From: Blastocladiella emersonii ATCC 22665
Taxonomy: Eukaryota > Fungi > Blastocladiomycota
Length of the DNA: 64,000 nt
Assembly (NCBI GenBank): GCA_025594325.1
Contig: JANHCV010000004.1
Span: forward strand, 310,001 to 374,000
Reading direction: 5' to 3'
Shown here: positions 1 through 64,000 of the stretch, one piece after another
How the letters are laid out: every line of letters starts with the position of its first letter
How positions within the stretch are numbered: position 1 is the stretch's first letter
Notes under the pieces: generated by a model
Told to the model about the DNA's origin: nothing
What the model saw: the letters and a program-made list of their open reading frames with translations, nothing else
Database searches by the model: none
Translations under genes and position numbers: made by a program

Positions 1-1
1 G

Positions 2-468
2 GCCCAAGCACATCCAGTTCCACGGCACGATTTGGCACTTGGGTTTGACAAAGTAGCATCTGCCCCGCCCATCAGCGTTTGGGCCAAGATTGACGGCGCC
101 CAGGGAAAACCTCGATTCCCTGGACTTTTAGATTCGTGGCCTGACAACGTGGTTCCGCTCCCGCTCGAAAGCGAGTAGTTCAAGTTTGACCTGATCAACT
201 GCACGCGGCCGATCGGGACTCTCAAGAAAAATCAGCTTCCACCAGGAGTTCAAACCGTTGGCATCCAGCAGTCCCCAATTGTGCCTGCATACGCGCTCAC
301 CTGGCACGGAGTGCAGGGCCAGACGCGCACCAAGGTCATCATCACCTGTGATCTTATGCCGATTTGGATGCCTGTTGACTGACACGCGCTTTACGTCGCG
401 TTTTCTCGTGTCACGACACTTTGCGGCATCAACCTCCTGACAAGTCTCACCGACGCGCACCACGCCTA
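2..468 (+). pseudogene. Decayed PIF1-family (Helitron-type) SF1 helicase, C-terminal part
   Basis: Frame 2 reads ...PDNVVPLP...QQSPIVPAYALTWHGVQGQTRTKVII...HALYVAFSRVTTLCGINLL. This matches PIF1 motifs QxPLxxAYAxTxHKxQGQT and LYVAxSRV. The frame is interrupted by in-frame stops (TAG 176-178, TGA ~380, TAG ~466) and runs off the left edge. Confidence 0.8.
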
Positions 469-714
469 GTTCTGCTGTCCAAATGACGAAGCGCACGCTG
501 AAGATCAACGACGCAAGGACGTGTCAGCCGCGATCATGACGGCCATCAACAGTGACGCGTCTGGTACAGACTTCTTACTCTTTTTGCTCGCTGTGATCTC
601 CTCTTGCGCGTTTTATAGCAACAGACGCGAAACTCATTCGCGCTCACGCGGCACCATTACCAATAAACGCCGCCGCACATTTATCATTCATCATTCATCA
701 ACGCGTGATTCGAG

Positions 715-917
715 GTGGGTTGAGTTGAGGTGGAGTGAGTTGAGTTGGGTTTAGTTGAGTTGGGTTGGGTGGGGTTGGGTGGGGTGGGGAGGGGGTGGGG
801 AGGTGTGGGGGGAGGTGTGGGGGGAGGTGTGGGGGGAGGTGTGGGGGGAGGTGTGGGGGGAGGTGTGGGGGGAGGTGTGGGGGGAGGTGTGGGGGGAGGT
901 GTGGGGGGAGGTGTGGG
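715..917 (+). repeat. G-rich minisatellite: 10 x AGGTGTGGGGGG preceded by degenerate GAGTT/GGGTT/GGGGT pentamers
   Basis: AGGTGT recurs with exact 12-nt spacing at 801, 813 ... 909; the pentamer tract occupies 715-800. Confidence 0.95.
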
Positions 918-1571
918 ATTGAAAGCCCAGCACAGAGGGGAGCAGTTCCTAACGCTTCTGGTCGCCCAAGCTTATTGCGCCATTCTTTCGGCCCTGCGCG
1001 CTGTCAGCTCTTACAGATACTGGCACTGAAATTAAACACAAGCACCTGAACGCGCTGCTCAAAGACGAGATGATTGATCCAAGTCATGATTGAACGTGTG
1101 ATGCAGGCCACAAACGCCACTGCCGAGTTGGGTGGGCGCAGTCGAGTCTAGACAGCAATTTGCGACCCAGGAACTGCCACGGTTCGGCATCCTACAGGAA
1201 CGCGCGCAGGGATCATGCCAAGCGCACAAGTAAGGGGGTAAGCGCGTCACACCACTGCGCCAATGTGGCGCAACCAGAAAGAAATCAAACTATGTCGTGA
1301 ATGCAGAGCCCAAGCCGGCGAATGTGTTTCGCAGCGGTCGTTGTGCTCTACGCGTCGTCCAACAAGCTTTGCGCTGTGGTATGCCCAGGTGGCAACTTTT
1401 TGACTGTAAGCGGATACACTACACAACAGAGAGCTGCCGGTAGTAACTTTAGGATTGCGGTGAAGAGACGAGCTGTATTGCCCTGCGTTGGCAGCAACCG
1501 CTATGCTGGACTCTAGCCGTAGTCCTTTATATTACGTTTGGAGCCCGAAGGGATGTGCAGCAGCACTAAAA

Positions 1572-1644
1572 GGGCATATAGCGGAGTGGATACCGCGTCA
1601 GTTTCCGGCACTGAAGGACCCAGGTTCGAACCCTGGTATGCTCG
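1572..1644 (+). tRNA. tRNA-Arg(CCG)
   Basis: Acceptor GGGCATA/TATGCTC, anticodon arm TCAGT-TTCCGGC-ACTGA, T-loop GGTTCGAACC, 73 nt, followed by a T6 Pol III terminator. Confidence 0.93.
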
Positions 1645-1702
1645 CTTTTTTGCCCTGGAGCATTTTGTTTGTTCCGGTTCAACGCGTCGAAATCGAATTG
1701 AT

Positions 1703-3645
1703 GGTTCTCAGCAGTATAGGTAGGCTGAGTTAATGTCGAGCTTAATCTAAATTCGGCTATCAATGAGCTCAAATTCCCATGACGCTCCAGATCCAACTTC
1801 TCTGGCTTTGACTTAAGCTCCAACATCCAACCTCCAACCTCCAATCTTCGTTTCTCTGACTCCAACTCCGACTCTCTGAATCCCCGCATTGGCCTCAGCT
1901 CAACCTAAAATGAGTTCTCATATTGTAGTGTAAGTCTCCCGTCTGAACTGCCAATTGTGAGGTGAGTAACCAGCTGTAGCAGGAGATGCTTGTCAAGTCC
2001 CAAGGGGGATCGACCAGGTCTAGGTGCTGAGCGGCAGCGAGGCGAGGAACAAGTAGTCAGGGTTGTGTATTCCTGCCTTCGGCCCCGAAGCAGGGCTGGG
2101 TGAGGGGAGAGAGGATGACAAAGCGGGGAGCGGCGACGCGGGAGCGCAGTGGGCCAGCGAGACGGTTGCGGGCGTAAACACGCAAGATCAGGTGGACGAT
2201 CACCACGATCGTCAGCACATCAACGACGCGTAACAATGCTGGCTGGTTACTCACTGCTTTTGCCTGCTGCTGTGCCACCCGCTCGCGCAACCTGTTGTGC
2301 CACAACAACTCCGACTCCAGCTTTATTGCTTGCGCCAGCCACTTCAACCACTCCGTCTCTATATTTTTGTCAGATACTAGGGGTGTGTACGTTGCATACT
2401 TTGTCCCAGCAGTAGGTGAGTAGGCTGGGCGAGTCAGTGGTCCGGCTAGAACGTCAGATAGGCAAGGCCGGCGGTGATCTTCTCAGAAGTAATGCCTTGA
2501 ACCACCATCTTTGTCAACGTTTACGCGAGCTCGTGTCGAATTGGAGGCCCATACTCTTTCAAGGAGGTCCGGAAGAACTTGCACTTGTACTAGAACAGAG
2601 AGAGACCAAGGCAACACCCGTGTTTATTGGCGGCCATCGCCTTACATGCGTTGTGCACCAAGTTCTGTGCCGTAATCGGGACCTCAGCACTTGAGTTGTT
2701 GAGCTTCTCCAAATCCTGAAGGGGAAGGGCGCTCGCTCGTCTGGAGTGGATGTACTCGACACCGCGTTCCAAGACGTTGCAGTTGTGGAGATGTTTGAGG
2801 ACGTCGTGCGAATGACAAATTTGAATCCAGTGCGACTCATCAATCGCGACCAGCGCTGGCGTCAGTCTGAACGTAACCAAGAGTTGATTATTCCTTGAAA
2901 ATTGACCGATTTATCGGTTTCTGCTATCGTAGAGGTATTGTCGACCAGTCCAGTCGCTGTGGGCGCGCGGATGAGCTCAACACATTTGAGGACGAGGTCT
3001 TGTCAGTTTGGAGACCACGCGTCCGTCTCGCGACGGCTACTGTGTCCCACGACTCGCACAGCTAGCCCTCCAAAATGTCGATTTCATTTTCAGACCTATT
3101 CGAAGTCAATGCATGGAGTTGGAGAGTCTAACCTGCAGTCCCAGACGTAGAACGGGCGAAGGAGGTCGGAGGTTGGAGCTGTGGTCAGTGACGCGTCTCC
3201 CACTGCTGCGCCACCCGACCAAGCCACCCCCTGTGCCACCACCGCACAGTCCGGAGCTTCGTCGAGCTGTGTGGGTGCTCGAATGTGCTAACACGTCCAA
3301 GCTGCAGCTTCAATTGGCCGAGTTGTAGCTTAGAGGGTTGGAGAGTTGGACAGGTCGAATGTATGAGGCCATTGAGACCGCAAGTTGGAGTACCAGTGCA
3401 CAGCTGCTGTGGGTGGTCGTAGCGAGGCGGTAATAGTATCGGAATTTTTACTAGACCGAGTCGAAACCATTGCGGGAAGTCATAACGTTGGACCAATTGC
3501 TGAAGTCAGAGAACTCGAGGTCTGAGGTCAGAGCTCAGAGTCGGAGCTGAAGGAGCTAGAGGTCACGGGAAGTTGAGCTCATTGATAGCCCAGCTTCAAG
3601 CCGAATTCAGCTCGGGAGAAACTCAGCCTACTGCTGAGAATCAGC
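1703..3645. mobile_element. Putative non-autonomous TIR element: diverged inverted repeats 1703-1790 / 3555-3643 enclosing a decayed ORF
   Basis: TTCTCAGCAG..TAGGCTGAGTT..GGCTATCAATGAGCTCAA.TTCCC.TGAC at ~1705-1785 is present reverse-complemented at ~3560-3642. The interior minus-strand frame (2590-2880 and beyond) has multiple stops. Confidence 0.5.
2055..2235 (+). repeat. ~185 bp dispersed repeat, copy A (inverted relative to 11900-12090)
   Basis: TAGTCAGGGTTGTGTATTCCTGCC..GGCCCCGAA.CAGGGCTGGGTGAGGG.AGAGAGGATGACAAA matches the reverse complement of ~12020-12089 nearly exactly. Weaker similarity extends to ACGACGCGTAACA. Confidence 0.9.
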
Positions 3646-4739
3646 TCCATTTGGGCCCCAAGTCCTGTTCAATGTTGAAGCTCAGCTATTGTTGAAGCTC
3701 CTCCGTTCCAATCAATCCTTGTGACTGGTCATATGCAAGCTAAAGTGTTGCTGCAACTCATTAAAAAATAAAATATGATCTGATGCAGGTTGAAGGCGAG
3801 CAGCAGAGGACGAAGCAAACGTTGGGGCGCAACAATGGCCAGTGTTAGGATTTGGGGTCCAGTCCTGACCTCAGCTGGCCTGTGTCGCAGCCCGCGTGAG
3901 ACAGCCGCGTTACCACACGTCCCTTGCACGGCCGCATGAGGCCCCGAGCCAGGACGCGTGTCGCGTCTCTCACCGCCCGCGGCGCGCACCAACGCGTCTG
4001 CCAGCGCGCCCCGCTGTACATAGCCCAGCGGGCCCCCCGCTAGCAAGGAGGGGACTTTGAAGAGTCATCGTTGAGCTGTGATCCCTGTCTCAACAGCCCA
4101 CAATCAGCGAAACCCAAACCAACGCCAGCATTGGTTGCAATTGGTGGTTCGCTTTTGGTTTGGTTGTCTTCCTCGTCCAGCAGATACTGTAGTCGGGCGG
4201 CGCGGATTTCAAGAACATTTTCAAGGGTCCGCGCAACTGCAACTGCAACCGCTCGCGTGGCGTGGCCAAATAGATCCGCTTGCATCAAGCCAAGGTCATA
4301 CTGGGCCAGCATCTAGCAGCTCGAATCTAGCAGCTCGACAATTTGACTAAAAAAAACGTTCCCATCATGGCGCAGAACTTGATGCGCGACGCGTGAAACA
4401 CAATGGCCGTTGCAAAACACGCGCGTCGCCTCAGGCTCCAACCTGACGGGATCATTTATTTCGGATGCGTTGGTCTTGTCTGCAAGCCCTTTGTAACAGG
4501 ACCACTACTATGGCGACAGTGTGTTGTCAAGAGCAGCGGGTTAGAGCAACAGCGGTTGATGCGTGCTCAACTTTGCAATACTCCTCCCATCAACCAAGGC
4601 CAACCACATCCCATCAACTCTCACTCAAACGCGTGTGTTTGCGGTTGTTCTTTCAGCCAGCATCAGGAAACCGGGAGGAGCTAGCTTGGGGCCTGCTAGT
4701 TTTGGCTTGCGCTGGATGACACGTCAGCTGAGGTCCCGT

Positions 4740-5100
4740 TTAGCCAACGTCAGGGACTTTTGCTGTCTGACTCAAGCTGGGTCTAGCTCACTCGTCATTA
4801 GCCAGCGATAGCTGACAGCTAGACAGGGATATCCAGCGCTAGCCAAGGTTTCTGAGCTGGCAATCAGCGAACGTTGGACAGCTGATAGCTGATGGCGAGC
4901 TAGCGACTCGCTAATGTTTTGCTAACAAGAGCTAGCTGAGCGGAAGGCTGGCTTCTCCGCCAGCGGCAGGCCTGATCGCTGGGCTGATCGCCAGCTAACC
5001 GCAGCTCGGCGCAGCCCAAGTCAGCTAGCGCTTGCCCCGACCGAGCTAAAACTGCTTGCATTTAGCTTGATCGTCGCTCAAACAAGCTCATTCAAGCAGT
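4740..5100. repeat. AGCT/GCTAGC-motif-rich degenerate repeat tract
   Basis: Dense AGCT, GCTAG and CTGA words; shares CTGACTCAAG, GGGTCTAGCT and CAGCTAGAC..AGGGATA with 6915-7050. Confidence 0.55.
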
Positions 5101-6914
5101 CGATGAAGTAAACGCGAGACAAAGATAGGAGAATGTAGCTCGAGCGGCCCATGTATTAGACATGGCCACTGCAATCAGACGCTCGCGTCAGCCAGCACGC
5201 AGGTGCCGCCGCGCCTCATTGCTTGCCGAGCGGGTCCATGAGGCCACGGATCTGCTTGGCCTTGTCCGCATTTGCGGTCAGCTTGGGGATCAGGGCCTTG
5301 CGCGCTTGACCGTCTGGTTCTCCTGCCTGTGCCTCTAGTTGGGCGAGTAGTGTCAGTACATGGCCGCAGTCAACAATTGGCAGGAGACGCGTACCTTGGG
5401 TACGAAATTGGTATTACGCGAGGAGCAGCGTCTGGACACATACGCGGTCAAGTGAGTTGCATTGCGCGTCAAGGCGCGCAAGTTGAGGGCGTACTGTGTT
5501 GCTGCCGTGTGCGCAGCTGTAGCAAAGGCGTTCCTGGTGGTCCGTCAAGAGGCGGTGGGACGCATGGCACGTAAGGACCGCAGTCTATCAAGATGGCGAA
5601 TGAGAGGAGGCAAGTCAGAGCCGCGTCAGCTGTGGAACCAAGTTGAGCAAACGTACCTGAGACGTGGGCGTGAGCCGCGTGGTGGCCACAAGCGGACCGC
5701 CTGAGCTAGTCCACCACCGCTCTCTACAGTTGTGCGCGGTGAGGCCAAGGCACGCGGTGCTGACGCGCAGCGGAATGCGTACCGTGATGCGTGCAGCAAG
5801 CTCAATGGCCAGGGTATCTGTGAGTCAAAAGGCTCAAGACCACTGACTTGGACGCGCGCACGCGGCTGGCTACACAAGCGCCGCCCAGTCATTAGTCATT
5901 AGTTCCACTGGTTCACGCGCGCGCGGTTGACGCCGCAGCGGGTGCGTTGCCTCGCGCTGCACTGTGCCCTGTTGCTGCAGGATAGCATGCAGGTGGAGCC
6001 AGCGCACGACAGCGCGCCGCGCGCGCGTGAGACACGCGCACCCACGGCAACAACACAATGGTGGCAAGATAGCACCCATGGCGCCATGACGGCGGGACGG
6101 CTCACGCATTGCAGTACGGTGGCAAGCGTTGCCAGCGGCAGCGTGCCAGGCTTGCGCCGCAACGTTGGGCGTGTCTGGAGCCAAGCTTGGCGACGGCAAG
6201 GATGGCGTAGCAAGGGGGCAGCGGTGACGGTGGCCGGCGAGAGTGCTGTGCTGCAAGGGTATCAAGTACTTCATTGCGGGGTGGACGCATTGAGAGAGCG
6301 GGAGCGGGAAGCGACCGCCGCGCGAAGACAAATCCCTCAGCTCCCAAACGCGCGTGCCAAAGGCTGCCAAGTCACCAGCCCAGCTACTTCATGTGCGGAT
6401 GACCCCCACGTGTTTTTGCAACGCGTCTCGCGGCCCGTCTCGCAGTCAGCCGAGCTGCAACTCCCTGACGCTAACCTTGCGCAGCTCAGTGAGTGGGCAG
6501 CACCATTGGCAGCAAAGCATGGGGAACAAGGAGAGCAGAATTACAGCAAAGTCAGCCTCGCGGTCTCAACAGCAGGCGCGCGAGCTTACTCACTCCTCGC
6601 CGCCTGGGTAGAGTGAGTGGTCGGCCTCAGCATTACTCTCATGCTGGGCCAACTTGTTGCAGTGGTTGAAGATGTCGCCACTTGCTGGCCCCTGCAACAC
6701 GTCATTGTCCGCAACGTCGCCCGCCATGTTGTCCTCAAGCCGGTGCTGAGAGGCTGGTCGTCGTTGCAAGATCCAAGAAAGGGGCACTTGATATGACATA
6801 ATTCCTTGTTGGCACAGAGCGGGTGAGGCAAGCACGAGCGGGCGCGTCATTGCGGTGTCATCTTCATCACCACGCTCTGTTACAGCATTGCCTTGCCAGT
6901 ATATTCCGCGACTG

Positions 6915-7050
6915 TCGCGCTAGAGGTTAGCCAAGGAAAGCCTGACTCAAGGTGAGGTCAGCTAGACCCAAGGGATAGCTAACTCAGCCCTTGAATCAGC
7001 CTGGGTCCACCTAGCCTCCACCCATTAGCTGAATCCTCCCGGATTCCTGA
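6915..7050. repeat. AGCT-rich tract related to 4740-5100
   Basis: TTAGCCAAGG, CTGACTCAAG and AGCTAGACCC (reverse complement of GGGTCTAGCT) are shared with the 4740-5100 tract. Confidence 0.5.
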
Positions 7051-7153
7051 TGCCTGGACGCAGCGCTCCACCTCTTCCTACTTGCTTGCGCTGTCCCAAG
7101 AAATCATTTGAGGTTTTACGCTATCAACTCTTTTGTGGGACCGGATGGACATC

Positions 7154-7225
7154 AGCGTCTTGGCGCAGAGGAAGCGCGCAGGGCTCATAACCCTGAGGTC
7201 GTAGGATCGAAACCTACAGACGCTA
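7154..7225 (+). tRNA. Initiator tRNA-Met(CAT)
   Basis: A1-U72 pair (AGCGTCT/AGACGCT), three G-C pairs in the anticodon stem (CAGGG-CTCATAA-CCCTG), initiator T-loop GGATCGAAA, long T-run terminator. Confidence 0.96.
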
Positions 7226-7274
7226 ATTTTTTTTTTTTCCAACGCATGGTAAGTGTGACGGAAGAAAAAAAAGG

Positions 7275-7346
7275 TGTCATCTCCCAGAATCGAACTGGGG
7301 TCGCCACGGCCACAACGTGGAGTACTAACCACTATACTAAGATGAC
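7275..7346 (-). tRNA. tRNA-His(GTG)
   Basis: Reverse complement GTCATCTTAGTATAGTGGTTAGTACTCCACG-TTGTGGC-CGTGGCGACCCCAGTTCGATTCTGGGAGATGACA; T-run terminator at 7264-7272. Confidence 0.95.
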
Positions 7347-9626
7347 TTGCTTGCTAGCCTATACTACAGGTTTTAATTCTGAAACTAGTTTGAAGAACTT
7401 CATAGTGGACAGCTCCCAGAACACGCTTGGCAGAATAGAGACCAAGGAGACTCATCTATTCGACGTTTGATCCATGCAACGGACACCTCAAGGCGGCATT
7501 CAAAAAGATATTTGCACACACAACACACGCATGAGGATTAATTACATTGGCCGTATCTTGGAACACAATCATCAACCTCTTCCCGCTTGACAATCAATCT
7601 GCTCAACCGTTCGTTTAGCAGTAGCACAACGACCCAGCGGTAGCGCGTTTGCATCCAGCAGCAGGGCCATGGCCCCGTGTGCATACTGATGCACATGCAC
7701 AGCGTGCGCAACCTGCCATGGCCCCTGAGCAGCACTTGCACGCAACGGGGGTGGCTGGGAACAGCACAGACTTGGAGGCCAATGCTGGCAATGGCATTGA
7801 GCAGCACACGCCAGCAGTACTGGTGGTGGCAGCGCGCTTCCCCTTGGCAGGTGGTGGCAGGGGGTGGCGGCAAGCGGGTGGTGGCACAGGTTGGCAAGAT
7901 ACTCTGGCGCTGCTCAATCTTGTTTATGGAGCGCAGCAGGACTGTGAAGCGGCACTCGTTCTTGCCAACGCGCGTGCACAGCTCCTTGTTCTTGATGGCA
8001 AGCGGAATGAGGGCCTTGGACATGGCAGCTGCCGCCTTGACAGTGGCAGGCAAGTCGCCACCCTCGAGGTCTGGAAGCAGGAATGCAAGTTGTGCCTGTT
8101 GCGCGCGTGAGTCTCAATTCGCAAGGCGCAGAGCTAGTTTTTGTCAATGCGTGTGCGTACCCTCAAAGATCAAGCAGAGGTGGTCAATCTGCTCTTGCAG
8201 CGCCTTGATTGGTGCAGACAAGTTGTCCAAGTGCAACATATTGGCAGTGTTCTCTATCCTGCTATCACACAACGTGGATGGGGGAGAAAGACCCAGCAAG
8301 GCCATCAGCACGCATATCTTGTACAAGCCAGCTGCTTGCTGCGCATGTCCAGCCTGTGGCAGCTGGAGGCAGCATGAAGCTTTAGCTTGGGCAAGCCAGC
8401 ACACGCGTAGGAACTGCAAGTGTGGATTGGTCGCGTGCATGCAACTGGACGCTGCTCTGCCATGGTACAGCGGGACGTTGCATGGTGTGTCATCAATACA
8501 TTACTTACCAGAGTGAGATGTGGGTGTGCAAGTCGAATCGCACCTGGCAGAAGCGACCAGCTCTAGTTCAAGTGCACACGCAACCGTGTGACCAGCCGCT
8601 GGCGCGTCGCGCCACTCACGTGCGCGCATGCAATCGATTGCATCATCCCCATCACGCTGCAGGCTGACTGCTGCACGCCAATCCGTCAACTCCACTGCTC
8701 ACCTTGGGTGGGTGTCTCCGCTCCTGTTCCTCTTGTATATTTTGCTAGTTGCTACTTTGCCTCAATAGACACCTAGTTCTTAGTTCCCTTCCTCCTGATC
8801 TATCTTGGCATCTCCCTCTTCAGCACCTTCTCCTCTCCCACTTGTTTGCGCACCGTAACCAACCTCCCCTGTGCCCAACGCTGTACGAGTCAACCATAAC
8901 TGCTCTTGGGGAGGCGCGGGGCGCACCCAGCCTTTATAGCGCGCAACAGGGGACGGCCGCTTTCACATGCCCTTCAAGCGAAAGCACCGCGCTGGCCGTT
9001 CCAGGCAAAATTGCTTGGTGCCACCACGTGCAGATGAGCGTCTCGCTTTGCCGCGTTGGGACGCATGCGCGATTTTCTTGCGCCGTGTTTCGCTGCTCAA
9101 CCTCGCTCAGCTGCAGGGTAGACAAATAAAATGAATGCGTGAGCGCAGGAACCTGCGGAAATCCTTGCGCACCATGTACAGAGAGTCCATGAAGGTTCTT
9201 GTGGACTTGCAGCAGTGAGCAGTCATACAGCCCTGATTTCTAATAGGTTCGCAGCCAACTTACGCAGAAGAGCCCCGCTGTTCACAAGTCCTGCATCAAA
9301 AGCGTAGAGCGCACCGCCTACTCCAGGAAATAGCCTGCAATGGAACTAGTCAAACAGTACCATCCATCTCACTGTCGCCGTGTACGGTTTTCTACTATCT
9401 CACCATGGTGCGAGACTGTGAGCTTGAGCACGGTCTAGTAGTGAGCCGTTGCGCAGCATCAGCAATCATCTAAACCAAAAGGCTGCTTTTCACTCTGTCC
9501 CGTTTGTACCGCACAGCGTGTTGACTATGGGACAAGCGTGGGCGGCCAAACTGGCCACAGAGGAGACGCGTAATGGCACTATTATTCATTTTCTATTTGT
9601 TTAGGCACTTGAACAGGCCCACACGC

Positions 9627-9950
9627 AGTTCAAGCGGACTCAACTGGGAGGAAGCTTGGCACAATGGACGCGCAATCTTGGCGGAGAAGAAGATTGAGGC
9701 GGTGAAGAGGTTCACGAGAGGACAACAGGCTGTATATGGTGGCTAATACTAGCAACTGGTCAAAGAAACAAGAGAGAGGGGATGCAGGGACGCGTTGCCC
9801 AATATGAGTGGGCCAACGCGTTGCTTGGTGAGGCGAGGCGGTCCGCGGCGATAACAAAGGAGATCGGCGCGGTGCGCGTGATTCGCGTGACGCGGGCGGG
9901 GTCGCACGCGTCCAGTGGCTGTGGCGCAACGCGATCACGTGCACTTCAAC
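9627..9950 (+). repeat. Dispersed repeat, copy 1 (direct copy at 25470-25895); possible solo LTR or TE terminus
   Basis: Long near-identical blocks, e.g. GGTGGCTAATACTAGCAACTGGTCAAAG and GATCGGCGCGGTGCGCGTGATTCGCGTGACGCGGGCGGGGTCGCACGCGTCCAGTGGCTGTGGCGCAACGCGATCACGTGCACTT, occur in both copies. Confidence 0.92.
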
Positions 9951-10565
9951 TCGCGCGTGGAATCCACGTATCTGCCCCACCACCACCCCCTTGAAGCAGG
10001 TTTATGGCGCAAGGGAGCAGTGCTGACACGCCGCTCGCGTCACGCAAGTCTATTGCCCCAAGCTCAGGGGTATCCTTGGTCCACCGCAACCTGATGAACA
10101 TGTTCTTGCTTGCAAACGAACAATCATGGATCACAGGTCCTCCCAGCGGTCCAGCGTGTGATTCGCCAACAACTTGACTTGCAGGTGACATCTTTCTGCT
10201 CCACATGGTGGTGACAGCAAGGAGGCTGGATAGCTGTGGCAACAGCAACCAAAGACAGGGTGAGACATGCCCTTGCACGCCAAACAAAGTCTCATACTGC
10301 CGCAGCTGGCTCAGAGGAGAAAACGCTTGGGCAGTAGGCAGCGGGGACGTTCACGGCCATGGTGCGCTTTGCAGTCATCACAAGCGGGGCAAGTTGAGAG
10401 GATCGCATCCATGGGGGAGTCGCTGTTGTCTTTGGTGATGCCAGTCGCTGTGTGGGGCTCGGTGAGGGTCTAGATCCGGCAGAGTGCGCGTCTAGGGTCG
10501 CCGGATGCCCCGAGGGGGACCGTCCGTGCAAAAACGAATAGGAAACATGCTCCGGGGAGCCAAAA

Positions 10566-10637
10566 TGAATCGTCCGGGGTTCGAACCCGACCCGCAGCCT
10601 TGGAAGGGCTGAATGCTGACCACTACACCAACGATCC
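10566..10637 (-). tRNA. tRNA-Gly(TCC)
   Basis: Reverse complement GGATCGTTGGTGTAGTGGTCAGCATTCAGCC-CTTCCAA-GGCTGCGGGTCGGGTTCGAACCCCGGACGATTCA folds as a canonical cloverleaf, followed by TTTT. Confidence 0.93.
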
Positions 10638-11899
10638 GATAATTTTTACCTGACAATTTTGACTATATACATGACCCCACAAGTCCAGGATCATGAAATG
10701 GCGCAGCCACCGACCTGTTTGGTCCGTCTTTCGACACTCCGGCCGCCGCGTGGCTCTGGCGCTACGATCGCGATGCCGCCTTTAACCACAGCTCCCCGCG
10801 CTAGGCGCGACCCTGTCTCTTCTTCCTCTTTGGTCCAACCAAGCGAAAATTGTCCTTGATACGTCGGTGCAACGAGAAGAGATACAGACGGGCTGGCATG
10901 GATCTGCTCGCCACTTGTCCACTTCAGCAAAGCAACCATGACTTGAAGTGCGACCCCATGACGTCAAACGCCACCTCGTGCAGGTATATAGAAGACAGCA
11001 GGCTACGTGCGAGCGTGGGCTCTACATGGGCTTGCACCGCCATCCTTCTCTCTTACATTCCACAATCAAATTGTTGGGATCAAGTTGCGTTCATCTCACT
11101 TTAACAAGCATATGCTCCCAACACTCCAAAGAGTTTTTATGCATATTCATAGTCATCAGATGACGCGTTACAAGGTTTTCCGCTGCAGTGCCAGATCGCC
11201 TGGCGCACAAGGTCCAAGTGCACGCTCACAGCCTTGCAATGGCACAGTGGTGCCAGCCAGTGGTGCCAGCTCCTTGGTCAAGGTACAACGCACGCCAAAC
11301 AAGCGATCAAAGACAACCCCTTCGAACCACACGAACGGTACGTACTCTCAGAGGCTGCTGCCGCTATACGATATTGCGGCTGCTGTGGTCAATGCGGCGC
11401 GGTTGGATGCCAAAAGCACAACTGCTACAACGTCCATGGCAACATGGCAATGGGCACTGGGTTGGCGACAGATATTCCCCACTCGCTTGCCGCGCCCAAG
11501 TGTCACTGGCGCAAAGGCAGCAGCAACTCACCTCTCGCTTACCCTTGTGGCTTGGATGTGCAGCACGGTTGTGCTGCGCAAGGTCGATCCAGGCGCGCTA
11601 ATTGATGCCCTCCCTCCTTTTCCCTTGTGAGCGCCGTTTTCTGGGCCGCAGATAATCCCTCATCTAAGTTAACAAGGACACCCAAACACCCCTACTGCCA
11701 CTGTCATAGCAACGCTGCCGCTACTACTCGCGCAGCTATGACCACTTGACACACGTTCTTGGCACCAAGCAACCGCTCTGATGGTAATTATTCAGTGTCT
11801 CCTTTTTTTTTTTGCGCGAACTGGTGGTAAAATGGGACCGGACCTGGTCCGACCCGCTAATCATTGGTTTGGTGAGATGAGGCGAGACGAGGCGAAGTG

Positions 11900-12090
11900 G
11901 CGGCCATGGTGTTACGCGTCGTTCATGCGGTGGTGATTGGGATGATCACCCACCTGATCTCACGTGCTTCGCCCGCAACCGCCTATTTCGCCCGCCGCGA
12001 TCCCGCGGCGGCGCTACCGCTTTTGTCATCCTCTCTCCCTCACCCAGCCCTGGTTCGGGGCCGAGGCAGGAATACACAACCCTGACTAGC
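11900..12090 (-). repeat. ~185 bp dispersed repeat, copy B (inverted copy of 2055-2235)
   Basis: See copy A; the ORF track shows both copies ending in GRNTQP*. Confidence 0.9.
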
Positions 12091-12512
12091 TGCATCGTGT
12101 CTCCTCGAGTCCCCCTCGTTTGCCACTCAACACACCCGTGTGGTGCAACGCGTGGCGTGTGAGACAAGCGTGATATCGCAACGCGTCTCTCGCAAAGCTC
12201 CCCCAGAACGCGTCCCCCAGAACTGCTCGCTGCTCTATTCCTCGTTCGAAAAAAAAACTAAATCAAGGGGAAAATGGGCATGAAAGAAAAGCCGTTGCGC
12301 CCCTTGGTTGGCTGTTTGCAGTTGTGGCGCGCTCGAACTAGCCGCAACTAACGCACGGCGCGGCACGCGACCAAAAACCGCATCCGCACCCGCGGACGCA
12401 CAAATTTGAGCGCAACGTTGACCGTCGTCGCGGCTTGGGCGCCAGCTGCTTCAAGCCAAGCAAGAGCCAGCGATCTCATCTCCATCACCCGCTTTGGCCT
12501 TGTGTCGCGCCG

Positions 12513-12642
12513 TTCCGTTTTCGCCAGGTTCCGTTTTCGCCAGGTTCCGTTTTCGCCAGGTTCCGTTTTCGCCAGGTTCCGTTTTCGCCAGGTTCCGTTT
12601 TCGCCAGGTTCCCTTTGCTCCTTTGCTCCTTTGCTCCTTTGC
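12513..12642 (+). repeat. Minisatellite 6 x TTCCGTTTTCGCCAGG followed by (CTTTGCTC)n
   Basis: Six perfect 16-mers at 12513-12608, then three to four 8-mers. Confidence 0.97.
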
Positions 12643-12898
12643 AGCCGCGGCCCGCTGCTGTCTTTGCCCTCTCTCTCTCTTTCTTGGCGCGCAACTTTGC
12701 TCAGTCTCTCAACCGGCTTGAACAACAGACACGGACCAGATGGCCGCTAGCTCGTCCTTTGTGCCGCCCGCTCGCTCGCTCGTTCAACTGAACCGTAAAA
12801 TTCCAGCTTCCTTCTTGAAGCGTGTGTATCGCGGATCGCGTCCGCGCGCGCGCGCTTGATCTTGAGCGCAACATTGACCTTTTGCGACTTTGCCAAAG

Positions 12899-12950
<52 letters not shown>

Positions 12951-12967
12951 TATCATCATTATCATCA
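12899..12967 (+). repeat. (ATC)n microsatellite
   Basis: About 22 ATC/ATT units; this explains the poly-Met ORF on the minus strand. Confidence 0.98.
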
Positions 12968-14509
12968 CTTGCACACTACGCGGCATGACGCGTGACCCGC
13001 CATGGCGTTGCATTGGACGGTGCGATGCCCAGTAGTAAGTCGAATGTATAGTCGTAGTTGATTGACTTGGTCGAGGTCAAGTGCACTCACAACGTGGCGG
13101 GTGAGTGGAACGGGCAAGGAGCCCCCGCCTGCCGTTTAAATGCGGGATGGAGTTTGAACCACAAGTTCGAACCCCAGAGCGCAGCGCCGCGTGCGGGGAG
13201 TCTCCGTTTTCCCCTTTTCGGTCCCGCCGAGATGTTTTGGCCCCCGCCAGAGTTGTTCCATTTTTCTTTCTCTATAGGGCCGGTCGTCTTTGTCTCGCGT
13301 CAATCGTGAACTGCGTTTGAGCGCGACCAACCAACGAGGTCGAGACAAAGGCAAAAAAGGGAGGAGATCCCTGAAACGGACGCGTCTCGGCGCGTCGCGA
13401 TTGGAGTGGCAGGGACGTCACGTCGATGTGAGGTGAGAGCGAGCGAATGGCGTCGCCCAGCTCGCGCGACTCGACTCGACTTGACCAAAACTCCAGCCCA
13501 TAGCACTGCGAATAATGGAAAGACGCTCCCATGCAACTGCATGCATTGAATTCATCTTGTTCAGGCCATGCAAGCGGTGCCGCTCTTGTCCCGTCATACA
13601 CGCGACACGGTGCACCCGGCGCGGGTCGAGTTGAATTGAGCTGAGCGGGCGACAACTCGTTGCTGTGGAGCCTCGCGCCAGGCTGTCGTCAGCTTTCCAC
13701 CCGTCGCACATTGTCGCGTTTCGATTTGGCCCTCAGGGGACGGCAGGCAGTAAGGCGGGCGAGCAAATGCTGCCGCGGGTCGATCCGCTACGGCTGGCTC
13801 TTGCTAGCAAGGTTTGCCTCCGTCCCTGTTCCATGGTCCGCCCCCTATCCCGACCTGCTTCAGGACGCAAGTTTCCTCCCTCACCCAATTTGAACAGACC
13901 GTGCCGGCAGGGCGCGTTTCCGTGAAAATCACGCGTTACTGATTGCTCACGTCCGCGAAACGGCTCTGTCTGGGCATCGCTGCGCGGAGCGGATGTAACA
14001 GTGACCGAGACTTTTGTTGTAACCGCGTAGCTTCGTGGTAAGGCTTGGTTCGTGGAGACCAGCGCGTACCACGTCCCGTACGCGATTGAAACGCGTTCAG
14101 GTTCTTGCTTGGAGATGGCCAAACCCGCTGCAAGCACCTCAGCTGGTCGTTCCTGTCGCAGACCCGCCTTCTAGCTTCTTTCATCATCCGTATCCTTCAT
14201 CATGCAGAGGATCAGCTCATCTTGAGAGCAGCAGCGCATGTGGAGCCGGTTCTCTATTTATTGCGGTCCTGACGGTTTGCCAAGCGCCTGGGACCCTGCC
14301 CTCCCCTCTGGCCTCGTGAAAACCATGGCGAAAACGAGTATACAATGCCACCGAATGACAGTGCGTGACCCTCACCCGATATTGCGACACCTATAAAAAC
14401 GTTTCACGAGGGCACCACCACGCGGGTCGTTTGTTGGCTCTGGATTTCCACAGGTCGTTCATATTTTCTTGTGCCAGGTCAGCGTATCGAACAAGTTTGA
14501 TGTCATCAC

Positions 14510-14750
14510 CAAACCGCGCCTGCCGAGGCCCCATGGATCCAGGGTGGATCCACCTCGAGCCTTCCAGCGCTGAATCGACCTCTTGATCAACGCTTGATCC
14601 AGATTTCGCAGACCGGATCCACCGTCATGAAAGGTGGATCCAGCCTTGACTGGCGCGAGCTGGAATGAGCTTCGCGGCGACCTGGATCGAGACGTTGATC
14701 CATTTCCTTGAAAGTGGACCCACACCTTGATCCACGCGCCCTGGATCAAC
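14510..14750. repeat. TGGATCCA/GATC-motif array (left)
   Basis: About 10 GGATCC/TGATCC-type words in ~220 bp, starting AAACCGCGCC..TGGATCCAGGGTGGATCCAC. Confidence 0.85.
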
Positions 14751-15019
14751 TTGTTGTAAATGTAGTTTTAGGCGTCGATCTACGTCTATATCCAACTCTT
14801 GCTCAGGCAGAACCAGGAGCTGATCGACGGTGAACATGGTGGTGAAGAAACTCGTGCGAAAATGTATCGAAATGGTCGCAACGACCCAGAAAAGCATTTG
14901 AGGGAGCCGAACGCAACTAGACGTGTTCGTGCTGCTGCAGGATGAGCTCGAGCCCGTCGCCAAACGTTGTGTTTGCGCCGCCAGGATCACGGCGGTCCAC
15001 AAGTCGAGCGAGTTGGCGA

Positions 15020-15450
15020 TCTGCGGCATCATGAGCAGCGTGAGGCTCGCAGCGTCGTCGTACACGTTGATGAGGTGCTCGGTGTACCCGCCCTGGTGCG
15101 CCGAAGATGGCCGGTTCCCGTTCGGCGCGACGTGAAGGAAGGCCGAGATGGCCGACAGCGGCACGATGTGGAACTCGCACGTGGCGGGCTGCGTAGGGCG
15201 GAGAGCAAACGTCTGCGCGGCGTATAGGCCCGGCGGAACGACGCGCGGCACCGACTGGTAGAGGTGGAACCGCTCGACGAGCATGATCTCAAGTTCAACG
15301 TTGTCCAACTCCAGGTCGGAGGGCCAGGTGCGCGGATTCCGCTTAGCGAAGCACATCCAAGGGCAGCGGCAAACTTTAAGTACTACCTGAGCCTCACGAA
15401 AATTCACAAACAAAGGGACAGTCTTCACGGCCGCCGCGACGACACTCTTC
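15020..15450 (-). pseudogene. Plavaka/CACTA(EnSpm)-like transposase C-terminal remnant
   Basis: Translation FREAQVVLKVC...EIMLVERF...PPGLY...HIVPLSAISAFLHVAP...HLINVYDD resembles the Plavaka C-terminal pattern (RVAQVRxIF, LAYVEWF, MYxV, IIPLxxIxRxxHLxP, xVNxYxD) as recalled. No catalytic core is visible upstream. Confidence 0.5.
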
Positions 15451-18400
15451 GCGGGGGGAGCGCCGCGGGATGGCTCGCCATGCGACCAGGTCCGTCTCGG
15501 TCCACTTCCAAAGCTCACGGCACGGCCACACGCTTGCAGCGAGTGATTCATGGATCATTCATAGAGTGCGACGTCGCGGTGCTGTCACCGGGAGGAGGGA
15601 GCGCCGCCGCTGCGAAGGGAGGAGCGAAACGCGTCGAAACGCGTCGGAATGAGGTCACGCGTGGGCGTGCCGCTCGTTTATGGACTCCGATCAGAGACAA
15701 AAGCCAAGTCGCGTTTTTCGGACACGTTCCGGACGCGTTCGAAAAGGGTTTTGTCGCGCGCGTGACCGAACGCGTCTGCGGTGCGTTCGAAGTTTTTCCG
15801 CTCCTCCCTCAGCAGGCAGGGCGAGCGACCACCGCGCGGCAACGCTCGCTCCCTCCTGGACTCGCTCGCTTCGTCGCTCATGGAACTCGTACAGCGTAAC
15901 TGATATGAATCTTCATGGAGGATCGTTGCCACGCTGAGCTTATGTCTACTGCGGACTGCGTGGCGCTCGGATCCCGCCTCCCCAAGCGTGAGGGCACCAA
16001 GCAGCGGCCGACTCTCCGCAACGGCCTCGCGCCTGGTTCTTGAGAAGCTATGCCTCCATGAGTGGTTGTGAACACGTCGGAGGGGTGCACCGTGCTGCCC
16101 GGGTCGCTCGCCAGCGCGGATCGGACGACGCGCCACTTCTTGAGCCATGTTGCGAAGACCGCTGCGGTCGTGAACGAGCGCCGCGCCCGAGCTGACCTTC
16201 GCAGCACGAGTGACCGTGTCTCGCTCGTCTGGGCTCGCTCGAACAGACAGCGTGCGCGCGACGGCGACGGGTGGCGCCCGCTTCGTGGGAAGCGTGGAGG
16301 ACTGCGCGTGACGGCAGCCACTCGACTGCTCGCGGCGCCGGCGGGCAACGCGGAGCGGAGGGCAGCAGCGACTACTTGTTGGCGTCTTCACAAGCGTCAG
16401 CAACGTCGCTTGTAAGCTAGAGCGTCGGGAACCTTACTTTGACGCGCCTGAGCCGGTACGCGGTGCAAACATCGTACGCCGACCGCGAGCGATGTACACG
16501 ACCGCGGAGGCGGCTCCCGCGCCGACGGTGACGCGCTAAAACGTTGCGGGCGAGTCTAAGCAGGTCCCCGCCGCTGCGAGCTTGGCGCGCTCGTGTTGCT
16601 ACACTTTAACGCGGCCGTACAGCAGCTGGCTTCCCGTCACCGCGGCGAGAACGGCGATGCTTTGAACTTGTGCACGCCTCGTCGCGCAAAACTTAAACTC
16701 GAGATCGACTCAACCCGAGGAACTCAGTGAGCTCGTTCCGTTGGGCTCGCGGCGTGAGCGAGTCGCACGGTGAGCTGACGGCGCCCGACCCCAATCTCGG
16801 GGTATGCCCGCGTTTCTCGGAGCCTTACCGGCTTCAGCTGCTCCTCGTCACGCGAAGCGCTGCACCTGTATCACGACGGGACCGGCGCGGAACTTGGCGG
16901 GTCCTTTGACCGCGTATCGTCAAGGACGACCACGTACGCGTGAACCGAGGCGGGGATGATCTCTTGGGTGCGATTGCTGCAGTGACGCGCGCCGTCGGGG
17001 CCAAGTATCTCACTGACCTAGCCGATCCGTACTCTGTCGAGCAGTCGTTCATCCAGCCTCAAGTCAAGTTCAGCAACGTTGTTGCAGATGCACCACGCAC
17101 CCACTCGCCGCCGACCCGGCCGCTGCGAACCGCTCGCTGCTGTTCTACATCCCCTTGCCCACGAACCTGGCCGCCGCGAGCTGTTAGCTGTTCCGCGTGC
17201 TTTCGCTCACGGGCACCAATCGATCTGAGCTGTCGGACCGGGCGTTTGCGATTTGGCGCCACGTGGTTGGATTGTACTCGCTCGCCGGCGTCATCGCGGA
17301 GCACCACGTCAACAAGGACCGCTTAATGTTTATAGTCATTAAGCATGCTCGCTCCTAAAGTCATTAAGCATGCTCGCTCCGTCCTCAGGTTTCGCGGTCG
17401 AAACCCTCTAGGACAGCCACAAGAACCCCGTAGCGACCCGCCTCCGCTGAGCTGACTACGTCATGTCGCACAATCTATCGTACCTCAATTCGCTTACACG
17501 GTAAGCATCGGGTCATGCGCATCTTTCGAGAGCACGCACGATGTCTACCTTTCTCGGATGAGAGCCTCGCTCACACGTCCGCTCATCGTCCCCTATTCTG
17601 TCGGATCCGCGCAAGCGCGCTCAGATTTTCTCCATGGCCATGGCCATCGCCTTTGCCAGCTGCCATCTATGCGACTTGTAAGCGCTTTCTTCCTTCCTAC
17701 TTGCGTCCGTCCTGCCGTAGCTTGCGAAACTGCGAGATTCTTCCCTTCTTGTTGCCGCCGAAGACTTGAATAGAGTACCCATTCGCACCATTTGTACCGC
17801 GCTCAAACCCACAACGCGGCGATTAGTCAACGTGACCAAGGCGAGGCGCGTTGCGCCACATCGCCGTGTGAGACACGGTCCCAGGGACTTGTTGTGCTAC
17901 GGGACGTGCGCCGCGCTCGCGGCCAACGAGTCGGCGCTTCGCTTCATTGCAGCGTATTCCCCAACGACCTGCTCACGCTACCCGCCGGCGCCGACGTCGC
18001 CGCCACGATGTACTCGCGATTGCATGTCTCGTTTATGACTCGGCGACGCAAGCACTCTCGTGAACCCCTTCGCCAGCCCTGCGCATCCCTTCATCACTAT
18101 CCGGGCTACGGAAACGCACAACGTGATGATCGAGGTCATGGTCGCGCTGAAGGTGAACAGCGCAACGGCGGTCACGGCCAACATGGTTGTGCACGACGAG
18201 CCCAACTCGGTCCTCCCCATCATATTCATAAATGGCTGCACTGACGAGTTTGTCGTCGCTCTCGCTATGCTGCTGCCGCCCTTCACAAACGGCGTGAACA
18301 GCGCCGTTTGTGAAGGGCGGCAGCGGCGAGACCGAGAATCGGCGGCGCTCGTCTTGCAAAGGGCCACGGCTCAGTTTGAAGAGCGCTTTGTCGACTACAC

Positions 18401-19029
18401 CGCGCTTACTCGCAAGCGAGGCAATGAGGCGCGAGCGGCGAGCCCGGCGGCACCAACACTATGACGATGCAGTCCACTTGACCAGGCCTCAACGGCGTTC
18501 GGCCGCCGCCAACGCTCCTCGGCGAGCTGTATTACAAGTGCCTTCTTGCGCGCGTCGAGCTAGAGCGGACGAACGTGCAGGAGATTGAGACTCTGCGACT
18601 AGCACCCGCTGCTGGTGCAGGTCCACGGCTCCCTTGCTGGCTCCCGCATTCGCCATGAAGCCATTCTCCCTCTCCAATTGTCACGCTACGACAAGACAGT
18701 CGGGCAACCCTTGTACTTCGAAGCTCGTACTGAGGCGAGCGAAGAGTTGCGAGGTCGAAGCGTTGCTACGTTTTCTATCAGGGCAAGCACTTCCAATCCA
18801 ACGGCCGGCCGGCGTCGCGCGGGCGCGCGTTGGTCGCAGTGGTCCTGCTGGTGCTGCTGCTCGGCCAGGTCCTGGTCCTTGTGCTGTGTGCGTCGTCGCG
18901 CTGCCCGTGAGCACGCCCGCGCCCAGCTTGACGCGCCAGCTTGCAGGCACCCGCGGTAGTGGCGCGAGTGGCTCGTCGCGCTGCTGCTCCTGTTGTTGCG
19001 GCTCGGCCGCCGCGGCAACGGCGCTCGTG

Positions 19030-20480
19030 AGTGACGACTGCTCCACGAGGTGCGAGACGTGCGGCAGCCACAGTCCGACGCGGACCTCGTGGTCCGCCAG
19101 AGACACGACCTGCACGACTATGGTACGCAGCAGCAGCGGCGACTGTAGTCAGGCGACGACCACGTACCGCGCGCGGGGCTCAGTGGCGCGGGAGCTTGCG
19201 TCCGCCTCGGTTCGCGCCACGCACGCGCGGCACGCGGCGCGGGATCTTGGCCTCGATGGCGGCCTGGGCCGCGGCGCCGGCGGCGCGTTGCTGCTGCTGG
19301 TTTGGCGTCGCGGGCGCGATCTCGGGCACCTAGGCGTGCACTGGCTTCACGTACTAGTTGACGCCGTCGTTAAGCACCACGCACGACTTGAGGCGGTGCA
19401 GCGACTCGGGTCCTACAAGCTGCCCGGCGAACCGCGTCGCGCTCGCGACAATCGCTTGTTCGAGCGTCGGTCCGTCCGCGATCGCGCCGCCAACGAGGTC
19501 CTGCGCGGGTCGCCGCTGCTGCTCTGTCGCGGGCGATGAGACGCCGAGGAGCGACTTGACGCGGGTGACGACCAACGCGCGGATCCCGCCGACCAGCTCA
19601 GCGACGCGGCCAGGCGCGTGGTTGGGGCACACGGCGTAATGCGCCTGCGAGTCGACCGCGCCGCACGTACACTTGTCGCCGTGCACGAACCGGGTCGGGT
19701 ACAGCGCGTACTGGCCCTGGCGCGACGGCCGGATGCCCGTGGCCGCCTTGAGCGCGACTCCCGTCATCCCGTTCTGCTCTCGCAACGTCTCGCGGGCGAG
19801 CGGCTTGGTCCCGCCGTGGATCGCAAGCGACGTCGCGAGCCAGTCCACGCCGTCGGCGACCGCGTCGGCGCCCTGCAGCGTGCCCGTGACACCCGTACCG
19901 TCCTGCTGCTGCTGCGCGAGCACCATGGCCGCCCGCGTCGCGCACTCGGCCTTGAAGCGGCGCGCGATAAAGTTGCGCAGGTCCGAGCACACGGGCACGC
20001 CCTTGAAGTGCAGCGCGTGCGGTTCGGCGACCATCGCACGGATACCCGGGTACACGCGCGCCGTGTCCTTGCCGCGGTCGCGCTCCGCCGCGCCCATGGA
20101 CGTGAGCACGTCAGTCGTCATTTTGCCAAACTCGCCGTTGTGGCCCTTGACCCACTTGAGCGTCAGCGGGAGCCCGCGGCCCTCGAGCGCGACGCGCATC
20201 GCCGCCCACATGTCCGAGTACTGCGCGCGGATGTGCTTGCGCAGCTGCGTCTCGGCGGCTGCTGCAGATGCGTGATGGCGGCCGCAATGAGCGCCTGTGA
20301 GTTGATGAGCACGTGCAGCGCGGTGCACGGCACGGCGTGGTTCATGGCAAGCAGCAGCGCATACAGCTCTCTGCGCGTCGACGGGTGTGGCCAGGGCGGC
20401 CACGAGCTGACGCGTACCACGCTGTCGCGACGGCGCAGCCCGTGGACTCGTGCAGCACTAGAGCAGAGCAGCGACGAACC
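19030..20480 (-). mobile_element. 5'-truncated non-LTR retrotransposon (LINE) ORF2 remnant: RNase H plus C-terminal CCHC finger
   Basis: STRRELYALLLAM..LHVLINSQALI, then (frameshift) LTLKWVKGHNGEFG = RNase H motifs. Downstream KCTCGAVDSQAHYAVCP = LINE C-terminal zinc finger, and VGLWLPHVSHLVEQ resembles the IW-x-x-R motif. Catalytic residues are degenerate and no RT domain is present. Confidence 0.8.
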
Positions 20481-20649
20481 GGCGTGTGCAGCACTGGAAC
20501 GGGTCGGCAACGAATCGGAGCGCGTCGCGTGCGCGCGGGGGCGACGCGCGGGCGCGCTTCGACTCGGAACACAGGCGGTGCATTCAAAGCTACACACGGT
20601 GCTTTGTCGTACACGGAAACAAGCCGGGAGCGTTCCCGTTTGACGATCA

Positions 20650-22050
20650 GTTGCTGCGCGCGACGACGCCGTGATGCGGAAAGCCACCGCTCCTCCTACG
20701 GCGGGCGGGGCACCCTTGCGCCGCCAGAACAAAGCAGCGAGATACCACGAGCATCCTCAAAGTGTTGTGAACATCGAAGCCCACTGCGGTGGCGTACACG
20801 GCCGAACGACGCGAGCGACGGGCGGGGACGTCGTCGACCCGCTTCCGCGGACGAGCGAGCGGTCGCGCTTCTCCACCGGCTAGCGCAGACCGACGAACGA
20901 GCGTATAGACGAAGGCTAGCGAGCGAGGAACGCCACCGTCTACCGATCGGGCACGGCGCGAGGCGACGTGGTGTTGCTGAACGCCACCGCTTCTTTGGCG
21001 ACATGCGGCGCACGGCACACCCTTACGCCACCAGCACGAAGCGGCGGGATACCGGGAGCGTCTCCAACACGTCGCGCCCGTTGAATCTCGCCGCCGTAGC
21101 GCACGCAGCCGATTGATGCGAGCGACGGGTGGAGACGTCACCGCTTCCCTTGCGGCGCGCGGCGCACGGCGCGCTCTTGTGCCACCAGCACGGAGCAGCG
21201 AGATACCGGCAGCGTCCCCGACAGGTTGCGCTCGTCGAGCTCTGCTGCCGTAGCACACACGGCCAATCAACGCGAACACCAGTCGGGGACGTCGCCGGCC
21301 TGCTCCTGCGGACGAGAGAGCGGTCGCACGTCCCAAGGGATCGGCGCAGACCGACGAACGAACGCACGAAAGCAAGCCGGCGAGCGGGGAACGCTACCAC
21401 CCGCCGAACGGTCGCGGCGCGAGGCGACGCCATGGTGCGGTGCGCCACCGCTCCGCTCGCTGCGCACGGTACGCGTTCTTGCGCCGCGAGCACGAAGCAG
21501 CGACGTACCGGGAGGGTCTCCAACATGTTGCGCTCCTCGAACACCGCTGCTGTCGCTCGCGCTGGCTGGCCGCGTGCGCGACGGGCAGGGACGTCGCCGA
21601 CCCGCTCCCGCGGACGAGCGAGCGGTCGCACGTCCCCAGCGGCTAGCGCGGACCGATGGGCGAACGTACGGACGCAGGCTAGCGAGCGGGAAGCGCCACC
21701 GGCCGCCGAACGGTCGCGGCGCGAGACGACGCCGTGGTGCGGAACGCCACCGCTTCCTTCGCGTCGCGCGACGTACGGCGCGCTCTTGTGCCACCAGCAC
21801 GGAGCAGCGAGATACCGGGAGCGTCTCCAACATGTTGCGCTCGTCGAACCCCGCCGCCGTATCGCACGCGGCTGGTCGACGCGAGCGACGGGCGGAGATG
21901 TCGCCAACCCGCTGCCACGGGCGAGCGAGCGGTCGCACGTCCCAAAGAACCAGCGCAGACCGACGAACGAGCGTACGGGCGCAGACTAGCGAGCTCGGGA
22001 CGCCACCGCCCGCCGATCGGACTCGGCGCGCGGAGCCACCGTGTCGCGGA
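20650..22050. repeat. Tandem array of ~305 bp diverged GC-rich units (~4.5 copies)
   Basis: The anchor GCAGCGAGATACC(G) or a variant lies at ~20735, ~21040, ~21195, ~21495 and ~21805. GAGCGAGCGGTCGCACGTCCC and AGACCGACGAACGA recur with similar periodicity. Confidence 0.9.
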
Positions 22051-22893
22051 CCGTTTCCGTCGCGCTGCGCAACCCGCCGCGTGCACAGGCGCATGCAGTA
22101 CGACGCAAGGAACTCGGGAACCGGCTCGAGCAAGCATGGCGCGCGAGCTCGTCGCCATGACGGGTACGGCCGGGCGCGCGCGAGATCGGACCGCCGTCAA
22201 GTCGTCGTCGCGCACGGGCGGTTGTGCTACTTCCGCAGCCTCAAGGACCAACATAACCGATACCTCGGACGTGTGCACACCGAGGAGAGCGCATGCCGTC
22301 GGCGCTAGCGCGTGGAGTCGCTCCCGGACCGCGAACCGGCCAACTCTCGCTAGCGTGCACGCTGGCGTCTCATCTGACAGGCTCACGATCAAGCACTAGC
22401 AAAAGTCGAGCAAGAAACTTCATGTATCATTCATTCGCAGCTGCATGGGAGGGGAGTAGAGAGCGTTACATGGCTGTCTCGCAGCGGCGGAGAGCGAGCG
22501 TGCGCTGCGAGACAGCTGGCCGCTTCAGGCAGGGGCGCGGAAAAACAAACGCGGCAGAAGGGCGAACGCGCCGATTGGCCAGAGGGGTTTTGTCCACGGT
22601 CACGTCGCGCGAATCGCGTTCCGAAAAGCGCGTTTGCTCATGTGGTGTGGCGCCGCTGAAAGCTGATTGGTCAGAAACGTGTTCAGGACGCGACCGGACG
22701 CGAAGACGCACGCGACTTGGCTTTTGTCCCCGATGCGCCGCCATACTCGTTTCGGCCGCGTTCGCTTTTGCGGACTCTGCGCCGCGACGGCTCGCGCTCC
22801 CTCGCCCCACCACCAGCGGCCATGATATCGACCCACTCGACTCTCGAGACCTAGCGCAACCGCCTGCACCACCACCCCTCAACCTCCATGTAC

Positions 22894-24937
22894 CTCATGT
22901 CGACGCGCATCCGCCCGACGCCACCACGGGCCCGCGCCGCTCGGTGACTTCCACGGTACGCGTCTCTCGCCTTCTCCGCACATTCTCCTCCCCCGCGACG
23001 TGCATCCGCAGTCACGCCTCGAGTCCGCCGACATGCCCTGCACGCGTCGACGGGACTCACGCCCGCCGCTTTCGATGTTCACGCCGCGTTCCCACGCCTT
23101 TCGCGCCGACTGTCCGTTCGCTCACTGACGCACTCACCTTACGACCGCTTTGCCCTGTTTCTTAGCCTTCGACGAGCACATCATGCTGCAACGGCGCTCG
23201 TTGGGTCCGCGGCAACGTGTTTGCGTCGATCCTGACCAAGTTCGCGATCCTGACCAAGTTCACGACATGGTACGCGGTGTGCGACTCGGCCTACTTCTCC
23301 CATTGACCGAGACTAACACGTTCGCGGCCGCCATAAATAGGGCGCCGAGTACGCCGAGTCGCGGCGACAAGGGCCGCCCCTCAACCATCGCGTCGACTCG
23401 CGCACGACGCGCTCAAGCCCGCGCGGTACGGTTCCTCTCCTTCGCGTTCTCGAGGCGATTCGCGCTGCGTGCGGGCGACGCAGACCTCGAGCTACCGAGC
23501 GGATTCGCTCGTGTCGACAGCATGGGTCCTGACGACGCGACCCGCGCGTTCGCGTCGATTGTACTCTTCGCCCGACCTTTTGCTCACCTGTCTCCGCCAC
23601 GTCGCCCATAGCCTCGGTCAACGACGACAAACCTCAACTACGATCAAGAAGCCGCGGTCGCGGCGAGGTCTCGCTGCTCGGGTCGTCCCTGGCCTCAAAC
23701 ACGCGCCTGGCTGCACGTGCGAGTCCGAGTTCGAGGTACGCGACTCGGTCGGCGTACTCGCGGACCGAGACTGACACGGTCGACTCGAGTAGGTCATCCA
23801 GTACATCAAGCTGCAGCGGTAAGGGTCATTTCGTCGTCTGCCCTTGTGGCGCGCGCGAGGTCATGCGGCGTCGATCTCATACACCCGCATCAAGGACTGG
23901 AACCTCAAGCACAAGCTCGGGATCAAGGATATCGAGGCGTTTGGGAAGGAGGTACGCGGACGCGGTGTGGGTCGCCGCGGTGGCAGGTGCTGATGCCGCT
24001 TCCGTGTAGCTCACCAAGGCCCTGCAGACGATCCGCAAGCCGTTCAAGGAGAAGACGGAGTGGTTCGACCTCGTGCAGGCGGCCGCCGACAACTCGTGCA
24101 TCATCACCAACAAGGTCGGCGAAAAGAAGTCGCTCACCAAGCAGTGACTGGTCGGCGAGGCGCCCGAGGAGCTCCACCGCGCCACGCTGGCCATGGTCGA
24201 CGAGTACGACGACGCCGACCTCGACATGGATTTCGCCGACGCCGACGTCGATGCGGCGATGTCGGTCCGCGCGTGCCGTGGTGCTCACCCGCTGTACGTG
24301 TCCTTCCTCGACCGACTCCTCTTTGGGCAGGCGAACGACATGGCCAACGCTCGAGGCTCGAACCAGTCGTCGCACGGTACGGCTTTGCTCACCAAGTCGC
24401 ACTCGATCCCGTCGCTCACGTTCCGCACTGTAGCCATGCGCATGGCCGGCTACACGATTGTCAACGACCTCAAGCTGCTCGACATCAACAAGCCCTTCCC
24501 GATCGACGGGTCAAGTCCGGTGTGGCGCATCATGGCCGCGGTCGCTGTCCTTGTGCGTTTTGCTCTTGCAATCTGCCGGGTTCCTCCTTTCGCCTTCGCC
24601 CTCTCTGACTTCACCGCGATGCACGCTCGCCGCTTTCTAGTGTGCATGGCGCATCACTGGGAGCGCGTACCAACAAGGTATCATCGTCGGCCTGACCAAG
24701 GAGGACGTCAAGGTGACGCTCGCCGACTACTACGACGCCTTCCTCGTCTCGAGCACGGGTTCGGTTTCCGTCGCCAAGCGCATCTACCTGGCCTCGCAGC
24801 TCCGCGCGCTGTTCAAGCGTGGGATCCTCAACGTCAGCCTCGCCGAGATCGCCCAGCAGAACACGGGCGTCGAGACGACCAAGACCCAGGCGGCTATGAC
24901 CGTCGACATTGCGAACGACATCTGCCCCGACGAGTAG
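22894..24937 (+). pseudogene. Multi-exon orphan gene of unknown function with an in-frame TGA
   Basis: Host-like codon bias and GTACGC/GTAAGG..YAG introns. Exons read SYTRIKDWNLKHKLGIKDIEAFGKE / LTKALQTIRKPFKEKTEWFDLVQAAADN..KQ*LVGE / AMRMAGYTIVNDLKLLDINKPFPIDG / IIVGLTKEDVKVTLADYYDAFL..DICPDE*. Premature TGA at 24145-24147. The 5' exons are uncertain. Confidence 0.6.
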
Positions 24938-25089
24938 CTGCGCCATACCACATCTCGGGTGGCGGGGTGTGCAGCGGGCGGTGCGAGCGCATCAAGGGCT
25001 GGTTCCCTTCCTTCATCTCGACCTCTCTGCGCACTCCATGGTCATCGTTGTGGGGCGTACGCGTGTGTATATATTGAACCGTTCGACCC

Positions 25090-25465
25090 TTGATTCGCTC
25101 GTGGATCTTGAGTGCGCTTGCGTGGATTGCGACGTGGATCAGCGCCTCGACTCGGGCTATAACCAAATGGATCCACGCCAAGGTCGAGTTGATCGTCAAA
25201 CTGATCGACGCAAGGATCCATGTTTATCGTGGCCTAGTTCCGTGCCTGGATTGCGATATTACTTTCCTGGATCCAGCTCGCGATCCACCTTGACCAAAAG
25301 CTGGATCCATCTGAGAGGTCCGCACGGTTTGCGGGTGGATCCAGCTCGCCCAAGCTTGATCCACGCTTGATCCAGAAAAGTAATATCGGGATCCACATTC
25401 CCCCGAGGTCCATCCAGTCCACGGCTGGATCCAGGGTGGATCCACTTCAAATGGCTGGGGCACGG
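25090..25465. repeat. TGGATCCA/GATC-motif array (right)
   Basis: About 17 GGATCC/GATC-type words, ending TGGATCCAGGGTGGATCCAC..GGCACGGTTTG; shares CGCTTGATCCAGA with the left array. Confidence 0.85.
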
Positions 25466-25469
25466 TTTG

Positions 25470-25895
25470 AGTTGAAGCGTACTCGGCTGGGAGGAAGCTC
25501 GGCACGATGGACGTGCGATCTTGGTGGAGATGAAGATCAAGGCCGTGAAGAGGTTCACAAGAGGGGACGGTGAAGAGGTTCACAAGAGGGGACGGTGAAG
25601 AGGTTCACAAGAGGAGACGGTGAGGAGGTTCACGAGAGGAGACGGTGAGGAGGTTCACGAGAGGACAACAGGCTGTATGTGGTGGCTAATACTAGCAACT
25701 GGTCAAAGGAACAAGAGAGAGAGGGGATGCGAAGGCGCGTCGTCCGATGTGAGCGGGCCGACGCGTCGCTCGGTAAGGTGAGGCGGTCCGCGGCGAATAC
25801 AAAGGGGATCGGCGCGGTGCGCGTGATTCGCGTGACGCGGGCGGGGTCGCACGCGTCCAGTGGCTGTGGCGCAACGCGATCACGTGCACTTGAAC
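25470..25895 (+). repeat. Dispersed repeat, copy 2 (of 9627-9950) with an internal 5 x 25-bp tandem expansion
   Basis: GTGA(A/G)GAGGTTCAC(A/G)AGAGG(G/A)GACG starts at 25545, 25570, 25595, 25620 and 25645; copy 1 has only one unit. Confidence 0.92.
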
Positions 25896-26300
25896 TGTTT
25901 GGTGATGGTAACCTTTGTTCGGAGCGTCTGAGAACGGGTTGGTTAGAAATGCGAGTACCGCGCATCGAGCGACGCGAGTAGGTCGATGCACCCGCGCTCA
26001 GTAAACTTGGGCATGTTTGAGCCGCCATGGCCAGGTCCGCGTTTCGACCTGCTTGACATTTGCATGTCGTAGCGGCAATCGGTTGATAACACGAGGACGT
26101 GATATTCCCACACGCACTCGTAGTGCGCGAAGGATGCGAAAAGTGCGGCGAACCTAGCTGAGCAGCTCGGAACAGACTGTGGCGCAACGCGTCGCTATTG
26201 CCTTGGTGACACGATGATTCTTCTCACTCATCATGCGGAGGTCGATCCAAGCGATTCAAAACTTGTTCGCGTCGTTTATTCATCTCTCTCTCAGTTCATC

Positions 26301-29300
26301 TCAGAATCCCGAGTTCGACGTGCGGTACAGCGTGACCACGGGCGCGGCCGCCGTCCCCGCGCCCATGGCCAGCGTTGGGAGGAGCGGGTGGAACGCGAGC
26401 GCCGTGACCTTGCCGAGCCGCTGGCCGAGGAACCCGTCGTAGTGCGTGATCGTGTGGAGGACCGACTTGCCGCCCGACCGCTGCTGCTGCTGGCCCTGCG
26501 CGGCCGGCGGCGGCGGCGTGATGTCGAACAGCTTACACTGCTGCGTCGCCGACCCGGCCGCCGCAAGCGGCGCGTACGGGTGCAGCGCAAAGGCCGAGAG
26601 ACTCGCGTTGTTGGCGAAGGCGTCGACGGCGAGGACCGACCGCGCGGGATGCCGCATGTCCCAGACGCGCACGTCGCCCGCGGCGCTGGCCGAGACCACG
26701 AGCCCCGCGGCGGCCGACTGCATCGGGTCGTTGACCTCGCCGCCGTCCGCGGCGGCTGCCGCCGCAACCTCGGGCGCGACCGCGGACAGCGGCGGGAGGT
26801 GCTGTCCGACGTCCACGCCGACGCACCACGCCGCGTGCTCGCGGAGCGTGTGCACGAGCGCGTCCGTGGGCCGCAACCGGACGTCGAGTACGCGAACTGC
26901 GCCATCGGCGCCGCCAGCGACCAGGACATGCGGCCGCGCGAGCGCGTCGCTCGTGATCCCCGTGACGGCGGCCGCGCTGCGCGTGTGCACCGTGTGCGCG
27001 GGCTGGTCGCGCTCGAGGTCCCACAGCCGCACGGTGCGCGCGGGTCCGGCGACAGCGAGGGCGCCGAGCGACGAGATCCACTTGAGAACCACCGCGGGCG
27101 TATCTGCGACGGACGCGGAACCCGTACGGCGGGCAGGGACGCGCGGCGCCGTGAGGTCGGGCGCGGCGCGCCAGCTGGTCGCGATCGACGGCACCACGAG
27201 CGAGTCGGCCTGCGGCGGCGCGGCCTTGGACCGGACCGAGCGCCGGGTGCCCGCCGCGGGTTTGCGCAGCGGCGCGACGTACAGCGAGCGGGTGAACCAA
27301 TTCCCGAGCTCGCGGTCGAGCGCGGGTTCCGCGTCGTCCGCATACGCGTCCTGCGCCGCGTCGCGCGCGGCCCCGTCGCCGTGCTGCTTGCGGTACGCGG
27401 ACCGGTACGGGACCACGTCGCGCCACACGCGGACGGTGCCGTCGGCGGACGCCGCGGCGAGCAGGCTGTACGCGTCCTCGTGGATCAGCTCAACGGCGGT
27501 GACGGGGATCCGCGGCGCGCCGTCGCTGCCGCTGCTGCAGTCGAGCGACCATAGTCGCGTCGGGGCGTCGAGTGGCGGCGGCGGGAGCGACGGCGAGGAC
27601 CCGGGCGGCGGGTGCGTCAGGCCGCCGATCTCCCATACACCGACGTTGGTGCCGTTCGCGACGTAAACCACGTCCTCGAAAGCGTGCACGCGGATGGCGC
27701 GGACGGGGCCGGCCGCGGGCGCCACGGTACTCGTGGTCGACGGGGACGCGACGGGGAACGTGACGGCCTGCTGCCACGCGGCGGGCGCAGCGGGACGCGC
27801 GGGCTCCGCCGGTTCGACCGCGGCCGCCGTACTCGTGATCACGGGCGCGTCAGCGGCGACCGCCGCGAGACACGGCGCGCGCGAGCGGACGAGCAAACTG
27901 CGGTTGCGCTCGAACGTCCACCTGCGCTCGAGGTCGCGGACGCTGCCGGGCTGGCGGTGTTCGGCGGGCTGGATCTGCGGCTCGGCAAAGTACCGGCGGC
28001 GCTTCTCGAACAGGAGCGAGCACGGCGGGTAGATGGGCGCCTTGGCGAGGACCGCGTCGACGAGCCGCTGTGCGCTCACGGCGACGGCGCGGTCCGGGTC
28101 GACCGACGCCATGAGCAGGAGCTTCCACACGGCGGATGTGACCGAGTCGAAGATGGACGAGGCGGGGACCGAGACGAGCGCGGCGAGGCGCGATTTGGTC
28201 GGGGTGCCCTTGCCGCTGTTCCCGCCACTTGAAGCAGTAGGCGCGGCCGGCTTGCCGGGCTCAGTGGGGGAGGTAGCGGCCGCGGCGGCCGCGGCACGGT
28301 CGGCAATCATCTGGTCGGCGAGGGCCTCGAAATGCGCGCGGTGGTGGGAGAGGAAGCACGCGAGGGCAATGACAGCCTCGCCGCGGACGAGCGGTGAGGC
28401 GTCGGCGAGGGTCGGGAGCAGCGCCGTGACCATTTCGAGCGAGACGGGCTGGAGCTGGGGCGACGCGAGCTGGAGGAAGGTGCCGAGGGCGAGGACGGCG
28501 CCGGCGCGGACCTCGGTGACGGTATCGGCGAGGCACGCGGCGACGCGGGCGTGCATGCCGTCCTCGAGGGCGGCGAGGATCGCGTCCGAGTACTGGTGGC
28601 ACACCTGGGCGATGCAGATGCACGCCCACTGGCGCAGCAGGTCGTCGGGGTCGCCCAGGTACAGCTGGCACAGCGGGAGCACCGAGTGGTGCAGGCACGC
28701 GGCCTGGCCGTCGCGGAACCCGTGGCACAGCGTTGACAGGATGAAAGCGCACATGGCGCGGTGCTCGGACACGTCCTGGATCGCGGCGAGGTTGGCGGAC
28801 GGCGACAGCACGTGGATGAAGTAGGTGAAGCCGTTGTCCTTCATCAGGTCGGCCTGGCACGACGCCGGGTCGACGGCGAGGATGCGGGTCCAGATGAAGA
28901 CCAGGATCGGCTTGAGCTCGGGCGCGGGCGACTGCAGCAGCTTGAGCACGTAGGGGAAGATGCCGACCTGCAGCGCCTCGCTGACGGCCCACGGGCCGAG
29001 GTCGAGGAACCGCGACAAGATGATGAGGGCGCGCAGGCGGTGGTGCTGCGACAGGAGGACCTGCAGGACGATGGGCAGCTGCAGCGGCGGGCGGTCGGCG
29101 AGGGCGCCCTGCGACAGCCAAATGTCAAAGGCCGTGAGTTGCTCGGCGAAAAACGTCGAGTGGATGAACTCTACCTTGGACCCGGGGGCGAGCAGGTCGG
29201 GGAACTGGTCGATGCACAAGTCGACGACCATGTCCCATGCAGCCCACAACGGATGCTTGTCGGTCTCGGGCAGGGCGGGCGAGGTGAGCGGGTTGCACCC

Positions 29301-30497
29301 GTAGCTCTTGAGAACGCGCTGGGCGAGCAAAAAGTTGCGGAACAGGCCGGCGACGAGGAGGTCCTGGCGGAACAGGCGGCGGAACATGTCGCGCGGGAGC
29401 ACCGACCACGCGATGGTGTCGGTGACGGCGGTGAAGATCCAGTTGAGCTCGCCGAGCGGGGTGCGGCGGTCCCCGAGTCTGCCGGGGATCGCGGCGGCCT
29501 GCTCGAGCGTGACGCGGGCGCGCGCGTGCGGGTGCGTCAGCAGGAACCAGCGCAGCGCCATCTGGATGGGCGTCGTCAGGCACGCCGTGAACACGTCGGC
29601 GGGCAGGTCCGCGTTCCACGGCAGCGTCTCGCCCGGCCCGCACGCGGCGAGCTGGATGCATTCGGCAAACGTGGAGGGTACGGGCGGCGAGCGCGGCGGG
29701 GGCGGTGCGGGCGACTCGGGACCCGCAGCAGCGGCGGCGGCGCCGTTCGCGGTACTGCCCGGGGTGGTCCCGGGAGCGGGTGCCGTGCCGACGGAGCTCG
29801 GAGCGAGGTGCTGCTGGAGGAGGGCGTCGAGCTGCTGCTGCTGCTCGGCGTCGCGCTGGGCGACAAACTGGTTGAAGGCGAGCAGGATGTTGCCCGCGGC
29901 GGAGCAGTCCCAGACGAAGATGGCGGGCGCGCCGAGCCAGGTCTGCAGGTCGTAGACGGAGACGGGGATGTACTGGGTGTAGGTCTTGTTGAAGACCCAG
30001 AGCTCGCCCGAGGGCGTGGGCTTGGGGACGCCGTGGCCGTTGTAGTGGAAGAGGACGCGCTCGTCCTTTGCGGAGCGGCGCAGCGAGACGCACAGCTTCT
30101 TGGTGTCCTCGACGGCGGGGTCGAGGGCGAGACGGTAGCGGGCGCGGACCTGCAGCACCTCGTACTGGGCCTGCAGGGCCTTGGCGATGGCCTCGAGGGC
30201 CTTGGGCGGGGTGTCCTTGAACGGGTCGGTCCAGGCGTGCAGCTTGGCGGCGTTGGCGGGCTTGGGCGCGTCGGGCGGGCCCACGCCGATGTTCATGCAC
30301 AGGACCAGGGCGACCGACACGGTCTTGATGCGGTCGCGGCTGCGCCACTCGCCGATGCTGGGCAGCGCCCACGCGCGGCCGAGGACCGCCGGGTCGCGCG
30401 CCTCCTCGTCGGCGGCCGCGACCACGGCCATGGTGGCGGGCAGCAGGTCGGCGCGCATGCCGAGCGTCGGCAGCGGCGGGTCGGTCGGGAGCACCAT
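26301..30497 (-). CDS. KOG1: Raptor / TORC1 subunit Kog1 (Mip1)
   Basis: RNC domain (WRSRDRIKTVSVALVLCMNIGVGPPD, ERVLFHYNGHGVPKPT, LPADVFTACLTTPI), HEAT/ARM region (LQVLLSQHHRLRAL, VGIFPYVLKLLQSPA) and C-terminal WD40 repeats; uninterrupted 1398 aa. Confidence 0.97.
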   Translation of the reverse strand: MVLPTDPPLPTLGMRADLLPATMAVVAAADEEARDPAVLGRAWALPSIGEWRSRDRIKTVSVALVLCMNIGVGPPDAPKPANAAKLHAWTDPFKDTPPKALEAIAKALQAQYEVLQVRARYRLALDPAVEDTKKLCVSLRRSAKDERVLFHYNGHGVPKPTPSGELWVFNKTYTQYIPVSVYDLQTWLGAPAIFVWDCSAAGNILLAFNQFVAQRDAEQQQQLDALLQQHLAPSSVGTAPAPGTTPGSTANGAAAAAAGPESPAPPPPRSPPVPSTFAECIQLAACGPGETLPWNADLPADVFTACLTTPIQMALRWFLLTHPHARARVTLEQAAAIPGRLGDRRTPLGELNWIFTAVTDTIAWSVLPRDMFRRLFRQDLLVAGLFRNFLLAQRVLKSYGCNPLTSPALPETDKHPLWAAWDMVVDLCIDQFPDLLAPGSKVEFIHSTFFAEQLTAFDIWLSQGALADRPPLQLPIVLQVLLSQHHRLRALIILSRFLDLGPWAVSEALQVGIFPYVLKLLQSPAPELKPILVFIWTRILAVDPASCQADLMKDNGFTYFIHVLSPSANLAAIQDVSEHRAMCAFILSTLCHGFRDGQAACLHHSVLPLCQLYLGDPDDLLRQWACICIAQVCHQYSDAILAALEDGMHARVAACLADTVTEVRAGAVLALGTFLQLASPQLQPVSLEMVTALLPTLADASPLVRGEAVIALACFLSHHRAHFEALADQMIADRAAAAAAATSPTEPGKPAAPTASSGGNSGKGTPTKSRLAALVSVPASSIFDSVTSAVWKLLLMASVDPDRAVAVSAQRLVDAVLAKAPIYPPCSLLFEKRRRYFAEPQIQPAEHRQPGSVRDLERRWTFERNRSLLVRSRAPCLAAVAADAPVITSTAAAVEPAEPARPAAPAAWQQAVTFPVASPSTTSTVAPAAGPVRAIRVHAFEDVVYVANGTNVGVWEIGGLTHPPPGSSPSLPPPPLDAPTRLWSLDCSSGSDGAPRIPVTAVELIHEDAYSLLAAASADGTVRVWRDVVPYRSAYRKQHGDGAARDAAQDAYADDAEPALDRELGNWFTRSLYVAPLRKPAAGTRRSVRSKAAPPQADSLVVPSIATSWRAAPDLTAPRVPARRTGSASVADTPAVVLKWISSLGALAVAGPARTVRLWDLERDQPAHTVHTRSAAAVTGITSDALARPHVLVAGGADGAVRVLDVRLRPTDALVHTLREHAAWCVGVDVGQHLPPLSAVAPEVAAAAAADGGEVNDPMQSAAAGLVVSASAAGDVRVWDMRHPARSVLAVDAFANNASLSAFALHPYAPLAAAGSATQQCKLFDITPPPPAAQGQQQQRSGGKSVLHTITHYDGFLGQRLGKVTALAFHPLLPTLAMGAGTAAAPVVTLYRTSNSGF

Positions 30498-30917
30498 GGC
30501 CGCCAGTCTACACGGCGCCGCGGGAACGGGGGCGGATCAGGGACCGTCGCTGCGGCTCGTTGCATGGGGTGCGTGCTGCATACATGTGGTGGGTGGCCGC
30601 CCGAATTCGGTATGGTTGGATGAACGCAGGAGAGCGGCGGGTTTTGAGGAAGGTTGAGCGTGGCGCGCCGCGAACATGCGGGGCCCGAAAACCGGACCAC
30701 GTGCGCGCGAAAACCCGCGAGGAACGCGTTCGGGTCGGCGCGGATGCGTCAGCTCGGCGCTCCTCAGGGCGCTCCTCTCGTTGATGGAGACGGCGACGGC
30801 AACGAAGAACCCATGCACGCAGCGCGACTGAGAGCCCTCGCAAGGCCGCTCCTCCGCGCTCACGGACCTCACGCTCTCCTCCGACCCTTCTCGACGAGAT
30901 CAACGATCCGGGCCGCC

Positions 30918-31882
30918 ATGATGAAAGTGTACCCGGTGCCCTGCCTGAGCGACAACTACGCCTACGTGCTCGTCGACGAGACGACCAACGAGGGTGCGCA
31001 CGGCGTGGCGCAGTAGTGTCTCAGCATAGAGGAGCTAACGCGTCGCTGGCGAACGTAGCGGCGGTGGTGGACCCGGTTGAGCCATCCAAGGTGCTGGCCA
31101 AGGTGGCCGAGCTCGGCGTCGACGTGCGGGCCGTGCTGTACGTTGTCGTCGCGCAACCCGAGTGGAGCGGATGACTGACGATGCGTGCGCGCGCACAGGA
31201 CGACGCACCACCACCACGACCACGCGGGCGGCAACAGCGAGTTTGTGCGGCAGTGCGCGGTGCCCGTGTACGGCGGCGACCAGCGGATCCCGGCGCTGTC
31301 GCACCCGGTGGGCGACGGCGACGCGCTGCGCGTCGGGTCGATCGCCGTGCGCGCCATGCACACGCCGTGCCACACGACGGGCCACATCTGCTTCTACTGC
31401 GAGCCGGCGGACGGCGGCGCCAAGGCCGTGTTCTCGGGCGACACGCTGTTCCTGGGCGGGTGCGGGCGCTTCTTCGAGGGCGACGGCGAGCAGTTTCAGG
31501 CCAGCCTCGACAAGCTCGCGGCGCTGCCCGACGACACGCTCGTGTACTGCGGCCACGAGTACACGCTGAGCAACCTCAAGGTGCGTCGCTCGCGAGAAGC
31601 GAGTGTGACTCCCACTCAGCTCGTGCAGGACTGACCCGATCGTCAACAACGCGCCGCGTCTAGTTTGCAGCGACGGTCGAGCCCGACAACACGCGCCTGG
31701 CCGAGCGTCTCGGGTGGGCCAAGCAGCAGACGTGCACGATCCCGGGCTCGATTGGCGAGGAGAAGGCGACCAACCCGTTCCTGCGCACGCGCGAGGCGTC
31801 CGTGCAGCGCGCAACGGGCCAGGACGCGCCCGCGGCGGTGATGGGGGCGCTGCGCGAGCAGAAGAACAAGTACCGCGGGTGA
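30918..31882 (+). CDS. GLO2: Hydroxyacylglutathione hydrolase (glyoxalase II), 4 exons
   Basis: MKVYPVPCLSDNYAY, THHHHDHAGGN, HTPCHTTGHI, FSGDTLFLGGCGRFFEG, YCGHEYT, EKATNPFLR. Introns 30994-31058, 31138-31198 and 31581-31663 keep the frame. Confidence 0.96.
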
Positions 31883-32058
31883 GTGAGCGTACGGCAGTTG
31901 TAAATTATTGTATACAGGGCGAGTCGGCAGCGCGTAAGGACAGGCGCAAGGACGAGGATAAGAGCCGGCGCCCGGCCCAGCGCGCTCGCTCTCTCCCGCG
32001 CGCGCCGACCTACTTGATACAGCGACGACTGGACCGCCGTGCCGTGCTCCATGGGGCG

Positions 32059-34410
32059 ATGCACTCGTCGCACTACTACGGCCAGCACTACTACGCCCCG
32101 ACCGGGCCGCCGCCGCCGGTGACGGCCGGCCAGCACCCGGTCTACGGCGCCGCCTACTACGGCATCGCGCCGCCCGCCGTCCCGCCGCCGCAGCAGCACC
32201 AGCATCACCAGCAGCACCTGCACCGCGCCCACCCCGACTCGGACGACGACGTCGACGACCTGCTCGACTGGAACACGCTCCACGCCGCCGCCCAGCCCGT
32301 CCCCGCCGCCGCCACGCACGCCCGCGCCGCCTCCGCCTCGGCCCTCCCCGACCCGTCCGCCCTCGGCCAGCTCTCCCCCGCCTACAACGCGCGCCCGGCC
32401 TGGCACCCGCTCGTCCACGTCGCCCCCGATGCCGCCACCCTCAATGCCGACCCGGCCGCCGCGCGCCCCGACATGCTCGACGTGACGCTCGGCGTCGTGC
32501 TCGACGCCCTGCCGCACTACACGCACCACGAGCTGGCCGCGCGCCAGACGGCCGTGACCGCGGCCGCGCTGTCGGTGCTCCCCAAGGCGCGCGGGTTCCA
32601 GGTGCTGCCCGGCACGCCGGCGGGCGCCGCAGTCCCCGTCAGCATGGTCCAGTTTGTCGTCGGGATCCCGATGCTCGCGCCCATCGACCTGCCCGACCGC
32701 CTCCAGATCGACACCTTCTGCGCGGTGCGCCTGCACGTCCTCGACATGTCGCCGCCGCGCGCCGTGGTCGCGCGCGAGCTGACCGTGTCGCTGGCCGGCA
32801 TCGCGCGCAAGTGGTCCAAGTCCGCGTTTGAGGCGGCGCTCGTCCGCGAGCACTCGGGCTTCACGCGCGTGCGGTCGTTCGGCGCCCCGCCCAACGCCAG
32901 CGTCCAGACCGCCATCGCGGCGGTGCGGTCGCCCGACGACTACGCCGAGGTGGTGCGCCGCGGGTTCGTCCTGGTCCGCGACTCGTGCGTGCTGGTGCGG
33001 CCCAACGGCCACCCGGCCGCCGACTGGCAGGGCCGCATCGACCGCGCCGTGTGGGTGCACCGCCTGCCGCGCGGCGTGCGCGACGCCGACCTGCCCGCCG
33101 TCTTCGACCCGGCCCACTTCGAGCACATGACGGTCCTCACGGGCGCCGCGCAGCACCAGCTGCAGCTCCAGCAGCAGGGGCAGGTGCAGCCGACGCCGTT
33201 CGGCGCCTTCGACGACGGCATCGTCGAGCTCGTGTGCCACTCGGTCGAGGAGCGCGACCAGCTGCTCGCGGGCCCGCGCTGGTTCACGCTCGCCAAGCAC
33301 ACCGTGTTCCTGACGGCGTACGGCGTGCGCGCGTGCTGGAAGTGCGGCAGCCCGCAGCACATGTCCAAGGCGTGCCCGAGCGGCAAGGGCATGCGGCTGG
33401 CCACGGCCGCGGCCCGCACCACGGGCGAGACCACCTTTGACCGCGAGTCGATGCGCGGCATGCTCGCCCGGTTCCCCGAGGACCCGCTCGCCCACGTCGC
33501 GCTCGGCCCGCTCGACGGCTGGGACCGCGTCCCGCGCGCCTTCCCGTACCCGCCGATCGCTGCCCAGCTCAAGCTGAGCGAGACCGGCGAGGTTATCGAC
33601 GAGGACTACTACGCGCTCGCCGCCCACGCGGCCGCTGCCGCCACCCCCGGCCTGGGTAACACGAACGGGAACGGCGCTACCACCACCACCACGACCACCA
33701 TCACCACTTCAATCAACAACAGCAACAACAACATGACCCCGACCAAGACCGGCTCGACCGACTCGCTCGCCACCATCACCACCACCACCACCAAGACCAC
33801 GGTCACCCGCACCACCACCATGAACGTCACGGCGCCCGTGTTCGTTCCGGCCTCGCCCGCTCCGGCCTCGGCCTCGGCCAAGTCTTCCTCCTCAGACCTC
33901 CGCTCCTTCCGCGGCTCGTGGGACATGCTCAACCAGCAGCAGCAGCAACAGCAGCAGCCGACCATGGCGCCGGTCCCGCCGCCGCAGCAGCAGCCCGTGG
34001 CGCCGGGCTTCACCTTCATCCCACCGCAGGTGCAGGTGCAGCCGCAGTACATGTACCCGGGCGCGCCGCTCGTCCCCGGCGGCGGGCTCGGGATGGCGAC
34101 GCTTCCGCCGTTCGGCCCCGCGCAGCCGTACCTCGGCGGGTTCGGCGGGGCCGGGGCGTTCGGGTACCCGCGGCAGTCGGCGCCCAGCACCACGAGCTCG
34201 ACGGGTGCCGCGTACTACGGCAGCGCCAGCAGCATCGCCGACGTGACCGAGGACGGGTACGACTACAGCAACGGCGGCGACGAGTACGACTACGTCGGCG
34301 AGGACTACTACCCGCCCTCGGGCGCCCCCGCCGGCGCCGCCGGGAACGCGTCCAACGCGTACGCGGTCGCCTACGCCGCGGGCAACAACCAGTACCGCCA
34401 GTTCGGATGA
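32059..34410 (+). CDS. Intronless RRM-like plus CCHC zinc-knuckle protein with low-complexity termini (LINE ORF1-like)
   Basis: Open 783-codon frame with host codon bias. VWVHRLPRGVRDADLPAVF..GIVELVCHSVEERDQLL is RRM-like and is followed directly by CWKCGSPQHMSKAC (CX2CX4HX4C). Confidence 0.75.
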   Translation: MHSSHYYGQHYYAPTGPPPPVTAGQHPVYGAAYYGIAPPAVPPPQQHQHHQQHLHRAHPDSDDDVDDLLDWNTLHAAAQPVPAAATHARAASASALPDPSALGQLSPAYNARPAWHPLVHVAPDAATLNADPAAARPDMLDVTLGVVLDALPHYTHHELAARQTAVTAAALSVLPKARGFQVLPGTPAGAAVPVSMVQFVVGIPMLAPIDLPDRLQIDTFCAVRLHVLDMSPPRAVVARELTVSLAGIARKWSKSAFEAALVREHSGFTRVRSFGAPPNASVQTAIAAVRSPDDYAEVVRRGFVLVRDSCVLVRPNGHPAADWQGRIDRAVWVHRLPRGVRDADLPAVFDPAHFEHMTVLTGAAQHQLQLQQQGQVQPTPFGAFDDGIVELVCHSVEERDQLLAGPRWFTLAKHTVFLTAYGVRACWKCGSPQHMSKACPSGKGMRLATAAARTTGETTFDRESMRGMLARFPEDPLAHVALGPLDGWDRVPRAFPYPPIAAQLKLSETGEVIDEDYYALAAHAAAAATPGLGNTNGNGATTTTTTTITTSINNSNNNMTPTKTGSTDSLATITTTTTKTTVTRTTTMNVTAPVFVPASPAPASASAKSSSSDLRSFRGSWDMLNQQQQQQQQPTMAPVPPPQQQPVAPGFTFIPPQVQVQPQYMYPGAPLVPGGGLGMATLPPFGPAQPYLGGFGGAGAFGYPRQSAPSTTSSTGAAYYGSASSIADVTEDGYDYSNGGDEYDYVGEDYYPPSGAPAGAAGNASNAYAVAYAAGNNQYRQFG

Positions 34411-34662
34411 TGATGATGATGACGATGACGACGGCGACGGGCGGGCGGGCCCCACTGGCTTGCGTTTCGTCGCGCTGTCGCGGGCCTCGCTCTCCTTTTT
34501 CCTACCTTTCTTTCTGTTCCGTGGCCGTCGCTGGACTTTGCTCTCTGAGCTCTCTTCTGCCTCCTCGACGGCCCGTGCCCCTTACACACCAATAATTATT
34601 ATCAACTATCGCCTCCCTCTATAAATCCCAAAAAAAAAATACATAATCGAGCCATTATATTT

Positions 34663-37434
34663 TCAATCCAGTGGTGGTAGTGGTGGGATCGTGGGCTGAA
34701 CAAACGGCGCCGGCCGCCGCGGACCCGCGGCCATGGTCGCTGGCGGCGGCGGCGGCGCGACGGGGCCGATGGTCGACGACGAGGTCGATGTCGAGTCCGA
34801 GTCGTACGACTCGTCCTCGCCCGTGAAGTACGACGACGAGGACGACTCGGTAGCTTCAGAATCGGTCGGCGACGAGGCGTCCGTGGTCGACGACGGCGGC
34901 GTGGACCCGCTACTGCCGCTGCCGCTGCTCGACTCGCCGTGGCCGCCGTGATCGTGCACGTACAGGCGCGACCCGAACCCGATCTCGCCGACCGACGTGG
35001 CCATGGAATCGTCGTACGCGGGCGTCGCGCCCGCCGCTGCCGCCGCCGGGTGCTGTTCGACGCGGATCTCGCCGACCGACAGCTCGTCCGGGGCCGGGAG
35101 ACTGATCCCGCTCGACGCCGAGGACGCGAGCTGGCGCACGCGGTCGAGCGCGCGACGCTTCGCCGCGGCGCGCGCCCGCTGCACCCTTGCGAGCCCGGCG
35201 CCGAGCGGGCCGCCGACCTTGGGGACGGCGTACGGGGCCTGCGTATCCGTGACGACCACCGAGTCGTCCGGGTCGCCGATCAGCGCGACGCCTGGCGGCG
35301 GCCACGCCGCGGACGACACGATCTCGCCGTCCGAGAGTAGGAACGAGACGATCTCGTCGTGCGAGACGGATGTCAGGGACACGGAGTGCGAGGGCGTGCT
35401 GGAATCGAGCGACGTGACGAGCCCGGGGCTCCTGGACGTCGTGCGCGGCGAGGCGGGCGGGAGCGAGTCGCCGGGAGTCGCGACGCGCGGTGCGGGCGGC
35501 GGGGTGGGGGTCATGAGCTCGGTCGTCGTGAGCGAGACGGACGGGAGCTCGGGCTCGGGGGTCGCAGGCTGCACCGCGGCGTCGGCCATCACAACAAGCG
35601 GCGGCGGGGCGGGCGGGGACATTTGGGTCTCGGCGTCGGCGAGGTCGGGGTGTGGCGGCAGCTGCGGGAGTACGGGTGGCGGGGACGGTGGCGGCGTGGG
35701 CTCGGCTTCCTCCTCGTCCGAGTCCTCAACGATCGTCGGCAGCGACACGTCCGGGAGCGACGTCTGCGCGGCGACCTCGTGCAGGACGAGGCGGACGACG
35801 TCCGGCTTGACGGGCGACACAGGCGGGAGCACGGGCACGGGTGGCGGAGGGGACGGCGCGGGCGTGACCTGGGTCGCGCCGTGGACGCGGGCGGGCGAAA
35901 AGTCGGCCTGGACCGTCATATCGGCCACGTGGACGGCGGGCGCGGGCTCGGGGTCGGGATCGGCCTGGATGGCCTTGGCGACGGGGTACTCGGCGATGGC
36001 GCGGCGCGCGAGGTCGGCGACCAGCTCTACGACGACGGAATCGACGAGATCGTCGACGGCGACACGGACGAGGAGCTCCTGCTGGATCCACGCGACGAGG
36101 TCGGCGTGCAGGTGCGCGGTGTCGATGAGCGGCGGCTCGTCCTCCAAAACAGGCGGTGGTGGTGGTGGCGGATGAGCAGCAACGACGCGCGCGACCTCAG
36201 ACTCCCGCGGCGGCGGCGCCCAGTCGACAGTCTGCGTCCCCTTGACGGCGACGCGGACGAGCCCCGCGGTATCCACGGCGGCGTGGGCGATCGGGAGGAT
36301 ATCGGTCTGGCACCCGCGCGCGGCGCCGGGTTCCGGGTCGGCCTGGACGCCGCGCGCCGGTTTGGGGGAGGGCGGCGGGGTCGGCGTTTTCGCGGTGCCG
36401 CGGGAGAAGAAGGGCGGCGCGTCGCTCTGCGTGCCCGCGTCCACGGGCCCGCGGTCCGCCGGCTGCGCCTGCGTCGCGACCGACATGGTGCGGACGACGG
36501 GCGAGGGCGCGGTCTGCTGCGAGACGGTGGTGGTGCGCACAGCGGCGGCGCGGGGAGCGGGCTTGTACACGGCCACGACGGGTGTCGGCGTCGGCGTCGG
36601 CGTCGCTGGTGGTGGAGGAACGGGCCGTGCTGGGGCAGGCGCAGATGCGGGTTTCCGCCGCGACGGCGCGGGTGACCGCGACCGCGCGGGCCGCGCGGAG
36701 GGCGGGGCCTCGAGGAACGGCGGCGGGAGCGGCGGGGCGGGCGACGGGAGCGCGGTCAGGTGCGGCGGCTTCATGGAGGTGCGACGCAGAAAGATGGGGT
36801 TCTGCGTGACGCGCACGTTGTAGAACTTGTTGGGCGCGCGCAGCGGCGACGTCGCGCGGGCCGGGGTCGCGGGCGGCGGATCGACGGCGGCGCTCGGTTG
36901 TTGCTGTGCTCTCTGGCGCGGCGCGACGGGTGCCGGGATCTGAGTCGGCGGAGGCGGGTGCGACCTGACGCGCGGTTGCGGCGGCGGCGGTGGAGGAGCT
37001 GGTCTCGCGGATGCAGCCGCGGCGCGCGCCGAGAGCTCGTGGTGCGCAGCGTGATGGTGCATCTGCTGAGCGGCGAGGTTGCGCACGCGCGCCATGATGG
37101 ACTCGGTGACGAGCGCGGGTCCGTGGCTTGACGCATCGTCAGGGGTCGGTGAGGCCACGATGCGCGAGGCGCGGAGCAGCGTCGTGCGCGCGCCCGCGTA
37201 GTCAAACTCGCCGCCGAGCGCCTGGGTCAGCCGCGCATCGGCGAGCGCGCGGGCCGTCGGCGCGAACGTCTCCTGGGCGGCGGACCGTTTGACGCGCAGG
37301 ATCGAGGCGACCGCCGACGAGGAAGATGCGGCGGCCGGTGGTGGCGGCGGGCGCGAGGACCCGAGCTTGGAGGACCGCAGCGCCTCGAGCTCGCGGAAGA
37401 CGCGGGCCGAGAGCGCGGTCGTGGAGTCGTTCAT
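34663..37434 (-). CDS. Pro-rich protein, possibly TALPID3/KIAA0586-like
   Basis: The ORF is clearly coding from MNDSTTALS. LVAWIQQELLVRV resembles the TALPID3 LxxWVEQExxxR motif as recalled, and repeated S(D/V)GEI motifs lie near the C-terminus. The family assignment is an inference. Confidence 0.55.
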   Translation of the reverse strand: MNDSTTALSARVFRELEALRSSKLGSSRPPPPPAAASSSSAVASILRVKRSAAQETFAPTARALADARLTQALGGEFDYAGARTTLLRASRIVASPTPDDASSHGPALVTESIMARVRNLAAQQMHHHAAHHELSARAAAASARPAPPPPPPQPRVRSHPPPPTQIPAPVAPRQRAQQQPSAAVDPPPATPARATSPLRAPNKFYNVRVTQNPIFLRRTSMKPPHLTALPSPAPPLPPPFLEAPPSARPARSRSPAPSRRKPASAPAPARPVPPPPATPTPTPTPVVAVYKPAPRAAAVRTTTVSQQTAPSPVVRTMSVATQAQPADRGPVDAGTQSDAPPFFSRGTAKTPTPPPSPKPARGVQADPEPGAARGCQTDILPIAHAAVDTAGLVRVAVKGTQTVDWAPPPRESEVARVVAAHPPPPPPPVLEDEPPLIDTAHLHADLVAWIQQELLVRVAVDDLVDSVVVELVADLARRAIAEYPVAKAIQADPDPEPAPAVHVADMTVQADFSPARVHGATQVTPAPSPPPPVPVLPPVSPVKPDVVRLVLHEVAAQTSLPDVSLPTIVEDSDEEEAEPTPPPSPPPVLPQLPPHPDLADAETQMSPPAPPPLVVMADAAVQPATPEPELPSVSLTTTELMTPTPPPAPRVATPGDSLPPASPRTTSRSPGLVTSLDSSTPSHSVSLTSVSHDEIVSFLLSDGEIVSSAAWPPPGVALIGDPDDSVVVTDTQAPYAVPKVGGPLGAGLARVQRARAAAKRRALDRVRQLASSASSGISLPAPDELSVGEIRVEQHPAAAAAGATPAYDDSMATSVGEIGFGSRLYVHDHGGHGESSSGSGSSGSTPPSSTTDASSPTDSEATESSSSSYFTGEDESYDSDSTSTSSSTIGPVAPPPPPATMAAGPRRPAPFVQPTIPPLPPLD

Positions 37435-37704
37435 TGCATTACATGGATTGATGGGTCGGTCAGAGAGGGAGAGCGGGAGGGGTGGGAAGGGCGGCGATCG
37501 TCTCGCACCTTGGCGGAGGCGCGACGCACAATCGCGTGAGGGCACGTTGGCGGCGACCCCTGAGACCTTGCCTGTTGCGACGCGTCGTCGTCGTCCTTCT
37601 GGTCGTCCTTGCTCTCCTCGCCGCACCCACCGCCATCGCATCCGCGCCCATGAATCACCGCCGCCGGCGCAACGAGTAGCCGCAACCGCACCCACGGAGA
37701 GAGA

Positions 37705-40560
37705 ATGCTGCGCCGCTCCGACTCGACCGACTCGCAGCTCGGCGCCGCGGCCGAGCCGCTCAAGACGCTGCGCAGCCGCGTCATCTACGAGTCGCCCGTC
37801 GCCCCCAAGGGCCGCCGCGCCGCCGTCACCCGCGCCGTCGGGCCCGCCGCGCCCTCGGATACCGCCGACCCGGCGTTCCCCACACCCTCGCGCCCGCCGC
37901 GCACCACCGCGGGCTCCTTCCCCACCGCCACCTCTGCGCCGTCCAATGAGATGCCCGCCCCCGCCCCTGCACCCATGCCCGCCAAGGTCTGGCTGACGCG
38001 CCTCCCGCGCAGCGGCGGCAACGTCGTCGACATGGGCTCGTCCGTCCCTCCACCGCCGCCATCGCAGCCGCCGGCACCCCCGAAGCAGCAGCAGCAGTAC
38101 ATGTATTACGAAGACGAAAATGAGGCCGAGGACGAGGCCGATCTGCTCCTCGACCGCGCCCGCGACCGTACCCTCCCGCCCGAGCACGAGGACCGCCGCC
38201 GCTCCGACCACTACGACGACTACGGTGAGGACGACTGGGGCCGCCGCGCCGTCTACCGCCCTACGGGTGGCGGCGGCGGCCGGGTCGGCTCACCCGTCCG
38301 CAACGGGTACCGCGTCGGCGCCGAAACCGGGTCGTCCTCGGCCGCTGACGCTGCGCGCGCACGCGTCTCCAACTCGGGCAACCCGCCACCACCGCGGCAA
38401 CAGCAGCAGCAGCAGCAGCAACAGCAGAAGCGCAACCCAGCACTCTCTCGCTCCGCCGACGCGCGCGAGGCCCTGACCAACCTCGCCTCGGACGTGGCCA
38501 CTGCGCTGCACGGCGGCAGCGAGTCCGTATCGCGCGCCGCCGCCGGCGCCTGGGCCCGCTCCTCGACGTCGCTCCGCGAGCACGTCGTCGCCCCCGCCGG
38601 CCGCATCGGTCACTGGATGCTGCGCGCCGATCACCGCCGCTTCCTCGTCGCCGTCCTCGTCGTCGCGCTCGGCATCGCGGCAACGTCCACGTTCGGCGCC
38701 AACATCCCGCTCGTCCCGACTACCCTGTTCGACTCGAACCAGTGGCGGCTCGCGTTCCCCACCCTGTTCCCGCCACCCGCGCAGCAGCCACACGTCGCTC
38801 CTGCGCCGGTGCCCGCGACCACGGCGAGACCGGTCGTGGTCAAGCCGCTGCCCGATCCTGCTCCAGCACCCGCTTCCGCTTCCGCTCCAGTCACGCCACC
38901 ACCTGCTCAACCCGCCGCTGCTGCCGATACCGCGGCACACTCGCCGCCCGCCGACACCGTTCCGCTTCGCGACATGCGGCGGCGCAGCGACGGCTCGACC
39001 GCGTCCGCCGACCCGGACGAGGCCGTCGCGTTGATCGTCGCGCGCATGGAGCGCCTGCAGGAGCACGTCGCGGTCCTGCGCACGCAGCTGGCCGACCAGG
39101 AGTCGATGCACCTGCGCCGGTACCAGCGGCTCGCCGACGAGGCCGAGGAGAAGATCGCGTCGCTCGCCTCCTCCCTCACCGCGGCGCTCGCCGCGCAGGA
39201 GCAGCTGGCCGCGCGGCCCGCGCCGCCGCCCGTCGACCCCGAGGTCGTGGCACGCCACGTCGCGTCGGCCGTCCAGCCGTGGATGACGTCGATGCAGCAG
39301 CGCGTCCTCGCCACGGCGACGCAGGCGCGCGAGCGCGTCGAGAAGGTCGAGGGCGATCTCGCCGCCCTGCAGGCCGCGTGTGACGCGGCCCTCGCGCGCG
39401 CCGCCGACTCGATCGCCGACGCCCGCAAGCAGGCCGAGCTCGCGGCCGCGCGCCCGCCACCACCGCCGCCCGCCCCGCCCGCCCCGCCCGCGCCCATCCG
39501 CGCGCGGCTGCCCGACTTTGCCCTGATCCCCGCCGGCGCGCGCGTCGTGCACGCGCTCACGTCCAGGACGTACGCGTGGCCCGCACGCAACCCGGTCCTC
39601 GCGATGCTCGGCATGACGACGACGGGGCACCCGCCCGAGGCCGCATTCCTCCCCGTCCCCGTCTCGATCGCCGCTGGCTCGGCGTCGGCTGCGGCGCTCC
39701 ACGCGTCGGGCGCCGTCGCGCTCGTCACCGAGTCCATGGTCGGCCGGTGCTGGGCCATGGCGGGCGACGCCGGGTTCGTGACGGTGCAGCTCGCGCGGCC
39801 CGCGACCGTCTCACACGTCGCCGTCGCGCACCTCCCGCGCGCCGCGACCGTCGATTTCGCAAGCGCGCCGCGCCGCGTGCGTGTGTTCGCCCTGTACCAC
39901 CTCCCCGCGCCGCTGGTCCCGAACGGGCACCGCGGGCCCGGGTCGGCGGTCCCGACCTCGATCGACGATGTGCCGACACTGAAACCCGTGGACGCCATGG
40001 CGCGCGCGACAGCGGCACGTGCGGCTGCGCAGAGCGGCGGTCCCGAGGCCGAGTACGTGACCCCGTTCAAGGTGCTCCTGGCCGAGCTCGACTTTGACGA
40101 TTTCGGCGTGGATGTCGAGGACGACGCGACCATTGGGACTCCTCCGGCTTCGCCGCCGTCCGATGCGCCGCCCGCACACGCCCTCCGCCCGCTCGCGTGG
40201 CGCACCGCGCCCGTGCGCACCGCGATCCGCGAGTTTGTGCGCGCGTTCCCCGTCACACACACGGCGTTCGCGGTCGTGGGCAACCACGGGCACCCGCTCC
40301 ACACGTGCGTGTACCGGTTCGCGGTCCACGGTAAGACGGCGCCCGGCGAGTCGGCGGAGGCCAGGGCCGCTGTGTCGAGCGCGCGGCAGCACCCGCCGCC
40401 GCCTCCACATGTGGCTCCACCAGCGGCGCCAGCGGCGGCGCTGCGGAGGGAGGCCAAGGCGAATGATGGACCGGTGCCTCCGCCGGTCCCGCACGATGGT
40501 GATGTGCAGGTCCCGCCGGCCGTGGTGCCCGACCACCCACCGGTGCCGCCGATGCCGTGA
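37705..40560 (+). CDS. SUN-domain (Sad1/UNC-84) inner nuclear membrane protein
   Basis: N-terminal disordered region, TM segment FLVAVLVVALGIAATSTF, coiled coil, and SUN domain (PDFALIPAGARVVHALTSRTY, GRCWAMAG, SAPRRVRVF, NHGHPLHTCVYRFAVHG). Confidence 0.92.
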   Translation: MLRRSDSTDSQLGAAAEPLKTLRSRVIYESPVAPKGRRAAVTRAVGPAAPSDTADPAFPTPSRPPRTTAGSFPTATSAPSNEMPAPAPAPMPAKVWLTRLPRSGGNVVDMGSSVPPPPPSQPPAPPKQQQQYMYYEDENEAEDEADLLLDRARDRTLPPEHEDRRRSDHYDDYGEDDWGRRAVYRPTGGGGGRVGSPVRNGYRVGAETGSSSAADAARARVSNSGNPPPPRQQQQQQQQQQKRNPALSRSADAREALTNLASDVATALHGGSESVSRAAAGAWARSSTSLREHVVAPAGRIGHWMLRADHRRFLVAVLVVALGIAATSTFGANIPLVPTTLFDSNQWRLAFPTLFPPPAQQPHVAPAPVPATTARPVVVKPLPDPAPAPASASAPVTPPPAQPAAAADTAAHSPPADTVPLRDMRRRSDGSTASADPDEAVALIVARMERLQEHVAVLRTQLADQESMHLRRYQRLADEAEEKIASLASSLTAALAAQEQLAARPAPPPVDPEVVARHVASAVQPWMTSMQQRVLATATQARERVEKVEGDLAALQAACDAALARAADSIADARKQAELAAARPPPPPPAPPAPPAPIRARLPDFALIPAGARVVHALTSRTYAWPARNPVLAMLGMTTTGHPPEAAFLPVPVSIAAGSASAAALHASGAVALVTESMVGRCWAMAGDAGFVTVQLARPATVSHVAVAHLPRAATVDFASAPRRVRVFALYHLPAPLVPNGHRGPGSAVPTSIDDVPTLKPVDAMARATAARAAAQSGGPEAEYVTPFKVLLAELDFDDFGVDVEDDATIGTPPASPPSDAPPAHALRPLAWRTAPVRTAIREFVRAFPVTHTAFAVVGNHGHPLHTCVYRFAVHGKTAPGESAEARAAVSSARQHPPPPPHVAPPAAPAAALRREAKANDGPVPPPVPHDGDVQVPPAVVPDHPPVPPMP

Positions 40561-40612
40561 GACTTGACAACAGGAGAAGGTGGAATAAACTATCACTTAC
40601 ATTGACACCCCT

Positions 40613-41163
40613 TCACTCGTCGGACGGCTTGGTCACGACCTGCTTCCCGACGACATACAAGCCCGTGCGCTTCTCGACGCGTCCCTCGCCCGCGAGGTGC
40701 GTGAACGGGGCCGCAGCGCTTGGGCTCGCGGCACGGTCCTCGCGCAGGTCACGGAACGTGACGGACCCAGGCACCGCGAGCGACGCCGTAGGCTCGAGCG
40801 CCGCCGAAACCCCCGGCGCGTCGCGCAGGTGGCCCACGAGTGACAAGAAGCGCGACAGGTCCGCGGTCGTCGTCTCGGGCGAGGCAGGGAGCGGGAGACC
40901 GGCCAGCGTGCACAGCGAGGCGAGCGACGGGAGCGGGTCGGCCTCGGACGTCGAGGTGCGAGGGGCCAGGAGCGAGCGGACTGACTTGGTCGGGTCTACA
41001 CTATTGAGTGTGAGGCTCGGGGGTGGGTCACTTCGGGGTGGGTGCGAAGGCTCGTACTCTGCAGGAGCGGGTGCACCTCGGGTCCCGTCGATAGCGCGCG
41101 ACTGACCACTACGGGCCGCGAAACGAGTGCGCAAGAGCGGGTTGCACTAAGTGCGCGATACAT
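40613..41163 (-). CDS. Mitochondrial glutamyl-tRNA(Gln) amidotransferase subunit C/F-like (GatC), 2 exons
   Basis: Presequence-like MYRALSATRSCALVSRPVVVSRALST and one GTACGA..TAG intron, then LASLCTLAGLPLP..DLSRFLSLVGHL..LEP..LRED..GLYVV, the GatC pattern. Confidence 0.6.
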
Positions 41164-41355
41164 GGGCTGCATATTGCGTTGTCAGGCAGGACGAGAGGTG
41201 AAAGCGACGGCGACATCACATGGGCGCAAGCGGCGCGCGACGCGTCCGCGAGACACGCGCGTCTCGCACCGCTTCATCCTTCTCCTCCGTCGGCTCTCAC
41301 GCATCTCATCAAGGAGCACATGTAACCTGATGCACACGGGCTGAGCGACGATACC

Positions 41356-44300
41356 ATGCCGCCCGTCTCGCTGACCAATGCGCTGCAGCAGGTGACGCGG
41401 TCGCCGCGCCGCGGGTCCAAGGGGTCCGTCCGTTTCTGGGACGGCCGGCCGTCATGATCGCGGCTCACGCTCGTACCGAATGAATGGGTAGGTCCGTGCT
41501 CGAGTCGCCCCGGCCACCGCCCCCGCCGCCGCCCAGCCTCAGTCCCGAGCGTGTCGCCAAGCTCGAGATCGACCGCCGCACGTTGCTCCGGTTCATCCTC
41601 ACGCGTGCCCTGGCCGAGGGCAAGGTCCGCTTGCCACCCGACGCGACGCTCGAAGAGTACGTTGACAACCACCGTCGCTACTGTGCCAGCGCACGAAAAC
41701 TCACGATACGCGCGAGTATAGTGTTGACTGGCCGCGCGTCGATGCCTCCTTCACCGTCGACTGCCTCAACCACGGCAAGGACGTGATCATCCCGCTAGCC
41801 TGGCTCGTGCGTCCCGCCGAGCCGCGCGAGTGTGCCGGCCCCGACGACGACGCGTTCGGCTCGCTGCGCGGCGCGCGCCTCTCCGAGAGCCCCGTGCGCG
41901 GCCGCGGCTCGTCCACGCGGTCCTCGGCGGCGCCCCTCGCCAAACTCACCAAGTCGTCGAGCATCCGGTCCATGCTCTCGACCGCCGGTGGCGCATCGAG
42001 TGGCCCGCTCCCGCCCGCGTCCGGGCCACCGCCGCTGCCCCCGCGCTCGCGCAGCGGGAGCCGCGCCCTCGAGAGCGCCGGCGCCACGGCGACCGATATC
42101 TCGCACGTCCTGTCCGTCACCTCGACGTCGCGCGTGTCGCCGCACCCGCCGACGCTCGAGCTCGCCGCGCTCTCGGACCCGATCAACGGGTCCGCCGGGT
42201 CCGGCGGCGCCATGGACCTCGGGTTCGGGCTCACGCCGGATGGGTGCTGTGACCCTGAATCGGCCGTCACGGTCCAGAGCGACCCAGCCGACGAGCCCGC
42301 CGGGTACGCGCTCCGCACTTTCTGGCCCTTGGTCCGCAGCCAGCTCGCCGCGGCATCCCACGAGACCGATTGGCGGTATGCTGCCGACACGGCCGCGAGT
42401 CCATGGGCGCCCGACCACGCGCTCGCCGCGTACGAGCTCGCCTCGTTTCTCGTCGTCGACGCGCCGGCGGCGACGCAGGACGTCCTGGTCAGCCACGTCC
42501 GCGTCGAGCTCGAGGTCAGCATGCGGAAACACCACGCCGCCCGTGCCGCGCTCGCGGCCATCTCCCAGGAAAACTGGGTTTCCCCGGCCACGTTCCGCCT
42601 CGCGCTCCTCTTCGCCGACCAGGCGTCGCCCGACCTCGCGCTCGGCGGCGACGACGCCCCGGCGTGGCGCGCGAGGCAGGCGGCGGCGCTGCTCGACTCG
42701 GTCAAGTGGTCGCTCCCCGCCTCGCCTGTGCCACCGCCCGAGTGGACTGCGTTTGCGGCTGCCGTGGCCGAGGGGCGGTACACGGACGCCGTTTCGCTCC
42801 TCCCCACGCCGTCCCACCCTCCCGCCGCGAACCCCGCCCTGCTCGCGCTGCACGCGCGCCTCGTCACCGCGTGCATCGACCCTGACGCGCCGTGGCGTCT
42901 CGTCTCGTGCACCGCGGACGTGCTCGCGCGGACCGCCGCCGCCCTCGGCACCACGAAGCCGACCGACGACGCGGTCCGCGGGTTCGCCCTGTACGCGTTC
43001 ACGTACCTGCGCTCGGGCTCGCCGCGCGCGCTCGAGGCCGCGCACCAGGTCCTTGCGCGTGCACGTCGCGAGGGGGAAGCCGCGGTCGGCCTGTGGCCCG
43101 TGATCCAGGCGCATGCGCGCGCCGCGCTCGAGGACGTGCACGCGTGGCCCGCGGACCGTGCCGGTGACTTCCCGTGGGTCGCGGGCGTCCTCGCGCTCAC
43201 GTCGCTCGCCGACCCGCCGCCGCCGCCCGTCCCCGTCACGACCGCGGGGAAGCTCGCCACGGCCGTCGCGGTCGGCGCGCCGTTCCCGCCGCGCGTCCAG
43301 GCGTGGGTGCGCGACGCGGTCGCCACGTCAAAGCGCAGGCAGGAGACCAAGAACGCGATCCCGCCGCCTTCGGCGTCGCCCTTGACTCAGCAGCAGCCGG
43401 GGCAGTCCCTCGAAGCGCTCCGCACCCACGTCCAGGTGTGGCTCGCGCAGCTGCGCGTCGACACCGAGGTCCTGTGGCCGGCGATGCGCCACGTCATGCC
43501 GCCCGCCGACTGGTGGGCCGCGGTCGCCGTGGTCGCCGCCAACCACCTGACGGCGAACGTGATTGCGCGAGTCGCGCGCGGGCCACGGCCCGACATGGGC
43601 CGCGCGGTGCTCGACCTCATGGCCTCGCTCAACGACGTGGACCGCGTCCTGCGCGAGGTCCATGCCAAGGTCGCGCCGCCCGGGTGCCCGCGCATCGCGC
43701 TCCCGCTGCACGCCGCATTCGAGCCGGCGGTCCGCCACTGGCTCGGGCGCCAGCTTGCCGCGTTCCTGGGGGTTGTCGACCGCGCCGTGCTCGCCGAGAC
43801 GTGGACCGAGGCCGCGGCCGACGGCGCGTTCCACACGGACGCGGCCGTCACGGTGCTCGCGTTCGCCAACAGCTACGCGCGCGCGGTCCTCGCGCTCCCG
43901 CTGCCGTCGCTCGTCGACACGTGCGTCCCGCACCTCGTGCTCGACGTCCAGACCGCCGTCCACCACTTCCAGGAGCGGTGTGCCGGCGCCGTGAGCGGGG
44001 CTGAGAGCGTCGGCGAGCTCGCGCTCCGGCTCGGCAACCTGCTGCACGCCGAGCACGAGTGGCGTGTGCTCCGCGCGTCGATCCGGAAACGCGCCCGCGC
44101 CCTGTCGCGCGCCGCCGGGACCAAGGTCGCGCAGTTCCGCGGGTGGTCGGTCCTCGGGTCGCGGTCCCTCGTCCCCTCGCTCCTCCCGCCGCTCGCGCGC
44201 GCCGTCGCTGCCGCCATCGCGCGCGAGTTCCCGTGGCCTGGAACTTACCTCCCCGTCGCCCGCGCCGCGCCGCTCGCCGACGCCGTGGTCCCCGCGCTGT

Positions 44301-44779
44301 TGGGTGCCGCCGACGCGCTCGCGGACGTCGTCCACCCGGCCGCCCTCTCGCACGTCGCCGCCGAGCTCGCGGCCGCCGCCGTCGACGCGTTCCTCGCCAC
44401 GGTCTGGGCAAAGCCGCGTGCGTACATTGAGACCGACTACGACGACGTTCTCGAGCCGGACCTCGACGCGCTGAGGGCCGCGCTGAAACGCGTCATGGAC
44501 CTGCCGGGCGTCGACAAGGCACCGCCCCGCGTGCTCGCTGTCGCCAAGGATGCGGCGGAGCGGCTCGAGGCCGCGAGGACCGAGATGGCCGCGCTCATGC
44601 CGCTCGCGTCTCGAGATCTCGTGGCGTGGCTCGAGGATCCGCCGACGGACGAGGGCGGCGGCGGGGGCGGGCTCGCGAGCCCTGACCGGATCGCACGCGT
44701 ACTCGTGTGCCGCGTCGACGTGGTGGCCAAGGCCGCGGTCAAGAAGTTTCGGCTCGATGGAGGGCGCAAGGGGAAGTAG
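41356..44779 (+). CDS. Munc13/MUN-domain (MHD1-MHD2) protein, 3 exons
   Basis: Spliced start MPPVSLTN; alpha-helical body with LHAAFEPAVRHWL..VDRAVLAETW..FHTDAAVTV, the MHD1 pattern. Confidence 0.7.
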
Positions 44780-44863
44780 GAAGGAAGAGTACTTAGGGTG
44801 CGTTCATATTCAAAATAACAGGGTGACTGAGAACACATTCAAGTAAGCAGCGCGGTAAAGAGC

Positions 44864-46428
44864 TTACCAGTATTGATACGACGGGTCCCAATCGTACGCC
44901 ATGAAATTGCGGAGCTGTTCCGCCCGGTCTGACAAGTTCCCCCAGCGGGGAGCCAGCGCGAGCTTACCCGGTCGAGTTTGTGCGTACTCGAAGGCCAAGT
45001 GGTCAACGAAGTTGAGTTTCAGCTCCATCGATGAAGTGTACGTGCGGTTGCAACGCAGGTCCAGTACCAGGTCCGACTCCAACGGCAAGTGGTCAAAGAG
45101 AATACGCGCGTCTTCACCCGTAGTTTTACACCCCCGCAGTGCGAGATGTTTCACCGGCCGACGGCCGAGCGCGCGGAAGAGAGTCCGAAGTGGACCAGGT
45201 GTTGTGCGAATCGCCCGTTCAATGAACAAGGTATGAAAACGAGGCGGGAGGTTTCCAGCAAGCGCGGTGAGGCTCATGTCCCCAACCTCGCAGTTGCAAA
45301 GGTCGAGTGAGACGAGGGTCGCGGGCAGGTGAGCCATAAGCGCGGCAAGCTTTTGGTCGCCAAGCCGGTTGCACGACATGTCAAAGTGTCCAAGTTGGGG
45401 GGAAGGGGGGGGGGAAGTACTGCACCAGGGCCACCAGATCCACGTCTGCGCCAAGAGATGCGCGTAGTTGCAGCGAAATGAGTGATGGGGGCAGAGCGGC
45501 CACGATGTGGAAAGTTTCGACGTGGCTGAGGCGAACGTAGCATAGCGAGAACGAGGTGAGAGCCTCGATCATCCGGAGCGCCTGGGACAAGGTCGCTTTC
45601 GCGTGAAGGTTAAACTCGCAGTCGGAGATTGTCAGGCTAGTGAGAGAAGTTGCGGGGAGGCTGGCGAAGAAACGTGTTGAGCGTTCGAGTAGCATGAAAT
45701 CGTAGCCATGAAACTCGATCGTCTCCAGGTCGGCGGGAAACAGGCCGCAAAGGGCAAGCTCAAAGCGGGTCAGCCCAGGACAGTTTGTGCGAGATCGCCT
45801 TTGCTGAAGTCAACGGGCGACTGGTATTTGAGCCTGCCCAATGTACCGGAACGACCTCGGGCCGCAAGCATTCGAAAGCGAGTAATTTGAGGCTGGCAGG
45901 AAAACACAGAAACTGTACCATCGACAAGTTCATACCGCAGCATTCGAACATCATCTTGTTGACTCGGGGGGTGTGCTTGGCCAAAACAAAGTTGAGTGTC
46001 CGGATTCCGCCTAAAGTGAGACGACCTTGAATGTGTATGTCGATTTCCTACATCGACGGGAGCTGTTTGTCAAGATTTATGACGTACTCGTCCATGCGCA
46101 AGCCCGAGTCGCGCCACCAGTCCAAGGCGGCATAGTAGAATCGATCATGGAGCGGAGAATCAAAAGAGACCCCCGAGTACACCAGCGGCAAGCGGGACCA
46201 CACCCAAGTGTCGAGCAGCGCCACGTTGCCGCTCGCACTGGCTGTGTACATGGACAGGCTTGGGCAGCGCTTCAGAATGTCGCCGGTGATGATCGGGACG
46301 GCGTCTCGCTTGAGGACACGGGCGTAGCGAGCCATGCCCTGAACGTCGTCCGGGGCGTGCATTGCGACTGCCTCACAAAGGATTTGCTCCAAGATCGAGT
46401 TGGGGATAAATAGCTGTTTTCGATCCAT
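44864..46428 (-). pseudogene. Ankyrin-like (ASxxGxVxxLDWW-xSGL) plus RNI-like LRR gene, disrupted
   Basis: N-terminus MDRKQLFIPNSILEQIL..ASASGNVALLDTWVWSRLPLVY..ALDWWRDSGL, then LRR repeats (LTSLTISDC, LGHFDMSCNRLGD, LVSLDLCNCEVGD). In-frame TAG at 46048-46050, a frameshift at ~45760-45900 and another at the G-run ~45395-45415. Confidence 0.8.
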
Positions 46429-46664
46429 TGCAGCTACTTAGACTTAAAGATCCATGGAAGTGGACGAGCACTGGGAAGGAGAGAGGAGGGGAGACGGTGG
46501 TCGAAATGAGTTTGGGCGATTGGGGGAGGCGCCACAGGAGCGTCATCGGAGCTCACACTTGTGGCGCAACGCGTACGTTCCACGTCCCCATCTCCGCGGC
46601 TGCCCTACGTGCAAGCTTCGCCCGCTCATAGCTTAGTTTCCTGCGAGTTGTTGGGTCGGATTGC

Positions 46665-46930
46665 GGCCGCCAGCGACGCGGGGAAGTGCCCAAGGCCGCA
46701 AGGGCTGAGATGGCCGCGCTCGTGCCGCTCGCGCCCAAAGAACTCATCGTAAAGCTCAAGAATCCGTCCACGGACGAGGGCAATGGCGTTGACGGGCTTG
46801 TGAGTCCTGACTGGATCACCAGGGTGCACATGTGCCTCGTCGACTCAGTGGGCAAGGCGGCGGTCAAGGAGTTTCGGAATGACGGATGGCGCAAGGGGGA
46901 GTAGAAACATGTAATACACGTATATTCAAA
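46665..46930 (+). repeat. Decayed direct duplicate of the 3' end and 3' flank of the MUN-domain gene (44540-44815)
   Basis: AARAEMAALVPLAPKELIVKLKNPSTDEG..SPDWITRV..GKAAVKEFRNDGWRKGE* versus AARTEMAALMPLASRDLVAWLEDPPTDEG..SPDRIARV..AKAAVKKFRLDGGRKGK*. ATATTCAAA lies downstream in both. Confidence 0.93.
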
Positions 46931-47271
46931 GAGCAACATCTTGACTGCGCATGTGCTCTGGTTTTCAGTAACCAATCTTTCCAGCGCCACCAACCTGGCC
47001 GATCCGCTCGCCTGATCCCACAAGATCCCGCGTTCTCCTCTGTTCTCTGTTCACTTGTCTCGGTCCCACATCATAGATCAAATCAAAGATTATGGCTGAA
47101 CTAACACAACGCGAGCTGTCATGACGGATCGCCCTGCGGAACATGCCGCAAGGGCCAGTCAGCAGAGCAGAACGAAGGAAACGTTTGACTCGCGGAGCGA
47201 CAAGGCATTCATGAAAGCAATATTGGCTATGTATTCATCAAAAACGGGTTGTACACATGTCCACGCTTACT

Positions 47272-48341
47272 TTACGCGACGAGGCGCTGCTTGGCGTCGT
47301 CCGAGTCGTCGCCGGCCGTGAGGGTGCCCGCGCTGTCCTCCTCGGCGACCTGGCGCTTGAGCTCGTTGGCGGCGCGCGCCTGCTTCTTGGAGTACCACAT
47401 GAGGCCGGGGATGACCATGAGCCAGTACGCAAAGTAGGCGACCGTGGTGAGGATGGTGCCGCTGCTGCGCCAGCCGAACAGCGCGCCCATGATCTGGAAG
47501 AAGATGTTGCCCGTCTTCTGCGAGAAGGTCTTGTCCTTGATGCTGAACACCTTGGCCGTCTCGCCCAGCAGCTCCTCGACCTCGTGCAGGCCGCCCATGA
47601 ACAGGCCCGCGCCGATGAACAGGAGGAAAATCATGGACGTCCACGTGAAGTACTTGAGCACCATACGCTGGCCGCCCTTGTACACGAGCAGGCCGATGGC
47701 GCAACCCGTGATGGTGCCCGCGATGGCGGGGAGGATGATGGCCGTGGCCGAGGACGACGACGAGGTGCCGCCGAGCAGGACGAGCGTCTCGAGGCCCTCG
47801 CGCAGGATGACCGTGAAGGGCAGGAGCATCAGGCCCCACTTGTTCTCGTCGACGGCGTCCAGGGCCTCCTGCGCGGCGGCGCGGAGCTTGCGCGTCCACT
47901 TGATCTGCATCACGTCGACCTTGAGCATCGTGAACGCCATGCCCGTGATGAGCAGGCACGCCAGCAGCTTGAACACGGCCTCGAAGATGAGCTCGAACTC
48001 CTCGGTTCCCCAGATGTCGACCTTGGCGGCCTGGAACAGGATGATGAACAGGACGGCGAGACCAATGGACACGGCGAGGCCAGCGACCGACCCGATCCAC
48101 ACCTGGCGCAGCATCTTCTTGCGCACCGGCTCGTTGTCAGCGACGATGCGGTTGATGAACGTCACGAGGACCGCGATGATGACCGCCATCTCGAGCACCT
48201 CGCGGGTCTACGGTCGCGGGAGTGGCGAGCGTTAGTCACGCTAGCGCGTCGTCATGGGTTGCAAAGGCCGCTACGTACGAAGATGAAGTAGGCCGGTACA
48301 TCGAACACCGTGTTCTTTGGCGCGTCGTTCGAGGAAGACAT
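47272..48341 (-). CDS. FTR1: High-affinity iron permease, FTR1 family, 2 exons
   Basis: MSSSNDAPKNTVFDVPAYFIF / TREVLEMAVII (REXXE motif 1), VILREGLETLV (motif 2), several TM helices, GNIFFQIMGALFGW. Confidence 0.93.
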
Positions 48342-48737
48342 GGTGGGGCGGGGGCAAGTGATGCGAGTGTAGCTTCCGATGTGAGAGAATCAGCTCGACC
48401 GGGGGGAGGCTCTTGCCTTTTATACCCTCAAAGCTGCGGCCTCGGCGTAAGCGTACTCTAGCGCGCAACCGAGGAGCGGGGATTCGGTCCCTGCCAAACG
48501 GAACTGATATGGAAGGCTTCGAGGCGTGTTCCAGCAGGCGGCGTTTCTCCCCGATCACGTCGATTGGGCGTCGGCTTGTGCGCCTCTACTCTCACCGCAC
48601 GGCTATCGGTCCAGCATCAGCAAATTTCCGCATTTCCCATTCACACACGCGCTCGCAGTCTCACGCGCGACGCGTCGTTTCATCACGATCGGCGCCGCCT
48701 CGATCGCGCGCGGCGCCTCCTGCGGCGGCGGTGCGGA

Positions 48738-51297
48738 TCAGCCGGGCGAGGGGAGGACCGTAACGAGGTCCGCGACGTCGCCGTCGAGCGTCCAGATGCG
48801 CAGCTCGCCGACGCCGCACGGCGTTTTGGCCCTGGCGGCGGCGGCGCGCTGCTCGGCAAGCTGCTCGGCCATGCGCGGGTACGCCGACGACAGCGTGGCC
48901 GAGAAGGCGACGACGCCGACGGTCCACCCGCGGCGCAGCGCGCGCGCCACCTGGACCACGAACCCGGCCGTGTGCTCGGCGGGCTTCCCGTCGCCCGTCA
49001 GTACGACCATGACGCCGTGCGCGTGGTCGAGCAGCGACTCGCTCATGTGGTACTGCAGCAGCTCGTCGACAAACTGCTCCTTGGACGCACCGCCGCCGCC
49101 GTTGGGGTTGACGGGCGACGGCGCCGACAGCGAGGAGCCCGAGGTGCGCCGTTGGCGCGGGGTCGGCGCGCCCACCGGGACCGCTAGGGCCCCGTCCCCG
49201 CCCTTGCGGTGCTGCTGGCGCCGGTGCCGCGCGTGCGGCGACGCCTCGTCGTCGTTGGACGCGTACCCTCCCGCACCCCCGCCGTTACGGAGGTGGCGGT
49301 GCGACGGAGGCGTCTTGGGCGACGTCGCGCCGGCTGCCGTCGTGTTGGGCTTGGCGGCGACGCGGTCGAGGATGTGCACGTCGTAGTCGGGCACGAGTTC
49401 CGGGATATGCAGCGGCTGGATGAGCGGGCGCGACGCGACGAGGACGCGCTTCGCGATGACGACGGACCGGCGGGCGGCGACCGCGGGCCGCGTGAGCTCG
49501 GCGATAACCGCGTCGACAACGTCGACGAGCCGCGCGTAGTCGAGCCCGATGCGCGAGTTGGGGATCCCACGGCACAGCGAGCGCGTCGCCGTCATTTGCG
49601 CGCCGTGTAGGATGTTGGAGTGGTCGATGAAGACGTGGACCGTGGTGGGTTCCGAGGCGGACGCGAGCAGCGGGCCAGCATCGTCGTCCTCGACGCTGTC
49701 GCTATCGGGGTGCGAGTAACCGTGCAGCGGCGGCGGCGACGCGCTCAGGAGCGCCGGCATGGTCGGCACGCCGACGTCGCCGAGCAGGACCGACGGGCCG
49801 TCGAGGAGCGAGAGCGCGGGGATCTTCTTGGACCCGGTGCGCGCCGCGGTACGCGAAGAAGTCGTCGAGGATGAAGCAGTCGATCCACGGCGCGGACTGC
49901 CGGCCGATAAATCGATAAGGTCCGGGCACGACCGCGAGGTAGGCTCGCCCTTGCGCGCGAGCGGGACGAGGATACCGCGAATATCGCTCACGGCCGAGTT
50001 CTTGCGCCGCGTCGACGGCGACGTCGGCAGCACGGGCGCGGGCGCATCAGGCGCGCTCGACGGGCCCGTGAGGATGGCGGTGACGGTGCGGTTCACCTCC
50101 GTGGTGACCGACTTGCGGCGGCTGGTGGCGGCGTGCCGCACATCGAGCTGAGCGGCGGCGAGCTCGGCCTGGTGGTGCGCGCGGGGATGGCGCGGCGGGA
50201 GCGCGGCGGCATGCGTGCGCGCCGAAAGCTTGCGCTGACGCTTCTTGTGCGAGGCGGCAGTTGACGACGACGCGGCCGACTTGGTCCCGTTATCGCGGGC
50301 GGGGCCCGCGGTCGGTGAAGTAGAAGAAGTTGCCGGCGAGGATCCGCCCGAGAGCATGCGGTGCAGGTCGTCGAGCGAGGTGGCGCGGGGCATCCCGTCG
50401 TCGGGAGCCGCCGGCTCGGGCGGCGACAGGCACGGCGGCGTGACGCGCTGCAGGGCGCGGTGGAAGCGCTCCTGCTCGGCGCGGGCCTCGAGCTCGTGCG
50501 CCCAGATGGGCTCGGCGGTCGCGGACTGCGGTGGGGAGGTGGAACCGGCGGACGCGCGTGCACTGCGGGGAGAAGGCGCGTGAAGCGGCGGCGGCGGAGT
50601 CGCAGTCGACGGACGCGGCTGCGAGCCCTTGGCCTGCTTCTTGTTCTTCTTGCTCGGAGTAGGCGCGGCGGCGGAAGCAGGACGAGGCGGAGGGGGAGGA
50701 GAAGCGACTGCGGTTGGGGCAACACCAACCGTAGCCGTTTTCGCGGGCGGCTTACCGCTGTTGCCGCGCGGTTTAGGCGAGTGGGTCGGAGCGGGCGCGG
50801 TGGCGGGCTCCTGGATATGCGACGGGGTGGGGCGAGTAGGTGGGACCGTCGGCCGTGGTGCCGGCGATGGCTTCTGCTTGGTCGCGGCAGCCGACGCAGG
50901 ACGCGTCGGAGTCCGAGGCACGGGCGTCGCAGGGATGGGCGGCGGCGCGCTCAGGCCATTCACGGGCTGCTGCTGCTGCTGGTGATGGTGCTCCTGCGAC
51001 TTCTTCTTGGGCGAAGCGAGGTCCAGGTCGCTGCCGATAGCGCGACGCTGCTCGCGCAGGAGCGAGAAGACGGCGTCGAACGCGCCGAGCATGGGCACAG
51101 GGGCGGCAGGTGCAGCAGCAGGCGCGGCAGCGGCGGGCTCGGCTGACGGCGTGCCCGACCGCCTCTTGCGCGGGACAGGTTGGCGGGCGGACATGGTGCG
51201 GCGGCGGACTCACGCGAGTAGTGGGCGAGGGCGTGTAGCTGCGCGAGACAGGCGAGTGAGTCGACGTCGCGGGTTGAGCGGAGCCGCGGCGAAGCAT
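48738..51297 (-). CDS. Disordered protein with C-terminal NYN/PIN (LabA/DUF88-like) nuclease domain
   Basis: VHVFIDHSNILHG, KEQFVDELL, VVLTGDG..GFVVQVARALRRGWTVGVVAF. A short first exon MLRRGS.. spliced at GTGAGT is probable; otherwise the start is 51194. Confidence 0.8.
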
Positions 51298-51823
51298 ACG
51301 TGTGTATAGCAGTGTCTGGAACCCTATAAGCAGCGGCCGTCGAGGCCGCAGTCGCGGGTCCGAGTCGAGCAGGCGGGTGTGAGGGTGATGGTGGTGGTGG
51401 TACAGGTGCGGGGTGGTGGTCGCGGTGGCGGGGCGAGCGTTCATGGGCCAGTGTCTGGGGCCGCGCTCATTGCAGATGCATGTACATGGGCGTCCACGGC
51501 GGCGACGACGAGGGCGGGGGCAGGGGGCGGAGAACGAAGAGCGGACAGCGTGGGACGCGTTGACGCCGCGATCGTCGCGCGAGCCAACGTCACATGACGG
51601 CGGCCCGCCCGGCGAGACGCGTCGGCCGCCGTGTTCGGCGCGTGCAGCCTGAGCTCCGCAACCGCTCCTCTACGTTGCCTCAGTGCACTGCCCCTCCGGG
51701 TATGACCCGCTGCAACTCGGCTCCCATGGATCGCTCAATGAATTTCGCGGGTCAGACGATTGACGTCGCCGCGCACGCCCTGCCGCCCGTCTTCGCGTAG
51801 ACTTTCTTCACCCAACATCCACC

Positions 51824-52180
51824 ATGGCGAACGGCGGGATCGTCATTGTCCTTTTCTTTGTCGTGCTCGCCGCGAGCGCCGCCGTGTTCTACATGTGGCC
51901 CAAGGGGCACGACCGCAAGTGCGTTCGCTTCGCGTGTCGCAGCGCTCGGTGCCAGCGGCTGACCGCTCGCTCTCTTACCGTGTAGCTTGGTGACGACCTC
52001 GATTGTCCTGACGCTGGTCTGCGTGTACCTCATGTACGGATCTCCCCGGAACCTGCTGTGCGAGCTCTCCCACCCTCACTGACACTCGACGCGCGCAGGT
52101 GGGCCATCACGTACATGGCGCAGCTCAACCCGATCATCGTGCCCAAGCGCCCCATCACGTCGCACGAAGGCGGCCACTGA
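51824..52180 (+). CDS. VMA9: V-ATPase V0 subunit e, 3 exons
   Basis: MANGGIVIVLFF..WPKGHDR / LVTTSIVLTLVCVYLM / WAITYMAQLNPIIVP, the subunit-e signature. Confidence 0.9.
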
Positions 52181-52358
52181 TGCTGTCGACGCGTCGAGCG
52201 GCCGCGCTGGCCCGACCCTACCACCCTTACCCCCCTGCTCGTTTGATACACTTCCTTACCAGTTCGTTGATACTGCCCGAGCGAGAGCACCGATGCGCAA
52301 GTACCATCCATCCATTCAGGCCCATCTCCGTCCGTCACAATACTACCCGAGTCGCCGC

Positions 52359-53060
52359 CTACAGCTTGGCCTTGCCCTTGCGCTGCTCGTACATGCGGAG
52401 GTACGAGAGCGTCTTCTCGACGCCGCCGGCCTTACGGAACACCTCCTCGAGCGCCATGGCCACGACCAGGTCGCCCGCCACGCGCACCTTGCCGCTCGAG
52501 ATCGCCTTGTACGTGTTGAGCCCGCCCGAGAAGAAGTTGAACAGGTCGCGCTGGTCAATGTCGATGAGCACCACGGGGAGCTTGCCCGGCTGTCCCGACG
52601 CCACCTTGCTACCGGACGCGTCACCGCTGCCCGGGCTCCCACCGCCAGACGCCGGGTTGGCAGCCGACGACAGCGAGAGCGGGTTGGTGGCGAGCAGACC
52701 GAGCTCGGCCGAGACCGCGGCGGCGGTGGCGGCCGCGACGCTGCCCTCGGCGATCCCGCCGTCGTGCGCGCGGTGCGGCAGCGGCAGCTGCGGCATGACC
52801 GTCGACACGAGCGGCGCGTGCTCCTGGCCGCGGAACAGCAGGTACCACTCGCCCTTGCGCACCCCGCGCCGCGTCACCTTGACGCAGAACAGCGCCGTCA
52901 GGTTGCCGACCAGCCGCGGGTTCGCCGCCAGCTCGCGCTCGAGCTCCGTGAACAGCGTCGTCGCCAGCGACAGGTCGCCGTTGCTCGACGAGGCGGAAGT
53001 GGGCGACGGGCCAGTGCGCCGGGCCGACTTGGTCGGGAGGTTGCTGCCGTGGGCCGACAT
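52359..53060 (-). CDS. SCP2 sterol-binding-domain protein with PTS1 (AKL)
   Basis: GEWYLLF..VLIDIDQRDLFNFFSGGLNTYKAISSGKVRVAGDLVVAMALEEVF is the SCP2 signature; the protein ends AKL*. Confidence 0.88.
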   Translation of the reverse strand: MSAHGSNLPTKSARRTGPSPTSASSSNGDLSLATTLFTELERELAANPRLVGNLTALFCVKVTRRGVRKGEWYLLFRGQEHAPLVSTVMPQLPLPHRAHDGGIAEGSVAAATAAAVSAELGLLATNPLSLSSAANPASGGGSPGSGDASGSKVASGQPGKLPVVLIDIDQRDLFNFFSGGLNTYKAISSGKVRVAGDLVVAMALEEVFRKAGGVEKTLSYLRMYEQRKGKAKL

Positions 53061-53324
53061 GGTGCGTGTGTGCGTGTGCGTGCTACGTGGGGAGTGCGAT
53101 GCGTTGCAGCGACCGGTGCGATTCGATGCCGAGAGGGAGAGGGGGCGGAGGCGACGGCGAACTCGAAGTGGCGGCGCGCGCTCGCCGCTTTCACGCGTCC
53201 CCCAACGCGTCCCACCTCACGTGCGACCGCTCTCGACCGCGCTTCCCTCTCCAGCAGCAGCGAGTGCAAGAATGGAGAAAATGTACAAATGGGGCATCAT
53301 CATCATCATCACGGACACGATCGT

Positions 53325-54173
53325 TTACAATGGCCGCTTGGCGCCGCTCGGCGGCATATCGGCCGGCGGCACGTCGTACCCGGGCGGCGCCTCGTTGATC
53401 TCGGGCACGGGCGGGGCCGACGCCGGTGCCGTCGCCGGCGCAGCACTGGGCCGCGGGCGACCCGAGCTCGACCCCTCGGCCGCGCCGGGGTACATGGGCA
53501 GCGGCTCGTCGCGGACCACGACCATGGGCGGCGCCAGCGCCACGTCGGGCAGCTCGCGCTGCATGATGGTCGCCAGCTGCGAGTACATTTCGAACGCCGC
53601 GCCCTTGTCGAAGAAGAACTTGGCCGTGCCCGTCAGCGTCAGGCCACCGCCAGGGACCTACACACAACGAGCGGGTCAGCGGATGTGCGGTGCGAGCGAG
53701 CGGCGGTGCGCGACCGTACCGGCGTCACCTCCATCTCGACGTTGTTGGCGCCGAACCACGGCTGGTTGAGCTTGGGCCGCTGGATGTTGCGCAGCGGGAC
53801 GCTGAGCGAGTGGAACGAGTTGTTGGTCCCCGCCGCGTCGCCGCCCGCAGGCGTGCTGCTGCTACTGCTCGCGCCGTTGCGCGCGGCCGCCGACTCGAGG
53901 AACGACGACGCAAAGTAGACGATGCGGTGCGACGTCAGGAGGAGGTGCCCGCGCTTGATGAAGTAGCTCGCGCTACACATCATGCGGGAGCGGTCGGTCA
54001 GCGCTCGCGCGCTCATCCCATCAAGGATGCGACGTGACGTACCCTGAGCCCGGGTACCCGTTGCCCGACTCGTACTCGAGGCGCACGTCCTCGAACGTCG
54101 TGAACACCTTCTCGTTGGGCAGCGGCAGCAGCCGGCCCGTCTCGGGCGTCAGGACCGCCCAGTTCAGCGCCAT
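53325..54173 (-). CDS. WBP2-like PH-GRAM protein with PPxY motifs, 3 exons
   Basis: MALNWAVL..LLPLPNEKV, GHLLLTSHRIVY, SLSVPLRNI..QPWFGAN, VPGGGL..KFFFDKGAAFE; C-terminal LPMY and PPGY motifs. Confidence 0.85.
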
Positions 54174-55121
54174 GGTGGTTGATTGCGTGGGGTTGATGCG
54201 TGCGAGTTGCAGAGGGTTACGTTGCGAGATGCATCAAGCGTCGATGGGGAGCGAGCGTGCGGCGACCGCGGCGACTGAGAGAAGGTCGGGCACCGCGCAC
54301 CGCGTGGCGCAAGCTTCCAGAACGTCACATGTTTTCGGAACGCGTCTCGCACCCCATGTCTCGCATCTCGTAGCTTGGCTGCAGTCGTTTCTCGCAGTAC
54401 AGTCTGCTTTCGAGGCCCACGGCTCAATTCCCAGCAGATCCTGCTTACGTAGGAACACAAAGCCAGCACAAGTCCAAGGTGACCTTACAAGGCAGCCGCC
54501 GCCGTCCAGCTGCGAGCCTCTTTGAGGTTGGGACAACGCCGCTTCGCGGTCGATTACCAACAACATGTCGCGTTGGGAGGCGACTACTCTGCGTTCGTCC
54601 TTCCAAACCCGCTTATGCTAAACCCTCACCACAACGTCTCGATCCATGTCACTGAAGCGGGACGGTGAGCGTTGCACTAAACTGTATTTCAACTCAACGT
54701 CTTTGCAACTTCTACGGCCCTTGAATGACCAACGGGGCCTCAAGCAACGTTCACGTCCACGGCGACCTTTTTGTCGGGAGGAGTCGCGATGATCATGTCC
54801 GCGAACAGCCGTTCAAACTGTTTCAACCCGAGCATCCGGAACAGTTTCAGGGACACAGGCTCGACAGAGTCACGCGTGGACAGTTGAATCAGGGGTTCTT
54901 GGTTGAATAGCCGATTCGGACTCACAACTCGCCGTCCCTGCCCACATGGCAGATCGGCGGACAGCTTCTCCCCTGGTAGTCCTCCGCTGTGCTCACCGGC
55001 GCTCCGTAGCGTACTGCTCGCTCGACGATACTGCGCGCTCGCCTCGACGCTCCTCCGACGCGCACGCTCCTCCGCAACTGGCTCAGCATCACCTCGCGGA
55101 TCAGCACCCGTGCTCAACGTC

Positions 55122-58100
55122 ATGAAGTCCGCGGCCAAGCCCGCGTCGCCGCAAGCAGCCGCTCGGCTCAGCAACGGCAACCCCGGCGGCTCCCAGCAGC
55201 CCAACGCTGCCAAGAAGAAGAAGGCCGCCGCTAGTCCTGGTACCGCGAGCAACGACGCCAAGTCCAAGGTTAAGAGTACGTCTCAGCAGCCTAGCCTTAA
55301 GGCAACGAAGCGGGATACTGACAAACGACTGTGTCCACGAACAGTCTGCCCGATGTACAGCCGCACTGGCTGGTGCAAGTTCGGCAAGGGGTGCAAGTTC
55401 TCGCACGACGTGGTCGTGTCCAAGGCGAGTTCTTCGGCCAAGGCGGCGAAGCGTACGTTTCGAGCTCGCCATGCAGTCCCTGCGAAGACAGCATGCTCAT
55501 TTTCCGATCGTGCGTGCTTCGTAGGGGTGCCATCGAACGGCAAGGCCAAGGCCAAGGAGTCGGCCAGCTCGCTCAAGAACATGAACGACCTCGCCAAGGC
55601 GGTGCGCAGCGTCATGGACTCGCCGACCGCGGCCGACGAGCCTCACAAGCTCTACGTCGTGCCCCGCCCCGTCGCCGCCACCTCGCTCGTCGCCGACCCT
55701 GCCATCCGGCGCCCGGCAACGAGCACCAGCATCGACATGCCCTCGGCCGCCAAGGTCCTGGCCGAAATCCTGCGCCAGCTCGAGTCCAACCCGCCCGCCT
55801 TCCTCCTCGCCCTCAAGGAGAAGTGCCCCGCGCTGACCGCCCTCCGCGATCTCGCGCAGTACGCCAAGTACTCAGCCACGCTCGGCAACCCGTCGTTCCA
55901 GACGGTTCTCCTCCCTCTCCTCTACATCCTGTCGCACCCGTCGCTCGAGACCTCGACACTGGACGGCAAGGTCGCGCTCGTCCGCGACGCCGTGGCCGAC
56001 TCGACGTCCAACCTCATCCGCCAGTTCCTCGACTGCACGCGCGCGGCGCTCGTGACGCGGTCGCTCGTCGATCCCCTCGCGCTGGCCAAGGTCAAGTCTG
56101 GCCCGAAGAAGGTCCAGCCCACGTTCCAGCCGCTCTCGTTCGCGCAGGCGCTCGCGCCCATGCTCAAGTACCTCGCGCAGCTCGCTGCACGCGACTCGAC
56201 GCAGGCCGGGCTCGACCGCGTCCGCCACGCGCTCGTGGAGATCGAGATGCTCGTCAACGTGTGGCAGCCGCTCGTTGGCGTCAAGGGCGACGACGCGTTT
56301 GCCGCCGTCGAGACCCCGCGCGCCGTCCAGCTTGTCCGCGAGCTGCTCGCCAAGGCCAAGCGCCCGCTCTGCGACGCCGTGCCGCTCGCCACGCAGGTCA
56401 AGGCCCAGCTTAACTTCAACAAGAAGCAGGCGGCGGCGTTCGCCGCGGCTGCTGCGTCCGCCCCGCCCGTCGCCGGTGCTCGCCCGAACGACCACGCCGA
56501 CCACCGCCTCATCTCGATCGTCCCGACCATGGCCGAGATCCAGTCCGACGTGCCGCCGACTCTGCCGGGCAACTTCCAGTTCGACACGACCAAGCACTGG
56601 CTCGCGCCTGGCCCGCAGCGCCTGCTCGATACGCCGTTCCGCCTGTACCGCAACGACATGATGTCCATCATCGGCGGCAGCGTGCGGCTGTTCGTCGATT
56701 TCCTCAACCGCGGCGGGTCCGTGCAGCGCAGCGGCCGTTTCGAGCGCAAGGACGGGCCGCTGTCGGCGGACCTCATGGTCTACACCAAGATCGAGCTCGG
56801 CAGCTTCGCCGTCGACAAGCACGCCGGCATCCTGCTCAACGTCGGGTTCGAGCGGCCCAAGTCGATCCCCTTCAACGACTTCAAGAACGGGTGCCTGCAG
56901 TGGGGCAACCTCGTGTGCGTCTTCTACCCCGAGTCGCCGACGGGCTCGTACACGGCCGAGTTCATGCTGATCGCGGACCGCGACAAGGTGCACAAGAACA
57001 CGGTCGGGCTCTCGTTCCTCAACTACGACGGCGCGACGCCGCGCCACCCGCTGCTCCGCTCGGGCCGGTCGCACGCGTACCCAACCCGCGCCGCGCGACC
57101 CATCTACCTCGCCGAGTTCCGCGGGTTCCTGTTCGAGGCGTACCGCCCCGTCCTTAAGGCGCTGCAGGACGCGTCGCCGTGGACCATCCCGCTCGCCAAC
57201 GTGGTCTGCCCGCCCGCCCCGCCCATGGCGAGCGACAAGGCGACCCAGGTCCCGCGCTACGCGCGCGGCAACGGGTTCGCGTTCGACCTCTCGTTCCTCA
57301 CCATCAACCCGGGCTCGGCCTCGATCAAGTTCACGCCCACGTCTTCGGCCTCGCTCAAAAACACCATGGCGCTGCTCGCCAAGCACTCGGAGCTCGACCC
57401 GTCGCAGGCCTCGGCGCTTCTCCAGGCGCTGTCAACGGACGTGTCCTGCATCCAAGGCGCGCCCGGGTGCGGAAAGAGTCGCGTCGGCGTCTCTATTGCG
57501 CGCGCCATCATCAAGGCCGTCGAGAGCGGCCAGACCGACAAGGGCTTCTCGATCCTCATCATGTGCCACACCAACCACGCGCTCGACCAGTTCCTGCTCG
57601 GGCTCGTCAAGGCCGGGTTCAAGAACCTGGTCCGCATCGGCGGCCGCTGCGGCGAGGAGCTCGAAGCGTTCCGCCCCAACGTGCGCAAGGGCGGTGTCGG
57701 CCTCGGCGGCCAGTTCAAGGCCGTGTATACGGCGCTCGAGAAGAACGCGGCAAGTGTCGCTGCGGCCCTCGAGCGGTCGCGCCGCGACGACATGAGCATG
57801 CTCCGCGCCGCCCTGCAGTCGCTCCTGCCGCAGCTGTGGACCTCGATCCGCAGCCGCCAGTACCGCGGCGGCGACTCGCTCTCCGTGTGGCTCCACGGCC
57901 GCGATCTCGGCCCGCACGGCATGCAGCACGTCGTCCCGTTCTCCCAGCGCGCGTCGCACCTGCGCCAGGCCCCGAAGTTCGACGCCAGCGACCTCAACGA
58001 CCAGCTCATCGAGTTCGCCGGGCGTGCTGTTCGCTCGGCGGCCCAGCAGGGTGAGGGCAACGGCGCCACCACGGCGAGCCCCGCGGCGGCAGCCGCGACC

Positions 58101-61100
58101 ACGACCACGACCACGACGGGTTCCTCGACCGCGGCGCGCGACCTCGACGTGCTGCTCCGGTGCACCGACGCGTGGTCCGTGACCAAGCGCGAGCGCGGCA
58201 TCATCGCGGATCACCTCCTGTTCGACGCTGAGTTTGACGCTCCGCGCGACTCGAACCTGGAATCGCAGCTCGCCAACTGCGTCGCCAACTTCGCGGAGCT
58301 CAAGCAGCTCCGGCAGCAGCGCGAGGTCAACGCGATCCGCGGGTACACGGTGATCGGCATGACGACGACGGGCGCTGCGGCGCGGCAGCACCTGCTGCGC
58401 GGTCTCTCGCCGGCCGTCATCATCTGCGAGGAGGCGGGCGAGATCCTCGAGGCGCACACGCTCGCCGCCATGCACCCGAACCTGCAGCACCTGATCCTGA
58501 TCGGCGACCACAAGCAGCTGCGGCCCAAGATCAACAACTACGAACTGTCGGTGCAGAGCCACGTCGGCCGCGAGTACCGCCTCGACATCTCCATGTTCGA
58601 GCGGCTGATCGTCCCCGAGCGCGACGATCTGGTCCCTACACTCGGCCACGCGCAGCTGCGGCACCAGCGCCGCATGAAGCCGCTCATCTCGCAGTTCATC
58701 CGCCGCGGCGGCATCTACCCGGAGCTCATGGACGGCGCCAACACGCTCGGCCGCCCGCCGGTCCGCGGCATGACCAAGGACGTGTACCTCATGACGCACG
58801 ACCAGCCGCAGCTCGCCGCCTCGAGCGGGCTCTCGTCGGGCTCACACTCGAACCAGTTTGAGGCCGAGATGACGGTCGCGCTCGTCGACCACCTCCTGCG
58901 CCAGGGGTACACCGAGAACCAAATCGTCGTCATCACCCCGTACATTGGCCAGCTCTCGCTCATCAACAAGACCATGGACAAGTGGCGCCTCAAGGCCGTG
59001 GTCGACGAGCGCGACGCGCAGCAGCTCGTCGGGCGCCGTACGAGCGACGAGGGCGACGAGGGCGACGAGAACGACGGCGACGCGGCCGCGCGCGCGGCGC
59101 CGTCCAAGTTCGCCAAGGCGACGATCCGCGTCGCGACCGTCGACGCGTACCAGGGCGAGGAGGCCGACATCATCGTCATCTCGCTGGTCCGCTCGTCCCT
59201 CGCCAACGGGTCGGACCGCGGCATCGGGTTCCTGAGCGTCGCCAACCGCGTCAACGTCATGCTGTCGCGCGCCAAGCTCGGCATGTACCTGGTCGGCAAC
59301 GCGGCGCTGCTCGAGGCCAAGTCGGACCTGTGGGCGACGCTCTTCGGCGTCATGCGCGAGCAGGACCTGATCGGCCCCGCCTTCGAGATCGGCTGCCAGA
59401 ACCACCCCGAGACGCGCCACCTGATTGACGACCCAGCGGGCTTCCGCCAGCACGCGCCCGAGGGCGGGTGCACCATCCCGTGCGAGGCCACGCTCAAGTG
59501 CGGCCACAACTGCCGCCGGCTTTGCCACGGCGACGACCGCGACCACGCGGCGGCCGTCTGCCGGGTCCCGGTCGCCCGCGTCGCGCTCCCGGGCTGCGGC
59601 CACGCGTACGCGCCCGTGTGCTTCGAGCTCGCCCAGCTCGACTCGATCGAGTGTGCCACCATCGTCGAGCACACGCGCAGCTGCGGGCACTCGATCTTGC
59701 TCCCGTGCCACCGGGTCGCCAGCGGCAACGTGCCCAAGTGCACCGTCCGCGTTGATCGGACGCGCCAGTGCGGCCACGCGGTCACGGTGCTGTATTTCAA
59801 GGACGCGGACGAGGACTCGTGCCGCGTCAAGATGGACGCCGTCGCGCACCCTCGCTGCGGCCACACGATTGAGCCCAAATGCTTCCAGCTCGCCGACCTC
59901 GCCGGCGTGGCCTGCACCGTCGCCGTCAAGAAGGAGCGGTCGTGCGGCCACTCGCTCTCGGCCGCGTGCCACCAGGACGCCGACCAGATCCCGTGCACTT
60001 GGACGTGCTCGGCCATGCTCGCGTGCTCGCACGCGTGCAGTTTGGGCTCGTCCAAGGCGTCCGAGACCGACTGCGACCGCCACCGCCGCGACGCGCCCTC
60101 GGCGAGCTCCACGGCCAGCCCGACCGCTTCCTCGTCGTGCCCGCCCTGTACCAAGCCCGCCATGCCGTCGTGCGACCATGCACGGCCGTCGGGCAAGTGC
60201 GGCGAGCCGTCCGCGCCCTGTATGGCCCGCTGCTTGTGGACCGCGTGCTCCCACGGCGCGAGCGCGTGTGATATGCCCTGCGGCGCGCCCTGCACTCGTC
60301 TCCCGTGCGATTCGCGGTGCGAGAAGCTCCTCAGCTGCGGCCATCGGTGCCCGTCGATCTGCGGCGAAAAGTGCCCCGACTCGGCCTTCTGCCGCGAGTG
60401 CGCCTCGGCCAAGATCCGCGCGCAGCCCGTCGATCCCGCCGGCGGCGACGTGCAGTACGACGCGCTCGATCTCGACGCTCGCCCCATCGTCGTGCTCAAG
60501 TGCCGCCACGTCGTGCCCGTGGACCTTCTTGACGCTCACGTCGGCCTCGCCAAGTACTACGCGCGCGGCGGCGCTAAGTGGTCGAGTATTCGCCCGGTAC
60601 GGCCGCATTTTCAAGGCCACGCGCATCGAGCAGTACGACGAGGTGCAGCTCAATAAGCTCGCCGCGCTGTTCGACTCGATCGGCGACCCGCAGTTGGCCG
60701 GCAACCCCAAGGCCAAGCCCGCCTCATCGCTGGCGCTCAAGCTGGACGAGCTCACCAAACTGGACTCGGCCATCGCGGGTTTCGAGCAGCTGCCGGCGCG
60801 CCGTCTCCACCTCGAGGCCGTGCGCGACTTCGCTGTTCGCAACAAGCGCAACGAGCCCGCTGACTTGTGGTTCTCGTGCGAGTATGAGATGCAGTACGCC
60901 ACGGCCATCCTCAAGCGCGGGACCATCTGCGCCAGCTTGTTTGCGCTCGCCGGCGTTGAGGATCCCGTCAGCGCCGAGTTTTACTTTGACGACGCGTGCG
61001 ACGCGTTCGTGCGCGCTGGCAAGCGCGCATCGACGTTCCTAATGAAGTCGGTCGTGCACGATTCCACCGCGGCGTGGATCGAGCTGTTCGTCGACTACAT

Positions 61101-61308
61101 CGGGTTCCACAACCGCATGCTCAAGGGCGGCAAGGGCGCCGCCTCGAGCGCGCAGCTGTCGCGTCGCGAGCTCAGCAGCATGCTCGTCTCAGCCTCGGAG
61201 CATCTCGCCGGCTTCTCATGCGAAAAGGAGCTGCAAACCCAACATCTCGAATCTACTCAACGCATCCATGCGCGTATCGTACAGCTCAGGCGCGAGGTCG
61301 GTTTGTAG
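55122..61308 (+). CDS. ZNFX1: ZNFX1/Hrr1-like SF1 (UPF1-type) RNA helicase with NF-X1 zinc fingers and an N-terminal CCCH finger
   Basis: CPMYSRTGWCKFGKGCKFSH, LLDTPFRLYRND, IQGAPGCGKS, ICEEAGEILE, LIGDHKQLRP, ISMFERL, ITPYIGQL, TVDAYQGEE, NRVNVMLSRAK and C-x-x-x-LxCGHxC repeats. Introns at 55276-55344 and 55453-55524; frame switch near 60595-60635. Confidence 0.92.
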
Positions 61309-63137
61309 CCGACCCGCCTGACTTCATCCTGCTGAACCTTCCTCGCTCAATTGTTTCCTTCACATTCCCCCGCCGTTAACAGTAGCTGTTTGTTGATCAA
61401 AACGCTATCTCCCGCCATGGAGTTTCGTGCAAGAGTCCGTCCCGCGATGAGCACTCGTTTGCCGAGTTCGCTCGAGCGAGGCGCAGGGCCGCAACGTAGC
61501 CAAGTTCTTGAGCAGGATTCACGCCTTCTGCGGTAAGCGTTACGGCCGAAACGTCGCGCGCGAGCGTCTCGTGCAAGACGAAACGCGAGCTCGTTAAGCC
61601 ACGAACGGGAGAAGGTCAAGGACTGGGTCAGGCAGCAGGACGAACCGCCGGAGCGTTGCGAGAAGCACAAGTGTCTGCGCAGCAAGTTAAGGATGGACCG
61701 CGGCTCGGGCGCGATAGCGAAGTCGACGTGGAACTCGGCTAAGGCGACTGAGAACCTGATCCGCGCTTCAAGGAGTTGCTGGAGCGTTCGAGCCGCTCAA
61801 CAAGGACGTCAAGGGCGGGCAGGCGAGAGCTTCTCGACGCGCTTAATGCACCTGTCGATGGACGGACATGGCGCTAAAAGCGGCCCGAGGCCACGCGCAC
61901 CGTGTACGGCGTGCAATCACGACAGACTTGCCGAGCGACGGGTTCGATATCGCCTGCGAGCCCGCAAACGTTGCCGTGACCGAAGATCAAGGCGTGACCG
62001 CAGCCGCCCGGCCCGTTCAGCGGCGGAAGGGCAAGACCTGGACGGTGGGATCTCACTCGGTGCGAGCCGACCGCCGCACCGAAGACGCGAAGCGTGAGAC
62101 TCGACAAGGCGGGCCGAGTGCGGAGGCCTCGTCGGAGGTGCAGCAAGATGGCGGACTCGAAAGACCGCGCGGGCATACAGCAAGAAGGCGCCGCACCCAT
62201 TCGGACGGCGGAGCTCTCTCAGAGATACATGAGCGGTTGCCGAGACGGTTGCATCAGCTTAGCATGGGTGCGTTCTGTCTCTCATGGCTCGGCGTCGTCG
62301 TCGACAGAGGGAGAGGAGCGCCACCGCGGCGGCGACAGACTGACCGGCCGCCCGACCGACCTCAACCACCACCACTCACACGCCCGCTTCGACGAGAACG
62401 GCCCCATCAACCTTGTAGCCCTCGGTCGTCCTTGACGAGAGTCGCCGTCGCATCACCAAGGCTGCGATTAGCTGGCGGCGGACCGGTGAACGCGACTCTG
62501 CGAGGTCGACGACGACGGGCTCCTCGCCGGGTCCCTGCACGACGAGCGAGCCACCTCCAGGACGGCGCATGCAGGACGTGACGCGATTCCCAAGCGGACT
62601 TGCGCGCGCGCGCGCGCGGGACGGCGGCCGCGGTGAGGGGGGGGGGGGCATCCCACGCGACCAGCCGACGCCGAGCCCCGCGAACTCGCGCGCGCACATC
62701 AGTTGTTCGCCAGGGTCATGCGGACAGGTCACAGCGGTGCGAGAGCCTTCCGCTGCTTCCGTGATCGGAAAGGGAAGGTTGTTCTCGGCGGCCCCGCGGT
62801 GCGTGCGCGCGCTCAGGCGACCGTCCGCGCGCACGCGAATCCGCGCGGCCCCGGAGGCCGTGACCTCTCCACATCACCTCTTCTGCTGATCCGATGGCGT
62901 GCGCGTGTGGAGGACTCGGTCAGCCGGCATCCGCGCGCCTCGTCATGCGGCAGGGGTCAGCGACGGCGACGGCAGGGTCGCAAGGGATCGCGCGACTCTT
63001 TGCTCGCCGACCTCGACCTCCGACCCCTGCACGACACGGCGGAACCGATAAGTACCGGCCGGTCCCCCGCTCTCTCTCTCAAGAGTTACAGCAGCAGCAC
63101 ACGCAACCGCTAGAACGCTAAAAGTCCATCGACCAAC

Positions 63138-64000
63138 ATGCAGATCAAGGCCCTCATTGCCGCGCTCGCGCTCGTCCTCGCGACGGCGTCCTCGACCGAG
63201 GCGGCGCCCAACAACGGCGTGCGCGCGCCCGTGTCGCTCAAGGACCGCTACATTGTGACGCTCAAGGGCGACGCCGACTTCAAGACCTTCTCGCGCGCCC
63301 TCAAGGCCGAGGTGGCTGCCGAGAACGCGCGCGAGGCGTCGGGCAACGGCAGCGGCGTCGTGTCCAAGATCGACCACGAGTTCCAGATCTCGGGCGACTT
63401 CAAGGGCTACGCCGGCACCTTTGCGCCGGGGCTCATCAAGCGCCTGCAGGCCAGCGGCAAGGTCGCGGCCGTCGAGGCCGATGCGACCGTGTACGCGACG
63501 GCGACGCAGACGCCCGCGGGCTCGTGGGGCCTGACGCGCGTCGGCCAGCGCGACCTCAACCTCGCGGCGGGCTACACGTACCCGGACTCGGCCGGCGCGG
63601 GCGTGACCGCCTACGTCATCGACACGGGCGTGCTGGTGTCGCACCCGGAGCTCGAGGGCCGCGCCACGTTCGGGTTCAAGGCCGACGCGTCGTGGTCCGA
63701 CGGCGACGGCAACGGGCACGGCACGCACGTCGCGGGCACCATCGCGTCCAAGAAGTACGGCGTCGCCAAGGCCGCGTCGGTTGTGGCGGTCAAGGTCCTG
63801 GGCGATGACGGCAGCGGCACCAACTCGGGCGTGATCGCGGGCATCAACTGGGTCGCGGCGCAGGCCAAGGCCGCGGGCAAGACGGCGGTGGCCAACATGT
63901 CGCTCGGTGGCGGAAAATCGGCGGCCGTGAACGCGGCCATCAAGTCGCTCGTCAACTCGGGCGTGGTGGCCGTCGTGGCCGCGGGCAACGAGTCGCAGGA
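63138..64000 (+). CDS. Secreted subtilisin-like serine protease (S8A, proteinase K type) with I9 propeptide, truncated by the window end
   Basis: Signal peptide MQIKALIAALALVLATASSTEA, RYIVTLK propeptide, WGLTRV, YVIDTG (Asp), DGNGHGTHVAGT (His), NMSLGG, VVAAGNE. Confidence 0.96.
   Translation, partial: MQIKALIAALALVLATASSTEAAPNNGVRAPVSLKDRYIVTLKGDADFKTFSRALKAEVAAENAREASGNGSGVVSKIDHEFQISGDFKGYAGTFAPGLIKRLQASGKVAAVEADATVYATATQTPAGSWGLTRVGQRDLNLAAGYTYPDSAGAGVTAYVIDTGVLVSHPELEGRATFGFKADASWSDGDGNGHGTHVAGTIASKKYGVAKAASVVAVKVLGDDGSGTNSGVIAGINWVAAQAKAAGKTAVANMSLGGGKSAAVNAAIKSLVNSGVVAVVAAGNESQ

Follow-up and report, generated by a model that had tools for sequence, protein, structure and literature searches.

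In the genome of Blastocladiella emersonii ATCC 22665, two arrays of a short palindrome bracket about 11 kb of DNA within the 64,000-nucleotide stretch analysed here (the window, whose numbering is used throughout unless a contig is named). The question raised by this locus is whether everything between the arrays, including a gene beside the right one, moves as a single large DNA transposon, as originally predicted, or whether the block has a composite origin. Our analysis makes it highly probable that positions 14504-25907 hold a nest of three mobile elements: a host (element A), a second element nested within it (element B) and a solo LTR. It is just as probable that A is represented here by a decayed copy of a non-autonomous cut-and-paste family of about 3.8 kb, PlavakaB-like and belonging to the EnSpm/CACTA-related Plavaka lineage. 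The 11-kb block is an ordinary mobile-element nest, not one large cargo carrier. Its features are listed in Table 1.

Table 1. Features of the mobile-element nest, in window coordinates
Feature	Position	Strand	Remarks
Target site duplication of A, GT (2 bp)	14502-14503 (left); 25908-25909 (right)		
Element A, window copy	14504-25907		interrupted by B and the solo LTR
Left TIR of A, CATCACCAAACCGCGCC	14504-14520	+	match of all genome copies starts at this base
Left subterminal array, 8-bp palindrome-like TKGATCMA (TGGATCCA type)	14534-14760		
Relic C-terminal exon of Plavaka-type transposase	15003-15401	-	catalytic part absent; points to left end
Target duplication of B, CTCGTT (6 bp)	15673-15678; 22746-22751		7-bp reading CTCGTTT equally possible
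Nested element B, 7,067 bp	15679-22745		TATGG..CCATA ends
Imperfect 36-nt inverted repeats of B	15679-15714; 22710-22745		
Only clearly coding stretch in B	19357-20457	-	hypothetical protein H9P43_003843 (P0014); GC3 0.9
302-bp tandem array in B	21135-22030		2.9 copies, 76% matches
Second gene of A	23330-24940	+	points to right end
Second gene, core exons	24010-24552; 24641-24937	+	intron 24553-24640; upstream exons uncertain
Right subterminal array, TKGATCMA	25090-25445		
Right TIR of A, inner 11 bp	25459-25469	-	
Duplication flanking the solo LTR, GTTTG (5 bp)	25465-25469; 25897-25901		
Solo LTR, 427 bp	25470-25896		within right TIR of A
Right TIR of A, outer 6 bp, GTGATG	25902-25907	-	true right end

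Ends, palindrome arrays and genomic copies of the host element

Family A is delimited by a terminal inverted repeat (TIR) of 17 bp, CATCACCAAACCGYGCC, and its intact copies all begin with CATCACC and end in GGTGATG (in full, ...GGCACGGTTTGGTGATG). The inverted-repeat ends proposed originally are real, but because the TIR spans 17 bp the element starts at 14504 instead of 14510, and its right tip lies at 25907. The end pattern, allowing at most two mismatches, occurs 94 times in the genome, compared with 11 occurrences of the reversed control. Identical 2-bp flanks were observed in seven of 14 paired copies (binomial P = 8.6e-6) and a 3-bp flank match (TCG) in one further pair, with no matching 2- or 3-bp flank in the other six. 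The window copy is flanked by GT on both sides.

The palindrome TGGATCCA is found ten times in the window against an expectation of 0.45, a count that none of 100 shuffled sequences reached. Its relaxed form, TKGATCMA, occurs eight times in 14521-14770, eight times in 25090-25452 and four times in the remaining 63 kb. At the outer edge of both arrays the arrangement is TGGATCCA-NNN-TGGATCCA, followed by AAACCGYGCC, and among 14 copies of A conservation is higher in the motif columns (0.964) than in the spacers (0.907). The enrichment and the outer-edge motif predicted for the two arrays thus hold, but their 10.6-kb separation is not the family's own, since in other copies of A they lie about 3.3-3.9 kb apart. 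The TGGATCCA arrays at both ends would probably be bound by the transposase or a helper protein.

Searching the genome with the ends recovered paired copies with shared termini and 2-bp duplications. The identification of the host as a TIR DNA transposon with subterminal repeat arrays is upheld by this pairing, observed at no fewer than 14 loci. The family comprises at least 20 copies, with a unit of about 3.8-3.9 kb, and its ends pair some 2.5-3.9 kb apart on many contigs. Sister copies align to positions 14504-15679 joined directly to 22746-25469, and every copy of about 3.8 kb keeps both genes in divergent orientation. One of the intact copies lies at contig 17:1394540-1397859. A sister subfamily and derivatives of 2.5-2.8 kb lack the core of the second (orphan) gene and have the same ends. 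Miniature copies of 80 and 286 bp consist solely of ends and palindromes, the former, at contig 17:492694-492773, flanked by a TG duplication, and a copy on contig 9 (L029/L045) carries an insertion of about 7.7 kb. An end pair spanning 9.3 kb was also seen on contig 19. For A itself the loci compared provided no paralogous empty site, as the flanks of the window copy are not repeated in them.

The block is CpG-rich relative to the decayed neighbouring DNA, as had been noted, with an observed/expected ratio of 1.24-1.38 against 0.85-0.87 at window positions 1-11.7 kb. The substitution spectrum among copies of A presents no clear C-to-T excess.

Two later insertions within the host element

The right TIR of the window copy is divided by the solo LTR, which separates the last 6 bp of A (GTGATG) from the rest of the repeat. 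This LTR contains a 25-bp tandem repeat in 4.8 copies, and its sequence is that of both LTRs of the insertion in the contig-9 copy of A. The same sequence is also present at window 9626-9952.

Element B occupies the middle of A. Three sister copies of A (L057, L052 and L053) carry a single, uninterrupted CTCGTTT at the corresponding empty site, and a second copy of B, 91-95% identical and with the same boundaries, lies at contig 11:425119-431962, these two being the only ones in the genome. Termini and a target duplication of its own, the empty site in sister copies and the second copy elsewhere in the genome mark the 7.07-kb interior as an independent element. The prediction that 7 kb of cargo moves within a single unit of 11 kb therefore fails, the unit of the family being about 3.8 kb.

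The only clearly coding stretch of B (19357-20457, minus strand) has relatives, 68-76% identical, at five other loci. By eye, it shows a resemblance to an RNase H end motif and a Cys/His knuckle. No Pfam match was obtained for this stretch even at E = 10, and no Pfam domain was detected in the ORFs of B that were scanned (most ORFs of at least 90 aa). A protein search with the ORF of B returned only its own annotated model, and among 79 genome matches RVT_1 was found neither in B nor beside its five genomic relatives. The nested LINE fragment with an RNase H tail that had been proposed here has no profile support for a reverse transcriptase or RNase H. The array of about 305 bp reported inside the block was confirmed, as a 302-bp tandem repeat of 2.9 copies at 21135-22030.

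IS3EU elements are characterised by 6-bp duplications, TIRs longer than 30 bp and TAYGG..CCRTA ends (PMC12730594). With its 6-bp duplication (7 bp in the alternative reading), imperfect 36-nt TIR and TATGG..CCATA termini, B looks IS3EU-like. It departs from IS3EU in a mostly non-coding interior, with one ORF and the 302-bp array, and in the lack of a recognisable transposase, so that its assignment is drawn from the termini and the duplication. B is probably non-autonomous.

In the history that these features suggest, A would have inserted at the locus, generating the GT duplication. The 7.07-kb, IS3EU-like B would then have entered the middle of A, generating the CTCGTT duplication, and an LTR retrotransposon would later have landed 6 bp from the right tip of A and collapsed to a solo LTR. 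The alternative is that the whole 11 kb is one large transposon moving as a unit, its arrays enclosing a captured cargo of about 7 kb to which the passenger gene belongs. Inverted ends and two arrays do bracket the entire block, and a composite could in principle still move from its outer ends, but the 11-kb form was found at no other locus, the other copies being at most 3.9 kb long or carrying different insertions. The interior, moreover, has inverted ends and a 6-7-bp duplication of its own, is missing from the empty site in sister copies and exists independently on contig 11, outside any A element, while the right end of the window copy is split by the solo LTR. Movement of the block as a single unit is already refuted to a large degree by these observations, and we consider it extremely improbable. 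As one component of a nest, the window copy of A is dead, with a split right end and a nonsense codon in its second gene.

The two genes of family A

The left gene of A had been described as the C-terminus of a Plavaka/CACTA-type transposase at 15020-15450 on the minus strand, and homology to a protein of the same genome bears this out. Coding-type GC3 values of 0.85-0.93 extend over approximately 14930-15340, and the exon at 15003-15290(-) aligns with roughly the C-terminal 95 residues of P0002, a protein of 790 residues with a Pfam Plavaka domain (PF18759, 33.1 bits against a curated cut-off of 26.3). The BLASTP alignment shows 34% identity over 96 aa and ends at the last residue of P0002. 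A phmmer search of 1.84 billion proteins likewise matched the exon to the P0002 C-terminus (E = 1.1e-7) and detected no relatives outside the B. emersonii genome. The Pfam scan that had been suggested for 15020-15450 yielded no direct match to Plavaka or Transposase_21 (PF02992, none at E <= 0.1), so the link is transitive, through the same-genome paralogue. With neither a direct Pfam match nor relatives outside the genome, the Plavaka assignment is based on one domain match of moderate score together with the termini and the duplication. No other part of P0002 was found in element A by tblastn, and a word-based protein search with the transposase part of P0002 returned only P0002 itself. Pfam also gave nothing on most ORFs of at least 90 aa between 14.6 and 25 kb, or on the longest frames of sister copies.

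The B. emersonii genome contains three Plavaka loci. A six-frame scan located Plavaka domains at contig 21:1152097(-) and contig 17:1490044(+), and at both loci exon homologues are found on the strand of the domain, 2-3 kb downstream. The intervals contig 21:1.149-1.156 Mb and contig 17:1.485-1.494 Mb are candidate autonomous loci, and Plavaka sequence is also assigned to contig 17:1,224,000-1,231,000. The transposase tail nearest to the exon of A is 34% identical to it. Pfam, six-frame and tblastn scans identified the catalytic Plavaka domain (PF18759) in no copy of A, and no autonomous copy with the ends of A was found in the genome. Given the absence of the catalytic domain from all its copies, family A, which is non-autonomous, would have depended for its movement on a Plavaka transposase encoded outside the family and acting in trans.

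The original prediction also placed a spliced passenger gene beside the right end. A spliced, species-restricted gene is indeed present, but it is part of the 3.8-kb family unit and a pseudogene in the window copy, where a TAG codon at 24145-24147 replaces an invariant Trp and a TGA codon is found at 24007-24009. Its GC3 is 0.85-0.97, and some copies of A keep open frames. A frame change common to all copies has been modelled as an intron by annotators. Database searches with this orphan were conducted by exon (L054:2257-2964), with the annotated paralogues P0004-P0012 used for whole-protein steps; L054:3026-3322 was translated. Of 5.8 billion proteins within the length range, just nine matched, each of them an annotated B. 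emersonii paralogue. No match was found in Pfam, PDB or the ESM Atlas, where no hit was usable, and comparison of the orphan profile with PDB and Pfam returned only noise. AlphaFold2 modelling of the nine paralogues gave a pLDDT of 29. The dN/dS between orphan copies is about 1 (0.7-1.35), and hence shows no sign of selection after insertion.

Searched against its own genome, the orphan profile retrieved only the family copies and a weak match on contig 17 (E = 0.02). Its position, 2.8 kb upstream of a Plavaka transposase gene (one of the three) and divergently oriented, hints that the orphan started out as a partner gene of Plavaka, not as captured cargo. By analogy with TnpA of En/Spm or with PAG3, the orphan may conceivably encode a sequence-specific helper that binds TGGATCCA at both ends, a role that we put forward tentatively and regard as rather unlikely. 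A role of the protein in shielding the element from silencing is also conceivable, as CpG depletion affects the older adjoining repeats but not the copies of A.

The retention of both divergent genes in each copy of about 3.8 kb, the open frames kept in some, the strong coding-type GC3 of the orphan and the failure to find an autonomous partner with the ends of A could also be taken to mean that the family is autonomous. The orphan, alone or with the short left protein, would then be a new kind of transposase recognising TGGATCCA, and the similarity to the Plavaka tail would reflect only a shared DNA-binding or dimerisation module. We judge this improbable, because Pfam, PDB and the Atlas offer no nuclease or recombinase similar to the orphan, the copies differ by substitutions that look neutral, and the sister subfamily and shorter derivatives dispense with its core while retaining the same ends. 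Furthermore, the alignment of the left gene runs to the last residue of the Plavaka transposase P0002 and the two stop together, as would be expected of an internal-deletion derivative.

Classification and relation to known systems

PlavakaB elements, whose Plavaka lineage falls in the EnSpm/CACTA-Mirage-Chapaev-Transib clade, have 5'-CATCA..TGATG-3' termini and 2- or 3-bp duplications (Kojima 2025, PMC12730594). Duplications of 2 bp are not unique to Plavaka (PMC12730594) and the exon spans just the non-catalytic tail, which leaves room for A, with ends CATCACCAAACCG, to belong to another superfamily with 2-bp duplications (ISL2EU/PHIS or Mirage) and for the Plavaka-like exon to be a captured fragment. 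That placement is very unlikely, given that the termini of A are those published for PlavakaB (PMC12730594) and that the exon stands at the element edge, pointing outward, as expected of a transposase 3' end after internal deletion. In addition, the exon is present in all subfamilies of A, including the one without the orphan core, and no transposase, whether of PIF/Harbinger type or another, was identified in the copies of A by six-frame and Pfam scans.

To date, descriptions of Plavaka elements whose ends are defined come from Agaricomycotina, the source of the reconstructed Plavaka families (Kojima 2025, PMC12730594), and from red algae. An earlier survey, based on one genome, found DNA transposons to be very scarce in blastoclad fungi (PMC5751038). 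Read as a Plavaka family, A, with its 20 or more copies, extends the PlavakaB-type lineage, end structure included, to an early-diverging fungus. The 80-bp copy, made up of two ends and the double palindrome, constitutes a very small natural substrate for testing recognition by Plavaka transposases. For annotation, at least nine 'hypothetical protein' models and adjoining short models are transposon genes, a host MFS transporter and a transposase are fused in gene model H9P43_007324, and the nest at 14504-25907 should not be taken for gene capture.

The En/Spm (CACTA) elements of plants combine short TIRs with several hundred bp of subterminal short repeats, bound by TnpA, and their internally deleted dSpm-like derivatives are moved in trans. 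Family A is similar in its short TIRs followed by arrays of subterminal short repeats, but it has CATCAC instead of CACTA ends, a 2-bp instead of a 3-bp duplication, no Transposase_21 match, an 8-bp palindrome as repeat unit and two divergent genes that are not spliced from one transcript. Under a strict definition of EnSpm/CACTA (CAC..GTG termini, 3-bp duplication and Transposase_21) A falls outside the group; subterminal arrays are present.

With PlavakaB, A shares the CATCA..TGATG termini, the 2-bp and occasionally 3-bp duplications and a relic transposase exon with homology to the C-terminal end of a PF18759 protein. It is set apart from published Plavaka elements by its blastoclad host, by a catalytic domain present in no copy and by dense TGGATCCA arrays at both ends. 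Fungal Plavaka elements carry TET/JBP genes and red-algal ones PAG genes (bioRxiv 10.1101/2025.02.11.637652), and A resembles both in having an extra, non-transposase gene on board, which, unlike the TET/JBP dioxygenases, contains no known domain. In the giant Plavaka elements of red algae, 17-19 kb long, the accessory gene PAG3, of unknown fold, adjoins inverted-repeat arrays (bioRxiv 10.1101/2025.02.11.637652). Family A, at 3.8 kb and with arrays at both ends, has by description a comparable arrangement, its accessory gene, likewise of unknown fold, adjoining arrayed short palindromes or inverted repeats.

Three nested mobile elements

Three ordinary mobile elements lie nested within the 14504-25907 interval, and the original prediction of a single 11-kb cargo-carrying transposon is hence not supported. 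The outermost is a copy of family A, a putatively Plavaka-type, non-autonomous DNA transposon family. Among the retrieved copies, every full one aligns to window positions 14504-15638/15679 and then directly to 22746-25469, indicating that the family unit spans ~3.8 kb, not 11 kb. Where the window carries element B, a nested IS3EU-like insert, sister copies are uninterrupted (...GCCG-CTCGTTT-CAGCCGCG...), and the window reads CTCGTT, 7,067 bp and CTCGTT again. Element B starts with TATGG and finishes with CCATA, no inverted pair in the region is longer than its 36-nt imperfect terminal inverted repeat (TIR), and a second copy with the same boundaries (91-95% identity) lies outside any A element. 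The empty site, the target duplication and this independent mobility show that B is an insertion, rather than cargo. IS3EU elements present 6-bp duplications, TIRs >30 bp and TAYGG..CCRTA ends (Kojima 2025, PMC12730594), and B fits them exactly in termini, TIR and duplication. Window positions 16600-16828 are absent from the contig 11 copy of B (query 962-1189), as the result of an indel or of a small additional insertion carried by one of the two copies.

No recognisable transposase was detected in B, as the ORFs scanned, which included most of those ≥90 aa, gave no Pfam match. Codon-position GC outlined a single clearly coding stretch, annotated as hypothetical protein H9P43_003843. This ORF has five relatives in the genome (68-76%), and inspection by eye shows a Cys/His knuckle as well as an RNase-H-like end motif in it. 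The original prediction of a nested LINE fragment, which rests on this ORF, is unsupported: the ORF returned no Pfam match even at E = 10, and none of the 79 RVT_1 matches in the genome falls in B or beside the five relatives. The array predicted at 305 bp is real, with a measured unit of 302 bp.

The right end of the window copy of A seems to break off at 25469, with 6 bp lacking, and the missing tip, GTGATG, was located at 25902-25907, after an inserted LTR and the repeated GTTTG; A hence extends from 14504 to 25907. Both direct repeats of a ~7.7-kb insertion in the contig 9 copy of A are this same LTR, the pair flanking a retrotransposon. A further copy of the LTR is present in the window; a 25-bp unit is repeated 4.8 times in tandem in the LTR at 25470-25896 and occurs about once in this further copy.

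A inserted first, generating a GT duplication, with B later inserting into its centre. An LTR element inserted 6 bp from the right tip of A, either before or after B, and recombined to a solo LTR. The window copy of A, split at its right end and carrying a nonsense codon, has lost the ability to move as one element.

Coordinates of elements and related loci (bare coordinates are window positions)
Feature	Position	Size	Details
Element B	15679-22745	7,067 bp	
Second copy of B	contig 11:425119-431962		
Coding stretch of B	19160-20240		H9P43_003843
Tandem array in B	21135-22030	302-bp unit	2.9 copies
LTR in right end of A	25470-25896	427 bp	5-bp duplication GTTTG
Second LTR copy	9626-9952		
Mini-element of A	contig 17:492694-492773	80 bp	left end + TGGATCCA-GGG-TGGATCCA + right end; flanks TG/TG
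Mini-element of A	contig 19:934322-934607	286 bp	
Mirror-image A pair	contig 3:65768 + 123117		
Mirror-image A pair	contig 18:357804 + 373563		
Mirror-image A pair	contig 16:192083-195415 + 213319-216651		
Mirror-image A pair	contig 17:379513-382482 + 414100-417069		
137-codon family	contig 20:1222062, 20:722086, 20:261573, 20:1310373, 6:822963, 4:350518, 4:145550, 4:1293659, 7:651712, 2:839539, 5:524683, 17:1215766		

Copies, termini and palindrome arrays of family A

The window corresponds to contig 16:310001-374000 of the 32.65-Mb assembly. The left 281 bp of A match 20 other places in the genome and the right 391 bp about 22. On contigs 1, 5, 9, 15, 17, 18 and 21 the ends form equally oriented pairs separated by 2.5-3.9 kb, and a 9.3-kb pair is present on contig 19. 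Intact copies all start with CATCACCAAACCGCGCC and finish with GGCACGGTTTGGTGATG, defining a 17-bp TIR, and this end pattern, allowing up to two mismatches, occurs 94 times in the genome, versus 11 for a reversed control. Positions 23630-25264 are missing from shorter, 2.5-2.8-kb derivatives, and two mini-copies (286 and 80 bp) comprise the ends and palindromes alone. Identical 2-bp flanks were observed in 7 of 14 end pairs (GT, TG, GC, TG, GT, GA and, on both sides of the window copy, GT; binomial P = 8.6e-6); one pair presented a 3-bp match (TCG), and no matching flank was found in the other six. Paired shared termini and 2-bp duplications hence bear out the predicted transposon with inverted ends. 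The true ends are at 14504 and 25907, which corrects the predicted bounds (14510-25465).

Four copies share 95-98% identity among themselves, and the window copy matches them at 89-91%. Among copies, identity is a mosaic (93-98% over window-equivalent 23546-25134, including non-coding 24934-25134, and 81-87% in the middle, window-equivalent 15302-23500), for which subfamily recombination, gene conversion and uneven age are candidate causes. Several copies form mirror-image pairs. One flank is the exact reverse complement of the other in the pairs on contigs 3 and 18, and the contig 16 and 17 pairs show mirrored internal protein matches, which points to large inverted segmental duplications (~15-57 kb apart) and not independent insertions.

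The window contains 10 sites of the palindrome TGGATCCA, versus 0.45 expected, and none of 100 shuffles attained this observed total; nine of these sites lie within 14534-14642 and 25168-25444. A relaxed form of the motif, TKGATCMA, is found eight times in 14521-14770, eight times in 25090-25452 and four times in the remaining 63 kb. At the outer edge of both arrays, reading outward, TGGATCCA-NNN-TGGATCCA is followed by 13-14 nt and GGCRCGGTTT. Both arrays and their outer double palindromes are real, as predicted. Across 14 copies of A the motif columns are more conserved than the spacers (0.964 vs 0.907), and the 80-bp mini-copy, which retains only one double palindrome and the two ends, presents a fresh TG duplication. 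Both observations are consistent with the palindromes being putative protein-binding sites. The predicted CpG richness was likewise recovered, with observed/expected ratios of 1.24-1.38 across the nest and the genes to its right (14504-64000), versus 0.85-0.87, with a TpG/CpA excess, in the decayed DNA at 1-11700. CpG was lost from this old repeat compartment, not from the A and B copies.

The two genes of family A

On the left side of A, codon-position GC revealed a minus-strand coding stretch (~14930-15340, GC3 0.85-0.93), part of a 308-codon ORF that only the window copy keeps open. The original prediction read it as a Plavaka-like transposase C-terminus pointing to the left end. A direct Pfam scan of this exon returned no match. 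An exhaustive phmmer search against 1.84 billion representatives yielded three matches, one of them its own annotated paralogue. The exon matches residues 1201-1293 of the 1294-residue protein KAI9173193.1 (H9P43_007324), encoded on contig 21 of the same genome (phmmer, E = 1.1e-7), with 34% identity over 96 aa by BLASTP, finishing at its last residue. Residues 619-769 of this protein match the Pfam Plavaka domain (PF18759; 33.1 bits vs a cut-off of 26.3), and its transposase part is colinear with contig 21:1149751-1152894. As annotated (contig 21:1149751-1155138), it combines an MFS transporter (residues 1-507) and a Plavaka transposase (504-1294), and the transporter identity of its N-terminal ~500 residues indicates that the gene model is a fusion.

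A six-frame PF18759 scan identified three loci in the genome and none in 14 control genomes. The Plavaka domains at contig 21:1152097(-) and contig 17:1490044(+) are each followed, after 2-3 kb, by an exon homologue encoded on the same strand. Together with the KAI9173193.1 match, this supports the predicted identity of the exon as a Plavaka-type transposase tail. Neither the window copy nor any retrieved copy of A contained a further part of KAI9173193.1, and the six-frame scan placed no Plavaka domain between any pair of A ends, indicating that A is an internally deleted, non-autonomous family. A separate family (at least 12 copies) presents 137-codon open frames 40-46% identical to KAI9173193.1 residues 1173-1286, with an extra match to residues 923-1035 just upstream in some copies, and may constitute a second, larger Plavaka-derived family.

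The second gene, an orphan pointing to the right end, shows GC3 of 0.85-0.97 in two stretches that are read in two frames, 23950-24550 and 24650-24940. The frame change is common to all A copies, and the genome annotators placed an intron at 24553-24640 (AVAVL/GTGCGT...CTAG/CAWRITG). Exon-by-exon searches of the model returned, for the main exon, nine annotated paralogues, all B. emersonii hypothetical proteins, and no other match within the length range searched. Searches against Pfam, PDB profiles and the ESM Atlas returned nothing, and AlphaFold2 was uninformative (pLDDT 29). When a paralogue and the profile of the paralogues were searched against the genome, the orphan core proved confined to ~12 long A copies; a sister subfamily with A ends (e.g. 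contig 3:181139-184418, contig 16:192083-195415) carries only its upstream part. The lone match outside the family (contig 17:1487144-1487278(-)) is weak (E = 0.02 in both searches). It precedes the Plavaka transposase gene at contig 17:1490044 by 2.8 kb, in divergent orientation, and so reproduces the layout of A. Within the reach of these searches, the orphan appears restricted to B. emersonii.

Between copies, orphan dN/dS is neutral (0.7-1.35), as expected for copies decaying after insertion. The window copy carries two stop codons: TAG at 24145-24147, at the position of a Trp that every paralogue conserves, and TGA at 24007-24009. The orphan is a genuine gene in origin and part of the family A unit, dead in the window copy. 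The predicted spliced orphan gene is indeed spliced and adjacent to the right end, but it is inactivated here and shared by copies of the family.

Classification of family A

Plavaka elements have been split into two lineages (Kojima 2025, PMC12730594). Family A presents both the termini (CATCA..TGATG) and the target duplication (2 or 3 bp) of PlavakaB, and carries a putative Plavaka transposase relic; the sole PlavakaB feature it lacks is encoding the transposase, as expected of a non-autonomous derivative. Its main value is that it would be the first clearly delimited family of Plavaka type from a blastoclad, with an unexplained partner gene and a convenient 80-bp minimal substrate. Strict CACTA elements are defined by CACTA ends, a 3-bp duplication and a Transposase_21 domain, a description that A does not fit. 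Its subterminal arrays resemble those of En/Spm.
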